Positions 1-32,000 are shown, counted from the stretch's first letter. The stretch: DNA of 32,000 nt from an archaeon (GCA_024275415.1 JAJRZD010000039.1:2968-34967); one strand, 5' to 3'. A program made the numbers and translations. The notes: a model not told the origin generated them from the sequence alone.

Positions 1-1174
1 CATAGCTCATTGGTGTGGAAGACCATGTGGCTCCGGGATTGCCATTGCGCCAACAGACCATAAGACTGGTTGGGGATGTCGTACGGGCCTGTACTCGTAG
101 AGTCCATCCAGATATTGTGAGAAGAGATTTAGAGGTCACATTAGTGATTTCAGAGAAGGATGCAACCCCTCTAAAGGTCGTATTGAGCCAACGGACAATC
201 AAATCGCTCCATCCTGTATCGACAACGTGTCCATAGTTAGGTCTGATGCTCAAGGTGAGAGGAGCTGATATCTCCTCAATAGTCTGCATGAAGCTTGATG
301 CAACAAAGAAGGGATCGTTCGTGCCGAATATCATAAAGAGAGGCTTGGTGAGAGACCTATAGTACGCTATCGGGTCGAACCACCGTTGGAGTAAATCCAT
401 CTCTTCAGAGCCAATCGTGTAGTCGGGGTCGATGAGGCTGTTGATCAAAGACCCCTCCATCAGTGACTCGTACAAATTGCCTCCAGATATCATTGAGATG
501 GAACCATCAACTCGGTTGTCGATTGCTGAAAGAATTGCGGTTTCCATGCCACCCATAGAGGCGCCTCCCACTATGGTTGCATTGACAGGTAGGTAGGTTT
601 CGATGAATGTAACGGCACGGACAGCAGACCATACAGAATGATAGAGATGTGCCGATTCAGGGCCTTCAGAAACATCAAAGAATGTGTAGGGATTCAGCTG
701 CGGATAGTTGGTTGATTCGCCTGAACCGGGCGAGTCGATTCCCATCACGATATACCGTTGAGCTGCAATCTCTATCATCATGGGAAGGAACTCCTGCACA
801 TTACTGCCGTATCCGTGCAAGAGGAGGACTGCTGGGACTTCAGTAGAAAGATCGGTACGTTGAATCACATAGGAATTGATTCTGATATCGATGCCATCAA
901 GCGTTTCGCTGTGGTATGAGAACCGGCTGACATTCATATCCACAGGCCCAAGAGATGTATCGACCTCACCAATCACTTCTGAGATTGCTTCAACCTGAAG
1001 TGGTTCCACAAGAGCGTCAGAGATATCCCAGAACGAGGTGTCGTAGAACTCTTTCGATCGAGTTTCAGTTACGGGCTGAGGATACGTGAAGGCAAGCGAT
1101 ATGATGATAGTCCCAGCGCTAGCCACTAGTACGAATACTGAGAGAACCAGGGCAGTGGAATGGATCCTATTCAT
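1..1174 (-). CDS. Secreted/membrane-anchored alpha/beta hydrolase (esterase-like), 3' end runs off the window
   Basis: Absent from the ORF track. Manual translation from ATG 1174 gives MNRIHSTALVLSVFVLVASAG... and is open to base 1. It has a hydrophobic N-terminus, oxyanion LLHGYG, nucleophile elbow GASMGG, candidate Asp (GTND) and His (YGH). Confidence 0.88.
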   Translation of the reverse strand, partial: MNRIHSTALVLSVFVLVASAGTIIISLAFTYPQPVTETRSKEFYDTSFWDISDALVEPLQVEAISEVIGEVDTSLGPVDMNVSRFSYHSETLDGIDIRINSYVIQRTDLSTEVPAVLLLHGYGSNVQEFLPMMIEIAAQRYIVMGIDSPGSGESTNYPQLNPYTFFDVSEGPESAHLYHSVWSAVRAVTFIETYLPVNATIVGGASMGGMETAILSAIDNRVDGSISMISGGNLYESLMEGSLINSLIDPDYTIGSEEMDLLQRWFDPIAYYRSLTKPLFMIFGTNDPFFVASSFMQTIEEISAPLTLSIRPNYGHVVDTGWSDLIVRWLNTTFRGVASFSEITNVTSKSLLTISGWTLRVQARTTSPTSLMVCWRNGNPGATWSSTPMSY

Positions 1175-1193
1175 AGAAACGGCACCACAGCAG

Positions 1194-2219
1194 TTATACT
1201 GTGCTACCGCAGTTCGAGCATATGAATTTGCCCTGAGCAATCTCCGAGCCACAGACTCTACATGTCCGTGCTTTGCGCTCACGTACTGTATCCACAACAT
1301 CACCCAATTGGGGCTCTAGGATGAAACGATTGTTCTCAAAAGAGATCTTGAACTCGGTCGGATTTCCTGCCTTCTCAAGGAGGTCAACAGGCATTGGAAG
1401 ACGATAGTTGTTGTCCAGCTTCACGATTCGCGTGCCACCAAGCTCGTCAAGGTCGATGCCTTTCTGATGGAATCCAGACACAATGCCATCTCGGATCTCA
1501 ATGGTGACATCAGCCATCGAGGCCACCTGCTGGCTGTGAGTGACTATGAAAAAGGATGTGCCAAGGGTTTCGTTGAGTTCTTTGAATAGTTCCAAAATCC
1601 GCTGTGCAGTTTCAGGGTCAAGGTCTCCAGTCGGTTCGTCACACAGCACTAGTCCCTTTCCCTTGGTATCAATGAGGTTGACGAGTGCACTTGCGATTGC
1701 AACACGGGAACGCTCACCACCGGAAAGCGTAGTCGCCTTGTTATGCTTCCGTTCCTCGAGACCTACCAGTTTGATGAGCCGGTTCACGCGTTCCTGACGG
1801 ATCTTCTTGGGGACACCAGCAATGCGGGCGGCAAGCTCGACATTCTGCCATGCATTGAGATGAGGAAGAAGGTTGTTCACCTGGAATATGAAACCGATGA
1901 AGCTCCGTCTTGCTTCTGTCAGCACGCGCTCGCTTTGCTTCGTGATGTCTGTGCGAAGGTTTGCCCAGTACACCTTTCCAACGGTTGCCTTTGTAATGCC
2001 CCCGATGATATTGGTCAGCGTAGTCTTCCCAGAACCACTTGGCCCCACCACACACATGATCTTTCCTTCAAGGATTTGGAGCGACACACCACTAAGGGCA
2101 ACGACTTCCAGATCGGATTTCTTGTAGATCTTGTAGACATTCTCTACGCTGACGACAACATCGTCAGGGTATGCCCCGTATAGGTCAAGGGTTTCTTCAG
2201 TGCTGACCATTGTAGTCAC
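1194..2219 (-). CDS. ABC transporter ATP-binding protein (LolD/MacB-like) with C-terminal AbrB/SpoVT-like domain and zinc ribbon
   Basis: Walker A GPSGSGKT, signature LSGGE, Walker B LCDEPT, H-loop VTH. Tail IVKLDNNYRLPMPVDLLEKAG is AbrB-like, followed by CRVC-x10-CSNC. Alternative start ATG 2210. Confidence 0.9.
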   Translation of the reverse strand: MTTMVSTEETLDLYGAYPDDVVVSVENVYKIYKKSDLEVVALSGVSLQILEGKIMCVVGPSGSGKTTLTNIIGGITKATVGKVYWANLRTDITKQSERVLTEARRSFIGFIFQVNNLLPHLNAWQNVELAARIAGVPKKIRQERVNRLIKLVGLEERKHNKATTLSGGERSRVAIASALVNLIDTKGKGLVLCDEPTGDLDPETAQRILELFKELNETLGTSFFIVTHSQQVASMADVTIEIRDGIVSGFHQKGIDLDELGGTRIVKLDNNYRLPMPVDLLEKAGNPTEFKISFENNRFILEPQLGDVVDTVRERKARTCRVCGSEIAQGKFICSNCGSTV

Positions 2220-2293
2220 TAACCTCCGTGCAATTGGTGAAGCAAATAAGAGTTGTGAGCTGCGCAGCGGACACGTACCTCATCCTTGACACC

Positions 2294-5206
2294 TCACAGA
2301 TTCCTCAATGCGGTAGCTGGATTGACAGATCCAGCACGTTTTGCTGGGATATAACATGCTGCAATCATGACCGCACTTTCGGCAACGATTGTTACAAGCA
2401 TCATCTGGAACGGATATGCCAGAACCTCATTCAGCACAGGCGAGAATGGCGATATACCAAAAGTCATGATGCTCAATGCAAAGCCGAAGGCAAAGCCAAG
2501 GATCACGCTTATGGAAATGGCTGCAATGATTGTGCCTGCAAACTCTCCAAAGACCATGGATATGACCTGTCGTTGGGTTCCACCAAGCGCCCTGAAGACA
2601 GCATATTCGGATTTGCGTTCAAGGACGGCGGAGCCCAAGAAGAGCGCAATTGCCATCAGACCCATCGCGGCAGTCAGCAGGTATGCAATCGTAGTCAACC
2701 CCTGAATGCCAGAAAGGAATAATCGAATCGATGATGATTGTTCATCAATGTTGAAGGTTTCAACCGAGTACACATGTGTGTTCTTTTCTTCCTCAAGACT
2801 GTTGATAATAGGTGTCATATCGACATAGCATACTGTATCCACAAGAAACAACTCGGCTTCGGTAATTCCAGTGATGCTCGAAAGATAATCAATGTTCACT
2901 AATGCAAAGCCACCTTGACCAGCCTGGAACCCGAACTGAGCAGCAAACGATGCTCCTGCCAAATCATCAGTGGATGCAGCTCCAAAACCTGGTGCGCTGA
3001 GGGCAATCCCCACAATCTGAAAAGATGTCACCTGCGTCGTATTCAACCCACCAAAATAGACGAGAAGGTGGTCACCAATCGTCTTGTTCCATAGGTCAGC
3101 ATAATACTGACTTATCACTATCCCGTTTGGCAGAGCATCCAAGGCGGACAGCACAGTGAAAGAGTCATTGTTGACAAAGCTTTGCTCTGAGAACTTCCCT
3201 ATTTGGGCATATCTCAAAGGGTCTACAGCCTCAAGGAAAAAGCGATTGTCTGAAACCTGTCCCCACGTTTCGACAACAGGCATCGCATCTACAATACCCG
3301 GAAAGCGGAGGAGTGTTTCATTGAAACTGAAAGGTTTCGGATCACTCTCAATTCGCATATCAGCTCCGATGGCATATGCCAGTTCGCTCTGGAGCGTCGC
3401 CTTGAAACTCTCCGTCTGTACCAACATCATCGTTGTGGTTGTAAGCGTCAGAGTGAGGATGACAAGGAGGGGCATGAATTGCCCTTTTCGTTTTCTCAGG
3501 CTTTGGCTCAAATAGAGAGCTTTTTCGCCCAGAAGGAACGCAGTCCCACCAGAAACCCTTGCTGTTACCAGTCGCATTGTACGAGAGCCTAGATAGGACG
3601 CGATGAACAGGATAAGGGTGGTAACCAAGATCTCTCCCACAGCGGCAAACCCTGTCGGCTCGATGATGATAGGAAGAAGCACAAGGAATGTGAGAACAGA
3701 ACCCAGACCAAATCCATAGCGTTTGATGCTTCCGCTCTCGGCACTCTCATCTGCCGAGGTGTCCATAGGCTGCCCTACTTCTGACACATCAATCCTCTGG
3801 GCGACATGGAGGAGGTATGCGGCAGGAAGATACATCGCAATCACAGCAGCAATCACTATTGATACCAGAGGAATCGAGATATTGGACAAATAGCGGACAA
3901 AGGCGGCCATGTCAAAGACAAAAAGGTCAACTGTAGAACCAACCAGTGGAGCCAAGATGAACGAAAGCGCGATGCCGGAACCCAGTCCAATTATCGAGAG
4001 CATCAGCGATTCCCACATGAAGGTCGAGAATACCTGATTGAAAGATGCACCTTTTGCACGAAGCGCGCTAATCTCTCCTTTCCTCCGAGATACTGAGGTT
4101 TCAGATGTATAGATTGTCAGCATGAGACTCATTATCAAGATGGGGAAAATGATGACAGTGAGTACCTGGCTCTGAATGTATGTGTCAATCGTGGCTTGAA
4201 GCTCCCAAATCCCTGTGAGACCTGCTACGCTGTATTGTGGGTACTCCTCCTCGAACTGGGACTTGAATGTCACGAGATTGGTGGCCACGTTCGGGGCACC
4301 GGCAGCCAGAAGTGCGTCCTGGGATGTTCTGATGAGCAGAGGGGAATTGAAATAGCTCCGTTCGGAGATTTCAGTGACATTACCCTTGCCAATATCCTCT
4401 TTGAGAACCATGATAGAATCGCGAATTCCGAGAACTAGATCGTTAGCAAGCTGGAATGGATCCCAATTCTTTCGTGGGACAGATGGGAATGCATCTGCGA
4501 TGAGAGAACCAAGGTCGATGAGATCATAGACGCCTACGATGGTGAAGTTCTCATATGGCAACACATTCATCGTGTTTCTGTCATTACTGCCAGAATACCT
4601 TTGCTCATGGGCGATTACATCGAAGTCAATCTGGTCACCAATCTTCAATTTGATCCCGTGGACTTCCTCGGTGTAATCGATGAATCCTTGAGATACGAGA
4701 ATCTCACCTGAAGACAAAGTAAAGTCACCCTCGTAAGTGAAATCTCGAGACCAGTTGCCAAGGAGATTATTGTCCACGAATATAGTCCGCATGTCCTTGA
4801 TACCATCTCGATAATTGAATCCAAGGATGTCATACGAGTCCCATTCTGGGAGTGTATCGTTTTGCAGTATTCCCACTGTGGAAACCAGTCTATCAAGGTA
4901 AGCAACATACGGATGTGCCTCGGCAGCATCGATAAGTTCCTGTGTCCGCGTCCAATCGAACAACGCGTTTGGCTTGAGGGTCAATGCGAGTTGATATGTG
5001 TTCTCGTCAAAATAGTCGTGAACCACCAGCCGAGTCCCCGTATCGCTCCAGACAAAGATGGTAGTAGGTAACGATATCCCAATCGCAAGCACAAGGGCGA
5101 TACCCATGTTCCGAATTGGATAGTTTCTCAGCGATGACATTGCGTAGGTCAGGGACCACAGGGAGCTACCCTTCAGCTGGTGTTGTTTTCGTTTCGTCAT
5201 TATCAT
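2294..5206 (-). CDS. FtsX/MacB-like ABC permease (duplicated FtsX architecture)
   Basis: 970 aa. Two R(K/R)xE-x-(S/A)-x-(L/F)RAxG motifs (RRKGEISALRAKGA, RKSEYAVFRALGG), several TM segments, large extracytoplasmic loops with N-x-S/T sequons, C-terminal IPAKRAGSVNPATALR. Confidence 0.9.
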   Translation of the reverse strand: MIMTKRKQHQLKGSSLWSLTYAMSSLRNYPIRNMGIALVLAIGISLPTTIFVWSDTGTRLVVHDYFDENTYQLALTLKPNALFDWTRTQELIDAAEAHPYVAYLDRLVSTVGILQNDTLPEWDSYDILGFNYRDGIKDMRTIFVDNNLLGNWSRDFTYEGDFTLSSGEILVSQGFIDYTEEVHGIKLKIGDQIDFDVIAHEQRYSGSNDRNTMNVLPYENFTIVGVYDLIDLGSLIADAFPSVPRKNWDPFQLANDLVLGIRDSIMVLKEDIGKGNVTEISERSYFNSPLLIRTSQDALLAAGAPNVATNLVTFKSQFEEEYPQYSVAGLTGIWELQATIDTYIQSQVLTVIIFPILIMSLMLTIYTSETSVSRRKGEISALRAKGASFNQVFSTFMWESLMLSIIGLGSGIALSFILAPLVGSTVDLFVFDMAAFVRYLSNISIPLVSIVIAAVIAMYLPAAYLLHVAQRIDVSEVGQPMDTSADESAESGSIKRYGFGLGSVLTFLVLLPIIIEPTGFAAVGEILVTTLILFIASYLGSRTMRLVTARVSGGTAFLLGEKALYLSQSLRKRKGQFMPLLVILTLTLTTTTMMLVQTESFKATLQSELAYAIGADMRIESDPKPFSFNETLLRFPGIVDAMPVVETWGQVSDNRFFLEAVDPLRYAQIGKFSEQSFVNNDSFTVLSALDALPNGIVISQYYADLWNKTIGDHLLVYFGGLNTTQVTSFQIVGIALSAPGFGAASTDDLAGASFAAQFGFQAGQGGFALVNIDYLSSITGITEAELFLVDTVCYVDMTPIINSLEEEKNTHVYSVETFNIDEQSSSIRLFLSGIQGLTTIAYLLTAAMGLMAIALFLGSAVLERKSEYAVFRALGGTQRQVISMVFGEFAGTIIAAISISVILGFAFGFALSIMTFGISPFSPVLNEVLAYPFQMMLVTIVAESAVMIAACYIPAKRAGSVNPATALRNL

Positions 5207-5209
5207 CCC

Positions 5210-8098
5210 TCAAAGATTCCGAAGTACAATTGCAGGGTCGGTCTTGGAAGCTTCTCGAGCCGGGAAGTATGCTCCGGCTATCATTATGAATATCTCAAAG
5301 AGAAGTATAGCTGTCAGAAATCCTATGGGAAAAGCGATTAGCGGCGGAAGCGTTCTTGAAAAAGGACTCATAGAGAAGATAACGACACTCATAACATACC
5401 CAAACAGAGTCCCTAATACCAAGCTCAATGTCAGGGAGGCGAACACAACTCCTGCGAACTCGGATAATACAACGCGGATAATCTGATTCTTTGAAGCACC
5501 CACTGCCCGAAGTATCGCATAGTCCCTTTTTCGCTCGCGGACTATCGAGCCAAGGAAGAGTGTGAGTGCGAACATGCTAAGGAGAAAGGACATCGCAAAG
5601 CCGATGGAGAAGATGCCCTTTATGGTATTCAGGAACAATGCGGTTCCGAACGAGTATCCTGCCAAATCAAATGATTCCGGAGTGGTTGCAGAAACACCTG
5701 AAAGATCCTCCAAAGACCGCAGGACTAAATCTTGGTCGGTTATGCATACCAAATCAGCGAAGAAGAGATTCGCTGTGTTAATATCGGTTTTTTGTGAGAG
5801 GAAATCCAAGTTTGCAAAGGCGAAACCAGAGAGACCAGTCTGAAATCCAAACCCTGCTCCCAACCGTGAGAGAGGTATATCTTCAGCAGATGCGTATCCA
5901 AAACCCGGGGCACTGTGAACAAAACCGATGACGGTGAAGGTAATCAATGTAGGTGAAAGAAGACCACCCACTTGTAAATTGATTGTATCGCCAATAGTCT
6001 TATTCCATCTATCAGCATGGTATTCGCTAAGGATTATTCCGTTGGAAGTCGCTTCCAGACGTGAGAGAATAAAGCTCGCGTCCTCACCCGGGAAACTCGA
6101 GGCGTCGAAATGTCCTATGAGGGAATAATCTATTGCGTCAACCCCTACCAATGTGATACGTTCGATCCCAACTCCAGCCCATGTCCGAAGAGCGGGAGTG
6201 GCCCTGCTGACGCCGGGGTACTCTTCTAGGGTGTTGCTGAAGCTGAAGGGGCGTGGAGTAGACGTAATCCTCAAATCGGAGCCGATGGCATATTGCAGCT
6301 CCTTATCCAAATCTGCCTGAAAGCTCTCAGCTTGCACCGTAAATGCAATTGTCGAAGACAGTGTCAGGGCAAGAACGACCATAAGAGGCACTAGACGTCC
6401 CTTCCGCATTCGGAGATTCCCTGACGCGATATGGTTTTTCTCACCAAGGACGAAGGATAGCTTGCTTGTGAACTTTGCAAATCCGACACGAGTAATCCTT
6501 GAACCATTATAGGCCATGAAAAACCATGAGGCGGTACCAAGCCCGAGCTCGAGAAGGAGCATCATCGGGCCACTGGGAAGGAACAATACAGACCCTATGA
6601 CCATTGCGAGAAGGACAATCGAAGCTCCAATAGTAAACCCATAGGCTTCACTCGCATCACTCACAGGTTCAGCGACCTCCATCAATTGAAGCCCTATCTC
6701 GGTCATGGCTGCTTTTCGGGCAGATGCTAGAATGAATAGGAGGGGAGGAACGATACATACCAATGTAGAGATGATGATTGTATCGACCCGCAACACAGTC
6801 GCATTGAGATAGAACTGGTACAGCTGAAAGTCGAAGACCATGAATCCCACTGCTGAGGGAACGAGTGCCGCAAAAAGAATGCTGAGTCCAGTCCCAGCGA
6901 TAATACTTACAATAGAGATAATGACCGATTCGGAGAAGAAAATCCCATATACCTGACTGTAACTCGCACCTTTTGAGCGGAGTGCGCTCACTTCGACATT
7001 TCGTGTTGCCATAAAGGTATCTGCCGCAAAGACAGAAAGGAAAAGCGCAAGGATGAAGATTGGTAGATTAAGAAGGGCGAGAGGCATTGTATCAACATAT
7101 GTGTCCACGAGATTCTGAAGGTAGTTGATCTCATCCAGCCCCTCTACCTCAACATCATATCCTTCATCCACGCGCGACTTCAGGGTGAGTAGGTTTTCGT
7201 CCATTGAGTCAATCCCTGCTGCTATGAGGTTCTCACTCGATGCCCTGATGAAGGAGTTGGCACCAAAGAAGCCATCTTCAGGAAGTGAGGACGTATCGAG
7301 AGAGTCTGATAACACCATGATGCTGTCTCTGATACCAAGCACAGGCGTGTAATAGTAAATGTAGTCGTAGTTGATTCGCATTAAGGAAGGGAAGCCTGTT
7401 TCTATAAGAGAGTCATAACCGTTAATCTCGTAGATTCCCACAATCTTCAATCCGTTGAGGCTGGTTCGCCCCATATCACCTATGAAACCTGTATCCCCGG
7501 ATGGCCTATTGGTCAGAACCTCCACATCGAGCGTGGAGTTAATCGTGAGGGTGATCCCGAATACCTCATAGACGTAATTCACGAATTGAGAGGATACGAG
7601 CGTTTCACCGGCACTCAAAGAGAAGCGCCCCTCAATCGTGAATTGTGGGGACATCCTTTCGAGAAGCTGGTTGTTGACAAAGATGACCTCACAGTCTTTT
7701 AGCCCTTCTGTATAAATTGGTTCTTTAAGCCCATAGACTGTTTGGTCTGGGAGTTGAGTGCCATACACAAGACCTACCGTCGAATTGACCCTGTACGAGG
7801 ACTCCACAAGAGGGCTTTGTAGCATGTAATTTTCTGCGGCATCAACAGCCTCTGTCTTGCCAGGTGTGTTCTGGACAAGCATTTGAAATGCATTGTTGTC
7901 AAAATAATCATCAACGCTGACTTGGACGCCAGTATCAGCCCAGATCAGGATGCCACCGATTAAAGACACTCCGAGACTCAATGTGAGCGCCAAGCTCAAA
8001 GCTCGAAAAGGATACGACTTCATCGAACTCAATGCGTACGAGAACGCATAGAGTCTATTCCCAGGATAGGTCTTCGCGTTCTTCTTCTGTCGAGCCAA
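5210..8098 (-). CDS. FtsX/MacB-like ABC permease, paralog of the adjacent permease
   Basis: 962 aa, TTG start preceded by GGTGA. Motifs RNVEVSALRSKGAS and RKRDYAILRAVGAS, C-terminal FPAREASKTDPAIVLRNL. Colinear with 2294-5206. Confidence 0.9.
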   Translation of the reverse strand: MARQKKNAKTYPGNRLYAFSYALSSMKSYPFRALSLALTLSLGVSLIGGILIWADTGVQVSVDDYFDNNAFQMLVQNTPGKTEAVDAAENYMLQSPLVESSYRVNSTVGLVYGTQLPDQTVYGLKEPIYTEGLKDCEVIFVNNQLLERMSPQFTIEGRFSLSAGETLVSSQFVNYVYEVFGITLTINSTLDVEVLTNRPSGDTGFIGDMGRTSLNGLKIVGIYEINGYDSLIETGFPSLMRINYDYIYYYTPVLGIRDSIMVLSDSLDTSSLPEDGFFGANSFIRASSENLIAAGIDSMDENLLTLKSRVDEGYDVEVEGLDEINYLQNLVDTYVDTMPLALLNLPIFILALFLSVFAADTFMATRNVEVSALRSKGASYSQVYGIFFSESVIISIVSIIAGTGLSILFAALVPSAVGFMVFDFQLYQFYLNATVLRVDTIIISTLVCIVPPLLFILASARKAAMTEIGLQLMEVAEPVSDASEAYGFTIGASIVLLAMVIGSVLFLPSGPMMLLLELGLGTASWFFMAYNGSRITRVGFAKFTSKLSFVLGEKNHIASGNLRMRKGRLVPLMVVLALTLSSTIAFTVQAESFQADLDKELQYAIGSDLRITSTPRPFSFSNTLEEYPGVSRATPALRTWAGVGIERITLVGVDAIDYSLIGHFDASSFPGEDASFILSRLEATSNGIILSEYHADRWNKTIGDTINLQVGGLLSPTLITFTVIGFVHSAPGFGYASAEDIPLSRLGAGFGFQTGLSGFAFANLDFLSQKTDINTANLFFADLVCITDQDLVLRSLEDLSGVSATTPESFDLAGYSFGTALFLNTIKGIFSIGFAMSFLLSMFALTLFLGSIVRERKRDYAILRAVGASKNQIIRVVLSEFAGVVFASLTLSLVLGTLFGYVMSVVIFSMSPFSRTLPPLIAFPIGFLTAILLFEIFIMIAGAYFPAREASKTDPAIVLRNL

Positions 8099-8102
8099 TC
8101 AA

Positions 8103-8918
8103 TCACCCCGTAGTCATGGCGTCCTGATTATCGGGCTCTGTCCCGCCTTTGGAGTCTATGTCAACACCACTGGCTCTGAAGAACTCGCCGATGAGTTCGT
8201 CAACCAGCTTCCCATCACGCAGCAGAAGGATCCGGTCAGCCATCTTGGCGGTTTCGGGATCATGTGTCACTGTGATGACCGCTCTGTTCTGCTCCTTGGC
8301 AAGGTCACGCATCAGTCGTATGATTTCGCCACCAGTCTTGTGGTCAAGGTCGCCGGTGGGCTCGTCGCATAGAAGCACAGCTGGGTCGTTCGCAAGGGCC
8401 CGAGCCAGAGCCACTCGTGATCGCATTCCGCCCGAGAGTTCATGGGGCATATGATTCGCCCTGTTCTCAACACCGACAGCCGCAAGAAGCTCCATACCTT
8501 TCTTGTGCCTCTCCTCCGCACGTACCTCGTCCAGCAGCATAGGAACCTGCACATTCTCGATTGCTGTGAAGATTGGGAGAAGGTGTTGATCCTGAAAGAG
8601 GATGCCAATCTTGTGCCGGCGTATCTCGGACATCTTATCATCATCCAGCTCGGTTATGTCGATGCCGTCAACAATGATTGTCCCACTTGTAGGTTTATCA
8701 AGTCCACCAATGAGGTTCAGAAGAGTTGTCTTTCCGGAGCCAGACGCTCCTACAATGGCGACAAACTCACCTTTGTAGACAGTGAGGTTGGTGCCTCTAA
8801 GCACCTTGATTATTCTTGAGCCATCCTGAAACTCTCGGTATATTTCTTGGCAGACTACTGCAGGTTCTTTTTCGGTGTCCAAGGACGTTGTCTCCTTTGC
8901 TTTGTCCAATAGTGTCAT
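8103..8918 (-). CDS. ABC transporter ATP-binding protein (LolD/MacB-like)
   Basis: GASGSGKT, LSGG, LLCDEPTGDLD, VTHD. First gene of the minus-strand ABC cluster. Confidence 0.93.
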   Translation of the reverse strand: MTLLDKAKETTSLDTEKEPAVVCQEIYREFQDGSRIIKVLRGTNLTVYKGEFVAIVGASGSGKTTLLNLIGGLDKPTSGTIIVDGIDITELDDDKMSEIRRHKIGILFQDQHLLPIFTAIENVQVPMLLDEVRAEERHKKGMELLAAVGVENRANHMPHELSGGMRSRVALARALANDPAVLLCDEPTGDLDHKTGGEIIRLMRDLAKEQNRAVITVTHDPETAKMADRILLLRDGKLVDELIGEFFRASGVDIDSKGGTEPDNQDAMTTG

Positions 8919-9022
8919 ATTTTTAACCTTACTACAGAAGCAATGATTCCAAGCAGAAAAGGGAACTCATGTAATTGTATCGAAATCAGTAAAAGGCTTC
9001 AGACACACTCGGAGATGAGCGT

Positions 9023-9532
9023 ATGATGAAGGCCTTTGCAGTTTCTGGATTCTCATTCTCAGGGAAGACCTTTCTCTTGGAACAGCTTATCTCACATTTG
9101 ATAGAGGAAGGATTCACAGTCGCAACCGTAAAGAATACCATGGAGGATCAAGAGGAACCTGAGGGAACAGATACCTGGAGGCACGCCCAATCTGGTTCCA
9201 ATCCGACCATATTGGTTGGCCCAAGTTCTGCGACGATACGCATCAAAGGTAATGTTTCATTCCTGAACCTGACCAAGATATTTGACAGCGATTTCCTGTT
9301 GTTGGAGGGATTCAAGGAACTGGATGTCCCTCGATTCTGGTGTGTGGGAACTGAATCAAAAGAAACAGATTTCAAACCCACCCAGGTGAAGGCCATTGTG
9401 GTCTGGGAAGGGGAGAACTATCAGGCGGACATGCAAGACATCCCTGTGGTTTCCAATTCCAAGATTAGCCTACTGACTGACATCTTGAAGCGAGAGGCAA
9501 TAGATGTGAACTCACTCAATGGCAGAGTCTGA
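9023..9532 (+). CDS. mobB: Molybdopterin-guanine dinucleotide biosynthesis protein B
   Basis: N-terminal P-loop GFSFSGKT, VATVK, GTDTWRH, LLEGFK pattern typical of MobB. Confidence 0.8.
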   Translation: MMKAFAVSGFSFSGKTFLLEQLISHLIEEGFTVATVKNTMEDQEEPEGTDTWRHAQSGSNPTILVGPSSATIRIKGNVSFLNLTKIFDSDFLLLEGFKELDVPRFWCVGTESKETDFKPTQVKAIVVWEGENYQADMQDIPVVSNSKISLLTDILKREAIDVNSLNGRV

Positions 9533-9580
9533 TAGCGCTGTTCGTAAGATATAACTGGACAACTCAGGCTGGTGGGACTC

Positions 9581-11596
9581 ATGAAAAGGAGCCGATTCCA
9601 CGTAGGTCTGTCAGCAGTTTTCATCTTGGCAATCCTCTGTATCCCATCAGCGGATGTCGTAGGCTACAATGTTGCATCTAAGAACCTATCAGCAGAACCT
9701 GTGAAACAGATGGCTCCTAGTGCTACATTCTCACTGGAGAGTCTATGGGATGGTATCTATGCCAAGACCAGTGAAAGTAGCGCACAGGATCTTGTAAGGC
9801 TGCTCTCGACAAATTACGAGCATCGTGTGTGGTACCCCCTTGACAAGGATGGCTCATATCCGCTGAAAGGTGCCTGGGAATGGATGAATGATACCCTCAA
9901 AAGTGTCACAGGAAACGAGCTGGAGTTCCACTTTATGACCGAGTACCTCAATCTGGTTGCAATCAAAAAGGGAACTGAACCAAACCTTGACCCGATACTC
10001 ATAGTGGGAACCGCATCAAGTCATTATATCTCCGGACCTGCTGCCAATGCATTTGGTTCCACAGTTGCTGCAGTTATCGAATCAGCCCGGATTCTGAACC
10101 AATATAATCTCACGAATGACGTGTATTTCGTTCTCGTAAACACTATTTCTTACGGTTCCTTCACCTATGACTTGGGAAATCAGGGCTTGCACAACCTCAT
10201 CCTAGATCTTGAGGAAGAGGGAAAGACCCCTGCAGCCGTCTTCTGGTTCAATAGATTGTTATATTCAGACGCATCAGAAACATCAGGCGATGCCATAAGA
10301 ATTGATTGGGACTACCTCCAACCTGTCTACGATCAGGTAAGGTATCTTACTGATATTGCGCAGAAAGTTGCTGCGATGTCTGGAACGAAAGATGTCCTGA
10401 TTACAAACCGCTCTTCAAGTACGAGATTCTGGTATGCAACCGGAGGGTACGAGGGATGGCGTAATGACATTCCAAGCCTCACTATCGGACAGGCATATGA
10501 CGACTCTGTTTGGTACTCGGATGAAGATAGATGGAACTACTGGGCTTATGATTATGAAAAACTTGCGAATGCAATAGGACTCGTTTCGTCACTCGTAGCC
10601 ACGTTAGGGTCATTCGGATATGGAGATGCGCCAGAGATATCGCGTACTCTCTCAATCCCAGCAGGTTACAAACTGAACGATTCTATGTCACTGACAGGAG
10701 AGTCCTACCTCAATGTGAGTGTGACTTGGGACAAGAACATTTCCGTGAGTGCGGAGATATTTGACCCTGCGATGGACTCTGTCTATTTCAGGAATGAGAG
10801 CGATAGAACAATAAACATGAGCTATCTTGTCACGACAAAGGGACGCCATTACCTTCGGTTGACAAACTATGGCAATGAGTCCATCACCATCACATACACA
10901 TACTCACAGTTCCAAGACTTCGACTGGGATCTGCTTGATGACCATACTGAATTTCTCTTCGGAACCGATAGCCTATCAAAAGATACGGATGTAGATTTGC
11001 TTGGAGACTATGACGAGTATATCATAGGAACAGACCCACGGGTTCAAGATACAGATCTCGATGGTGCAATGGATGGTGTCGAGATAATCTACGGAAGCAA
11101 TCCTCTAGTGTCCGATTCTGATGGTGATACGCTTCTCGATGGGTTTGAGATTGATAATGGCTACAGTCCTATCTCCAACGACACTGACAGCGATACACTG
11201 AATGATGCATACGAACTCTCGATAGGGACAGACCCTGCGTCGAATGATACAGACCGTGACGGGCTCGACGACGCCTACGAGATAACTATAGGAACCAACC
11301 CACTTTCACCGGATTCTGACCAGGATGGGCTGAGTGACCTTTTCGAGGTACTCAATGCCCTCAATCCAAACTCGGTCGATTCAGATAATGACGGCCTGAC
11401 CGATGCATATGAGATTGAGCAATGCCTCATGCCTTTCGATCCTGACACGGACAGGGACGGCATCATCGACGGACTGGACTGGGCCCCGCGTGACCACTGG
11501 ATAACTATCATTCCACCCATCGCGGTAGGAGTGTTCTTTCTGGGACTCATCGGGGTAATGATTTCCAAGCGGAGAGAGTACATGAGAGGTGCATAG
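9581..11596 (+). CDS. Membrane-anchored M28-peptidase-fold protein, metal ligands lost, with beta-sandwich and acidic 22-aa repeats
   Basis: Signal-like N-terminus, M28-like segment ILIVGTASS...[19 protein letters not shown], DxDxDG repeats, C-terminal TM plus basic tail, many N-x-S/T sequons. ATG 9581 chosen (track uses GTG 9572). Confidence 0.8.
10916..11494 (+). repeat. 8 full plus 1 partial 22-aa (66-nt) thrombospondin type-3-like Ca-binding repeats (coding)
   Basis: Consensus D[TS]DxDGLxDxxExxxGTxPxxx, e.g. [22 protein letters not shown]. Confidence 0.9.
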
Positions 11597-11597
11597 A

Positions 11598-13652
11598 ATG
11601 TCAAGAAACGGTTATCGCGGAAAGGGATGGATACACAAACATGGTGTGTCATGGCATCGGCATGCAATGTCCAACAAGATACGTCCAGTGTTTGTCGGAC
11701 TGATGCTAACTATTATTGGAATGTCTGTCATCGTCCCAAGTGGCGGGTATGCATTAGATGTGAAAGAACCAGTTCGGATTGCATCCATATCAGACCTTAC
11801 CTATTTCAATGCCACAGACCTCTTCACAAGTATACGGGCAGATACATCCATCAACAACATCGGGAATTACACGAAAGACCTCTCGGAGCAGTTCCCGAAC
11901 AGGACATATGACGAAGAACAAGGCCCTTCTGAGAACCTTGTTGGTGCATGGCAATGGGCGAATGCCACCCTAAAATCAATCACTGGAGGGAATATGGCAT
12001 TCTCACAGGTGACAGACTATCAGCACCTTATTTCCATCAAGAAGGGCACAGCCCCCGCACCAAGACCAGTACTCGTGCTTACAGGGACAATCGACTCGGA
12101 ACTCACGCCAGGGGCCAATGACGCAGCAGTCACTGTGGCGGTAATCCTAGAGATTGCACGGTTGTTGAGTTCGTACGAGTTAGCCTATGATGTGTACTTT
12201 GTCCTCACGAATGGAGGACACCTTGACAAGGACATAGACTACGGAGGGAGGGCATTCGTCCAGTGGGTGCTTGACAATGGGATACAATCGTTCACAACCA
12301 TCTCATTTGACAGGCTTTTGTTCGAGCGCTCAGGATACCTTTACGCATACAAAATCAACATCCGCTCCTTCTCATCTACAGATAACTATCATGACGCACA
12401 GTGGATTCCTGACTTAATGGTTCAGGTGTCATCGATATACGGCAATGGCTACTTTCAGTGGGTTCCTGATTACGATGTAGCAGAGCGATCCAGTGCATAC
12501 GAGATGTGGTTAGTGGGCCGCCCAGGGTTGTATGTCACGCAGGGCTATTGGAAGGACCCACACTCCAACTCAGAGGATGATGTCTGGGACAACCCCGACT
12601 TCTCACTTGAGAAGGCAAAAGAGGCTGCATCGGTCACAGCATCTGTGGTCGCATACATGGGACTTCTCGGACAGGGCGCAGCACCACAGCGATATCTCGG
12701 GGGTCGGCTCAATTCCACAGAGTATGACCTGATGGGAGTCACTGCTTCGTTGACGGGATACCTCAACGGCACGTTGACATGGGATAGTGGGAACATGATG
12801 CAGGTCAGCATCATGGACGCCGAAACCAGAGAGGTCGTGTACCAAAGGACAGAAGATGATGGTATGATGGTTCTGAAGTATCTCGTCCTTGACTTGGGAG
12901 GGTACATCTTTAATGTGACTAACATCGGCTCGTCATCTACCAATTTCACACTGACCGTTACCACTCACGAAGACATGGATGGCGATGGCATCAAGGATTT
13001 CGAAGAGATCGAGATTGGAACCTCGCCATACATGCGAGACTCAGACCTGGACATGCTGTCGGATGACTTTGAGCTCTCGATAGGCTCAGACCCCACCAGT
13101 CAAGACTCCGATGGGGACGGTGCATCTGACTATGACGAGTACTTGTGGGGTTCAAGCCCTCTTTCCAATGACACTGATGCAGATCTCATCAGCGATGCGG
13201 TAGAAGCAGAACTCGGCACCAACCCGACCTCGCCTGATTCTGATCAAGATGGTCTCGATGACTACCTAGAGGTCTATGTGCTCCACAGCAACCCGTTGAG
13301 TTCAGACACTGACCTTGACGGTCTCGAAGACGGATTCGAGTATGAAGTAGGTCTCAATCTGCTCTCTCCGGACACTGATGGCGATTCACTAAGTGATCTT
13401 TTCGAGATCCTGAACAACATCTCTCCGTTCACTGCGGATACAGACGGCGATGGCTGGAGCGATGCATATGAGATAGAAAACTGTATGCTCCCAAACTCGA
13501 TTGACACGGACGGCGATGGGATTTCGGATACATACGACTGGGATCCGCAGGAACACTGGATAACAGTGGTATCACCAGTCGTTTTAGTGTCAGTGATAAT
13601 GCTACTCATCAGCTATTCGTTCCTCAAGATGCGTGTCTACAAAAGAATGTAG
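11598..13652 (+). CDS. Second membrane-anchored M28-peptidase-fold protein with acidic 22-aa repeats (tandem paralog)
   Basis: VLTGTIDS...GANDAAVTVAVILEIARLL, ISFDR, DPHS. Same domain order as the upstream gene. GAGGTG SD before ATG 11598 (track start 11589; ATG 11667 also possible). Confidence 0.82.
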   Translation: MSRNGYRGKGWIHKHGVSWHRHAMSNKIRPVFVGLMLTIIGMSVIVPSGGYALDVKEPVRIASISDLTYFNATDLFTSIRADTSINNIGNYTKDLSEQFPNRTYDEEQGPSENLVGAWQWANATLKSITGGNMAFSQVTDYQHLISIKKGTAPAPRPVLVLTGTIDSELTPGANDAAVTVAVILEIARLLSSYELAYDVYFVLTNGGHLDKDIDYGGRAFVQWVLDNGIQSFTTISFDRLLFERSGYLYAYKINIRSFSSTDNYHDAQWIPDLMVQVSSIYGNGYFQWVPDYDVAERSSAYEMWLVGRPGLYVTQGYWKDPHSNSEDDVWDNPDFSLEKAKEAASVTASVVAYMGLLGQGAAPQRYLGGRLNSTEYDLMGVTASLTGYLNGTLTWDSGNMMQVSIMDAETREVVYQRTEDDGMMVLKYLVLDLGGYIFNVTNIGSSSTNFTLTVTTHEDMDGDGIKDFEEIEIGTSPYMRDSDLDMLSDDFELSIGSDPTSQDSDGDGASDYDEYLWGSSPLSNDTDADLISDAVEAELGTNPTSPDSDQDGLDDYLEVYVLHSNPLSSDTDLDGLEDGFEYEVGLNLLSPDTDGDSLSDLFEILNNISPFTADTDGDGWSDAYEIENCMLPNSIDTDGDGISDTYDWDPQEHWITVVSPVVLVSVIMLLISYSFLKMRVYKRM
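12972..13553 (+). repeat. 8 full plus 1 partial 22-aa thrombospondin type-3-like repeats (coding)
   Basis: DMDGDGIKDFEEIEIGTSPYMR through DTDGDGISDTYDWDPQE; one unit is 23 aa. Confidence 0.9.
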
Positions 13653-13961
13653 TAGTATCGGACATGGCGGTTAGTATGAAAATTCGTACCAGTTTCATAC
13701 TCGGAACCATCGGGAATAGGTTATATTGTGAGCATTCAGGCAAGACCGTGCCAGACGAATCGAATAATTCCACAAATGACCAAGCAGGGGAGCTGTTCTG
13801 CCGAAAGACAGGACGGATAGCATAACGCCAGGTAATACTAACCTAGCGTAGCCTAGGAATGAGGTTCGGCTATGCACCAGTGGAGTGCGGTTTCGATTCC
13901 AATGGCATCTCCTTCTTGCTGTCATCATGGGATAGAACGATTTGTTTGAGGAGGTTGATAA

Positions 13962-14201
13962 ATGACAGTAGATGCAGAGGCAATAAGAGGGGTGAATGAA
14001 CAGACATGGGACGATGGTGTAGTAGGCATTATTCCAGCAGAGATGAAATGCATAATATCTGAAAAGGATGTAGAGAGAGCCTTACATGGAATGGGCGTTT
14101 TCAGCGCTGCGACTTTTGGACTAGTGTACTTGGTGAAAAAGTGGACATATGCCAAGGATTGCATGGATGGATGCCCGGTTCTGAAAATGTGGGAGGTGTG
14201 A
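13962..14201 (+). CDS. Small hypothetical protein upstream of asd
   Basis: 79 aa, strong SD GAGGAGGT upstream, stop overlaps the asd start (TGATG). Confidence 0.45.
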   Translation: MTVDAEAIRGVNEQTWDDGVVGIIPAEMKCIISEKDVERALHGMGVFSAATFGLVYLVKKWTYAKDCMDGCPVLKMWEV

Positions 14202-15268
14202 TGCTAGTGACGAAGTTTCGTATTGGGATTCTCGGAGCGACAGGCATGGTAGGACAGCAGTTCATCAGGTTACTTGATGGTCATCCGTACTTCGAGGTCG
14301 GTCACCTGTTCGCCTCGGATCATTCTGCGGGACGTCGATATGGGGATGTTACTCGGTGGTCGGTGAGTGCATCCATACCCGAATCTATAGGGGAACTCAC
14401 CATTGAGAGTATATCTGAAATCCCCACTGATGACATCGACATCCTGTTCAGCGCCCTCCCTTCAGACATCGCGGAATCAGTGGAAGAAGATGCGGCTAGA
14501 GCAGGCATCCTAGTATTTTCTAATGCTAACTCGCACAGAATGAAAGATAACGTTCCTATCCTTGTTCCGGAGATCAACTCAGATCATATCCGTCTAGTAG
14601 CACAACAGCCCTACGGCAGGGGCTTCATCGTAACCAACTCGAATTGCTCGACAGCAGGGCTCGTCTTTGGGCTGTACCCGCTGATACCATTCGGAATCGA
14701 ACAGGTTGTAGTCACGACTCTGCAAGCAGTGTCAGGAGGAGGTCTCAAGGGGGTTCCTGCCTTTGATATTCTTGGGAATGTTATCCCCCATATCAAGAAT
14801 GAAGAAGCGAAAATGGAAACGGAAACAAAGAAGATACTGGGGCAATTTACCAAGAACAGAATCGAGCCTTTGAAAACAGACATCAATGCAACATGTACAA
14901 GGGTTCCTGTCCTGAATGGGCATCTGGAGAGCGTTTCCGTAACACTGAAAGAGGAGATTTCTATTGAGGAGGCGGTTCAGCAATTCACCCAGTTCGAGAG
15001 CGGTATCATGGATCTGTCCCTTCCCACAGCTCCAAGGACACCCATCGTTCTCGTGGATGATGAAGACGGCCCACAGCCAAACAAGCATCTCCTCTTACCA
15101 GAGGACCCCCTAGGGATGGCTATCAAAATTGGAAGGATCAGAAGAAAGAGCAAGTCCCTGAGATTCTTGTTACTAGTGCACAATACGATTCGGGGGGCCG
15201 CTGGAGCATCAATCCTGAACGCAGAATATGCGTATGCCGCGGGATACCTTGAGGGGGTGTCTGCTTGA
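14201..15268 (+). CDS. asd: Aspartate-semialdehyde dehydrogenase (archaeal/eukaryal type)
   Basis: GILGATGMVG Rossmann motif, catalytic NSNCST, QAVSGGG, CTRVPVLNGH, HNTIRGAAG. GGAGGTG SD before ATG 14201. Confidence 0.96.
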   Translation: MLVTKFRIGILGATGMVGQQFIRLLDGHPYFEVGHLFASDHSAGRRYGDVTRWSVSASIPESIGELTIESISEIPTDDIDILFSALPSDIAESVEEDAARAGILVFSNANSHRMKDNVPILVPEINSDHIRLVAQQPYGRGFIVTNSNCSTAGLVFGLYPLIPFGIEQVVVTTLQAVSGGGLKGVPAFDILGNVIPHIKNEEAKMETETKKILGQFTKNRIEPLKTDINATCTRVPVLNGHLESVSVTLKEEISIEEAVQQFTQFESGIMDLSLPTAPRTPIVLVDDEDGPQPNKHLLLPEDPLGMAIKIGRIRRKSKSLRFLLLVHNTIRGAAGASILNAEYAYAAGYLEGVSA

Positions 15269-16650
15269 AGGTAGTGAAGTTGGGAGGAGGTTGCCTTCGC
15301 GACGGGAGAAGCTTTCTGAGAGCTGCAAACCTTCTGAAGTACGAGCGGTTCGGTCAGACAGTGGTCGTTGTTTCAGCAGTGAGCGGGGTCACAGATCTGC
15401 TGGAATCTGCAATCCAGAGTGCCCTTGCCACGGAGAATGGAATATCTGACATTATCAAAAGATTGAACGACCTGCATACAGGCATTGTCAGAGATGCCAT
15501 CATAGATCAGAGCAAATGTGACCATCTTCAGAAACTCCTTCAGCCAAAATTCCAAGCTGTCGAAAGGATGCTCTATGGAATCTCATACACAGGGGAAGTA
15601 ACGGAGTCAGTCCGTGTCACCATATTGAGCCAAGGAGAAAGGCTGGCGGCAATCATCTTCGCGGCGGTTCTAGCAGAGATTGGCAAGAATGCTAGTGCAT
15701 TCGAGGCTGACAGAATTGGCATCGTGACCGATTCAGCGTATGACAATGCCACTGCGATACTCCCAGAGGTCAGAAAGAATATCAAAGAAAAGATTGTCCC
15801 GTTGATGCGCAAGGGGATTATCCCCGTTATTACAGGGTTCTTTGGTCAGACACGAGAAGGGAAGACCTCATCCTTTGGACGCAACGGCTCTGATTACAGT
15901 GCTGCTGTCATCGCTCACGCGCTGGAAGCAAGTGAGATTCACATCTGGAAAGATGTAGATGGTTTCATGACAGCGGATCCAAAACTGGTGCCTACCTCTC
16001 GCTCTATCAAGACCCTTTCTTACTTCGAGGCAGCCGAACTCTCGTACTTTGGAGCAAGAATCCTCCATCCCCGCACGGTAGAGCCACTTGTAGGAACCAA
16101 TACCCGAATCCATATCCGCAACATCAATTCCCCAGAAAACACGGCTACAATCATCGTCGAGTCCGGTAAAGAGGAAGAGGATGTCATCAAGAGTGTGACT
16201 TTCAACGGCGATATTTCGGTATTGAGAGTAAGAGGGGCAGGAGTAGGACACAAACCAGGTATCATTGGTACGATTGGAAGGGCTCTGGCTGACGCTAACA
16301 TCAACATCTTCTCAGTCCTCACTGCACAGACATGCATCAATCTGCTCCTTGACAATAAGGATGCAGTCAAGGGTATCGATGCGCTGAGACCGCATATCGG
16401 TGGCGTAATAGACAGCATTGAGCTGCGGACGAATGTCGCTCTTATCGCTGTCGTAGGAGAAGGACTGTTGATAAGAGAAGGGTTGGCCGCCCGTGTCTTC
16501 TCTGCTGTGGCAAAGAAAAGCATCAATGTGGAGATGTTTGCTGCGGGTGCTTCGGATGTGGCATATTATTTCATTGTGGCCCGCGATGACATGGAGAAGG
16601 CCGTAACTGCTGTGCATGACTGTTTCTTTGGCGAAAGGGAATGCAGCTAG
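15265..16650 (+). CDS. lysC: Aspartate kinase with two ACT domains
   Basis: VVKLGG, VVSAVSG, GRNGSDYSA, WKDVDG, C-terminal ACT repeats. TTG start overlaps the asd stop (TTGA). Confidence 0.95.
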   Translation: MKVVKLGGGCLRDGRSFLRAANLLKYERFGQTVVVVSAVSGVTDLLESAIQSALATENGISDIIKRLNDLHTGIVRDAIIDQSKCDHLQKLLQPKFQAVERMLYGISYTGEVTESVRVTILSQGERLAAIIFAAVLAEIGKNASAFEADRIGIVTDSAYDNATAILPEVRKNIKEKIVPLMRKGIIPVITGFFGQTREGKTSSFGRNGSDYSAAVIAHALEASEIHIWKDVDGFMTADPKLVPTSRSIKTLSYFEAAELSYFGARILHPRTVEPLVGTNTRIHIRNINSPENTATIIVESGKEEEDVIKSVTFNGDISVLRVRGAGVGHKPGIIGTIGRALADANINIFSVLTAQTCINLLLDNKDAVKGIDALRPHIGGVIDSIELRTNVALIAVVGEGLLIREGLAARVFSAVAKKSINVEMFAAGASDVAYYFIVARDDMEKAVTAVHDCFFGERECS

Positions 16651-16673
16651 TACGTCCCCTCCCTCTTTTTTTT
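16651..16673 (+). terminator. Pyrimidine-rich/oligo-T archaeal terminator candidate
   Basis: CCCCTCCCTC followed by T8 (16666-16673) right after the lysC stop, in a convergent gap. Confidence 0.6.
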
Positions 16674-16707
16674 GAGAAACTACGAGTCCGGAAGAGACAG
16701 GCAATAC

Positions 16708-18666
16708 CTATTCGCCGAGTTCACGCAGCAGCGCCTTGTAGTGCTCTAGGACATGAGGGTTGCTGATAGCATCCTTGTTGGAGATGGGTCTGTGATTTGC
16801 AAGATTCCATATCGCGCTCTCCACCTTCTTCATGCTGAAGGTATAGGGTATCTCAGGAACCTCCAAGATATATGCCGGAACGTGTCTTGGACCTGCTTTG
16901 ATACGAAGTTCGGACTTGATACGTCCTTTCAGGTCAGCAGTCAGCTGGACTCCCTCTGCCAGTTTCACAAAGAGGATAATCCGTTGATCGTCCTTCCAGT
17001 TCTGCCCTACAACGATGCTATCAGAAACCTCGTCGAGTTCTTCAACGATGTTGTAGATCTCGGATGGCCCAATCCGCACTCCAGAGGGTTTGAGTGTGAA
17101 ATCAGAACGCCCAAGGAAGGTCAGACCACCTGTATCGTTATGGATGATGACCCAGTCCCCATGATGCCAGACACCAGGATAGACGTTGAAATAAGCATTC
17201 TTGTACCGTGTCCCGTCAGGGTCGTTCCAAAAGTACAGGGGCATCGACGGTGCAGGAGCCTCGCAGACCAGCTCACCCTCACGGTCAACGATGCTCTCGC
17301 CATTCTCGTCATATGCATGAATCTTCATTGCCAGACATGGGCCTTGGAGTTCGCCTGCATACACAGGTTGAATTGGAGTTCCTGCTGCAAAGCATCCGTT
17401 GATGTCTGTACCTCCGCTGATAGAGTTGAAATGGAGATTGTCCCTGATTGCTGTGTAGATATATTGAAATCCTTCAGCAGAAAGTGCAGACCCAGTCTGA
17501 GAAATCTCCCTTAGGGAGCTGAGGTCAAACTCATTCTTCGGTATCGCGCCAACACTCTTGAGGTAGTTGATATAGGTCGCGCTGCAACCGAAGACAGTGA
17601 CTTCCTCTTCTTGGATAATATTCCACATAGTACGCCAGTCAGGATGGTTAGGATTGCCATCATAAAGAACGATAGTCGCTCCCACGGCTAATGAACTCAA
17701 CATCCAGTTCCACATCATCCACGATGGCGATGTAGTGTACAGCATCCTATCTGAGCGCTTCAGGTCAGTGTGAAGCAACAGCTCACACAGATGCTTGAGG
17801 AGGACACCGCCTGCACTCTGAACCATGCATTTGGGCTTGCCAGTTGTGCCGGACGAGAACATGATGTACAGTGGATGGTCGAATGGCAGTTGTTCAAAGT
17901 CAATTTCAGTGTGCCCCTTGAGGGAAACGAAGTCAGGATAAGAAACCGCATGGGGAAGAGAACCCATGTCGAACTCGTCACGAGTGTAGGGTACTATCAC
18001 GGTGTGTTCCAATGAAGGGATGCCTTTTGCTACCACCTCTGCTTTTGAAATCACATCAAAGTCCTTGCCCTTGTAGGAGTACCCATCAACCGTGAAAAGG
18101 ATGCGAGGTTCTACCTGTTCGAGCCTATCAAGGACTGCCTTCGGGCCAAGTCCCGTGCCACATGAGGACCAGACCCCGCCGACGCTTGTGGTCGCCAGCA
18201 TCGCAATTGCTGTTTCTGGAATGTTTGGCATATAGGCGACAACACGGTCGCCGGGCTTGATACCGGATTCGCGCAGCGAACGAGCGACACGGACGACTGC
18301 TTCGTAGAGTCCGGCATAAGTTATCCTAGTCACCTTTAGCGACTCGTTCCTGAAAATGATTGCATCTTGTGAATCTCGATATCTCAGAAGGTTCTCCGCA
18401 AAGTTCAATTTTGCACCGGAGAACCACCTCGCTCCGGGAAGCTTTGTGAGGTCATCGATCACTTCTGTGAAGGGTGTGGACGACCTGATGTCTGCGAAGT
18501 CCCAGAGTGAAGCCCAGAAGTCAGCAATGTTCTCCACAGACCAAGCGTACAGCTCCGAGTAGTTAGTGATGCCCAGCCCATATCTCCGATTCACGCTCTT
18601 GATGAATTGTGTGATGTTGGCGTGTTCAATGGTTGTGTTGGATGGGATCCATAATGGCGTCTTCAT
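16708..18666 (-). CDS. Acetoacetate-CoA ligase (acetoacetyl-CoA synthetase)
   Basis: AMP-binding motif MFSSGTTGKPKC, N-terminal LWIPS...ELYAWSV...FW, SPSWMMWNW, SGGTDI, GRSD, KKVE. Confidence 0.9.
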   Translation of the reverse strand: MKTPLWIPSNTTIEHANITQFIKSVNRRYGLGITNYSELYAWSVENIADFWASLWDFADIRSSTPFTEVIDDLTKLPGARWFSGAKLNFAENLLRYRDSQDAIIFRNESLKVTRITYAGLYEAVVRVARSLRESGIKPGDRVVAYMPNIPETAIAMLATTSVGGVWSSCGTGLGPKAVLDRLEQVEPRILFTVDGYSYKGKDFDVISKAEVVAKGIPSLEHTVIVPYTRDEFDMGSLPHAVSYPDFVSLKGHTEIDFEQLPFDHPLYIMFSSGTTGKPKCMVQSAGGVLLKHLCELLLHTDLKRSDRMLYTTSPSWMMWNWMLSSLAVGATIVLYDGNPNHPDWRTMWNIIQEEEVTVFGCSATYINYLKSVGAIPKNEFDLSSLREISQTGSALSAEGFQYIYTAIRDNLHFNSISGGTDINGCFAAGTPIQPVYAGELQGPCLAMKIHAYDENGESIVDREGELVCEAPAPSMPLYFWNDPDGTRYKNAYFNVYPGVWHHGDWVIIHNDTGGLTFLGRSDFTLKPSGVRIGPSEIYNIVEELDEVSDSIVVGQNWKDDQRIILFVKLAEGVQLTADLKGRIKSELRIKAGPRHVPAYILEVPEIPYTFSMKKVESAIWNLANHRPISNKDAISNPHVLEHYKALLRELGE

Positions 18667-18744
18667 TATAACGAATCATCCTGAACGGTTACAGAATGCA
18701 CCTTGAGAATTCTGCTATTTGACCTTTGGGAATTTCCAGCAACC

Positions 18745-19281
18745 TCACGTATGATGCTTCAGTCCGCGAATCGCAACGACGAGTCTGGTCGCACTTGTCG
18801 TTGGAATGTACCACGACTTCAGCCAGCCGTTACGTTTCTCAACGCGGATCCATTGGGCGTAAGGAAAGAAGTATTGGAAATTCACCCACCAAGGCGGATA
18901 ATCAAGAATATGGAAGTCAACGACATCGTCCAATGCATGACTTGTTGTCCATACCATTCCATGCTTTATCCGCAGTGTGGTTGAGGTCAACTCGATTCTT
19001 GTGGGAATTATCAATAGATAGGGGATTGCGAATGCAAGTGCAGGCACGAGAAACCAAAGAAGGAGGGCCCATATCCCCCAAGTTGGTTCAGATAGGACTA
19101 TCAACAGATAGATTGGAGATTGTACAAAGAAACATGCAAAAGCGATTGCTCTGATGAGCGTTCGGTCATAGGGAGGATTGTCACACAGAAGAACGGAGTT
19201 GTCATGCATTTTGTACATGTTAGAGTCTGTCCTTTTTTTTCTTTTATGGTAGCGCCCTCTTGAGGGTCGAGTGTCGTTCAT
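18745..19281 (-). CDS. Hypothetical two-TM membrane protein with PH-like C-terminal region
   Basis: Two hydrophobic helices followed by RIELTSTTLRIKHG. Start uncertain (ATG 19218 also possible). Confidence 0.65.
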   Translation of the reverse strand: MNDTRPSRGRYHKRKKRTDSNMYKMHDNSVLLCDNPPYDRTLIRAIAFACFFVQSPIYLLIVLSEPTWGIWALLLWFLVPALAFAIPYLLIIPTRIELTSTTLRIKHGMVWTTSHALDDVVDFHILDYPPWWVNFQYFFPYAQWIRVEKRNGWLKSWYIPTTSATRLVVAIRGLKHHT

Positions 19282-19377
19282 TGTAATTGGGAACTTGTCA
19301 TAAAGGAAACGCTCCGGATGATGTAATGTGAGAAGTGACGGAAGATATATCGTACCGAATCAGATTGTCACAATAGG

Positions 19378-20121
19378 ATGAATGAGAAGTCGATAAACTA
19401 CGAGCGTTTTTCTGCAACATATGATAGTGTGCGAGATGGGAACTCCGAGATGGTTTCTTGTTTGCTTGAAGGTATCATGCCGACATCATCATTCTTAGCA
19501 TTGGATATCGGATGCGGAACAGCCAATAACACGATCCTCTTTGCTGAGGCAGCAGGTGCTTCTGTGATAGGACTAGATCTCTCACATGGAATGCTGAAGA
19601 AGGCGTCCTTGAAAGTGGATAGCCTACCACTGGTTCAAGCAGACGCCGAGTCACTCCCGTTCTTAAACACATCCTTTGATTTTGTGTTCATGACAGAAGT
19701 TATCCATCATATTACGAACGTTGAAACCGCTTTGTCCGAGATACATCGAGTCCTCAATGACGAAGGCAGAGTATGCATCGTTACGCAGTCGCACAAGCAG
19801 ATAGAGAGGCGGTTGACTTCGAGGTTCTTTCCAGACACCATTACTATAGACAAGTCGCGTTATCCGAAAATCACACATCTTGAGAATTACCTTGTAGGAA
19901 CAGGTTTCTCAAAGGTCAAAAGTAGAACCTACACGTTCAGGTCTGTAAGGTTAGGAAGGAACTACCTTGAAACAATTGAGAATAGAGGCTATTCGATGCT
20001 CCACAAAATCTCTAATTCTGCATTCAAGGAGGGTCTCTCAATGCTTCGAAATGCGATGTGGGAGAACGAGTCTTTGGACAACACGGTCGGCTATACCTAC
20101 GTCTGGGCTAAGAAGTGCTAG
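19378..20121 (+). CDS. Class I SAM-dependent methyltransferase
   Basis: LDIGCGTA, GLDLSHGML, DAESLPF, FDFV. Confidence 0.92.
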   Translation: MNEKSINYERFSATYDSVRDGNSEMVSCLLEGIMPTSSFLALDIGCGTANNTILFAEAAGASVIGLDLSHGMLKKASLKVDSLPLVQADAESLPFLNTSFDFVFMTEVIHHITNVETALSEIHRVLNDEGRVCIVTQSHKQIERRLTSRFFPDTITIDKSRYPKITHLENYLVGTGFSKVKSRTYTFRSVRLGRNYLETIENRGYSMLHKISNSAFKEGLSMLRNAMWENESLDNTVGYTYVWAKKC

Positions 20122-20148
20122 TCGTTCATAGTGATTAGGAGGCTCCCT

Positions 20149-20496
20149 TCAGGTTACCTTGATAACGACCTTGTACTCGCTTTCTACCTCAAACCGGAAA
20201 AGGATTCTGATTGTCAGCGTTGTTTCGCCTGGTGCGACAGCCTTGAAGTACCAGTAGCCACGCTCTGCATCACCGCCCGTCCAACCGGGCTTCTTCATAT
20301 GCTCTGGGTGGAGGTACTCTGTCTGAGTGTCCTCATGGACGAGGACAGAGGTATCCTCAATCTCGAATTCCGTGTCCTCGCCTACAGATCCGTGTCTGTG
20401 GAATCTGCACCGGAAAACATCACCAACCGAGAATGATGCAGTTTGGTTCTTGCCCTTCCAATCAAGTTCAAGCATTCTCTCTTCAGGAGGCTTCAT
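20149..20496 (-). CDS. Chagasin/I42-like protease-inhibitor-fold protein
   Basis: PGWTGGDAERGYWYFKAVAPGETTLTI resembles the I42 G-x-GG...F-x-A-xx-G pattern. ATG 20496 has a GGTGA SD (track start 20511). Confidence 0.55.
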   Translation of the reverse strand: MKPPEERMLELDWKGKNQTASFSVGDVFRCRFHRHGSVGEDTEFEIEDTSVLVHEDTQTEYLHPEHMKKPGWTGGDAERGYWYFKAVAPGETTLTIRILFRFEVESEYKVVIKVT

Positions 20497-20500
20497 CACA

Positions 20501-21250
20501 TCACCTGCCAAGTTCTGCAGCCAGACCGCGCGGAGTTTTCGCCCAGCGGTAGACCAAAATTGCGATTATGACCCCAACTGACATGCCCAGCGCCACCATC
20601 AGAACCGTGATTAATTGTATCTCACGCGGGAGGATAGTGGGATCGCCTTCATGCCATTGAGAGATAATGATATCAATCAGATCTGAGCCCAATGTGGTAA
20701 CTCGATAGCGACTGTATGCGAGCGTCCCCGTTGATTTCTCATATCGCCATTCAAAGAGATATTCGTATATCTGACCACCTAGGCTGAAGGCAGAGTCTTC
20801 GATAAGACCCCATTCCTCATCAGTGTCAATGATTGTACGCTCGGGATCGTCACTTGAGAAGTTCAGCAACTCACCGTGGAACTCCCAGTCTCCGATCAGA
20901 ATTGCGAATGCAGTGGAATCTGCAAGCAACGTAGTATTGTCTTCAAGAACGAGTACTGCATGGGACAAGGGAATCTGGTCTGAAGTCGTGATTGTTTCGG
21001 GAATCTCGTCCATCTCTTTGATTGTGGCATTGAACTTTGTTCCCTCGTCAATAGATGTGACGAAACTCATCCAATAGGGAAGGAGAGGGGCGTAATTTGT
21101 ATCGAGAACCTTTCGTTGCAGTGCGTAAGTGAATGTGTCGCCAACATCAACACCCCACACGAACGAATGTGCATTGGACATTGTCGGAGTGATTGTAAGT
21201 ACCACAATGAAGACGAGCACGAGGAGATTCTTATCACCATTCAACTTCAT
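20501..21250 (-). CDS. Hypothetical signal-peptide plus C-terminal TM anchored protein
   Basis: N-terminal hydrophobic stretch, WGVDVGDTFTY, C-terminal TM plus basic tail. Confidence 0.75.
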   Translation of the reverse strand: MKLNGDKNLLVLVFIVVLTITPTMSNAHSFVWGVDVGDTFTYALQRKVLDTNYAPLLPYWMSFVTSIDEGTKFNATIKEMDEIPETITTSDQIPLSHAVLVLEDNTTLLADSTAFAILIGDWEFHGELLNFSSDDPERTIIDTDEEWGLIEDSAFSLGGQIYEYLFEWRYEKSTGTLAYSRYRVTTLGSDLIDIIISQWHEGDPTILPREIQLITVLMVALGMSVGVIIAILVYRWAKTPRGLAAELGR

Positions 21251-21305
21251 CTACTCACTCTCTGTGACTTGTAGTGGCACCATCATGAGTAATGAAGATA
21301 TTCAT

Positions 21306-22088
21306 TCATGTGATTGACCTCAACTTCTGGTGCAGATCTTGAATCGTGTCTATGATCAGTGTCCCCTCCGGAGCCAAATGTTGCTGCTCTGGGTCGCACC
21401 ACGTTATGAGTACAGGGAGCATCCCTGCTCTCTGCGCGGCTACTACATCATCCCCGACTTTGTTCCCGACGTAGGCACAACGGAACGGATTAGAGCCAAG
21501 ATCCTTGGCAACCGTAAGGAGCATGTAAGGAGAAGGTTTTGCATAGCCGGGCACATGAGAATACTCGACTGCCCCGAAGAGATGCCCGATGCCGTCAGCG
21601 ATAAGATATTTCCGTGGGTCACCAAACCTGTTTGAGGCGATGCCAAGCTTGTAGCCCAAGGAGTGGAGATATTCCAACCCTTCTTTGCACCCATCCACAA
21701 GGTCAGGCTTGATGCGTGACAGATACTCGTCCCACTTTGACTGGTATGCCTCAGCAAGCATATCGATATCTCCATCAATGCACAGGGTTTCAAGTAACAT
21801 CCGGTCATACTGTATCCAAAGATCCCGTGAAGGTTCCCAGTGCGAATCCACACCATGATTTAGCATGTACTTCACAAGCCAATCGTTGCGTTGCGTGTGC
21901 AATGCAGTTTCCATGTCCTCATCGGTAATCCTCTCGCATTCATGAATCCCAGCATCAATCAGATGCTTCCGTGCTATCTGGACAAGGTGCTCGTGTGACT
22001 TGTACAGGGTGCCACCAAGGTCGAATATTATCGTGTCAATCTCATTTCGTAACATCATCTTCGCAACACACAGAACACGGTTCCACAT
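21306..22088 (-). CDS. HAD-superfamily hydrolase
   Basis: Motif I IIFDLGGTL, motif II IASN, KPSP, motif IV VGNKVGDDV. Confidence 0.88.
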   Translation of the reverse strand: MWNRVLCVAKMMLRNEIDTIIFDLGGTLYKSHEHLVQIARKHLIDAGIHECERITDEDMETALHTQRNDWLVKYMLNHGVDSHWEPSRDLWIQYDRMLLETLCIDGDIDMLAEAYQSKWDEYLSRIKPDLVDGCKEGLEYLHSLGYKLGIASNRFGDPRKYLIADGIGHLFGAVEYSHVPGYAKPSPYMLLTVAKDLGSNPFRCAYVGNKVGDDVVAAQRAGMLPVLITWCDPEQQHLAPEGTLIIDTIQDLHQKLRSIT

Positions 22089-22092
22089 TAGG

Positions 22093-22279
22093 ATTTGGGA
22101 TTGCTAACATCTGCGAGAAAGCTGGACATCTCGTGGTAGGTGATTCTATACGACCGGACAGTACTATGACACAAGGTCGGACGACACGCGATACTGATCA
22201 CACGGGGGCGTTACCAGTGCCGTCCTTGGGAGGACAAGACTCTGGTGTCCTAATCTGTCCAGATTACAATGAACGGTGA
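22093..22279 (+). ncRNA. Candidate structured RNA / dispersed repeat element, copy 1
   Basis: About 83% identical to 27906-28101 (30 mismatches over 179 nt from TTGCTAAC, plus one 10-nt indel). Stems are preserved between the copies. Intergenic between divergent HAD and TPR genes. Confidence 0.55.
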
Positions 22280-22317
22280 ATGTGAATCCTTTTGAATAGT
22301 CGAGTTAGTATTCCAGT

Positions 22318-23475
22318 GTGATTGGAATGAGCACTCCTGAGCAATCACTGAAGACAGTCGAAGAACACCTGAAGAACCATCCTGATGATGCGTCTGCATG
22401 GAACATCAAGGGTGTCATATTAGCAACGCTTGGCGAGTTTGGTCCTGCATTACGTGCCTTGAATCAAGCAATCAAGCTGAATGCTCAGTTACAAGAGGCA
22501 TACGCCAACAAAGGAAGGGTCTTGCTGGCTCTTGGCCCTGACAATGCAACTGAGGCGCTGAAGGCATTCGACAAGGCACTCCATCTGAAGCCAAGCGACT
22601 ATGGCACGCTGAAGGACAAGGTATTCGCACTACGAGCATTGGGTAGGTTGACTGAAGAAAAGAAATGCTTGGAAACCCTTGTACAGGAAATGTCTGATGA
22701 TTGGAAAGCGTGGATGAGGATTGGCAACATCCAGCTTGAACAGGGTGATTTCAAGCAGGCTGACGGAAGTTTTGGGAAGGTTCTGGATATCGAGCCAAAC
22801 CATGCAGGTGCCATGGTTCATCGCGCTATAGCAATGTCCATGATGGAAAAGTGGAGCAGTGCCATCAAAATCGCAAAAAGAGCATGCGATGTAGCACCAA
22901 ACGACGTGGAAGTATGGCGTGTCCTTGGAGATATCAATATCAGGGCTGGAAAGTATCGTGCAGCACTCAAGGCTCTCAAAAGGGCCAGTAAAATCAATCC
23001 CGAGGATGCTCAAGTCGAACTATTGATGGGAATCGTCGAGTACAGGTCAGGACAACTAAGAGAAGCCATCAAGCACTTCAAACGCGCAACAATTCGGGAT
23101 CGTAAGAGTCATCGTGCCTATCGAAACATGGCACTTGTTTCCATGGAGATGGAAGACTGGCAGACTGCAATGAACGCATGGGAGCGATTCATTCGACTTG
23201 TAAACAACGATGCTGAGGCATACGACGCCCTTGCAACAGTCTGTGCTAGGATTGATGATTTCTGTGCTGCTTCTGAAGCATGGGAGAAAGCACGGAAACT
23301 ATTCAAAAAAAGGAACGACACAGACAATGCATCGAGGGTCACTGAGCTAGGTCGAGCGGCTCGTATCAATTGCTCCAGACAGAAGAAGGCAGAGAAGGCC
23401 AGACGGGAGCACGAGAAAGCTACGAGGAGCTTCTCAGACCGCCACAGGTTGCGAGGTAAGAAGAAGAAGCGGTAA
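22318..23475 (+). CDS. Tetratricopeptide repeat protein with basic C-terminal tail
   Basis: Repeated W/Y-x2-G...A-x3-(F/L)-x2-A-x4-P units. Ends RHRLRGKKKKR. ATG 22327 is a possible start. Confidence 0.9.
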   Translation: MIGMSTPEQSLKTVEEHLKNHPDDASAWNIKGVILATLGEFGPALRALNQAIKLNAQLQEAYANKGRVLLALGPDNATEALKAFDKALHLKPSDYGTLKDKVFALRALGRLTEEKKCLETLVQEMSDDWKAWMRIGNIQLEQGDFKQADGSFGKVLDIEPNHAGAMVHRAIAMSMMEKWSSAIKIAKRACDVAPNDVEVWRVLGDINIRAGKYRAALKALKRASKINPEDAQVELLMGIVEYRSGQLREAIKHFKRATIRDRKSHRAYRNMALVSMEMEDWQTAMNAWERFIRLVNNDAEAYDALATVCARIDDFCAASEAWEKARKLFKKRNDTDNASRVTELGRAARINCSRQKKAEKARREHEKATRSFSDRHRLRGKKKKR

Positions 23476-23496
23476 GCAGGAAAAGAAACAATCGGC

Positions 23497-24306
23497 TCAC
23501 TCGACAGAGTCGTTGATGAGCGACTCGATGAAGAACTCGATAGCGAACCTATCCTGGGTCATCTCGATGTACCACGGAGACTTGAAGTTCAACTCGTTCA
23601 TGATTTCCTTGACATCTAACCCGCGGACATGGAGTTCACGTACCAACTCGTGTGTTTCTTTCAAGTAGTCGATACGGACTTTGATGTGCTCGTCAGGTGC
23701 ATGGACAGCACCCTTGTGAGAGTCGAAGAGAACCTCTATGTCCAAACACCGAATCCGTTCCATGGTCGCTATCATAAGAGGGATGTTCTCCTCGGGCATT
23801 GCTATGTATTTCTTAGATGGGAGAGGGATCGCGTCTGCTGAAATGAACCATTTTCGATTCGACTCATAGAACCCGATCATGTCCTCGAAGTGACCAGGGA
23901 GTTCCACCACCTCGAAATGGAAATCTCCTACTTCGAACATGCGTGGTGTTTCTGATACGTCATCGATGGGTGAAGGTTGTCCCCATACATACTTGAAAAA
24001 CTCGCCGAGCTCTGGAGGGTTCCGTAGTAAACTCATACTGGATCCCCATGCATGAATGTCCGCGTCTTTCGCCAGCACATCAACACATCCGCAGTGATCC
24101 TCATGTGCATGTGTGATGTACACATCAGAGATTTGAGTGGTCTTCAGATAGGCGGCAAACTCATCCCGCGCATTCGCACAGCCTGCGTCGAAGAGCACAT
24201 TGCCTATTTGATAGCAGTACACCCACAATATCGGCTTCCCATCGGGACCGGGAGTAGCGGTTCGTATCCCAGTAACTTCATCTCCAAGTGGCTCCAGTTC
24301 AAACAT
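23497..24306 (-). CDS. MBL-fold metallo-hydrolase
   Basis: THAHEDHCG (HxHxDH), PGH, SAD, DSH. Confidence 0.9.
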   Translation of the reverse strand: MFELEPLGDEVTGIRTATPGPDGKPILWVYCYQIGNVLFDAGCANARDEFAAYLKTTQISDVYITHAHEDHCGCVDVLAKDADIHAWGSSMSLLRNPPELGEFFKYVWGQPSPIDDVSETPRMFEVGDFHFEVVELPGHFEDMIGFYESNRKWFISADAIPLPSKKYIAMPEENIPLMIATMERIRCLDIEVLFDSHKGAVHAPDEHIKVRIDYLKETHELVRELHVRGLDVKEIMNELNFKSPWYIEMTQDRFAIEFFIESLINDSVE

Positions 24307-24441
24307 GATAGTATGTGGTAATCCGAAGGGATAAATGGCTTCTTCGGTGAGCGCGCTGTGCTTTTCTATGCAGTCTAACCGCCGCTTCGCAATATGTAGT
24401 AAGAAGACTCAAACCTGTTCGTTTTAGTATCAGGGACAGTT

Positions 24442-25332
24442 ATGCCCGACAATGACCAACGAATCAGGTATGCTACCAAGGGGGCTGATGGTAAGTTCAA
24501 ACCACCATTCCCAGTAAGTCCAGTGGAATTGACCGAACTGACTCGTAAGATGGTATGCAGAGAGGAGAACGGAACACACCTTAGAAAGTACACTAGCTTT
24601 TACGGGGTCGGTGTATATGGGGGGATAGCAACAGCGTATTCAGTAGGATGTAATTTTCGATGTGTGTTCTGCTGGGTCGACTGGAGCCGAGACTGGCCAG
24701 AACGATATGGATCATTCTATACGCCCGGGCAAGTGTACCAACGACTCCGTGAGGTCATGAGTGGATGTGGTTATAGGCGAGCACGGATTAGTGGGGCAGA
24801 GCCCACTCTATGTCCCGAACATCTTTGTTCAGTCCTTGACCTAGTTCATCGAGAGCGGGAAGCCTTTGATCTATTTGTTATAGAAACCAATGGAGTTGTG
24901 ATCTCGCAAGAGAGAGGCTTCGCCGAACGACTGGAAAAATACGCATCCCGTGATAGAACCCGCGGAACAGTAGGACATGTCCGTCTATCGATAAGGGGCG
25001 GGCAACCGGAAGCTTTCGAAGAGAAGACCGGATGCACGCAAGATTCCATGGAACTCCCGTTCATCGCAGCTCGGAGATTGTGGGATGCTCAAGTCTCATT
25101 CCATGTTGCAGTTGTTGTGGATGAACGATTCACATCGCCCGATGAGGAGGAGAGAATCTATGAGAGATTGGCGGACATCGACCAATCGATAGCAAGTTCT
25201 GTCGAGCGTGAGATCCTAGACCCATATCCTCATGCACTGGTACGTCTTCGAGCAGTAAGAAGAGAAGATATCACAGGGAACAAGATCTCTAGAAAAGAGG
25301 AGGCAGTCCTCCGAAAGAAACCTCCTGCATGA
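24442..25332 (+). CDS. Radical SAM protein (archaeal uncharacterised Fe-S oxidoreductase type)
   Basis: CNFRCVFC (CxxxCxxC), RISGAEP, IETNG, VRLSIRG. Confidence 0.9.
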   Translation: MPDNDQRIRYATKGADGKFKPPFPVSPVELTELTRKMVCREENGTHLRKYTSFYGVGVYGGIATAYSVGCNFRCVFCWVDWSRDWPERYGSFYTPGQVYQRLREVMSGCGYRRARISGAEPTLCPEHLCSVLDLVHREREAFDLFVIETNGVVISQERGFAERLEKYASRDRTRGTVGHVRLSIRGGQPEAFEEKTGCTQDSMELPFIAARRLWDAQVSFHVAVVVDERFTSPDEEERIYERLADIDQSIASSVEREILDPYPHALVRLRAVRREDITGNKISRKEEAVLRKKPPA

Positions 25333-25334
25333 TT

Positions 25335-26459
25335 CTAAGGGGCAGCTCGATGGAGAACGGGTGGGGCGAACTTTCGGAGCCTCCGTAACCCCACAACCCG
25401 GTCTTTTCTGCCAAGCTTTGCATCCTGAAGGGCGATTTCCATGAAGCGGATGGCCTCGTCGTATGCCTTTCTCGGTACAGGGAATGGGACGCCATCCTTC
25501 CCGCCAAAAGCAAAGGTCATACGAACAGGGTCTATCCATGAGGGAGCGTCCCCATAAATCATCTCTGATATCAATGATAGTCCTCTAATGGCAGCAGGGC
25601 CAATACCCTGTATGAACAGGAGTTCCTCATAATCAGACGGTTGTGTTTCATACGCCTTTCGAACTGCGTTCCAATTCATCCGTTTTGGAATGACCTTGTA
25701 GGAAGGAATCTGCCTTTCGGGAGCATGTCCCTCCATCCACGGGATGAGGGTCGTTTCACCATATGCCTTGATATCATCAAGCATCCGACGGATTCGAATC
25801 GGTTCCTCCTTTACGATGTCCAGTGACGTTTTCCTGCAGTCATAGGACTCCTTTGCTGTCATATCAAGTGCAGCGTTCTTTATCTCCCCCGAAATCATCC
25901 CCGAATGAGGTTCATCGATATAGACTCGGAAATATCCCGAGGTCCAGTGGTACCTCCGTGCGTCACCTGCTTTGCTATCCATCCCTTGCTGCACAACTGT
26001 CCAGTTCTCTTCGGTATCGACAAAGAACATGTGCTGATAGAGAGAGTAACCATCCTGTATCGCAGCATTATCGACCTTTGCCACCTTTCGGCTGATCTCT
26101 GCTAACTCATTCCCATCAAGACCAAAGTCTGTGAGGGCATAAAGTTGATCAGGCGTCTTCTTGGATGCCAGACCTTTTCCGCCCGCAGCCACGATGCTGT
26201 GTTTCTCCCAAGTCAGGACAGAGCGCAGGACACCACAAGTGACAGTAGTACTCCCGCTGGAGTCCCAATCATATCCCAACACATTGGAGAGTGCCTGAAA
26301 GTAGACAGGATCCGCTAACCGATGAAGGAGTTCCTTTGTCCCAAACTCGTCCACTATGAACTGACAAAGCGCATCGGCCATAGGCATCATCCGTTTGACA
26401 AGCCAGTGGGGTGCTGTGCCCGGATGTAGCTTGAGGTCTGCAATCCCGCCTCTTTTCAT
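25335..26459 (-). CDS. DUF763 family protein
   Basis: ADLKLHPGTAPHWL, WDSSGSTT, GYSLYQH, VVQQGM, RRYHW, GIGP, FGGKDGVPFPV. Confidence 0.88.
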   Translation of the reverse strand: MKRGGIADLKLHPGTAPHWLVKRMMPMADALCQFIVDEFGTKELLHRLADPVYFQALSNVLGYDWDSSGSTTVTCGVLRSVLTWEKHSIVAAGGKGLASKKTPDQLYALTDFGLDGNELAEISRKVAKVDNAAIQDGYSLYQHMFFVDTEENWTVVQQGMDSKAGDARRYHWTSGYFRVYIDEPHSGMISGEIKNAALDMTAKESYDCRKTSLDIVKEEPIRIRRMLDDIKAYGETTLIPWMEGHAPERQIPSYKVIPKRMNWNAVRKAYETQPSDYEELLFIQGIGPAAIRGLSLISEMIYGDAPSWIDPVRMTFAFGGKDGVPFPVPRKAYDEAIRFMEIALQDAKLGRKDRVVGLRRLRKFAPPVLHRAAP

Positions 26460-26700
26460 CGTTCATTACCTAGTATATGCAGTATGTACCACTGATAATA
26501 AGCATGACAGCATTCCGAAACTATTTTTAGCAGTCCGACACCCAATGAATTGGTAATAGCATTTCTCAATTCGCCGAAATGTCTTTCTTCGATTAACTGA
26601 TACAGCTGGCAATCTTTTTATCCTAAAGAAGGCAACAGATACGTAATGTTTTACCGGAAGATTGTCCGGTGGAATTCTGTTATCATCAGAAGTGATACGT

Positions 26701-27237
26701 ATGACTGAGATTGCTGAATGGAATGAAGCCGTGGATTACAACGAGTTCCTCGAGCAAGCAAGAGAGAACGTAGAACTCATGAGGGCGAGGGTCGATGACC
26801 TGTCCTTGACTGAAGAAGAAGAGAACATGATCAGAAGTATCCAGAACGAGATCAAGATCCTTGTAATTGGAACAGACCGTTGCAATGACAGTGCAGGAGT
26901 CTTTCCAGTCCTAGCTCGCATAGCATCGATCGCTCCAAAAGTAGAGCTTCGAGTCCTTGATAGTGACAAATATGCAAGATTCCATCAGCAGTTCCGGGTT
27001 AATGGCAAGCGAAAGACACCAGTAGTTCTCTTTCTCAGTTCAGAGCTGAACGAACTCTGCAGATGGGTTGAACGGCCAAACGCCGTCTATCAAGTGGTCA
27101 ATGAGAAGAACCTCTCGATGGACGACCGACGCGGTACATTGCGGAAGCTGTACAGTGACCCAGAAATATTACGCCAACTGTTTGGTGAGCTCAAATATCT
27201 TCTCATCAGAGCAGACTTGTTATTAGGACGCAGTTGA
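26701..27237 (+). CDS. Thioredoxin-like protein (Thioredoxin_9-type)
   Basis: LVIGTDRCNDS at the active-site position and cis-Pro region KRKTPVVLF. ATG 26701 chosen. Confidence 0.75.
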   Translation: MTEIAEWNEAVDYNEFLEQARENVELMRARVDDLSLTEEEENMIRSIQNEIKILVIGTDRCNDSAGVFPVLARIASIAPKVELRVLDSDKYARFHQQFRVNGKRKTPVVLFLSSELNELCRWVERPNAVYQVVNEKNLSMDDRRGTLRKLYSDPEILRQLFGELKYLLIRADLLLGRS

Positions 27238-27238
27238 A

Positions 27239-27895
27239 ATGGGCGAGGATCTTTCCAAGGATAACTGGGAGAATCCTGACAAGGTAAAGGACTTCGCCAG
27301 AAACTATGCTGCCAGATATGAGGGTGTGTTCTGGGAACGGCTTGAAAGCATTGTCCCAGATATGCGCAGTCCTGTAATCGCGGATTTCGGATGTGGCCCG
27401 GGGTTATGGCTGGTCGATGCAGCTGCCAGGTTTCAGGCTACGAAGATATACGGGCTGGACGCGAGTCGGACGATGCTTGAATATGCAGGCACCATCCTCA
27501 AGGATAAAGCATCACATATCGAACACGAGCTTCACCACGTTAATTTTGATACTGACCCCATACCCCTTGAGGAAAGTATTCTCGACCTTGCCTTCGGTGG
27601 TTATATGCTTCACGAGATGGCAGACGCGCTAGCATTTCTCAGGAGTATTTTGCTGCACATAAAAAAGGGAGGTATCTGTGTCGTCTTCGATTTTGTTTCA
27701 GGGGGCGTAGAACAGTTCGTTCAACAGATGGTTGCCAGAGGGTGGGATGAAGAGCAGGCCATAAACAGATATCCACATATGTGTAAATACTCTGCTGCAG
27801 ACATAGAGAGGATGATGAAGGATTCAGGATTTCGGATAGTAGGAGCCAGTGTCATAGAGAAAGTACGTGCTATCACAGTGGGAGTAAGAGAATGA
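27239..27895 (+). CDS. Class I SAM-dependent methyltransferase
   Basis: ADFGCGPG, GLDAS, DLAF...MLHE. Confidence 0.9.
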   Translation: MGEDLSKDNWENPDKVKDFARNYAARYEGVFWERLESIVPDMRSPVIADFGCGPGLWLVDAAARFQATKIYGLDASRTMLEYAGTILKDKASHIEHELHHVNFDTDPIPLEESILDLAFGGYMLHEMADALAFLRSILLHIKKGGICVVFDFVSGGVEQFVQQMVARGWDEEQAINRYPHMCKYSAADIERMMKDSGFRIVGASVIEKVRAITVGVRE

Positions 27896-27905
27896 AGACT
27901 GATGC

Positions 27906-28101
27906 ATTCGGGTTGCTAACATTTGCGAGAGAGCTGGACAAAGATAGATATCTCGTGGTAAGTGATTCTTTGCGGCTGGACAGTGCTAGGACACAAGGTC
28001 GAACGACACGCGATGTTGAACACACAGAGTCGTTCTCAGTACCTTCTCTAGGAGGGCAAGACTCTGGTGTCCAGACTTGTCCGGGTTACAATGAACGGTG
28101 A
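27906..28101 (+). ncRNA. Candidate structured RNA / dispersed repeat element, copy 2
   Basis: Second copy. Fills almost the whole gap between the methyltransferase stop and priL, and its last bases GGTGA form the priL SD. Confidence 0.55.
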
Positions 28102-28106
28102 GGAAG

Positions 28107-29228
28107 ATGGCTACTCGGCTTCAGCTTCTCAGATATCCATTCTCACGAGAAGCCCGTCAAGCGATGCAACGAGTGGCAAGAGACCTTGGAACGCTTATCA
28201 ACATTGTCGAGGCACAAGAGGGAAACTATGTTATTCGTGAAGCAACAGAAAGAGTCTACGCTGCATTGAATCAGGAAGAGATAGTGACTGTCAATACGAA
28301 CGACGACAGGGACTTCTTGATCTACTCCACGGCACGTCTGATTGTGGAGAAACTTGGCGACAACAGACTGAAAGAATATCAGGCAGAAGCCGAGTCCAAG
28401 GCAGTGAACAAGCATCTCGGCAATGAATCGGACGACTTTGTGATGCATCTTTGCAGGACAAGCTTTGATTGGGACGTAGAGAGGGTTGGGGGGAGCACAA
28501 AGAAGTCCGCCCTTCCGGACTATCTGCAACGATTTGACTTCCAAATGTCCTTCATCAATTTCCTTGAGATAGCGCCACGGTTCCATGCGGACGAATGGAA
28601 GCTCGTCAATCGCATAGTGGAGCGCGGAAAAGTTCCAGTGAGGGGGTCAGAACTTCGACGCCTGATATCGGAAAAGTTCAAAATTCTCATCCTCAACAGC
28701 ACGTTGTCTGTGCCGACTCTACCCCGAAACCTCAGTCTAGCAGTCCAGCAAATCGAGTCGGATCTCAAGGTCAAGCTGAAACGGAGCGAGCCAATCAAGT
28801 TCACAGAAAAGACGGTCACAGCATTCCCACCTTGCATTACTGCGATGCATCAGACTGCACTTGAAGGGAAGAACCTGTCACATCATGCCCGCTTCACCCT
28901 TGCATCGTTCCTCCTGAAGATAGGGATGTCAGAGGATGAGGTGCTTGGTATCTTCAAATCCGCTCCAGATTTTGTCAGGGGTCTTGCTGAGTATCAGGTC
29001 AGGCACATCGCTTCCAAGTCAGGAGGCGAGGGATACACGCCGCCGGCATGCCGCAATCTCAGAGGGAATGGGTTGTGCCCTGTATACCAGGGAACCACCT
29101 TTGATCCTCTTTGCGAGTACATCGTCCACCCACTGGGTTTCTATGAAACGAGGGCATGGGAGATTTCAAAGGGCGTCAAGAGCCATTCATGGTATGCTCA
29201 AAAAAGAAAGAAGTTGCAAAGCTTCTAG
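28107..29228 (+). CDS. priL: DNA primase large subunit
   Basis: C-terminal Fe-S domain FPPC...HHARFTLASFL...YTPPACRNL...LCP...C. ATG 28107 with GGTGA SD (track start GTG 28098). Confidence 0.92.
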   Translation: MATRLQLLRYPFSREARQAMQRVARDLGTLINIVEAQEGNYVIREATERVYAALNQEEIVTVNTNDDRDFLIYSTARLIVEKLGDNRLKEYQAEAESKAVNKHLGNESDDFVMHLCRTSFDWDVERVGGSTKKSALPDYLQRFDFQMSFINFLEIAPRFHADEWKLVNRIVERGKVPVRGSELRRLISEKFKILILNSTLSVPTLPRNLSLAVQQIESDLKVKLKRSEPIKFTEKTVTAFPPCITAMHQTALEGKNLSHHARFTLASFLLKIGMSEDEVLGIFKSAPDFVRGLAEYQVRHIASKSGGEGYTPPACRNLRGNGLCPVYQGTTFDPLCEYIVHPLGFYETRAWEISKGVKSHSWYAQKRKKLQSF

Positions 29229-29249
29229 TCACACATGTGAGCGCTATAT

Positions 29250-30095
29250 TCAGGTGTTATTTGGAGATGTGTTCCTCGCAAAATAGTAAAGATATTCTTG
29301 GGCATAGCCGGCATACTTGCCGAAGTATCCTCTTGCAGCCCGTGACTTTCGCCTGTAAGAGCTCCCAGTATTCGAGAACAACCCATATCGCTCCTGAAGG
29401 ACTCGCTCGATCCATACATCAATAGGGAATGCTTCGAGATGACCGAGCGCAAAAAGACTCACGCAGTCAGCCACCTTGTCGCCCACCCCATGCAGCAACT
29501 TCAAGTTTCGGTGGGCGTCCTCGTAGGGGATGTCTGTTAGGTGCTCGATGTCCACGACACCTTCAATAATCATCTCTGTGGATTGTTTGATGAATTCCGC
29601 TCGCCATGCAAGTCCAAGAGACCTCAAGAAACCAGTATCGATAGCATGGATTTGTTCTGGTGTTGGCATTCCATAGTAGGTCTTCCTTCTCAGGCGATAC
29701 GAAGAACCGCATCTCTCGCGCAATCTCTTTACCATAGTCTGTACCACAGGGATGCTCTTCCATGTCGCACAGAGGAACGAAACCAAGCACGGATAGACGG
29801 GGTCTTGGATGATCCTCAGACCGGGAGCGAAAGCGATGCTCTGTCGGATGAATGGGTCTTTCGCAATAGAAGTATGGATCTCATCAAGAGGGTCTCTCAG
29901 CCTGAACAGCCTTTCGATGTCTGCGTCGCCATCAGATGACTCCCACTGGAGGACATTGCCATCCTGTTCGACATAGACCACCTGACCAATATCTGCATTG
30001 ACATATCCATCTCCTTCGGGTGTCCAACAGAAGGTCTGGCCACACTCCACTGTATCCTTCAGACTGAATTGAGTCACTTCTAGCTCATTCATCAC
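29250..30095 (-). CDS. ogg: 8-oxoguanine DNA glycosylase (OGG1-type HhH-GPD)
   Basis: N-terminal ECGQTFCW, HhH GVGDKVADCV with the catalytic Lys position, FPIDVW Asp, AGYAQEYLY. Confidence 0.85.
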   Translation of the reverse strand: MMNELEVTQFSLKDTVECGQTFCWTPEGDGYVNADIGQVVYVEQDGNVLQWESSDGDADIERLFRLRDPLDEIHTSIAKDPFIRQSIAFAPGLRIIQDPVYPCLVSFLCATWKSIPVVQTMVKRLRERCGSSYRLRRKTYYGMPTPEQIHAIDTGFLRSLGLAWRAEFIKQSTEMIIEGVVDIEHLTDIPYEDAHRNLKLLHGVGDKVADCVSLFALGHLEAFPIDVWIERVLQERYGLFSNTGSSYRRKSRAARGYFGKYAGYAQEYLYYFARNTSPNNT

Positions 30096-30125
30096 AGAAT
30101 CACATTGACAATTCTCACAAGAGTG

Positions 30126-30998
30126 TTATGATAGAGGGGCGTCCACAATCCTGCTCAGCTGCTCCAAGTGTTGATGTGAGGAGTTAGTCATACCCTTGTC
30201 TTTCAAGGCCGCTATTGCATTTCGATAGTGTTCGCGGACTCTCTCATCAACAGTCCCTTTCAGGAGAAATTCAACAAGAGAAGTAAGTGATGTAATATGT
30301 ACACTTAGTGCACCTTCGTCTATATCATCGAGATTCACTGCCCAATCTTTGAACTGCTGAAGGTACCTGATGTTGCTCTTGACCAGATTGTTATCGTATT
30401 GAACCGGGTCATGTCCTGAAACCAATGCAATCCAGTCGCGCCGCAAATAGTCTTTGAGCGTCGATATGTATACCTCGAACTCGGGGTTGTTGACATAGGG
30501 GATGTCAGACTCGACATTATCTCCGACGAATAAAACCTTCTCCTCATGGTCGATGCATGACGATGAATCGTGAGTGTGCCCAGGAGTGTGGAAGAACTCG
30601 ACATTATCATCCGCAAACCTCACCTTCGTGGTGAACAACAAGTTTGGCGACCTGAGTGTCACAGTCCCCTGCATATAGTCGCTCCATCTCCGTAGTTCCG
30701 CTTCACCTTCTGACAGGATCCTTTCACGTGTGTACAGATGTCCAACAGTCACCGCTTTCTTAAAGTGACAGTTCCCCCATATATGATCCCAGTCAGCATG
30801 TGAGTTGAAGATGACCACTGGCTTCTTGTTCATACCTTCCTGCTCGATTATCTTGGAAACGACTGTCATGGAGTCCGGCCCCAAGAAAGTATCGCATACA
30901 TAGACTCGGTTATCACCGAGTATCAGGTGCGTCGCGGTTCGGAATGGCTCCTCGAAGATGACAGTGATGTTCCGGTCTGTGATCCTCTCGATGTTCAT
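30126..30998 (-). CDS. MBL-fold metallo-hydrolase (cyclase-like)
   Basis: NSHADWDHIWGN, TPGHT, FVGD, SGH. Confidence 0.88.
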   Translation of the reverse strand: MNIERITDRNITVIFEEPFRTATHLILGDNRVYVCDTFLGPDSMTVVSKIIEQEGMNKKPVVIFNSHADWDHIWGNCHFKKAVTVGHLYTRERILSEGEAELRRWSDYMQGTVTLRSPNLLFTTKVRFADDNVEFFHTPGHTHDSSSCIDHEEKVLFVGDNVESDIPYVNNPEFEVYISTLKDYLRRDWIALVSGHDPVQYDNNLVKSNIRYLQQFKDWAVNLDDIDEGALSVHITSLTSLVEFLLKGTVDERVREHYRNAIAALKDKGMTNSSHQHLEQLSRIVDAPLS

Positions 30999-31315
30999 GG
31001 ATGGTCACATTCATGATGGTAAACCAAACAACTTGAATCCCACGATGCGTTCAAAGGATATCCAAATGGTCAGGATGGAAGACAAGCACGTAAAAAGAGT
31101 AATATCCAGACCATCTAAGAGGAATCCTGCGGTGATGATGAATTACCATATGTGTGAGTATGAACGTATGATCGTCCCAAGGGGTATCTGAACCGCGCAT
31201 CATACTTCTTCAGGCTTACAATGTACATGGACTACTGTGTTTCGTCTTTCGTTCCTCAAAAAGAAAGAGGAGTGACCCTAGCCATGACTGAGGGGGAGGT
31301 GAGTGCTCATGATGG

Positions 31316-32000
31316 TTACTTCAATACCTTGAACACGCCAGCTGGGGTCACAGAATCAGCAAAGGTCGCACCGCTTTCATTAACCCATCTGAAGAAGTCT
31401 TCTTTCTTGATCGCTCCGTATGCACCTTCATTAAGGAGGACATAAAGCTCGGTATACTTGTCCATCACAGGATAGAATGCCTCTGTGCCAAAGAACAGGC
31501 CGCCGGGCTTGAGAATCCGCATCATTTCTTTCGTGGCTTTCTCTGCGTCACACCAATGGAGGACTTGCGATGTGTACACCATATCAAAGAACTCGTCCTC
31601 GAAGGGGAGCTCCTCAGCAGAGCCTTGGAAATATGTGGGGTGATGCTCTGCCATCGACTCGACTGTTTCTCTATCAATCCCATGCAACCTTGAGACATAC
31701 ATCGCGAATTCTTCCTCAGCAATCCGCAACAGATTGGGGTCATATTCAAGAGCGTGTATCTTCACCGGATTGTCAGAGTCAAATGCGCCCTTCTTGTAGT
31801 AGTAGCCCCATATCGCTGCTGTTCCAACCCCACTTCCACAGCCGACATCAATGAAGTTCCCTCTCCTATTCAAGGCGTCCGAGAATTTGAATGCTGCTTT
31901 TCGAATCTGCTCATACATCTTCAAATTGAGGGCGTCGTCCCAATTGAACACGTTCATCTCATCGTGGAAAGTGGTATATGTCCCTTTCAATCGGTGAGGA
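31316..32000 (-). CDS. Class I SAM-dependent methyltransferase, 5' end probably off the window
   Basis: DVGCGSG, SAEELPFEDEFFDMV, LKPGG. The frame stays open upstream of 31990 to the window end. Confidence 0.88.
   Translation of the reverse strand, partial: PHRLKGTYTTFHDEMNVFNWDDALNLKMYEQIRKAAFKFSDALNRRGNFIDVGCGSGVGTAAIWGYYYKKGAFDSDNPVKIHALEYDPNLLRIAEEEFAMYVSRLHGIDRETVESMAEHHPTYFQGSAEELPFEDEFFDMVYTSQVLHWCDAEKATKEMMRILKPGGLFFGTEAFYPVMDKYTELYVLLNEGAYGAIKKEDFFRWVNESGATFADSVTPAGVFKVLK

What the first reader, a model, noticed from the sequence alone, without database searches (positions are those of the whole stretch)
22093..28101. Two copies of an unexplained ~190-nt intergenic element whose differences preserve an RNA fold
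Seen: 22093-22279 and 27906-28101 align in the same orientation with about 83% identity plus one 10-nt indel. Four helices on the + strand survive the divergence. (P1a) GGGAUUGCU 22097-105 pairs with GGUGAUUCU 22139-147; in copy 2 an A-U becomes G-U and a U-G becomes U-A, with the outermost pair lost. (P1b) CUGCGAGA/UCUCGUGG, and the 10-nt insertion AAAGATAGAT of copy 2 falls inside its loop. (P2) CGACC/GGUCG becomes CGGCU/GGUCG. (P-last) AAUCU-GUCC-AGAUU becomes GACUU-GUCC-GGGUU, including a fully compensatory U-A to C-G change. CCAG/CUGG to UCAG/CUGG is also kept. The many G-U pairs work only on the + strand. Over the last 50 codons the best ORF is only 72% identical, below the nucleotide identity, which is unlike a conserved protein. 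I recognise no match to tRNA, SRP, RNase P, group I/II intron, hammerhead or known riboswitch consensus. Inference: a dispersed structured ncRNA family, cis-regulatory leader, ribozyme or RNA-bearing non-autonomous mobile element. Caveat: transitions alone often keep wobble pairs, and two sequences give weak covariation evidence.
Basis: partly seen in the sequence, partly recalled or inferred. Interest (0 to 1): 0.82.

Follow-up and report, generated by a model that had tools for sequence, protein, structure and literature searches.

The report
Miniature IS607-type transposon carrying guide-RNA
The two look-alike intergenic stretches are copies of a roughly 75-copy family of gene-less miniature transposons in this Asgard (Thorarchaeota) genome; each keeps only the two ends of a larger IS607-type element, including the folded guide-RNA region of its TnpB/Cas12-like nuclease, so the RNA fold is real but of a known kind.

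Summary
In detail: window 22097-22277 and 27910-28099 are 83.3% identical, with one 10-nt indel.

They are not a pair. The genome holds about 75 copies, 55 near full length. A structure model finds the 3' module in 29 of 40 other genomes of the same family.

The ends are sharp: GGGTTGC... to ...AACGGT, with GG at both junctions and no inverted repeats or target duplication. These are IS607 hallmarks (PMC6188088).

In relatives the same ends bound an 8.6-kb element. It carries a serine recombinase, a giant unknown ORF and a ~715-aa TnpB/Cas12f-like nuclease. The element's last ~65 nt overlap that nuclease's stop codon, as omega/guide RNAs do.

Covariation is strong across genomes (0/500 shuffles) but absent among this genome's own copies. 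Those copies look like neutrally decaying fossils: no intact nuclease or cognate transposase was found here.

No Rfam family matches, and it is not a protein gene.

The scan reached the same reading earlier on another piece of this genome (e1-5445291). I tested it independently and agree. It is a new member of a known kind.

The parts
22097..22277 (+). Copy 1 of the miniature element (subfamily C), 181 nt. It runs from GGG(A)TTGC to AACGGT and lies between the divergent HAD-hydrolase and TPR genes.
   Evidence: nhmmer family hit C16:25065-25244. Borders come from the 46-copy alignment and flank logos. Its nearest relative is C122:6777-6956, at 93.9% identity.
27910..28099 (+). Copy 2 of the miniature element (subfamily C), 190 nt. 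It is inserted between the methyltransferase stop codon and the DNA primase large-subunit start codon.
   Evidence: nhmmer hit C16:30877-31066. Same-genus genomes G005 and G006 have only about 25-45 nt between the two genes and no element.
22097..22165 (+). Left-end part of copy 1. It holds the GG junction, the GTTGC..AACA(G/T)CTG terminus, one TGGACAT motif (22123-22129; the second unit is deleted) and a TATA-like TTCTATAC (22144-22151).
   Evidence: It is homologous to the left end and the tnpA-upstream region of the 8.6-kb element (L171 1650-1718). Two TTGGACA units 11 nt apart and a TTTAWATA box are conserved in relatives.
22166..22277 (+). Right-end / omega-RNA-like module of copy 1: helix S1, helix Hy, hairpin CCAG(22214-22217)/UUGG(22226-22229), loop GCCGU (22219-22223) complementary to the terminal ACGGU (22273-22277), and tandem TGTCC units at 22246-22250 and 22256-22260.
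   Evidence: Covariance model R1 scores it at 86 bits (C16:25133-25244).
27910..27987 (+). Left-end part of copy 2. It holds TGGACAA (27935-27941) plus a degenerate second unit. The 10 nt at 27940-27949 are missing in copy 1. The TATA-like box has decayed to TTCTTTGC (27966-27973).
27988..28099 (+). Right-end / omega-RNA-like module of copy 2. The inferred guide would be the flank from 28100 onward, which is the ribosome-binding site and start of the primase gene.
   Evidence: Model R1 scores it at 80.7 bits (C16:30955-31066). That the guide follows the right end is inferred by analogy with IS607 TnpB systems (bioRxiv 10.1101/2023.11.20.567912, read).
27892..28101 (+). Spurious 69-aa ORF spanning copy 2. 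It shows ATGA and GTGA overlaps with its neighbours and is not a gene.
   Evidence: It has no Pfam hit. The frame is shifted in copy 1 by the 10-nt indel. Only 12 of 46 copies have any frame open across the element, and lengths mod 3 are spread 15/18/13.
27239..27895 (+). Upstream neighbour of copy 2: a class I SAM-dependent methyltransferase. It is context only and not part of the element.
   Evidence: Pfam Methyltransf_23/25/11.
28110..29228 (+). Downstream neighbour of copy 2: the DNA primase large subunit. The real start is the ATG at 28110, not the GTG at 28098. It is context only.
   Evidence: Pfam DNA_primase_lrg at 91 bits. The ATGG start is conserved in G005 and G006.

Best explanation
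Each copy is a gene-less miniature derivative of an IS607-family transposon, the kind moved by a serine recombinase. It arose by internal deletion of a larger element still present in related Thorarchaeota.

That larger element is about 8.6 kb: left end, tnpA (serine recombinase), a roughly 1,800-aa ORF of unknown function on the other strand, a roughly 715-aa TnpB/Cas12f-like nuclease gene, then the right end. A 2.3-kb form carries the nuclease gene alone.

The miniature keeps two parts.
1. About 95 nt of the left end. This holds the GG crossover dinucleotide, two TTGGACA recombinase-type motifs and the TATA box that precedes tnpA.
2. About 95-110 nt ending at the right end. The last ~65 nt of this part are the stretch that overlaps the nuclease's stop codon in the full element.

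Shown here:
- copy number and sharp borders;
- shared ends with the full elements;
- the overlap with the nuclease's 3' end;
- covarying helices across genera.

Inferred:
- The recombinase moves the miniature in trans by GG-to-GG exchange.
- The TATA box starts a transcript at helix S1. This RNA folds (S1, Hy enclosing the CCCAG/CUGGG hairpin, and a loop-to-tail pseudoknot GCCGUU/AACGGU), runs out of the right end, and uses the flanking DNA as its guide.
- The nuclease, supplied in trans, would then cut empty sites and restore the element, as shown for other TnpB systems.

In this genome the family looks like a fossil. Copies are 6-25% diverged from their nearest relative and decay evenly along their length. 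Only a truncated nuclease gene was found, and no cognate recombinase.

The confidence of 0.82 is for the identity of the element (a miniature IS607-type derivative that carries the right-end RNA region). That the RNA is made and used as a guide in trans I put at about 0.5.
For: Family size and borders:
- About 75 nhmmer hits, 55 near full length, in unrelated intergenic contexts and both orientations.
- Sharp borders with flat flank logos and GG at both junctions.
- IS607 elements have no inverted repeats or target duplication, exchange DNA at GG, prefer (G)GG targets, and carry short direct repeats near their ends (PMC6188088).
- The studied IS607 TnpB uses the motif TGGG, and its guide-RNA scaffold ends ...UCGG (10.1101/2023.11.20.567912). 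This element ends ...AACGG.

Link to the full elements:
- The 3' module sits on the stop codon of the nuclease ORF in 26 of 30 loci from relatives.
- The 5' module sits upstream of the nuclease ORF (L095) or of tnpA (L171, L173).
- That tnpA has an N-terminal MerR-type HTH followed by a resolvase domain.
- The nuclease has a Cas12f1-like TNB domain (58 bits), intact D/E/D and zinc-finger motifs, and a predicted fold that matches only Cas12/TnpB/Fanzor structures.

Insertion: same-genus genomes lack the element between the methyltransferase and primase genes.

RNA structure, across 64 sequences from about 30 genomes:
- 86.4% of cells are paired against 74.1% in shuffles.
- 216 cells show double changes against 65 in shuffles.
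- 22 of 31 pairs show compensatory change; no shuffle in 500 reached any measure.
- Many G-U pairs fit only the + strand.

Promoter: a TATA-like octamer lies 69-72 nt before the hairpin in 15 of 23 relatives' copies; 17 of 23 carry such an octamer at all.

Fossil state here:
- Only the C-terminal 299 residues of the nuclease are present, on contig C120.
- The only resolvase gene is 36% identical to the cognate type.
- Nearest-neighbour identity is 88% at the median and 93.9% at most.
- Decay is even along the element.
Against: - No transcript data could be obtained, so expression, the transcript start and guide use are untested.
- Among this genome's 40 copies the covariation is not above shuffled controls (83.1 against 82.4% paired, 13/500).
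- The cross-genome alignment was fitted to the model's structure and its sequences are related, so both inflate the covariation measures.
- The pseudoknot is supported only by one-sided (transition) changes.
- The element's middle part (about model positions 63-122, including helix S1) has no detectable counterpart in the full elements. The simple 'LE plus RE by one deletion' picture is therefore incomplete.
- No Rfam family is hit, including the RAGATH-18 family reported for IS607 TnpB RNAs.
- The nuclease falls below the curated TnpB family cut-offs (56.5 bits against 100).
- Single-sequence folding energies are not unusual (z = -1.6 to +0.3).
- The TATA box is degenerate in this genome's copies (1 of 38 match the pattern).
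Confidence: 0.82

Rival explanations
1. A host-domesticated family of small regulatory RNAs or cis-regulatory leaders. Under this reading the copies are kept because each RNA, or its promoter, regulates the neighbouring gene, independently of any transposon nuclease.
For: - The element carries a conserved TATA box and a structured RNA.
- It persists in genomes where no intact nuclease was found. These include this genome, G026 (42 hits) and G028 (57 hits).
- Copy 2 points into the primase gene start.
Against: - Copies sit in both orientations next to unrelated genes, with no recurring neighbour.
- Within subfamilies, substitutions are spread evenly along the element.
- Covariation is absent among this genome's copies, and the TATA box has decayed here. 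All three fit neutral decay, not maintenance.
- Orthologous sites in same-genus genomes lack the element.
Confidence: 0.07
2. A palindrome-associated (PATE-like) derivative of an IS200/IS605 element, moved as single-stranded DNA by a Y1 (HUH) TnpA that recognises subterminal hairpins.
For: - Gene-less IS605 derivatives carrying guide RNAs are documented (10.1101/2023.03.14.532601).
- The element has stem-loops near both ends, and its parent encodes a TnpB relative.
Against: - No Y1 transposase was found in this 92.9%-complete genome.
- The autonomous relatives carry a serine recombinase directly behind the shared left end.
- The junctions are GG/GG, with no conserved 4-5-nt motif 5' of the left end.
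- The end motifs are tandem direct repeats, not hairpins.
Confidence: 0.02
3. A small protein-coding gene family. Copy 2 reads as a 69-aa ORF translationally coupled to both neighbours.
For: ORF 27892-28101 has ATGA and GTGA overlaps with its neighbours. Both window copies are open over the last ~49 codons.
Against: - The 10-nt indel shifts the frame between the two copies.
- Only 12 of 46 copies have any frame open across the element.
- Lengths mod 3 are evenly spread, and no frame is open in more than 18 of 46 copies over the last 40 codons.
- There is no Pfam hit.
Confidence: 0.01
4. A recent local duplication of one intergenic segment within this 6-kb region.
For: Two same-strand copies lie 5.8 kb apart.
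Against: - About 75 copies lie on more than 40 contigs, and hundreds more in 29 other genomes.
- Copy 1's closest relative lies on another contig (93.9% identity). The two window copies are only 83% alike.
Confidence: 0.01

Closest known systems
IS607-family transposons with TnpB and omega (right-end) RNA, for example the Clostridium botulinum IStron (bioRxiv 10.1101/2023.11.20.567912) and IS607/IS1535/ISC1926 (PMC6188088)
   Same: - A serine recombinase with an N-terminal HTH lies in the autonomous form.
- GG is at both junctions, with a G-rich target.
- There are no terminal inverted repeats or target duplication.
- Short tandem motifs lie near both ends.
- A TnpB-type nuclease gene's 3' end overlaps a structured RNA that stops at the right end on ...CGG.
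   Different: - The copies in the window carry no gene at all.
- The parental nuclease is about 715 aa (typical TnpB is about 400), scores below the curated TnpB cut-offs, and has a large helical insert.
- The parent carries a ~1,800-aa unknown ORF.
- The RNA matches no Rfam model, RAGATH-18 included.
- The host is an Asgard archaeon.
PATE-like gene-less IS200/IS605 derivatives that encode omega RNAs (Geobacillus stearothermophilus; bioRxiv 10.1101/2023.03.14.532601)
   Same: These are miniature non-autonomous elements that keep both transposon ends and the guide-RNA scaffold. They depend on a transposase and a nuclease supplied in trans.
   Different: PATEs have palindromic hairpin ends and move as single strands by a Y1 transposase, next to a 4-5-nt motif. 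This element has serine-recombinase-type ends (GG, tandem repeats). It also places a TATA box about 22 nt before the first RNA helix.
Classical prokaryotic MITEs
   Same: Short (about 160-220 nt), high copy number, intergenic, derived from an insertion sequence by internal deletion, and prone to breaking assemblies at contig ends.
   Different: There are no terminal inverted repeats and no target-site duplication. 'Miniature' applies; 'inverted-repeat' does not.

Membership tests
IS607-family transposon (non-autonomous derivative) | The autonomous relatives encode a serine recombinase TnpA with an N-terminal DNA-binding domain. | tested here: met
   L171 1719-2339 has HTH_17/MerR at residues 1-48 and Resolvase at 66-197. 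It lies directly behind a left end that matches model positions 2-50 of the element. L172 and L173 have the same layout.
IS607-family transposon (non-autonomous derivative) | A GG dinucleotide at both element-host junctions, with a (G)GG target. | tested here: met
   The left end reads G 50/56, G 49/56, G 49/56. The right end reads ..C G G at 56, 56 and 54 of 62. The G005 empty site reads ..CTGGTGA...
IS607-family transposon (non-autonomous derivative) | No terminal inverted repeats and no target-site duplication. | tested here: met
   The termini GGGTTGC and AACGGT are not inverted copies of each other. The flank logos are flat on both sides.
IS607-family transposon (non-autonomous derivative) | Short directly repeated motifs near both ends, with a subterminal inverted repeat between the ends. 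| tested here: met
   TTGGACA occurs twice, 11 nt apart, in the left end. TGTCCAAnTT occurs twice in tandem in the right end, in inverted orientation. Binding by the recombinase was not tested.
IS607-family transposon (non-autonomous derivative) | Mobilised by the recombinase. | not testable with these tools
   The evidence is indirect only: copy number, empty sites in G005 and G006, and presence in 13 of 16 genera.
TnpB omega RNA / right-end RNA | Overlaps the 3' end of the nuclease ORF and ends at the transposon's right end. | tested here: met
   In 26 of 30 loci from relatives, model positions ~123-189 cover the last ~30 nt of the ORF plus ~33 nt beyond the stop codon.
TnpB omega RNA / right-end RNA | A conserved secondary structure supported by covariation. 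| tested here: inconclusive
   Covariation is strong across about 30 genomes (0/500 shuffles on all five measures), but that alignment is fitted to the model. It is not significant among this genome's own copies. The pseudoknot rests on one-sided changes only.
TnpB omega RNA / right-end RNA | Transcribed, bound by the nuclease, and guiding cleavage through its flank-derived 3' end. | not testable with these tools
   No sequencing run was listed.
Rfam RAGATH-18 (reported RNA of IS607 TnpBs) or any other Rfam family | A covariance-model match. | tested here: not met
   No hits at gathering scores in the window. At E <= 5 on 11 copies and 4 parent loci there were only three chance C/D-box matches.
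TnpB / Cas12f superfamily (the parental nuclease) | A RuvC D-E-D triad, a zinc-ribbon TNB domain and a Cas12/TnpB fold. | tested here: met
   The motifs GADRG, FFEDL and HADxNAARN and the CxxC pairs are invariant in 15 homologs. Pfam TNB scores 58 bits. The top 50 Foldseek hits, all with E <= 6e-4, are Cas12, TnpB or Fanzor structures. NCBIfam guided_TnpB scores 56.5 bits against a cut-off of 100.
IS200/IS605 PATE | A Y1 transposase partner, subterminal hairpins, and insertion 3' of a fixed 4-5-nt motif. | tested here: not met
   No Y1_Tnp was found in the genome. The 5' flank carries no conserved motif. The autonomous form carries a serine recombinase.

The most novel reading that the evidence does not exclude
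The promoter-equipped miniatures may be more than debris. They could be a dispersed repertoire of 20-60 trans-acting guide RNAs per genome, each programmed by its own flank. Such elements would parasitise both the recombinase and the ~715-aa Cas12-sized nuclease of an undescribed 8.6-kb IS607-like element that also carries a giant ~1,800-aa cargo gene. In lineages that lost the nuclease, some of these RNAs may have been taken over by the host as regulators of the gene they point into. This would be a Thorarchaeota-wide guide-RNA 'hyperparasite' system and a new large TnpB branch.
Probability: 0.15. Interest if true: 0.75.

Novelty: new member of a known kind. Interest (0 to 1): 0.4.

Why it matters
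- It explains a conspicuous unannotated repeat. The family has about 75 copies here and hundreds across Thorarchaeota. It breaks assemblies, creates false small ORFs such as 27892-28101, and can mislead start-codon calls such as that of the primase gene.
- It shows that IS607-type elements, like IS605, spawn gene-less offspring that keep the guide-RNA scaffold. Here the scaffold appears to have its own TATA box.
- It points to a large, divergent TnpB/Cas12f-like nuclease family with a defined RNA scaffold and a likely G-rich target motif in Asgard archaea. This may interest people studying the origin of Cas12 and Fanzor nucleases or looking for new compact editors.
- The element itself is an ordinary kind of selfish DNA, and in this genome it is probably inert.

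Tried and rejected
- **Rfam.** Nothing at gathering scores over the whole window or at E <= 5 on 15 loci.
- **tRNA/tmRNA scan.** Nothing found.
- **Single-sequence folding** of one copy from each subfamily. The energies are not unusual (z = -1.57, -0.53, +0.32), so thermodynamic stability says nothing here.
- **RNAalifold on the mixed 40-copy alignment.** It found only the loop-tail pairing, because the subfamilies are misaligned in the middle. Per-subfamily alifold gave three different folds.
- **Pfam on the 69-aa ORF.** No hit.
- **Public sequencing runs for window 21500-28600.** None was listed and no RNA holder was listed. Expression therefore could not be examined, and read laying was not used.
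- **Exact empty-site borders.** Same-genus genomes are only 65-69% identical at the nucleotide level. The absence of the element is clear, but which GG was the crossover site is not.
- **Canonical IS607 on contig C57 as the parent.** Its termini resemble the element's (GGGTTAACAACAG and ..CAACGGT). However, nhmmer finds no further similarity. Its TnpB shows only a weak local match to the C120 fragment (24% over 88 aa), and its TnpA is 36% identical to the cognate type. It is at most a possible cross-mobiliser.
- **Giant ORF and the nuclease's N-terminal half.** No Pfam, NCBIfam or PDB sequence match for the giant ORF. The protein-atlas scores for the giant ORF are about 0.8, pointing to STAND NTPase or Mrr, which is below the level that means anything. 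The hits for the nuclease's N-terminal half are uninformative.
- **The last hairpin in two registers.** It is weak in both, so it is better read as tandem repeat units.

Full report
**1. The observation**

The two stretches are real repeats. Trimmed to the family borders, window 22097-22277 and 27910-28099 share 150 of 180 aligned bases (83.3%). They differ by one 10-nt indel and one 1-nt indel, and similarity ends abruptly on both sides. Its borders are 4 nt too wide on the left and 2 nt too wide on the right.

**2. Not two copies but a family**

- A BLAST of copy 2 against the window's own assembly (3.5 Mb, 127 contigs, 92.9% complete) gave 42 matches.
- Iterated nhmmer converged on 75 hits, 55 of them near full length at 158-222 nt.
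- The hits lie in unrelated intergenic contexts, in either orientation relative to their neighbours, with no recurring adjacent gene. Several sit at contig ends.
- An alignment of 46 copies with 40-nt flanks shows sharp borders. Every copy starts GGGTTGC.AACAGCTG and ends CAAT(A/G)AACGGT, and the flanks are unrelated.
- Position logos confirm this. Information content is below 0.2 bit at all positions left of the GGG and below 0.3 bit right of the final T.
- At least three subfamilies (A, B, C) share the two ends and differ in the middle. Both window copies belong to C.

**3. It is not a protein gene and not a known RNA family**

- Copy 2 reads as a 69-aa ORF with overlapping start and stop codons. 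The 10-nt indel shifts the frame in copy 1.
- Element lengths are spread evenly over the three residues mod 3. Only 12 of 46 copies have any open frame across the element. Pfam finds nothing.
- Rfam finds nothing at gathering scores or at E <= 5. No tRNA-like gene is present.

**4. What the ends are**

- The assembly has no Y1 (IS200/IS605) transposase. It has one resolvase-type gene, which lies beside a canonical tnpB on contig C57.
- It also has one short TnpB-like ORF on contig C120 (343 aa; Cas12f1-like TNB domain at 55.6 bits). The element's last 65 nt cover that ORF's stop codon and run 33 nt beyond it. A weak match to the element's 5' part lies about 1 kb upstream, just before the ORF.
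- Searching 40 other genomes of the same GTDB family with the C120 protein showed that it is a fragment. In relatives the homologous frame is 711-758 aa.
- In 26 of 30 loci fetched from relatives, the element's 3' module sits on the end of that frame. In L095 the element's first 62 positions lie 105 nt before the ORF start, which gives a 2.3-kb element.
- A search with the C57 recombinase revealed the complete form. In L171 (G013) the left end (element positions 2-50) is followed by:
  - a 206-aa MerR-HTH plus resolvase protein;
  - an 1,838-aa ORF on the opposite strand;
  - the 731-aa nuclease gene;
  - the right end.

  The whole element spans about 8.6 kb. L172 (G050) and L173 (G035) have the same layout.

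**5. Comparison with IS607 as described**

According to PMC6188088, IS607-family elements:
- lack terminal inverted repeats and target duplications;
- exchange DNA at a GG present at both termini and in the target;
- prefer (G)GG targets;
- carry short direct repeats plus an imperfect inverted repeat near their ends;
- use a serine recombinase with an N-terminal DNA-binding domain.

According to bioRxiv 10.1101/2023.11.20.567912, the C. botulinum IS607-type element inserts at TGGG, its TnpB uses TGGG as its target-adjacent motif, and its guide-RNA scaffold ends ...UCGG.

The present family shows each sequence feature:
- GG(G) on the left and ...ACGG on the right;
- no inverted termini;
- two TTGGACA units 11 nt apart in the left end;
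- two tandem TGTCCAAnTT units, in inverted orientation, in the right end.

**6. The insertion is derived**

In two same-genus genomes (G005, G006) the methyltransferase and primase genes are neighbours, as in the window. They are separated by only about 25-45 nt, with a ..CTGGTGA.. site in G005 and no element. Nucleotide identity is too low (65-69%) to fix the crossover base.

**7. The nuclease**

- Fifteen homologs align over their full length. The GADRG, FFEDL and HADxNAARN motifs and two CxxC pairs are invariant.
- Sequence matches to solved Cas12f and TnpB structures are weak (best E = 7e-6). NCBIfam TnpB and Cas12f models score far below their cut-offs.
- An AlphaFold2 model (mean pLDDT 71.8, pTM 0.48) matches Cas12k, Cas12f, Fanzor2 and TnpB structures in all 50 listed Foldseek hits (E from 1e-7 to 6e-4). 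TM-scores are low, as expected for a multi-domain protein.
- I therefore read it as a divergent, enlarged member of the TnpB/Cas12 superfamily.

**8. The RNA fold**

*Proposed fold of the last 112 nt.* I drew four elements:
- a hairpin S1;
- a helix Hy (CAGAGU/ACUCUG) that encloses the hairpin Hc (CCCAG, loop UGCCGUUnU, CUGGG);
- a terminal hairpin;
- a pairing of the Hc loop (GCCGUU) with the last six bases (AACGGU).

*Within this genome.* Among the 40 copies, 83.1% of cells pair. Shuffled controls give 82.4%, and none of the covariation measures stands out.

*Across genomes.*
- A covariance model built from these copies finds 63 copies here and the module in 29 of 40 other genomes (13 of 16 genera), with up to 57 copies per genome.
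- I aligned 64 hits from about 30 genomes to the model. There, 86.4% of cells pair against 74.1% in shuffles, and 216 cells carry changes on both sides against 65. In total 22 of 31 pairs show compensatory change, and no shuffle in 500 reaches any of the five measures.
- S1 switches between GAGG/CCUC and CUGG/CCAG. Hy switches between CAGAG/CUCUG and AGGAG/CUCCU. The closing pair of Hc switches between C-G (37 sequences) and U-A (22).
- The pseudoknot keeps 95% pairing, but only through one-sided changes. The terminal hairpin is weak (71%).

*Caveats.* The alignment is fitted to the structure and the sequences are related.

*Conclusion.* A strand-specific RNA structure exists in the active lineage of the element. 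The two window copies by themselves do not demonstrate it.

**9. A promoter**

- In copies from other genera, the best-conserved feature of the middle region is a TTTAWATA-type box preceded by a G-rich stretch.
- A loose TATA pattern is present in 17 of 23 copies. In 15 of them it lies 69-72 nt before Hc, which puts it about 22 nt before S1. The spacer between them is not conserved.
- In the 8.6-kb element the homologous box precedes tnpA. The miniature therefore seems to couple the tnpA promoter directly to the RNA module.
- In this genome the box has decayed: 1 of 38 copies match the pattern.

**10. State of the family in this genome**

- The nearest-neighbour identity between copies is 88% at the median and never above 93.9%.
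- Deviations from subfamily consensus are spread evenly along the element, at 0.05-0.14 per site.
- Only the C-terminal 299 residues of the nuclease are encoded anywhere in the assembly.
- The only resolvase gene is the 36%-identical one on contig C57.
- By my reading of the tables, about 12 of the 30 genomes that carry the RNA module showed no long nuclease frame with this query.
- The copies in the window are therefore most likely inert relics. Seven percent of the genome is unassembled, so a hidden active copy cannot be excluded.

**11. Prior knowledge and novelty**

- Gene-less IS200/IS605 derivatives that 'often encode omega RNAs' acting in trans are described (10.1101/2023.03.14.532601). 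IS607 TnpB systems are characterised.
- Full-text searches combining IS607, TnpB, serine recombinase and MITE, or Asgard with TnpB, returned no paper describing IS607-type miniatures or this nuclease family. The library is incomplete.
- An earlier follow-up of this scan, on another piece of the same genome (e1-5445291), reached the same reading. I had proposed the omega-RNA/miniature idea beforehand. I took the IS607 lead from that note and tested it here.
- Verdict: a new member of a known kind, and probably inert in this genome. The larger parent element and its nuclease are the more interesting by-products.

Noticed in passing
L171 (G013:C18:14500-25500) 1650-10230; same layout in L172 (G050) and L173 (G035): This is an 8.6-kb IS607-like element. 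It runs left end, serine recombinase, a 1,700-1,860-aa ORF on the opposite strand, a ~720-aa TnpB/Cas12f-like nuclease, right end. The giant ORF has no Pfam, NCBIfam or PDB sequence match, and protein-atlas leads (STAND NTPase, Mrr) score only about 0.8. A recombinase gene lies about 6.5-8 kb upstream of the nuclease gene on the same strand in at least 9 genomes.
   Followed up: partly
L095 265-2400 (G009) and 14 homologs (alignment A7): This is a conserved ~715-aa TnpB/Cas12 superfamily protein of Thorarchaeota. It has an intact RuvC triad and a ~200-residue helical insert (residues 90-290), and it scores below the curated TnpB and Cas12f family cut-offs. Its conserved C-terminal tail SSAVxGRTA is encoded by the RNA hairpin itself.
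   Followed up: partly
G000 contig C120:7823-8854 (L031 1024-2055, minus strand): This is a 1.1-kb intermediate deletion derivative. It consists of the left end, a 343-aa remnant that keeps only the RuvC and zinc-ribbon part of the nuclease, and the right end. It is the only sizeable nuclease fragment in this assembly.
   Followed up: yes
G000 contig C57 ~14300-16170 (L032 1298-3165, minus strand): This is a single canonical IS607: a 190-aa serine recombinase plus a 409-aa TnpB with OrfB_IS605, TNB and HTH domains. Its termini (GGGTTAACAACAG and ..GGGCAACGGT) resemble those of the miniature family, so it is a possible cross-mobiliser.
   Followed up: partly
window 28098-28112: The primase large-subunit ORF is listed from the GTG at 28098, inside the element's last bases. 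The start conserved in relatives is the ATG at 28110, preceded by GGTGAGGA. The element insertion thus supplies or replaces the upstream region of an essential replication gene.
   Followed up: partly
G026 and G028: Two genomes carry 42 and 57 copies of the RNA module but only short or stop-riddled nuclease remnants. Large miniature families therefore outlive their nuclease.
   Followed up: no
G000 contig ends (e.g. C6:388-599, C50:134-321, C37:49-124, C60:18-93, C62:48012-48198, C67:28295-28481, C102:1-36): Many copies lie within a few hundred bases of contig ends. This suggests the family is one cause of the fragmentation of this assembly.
   Followed up: no
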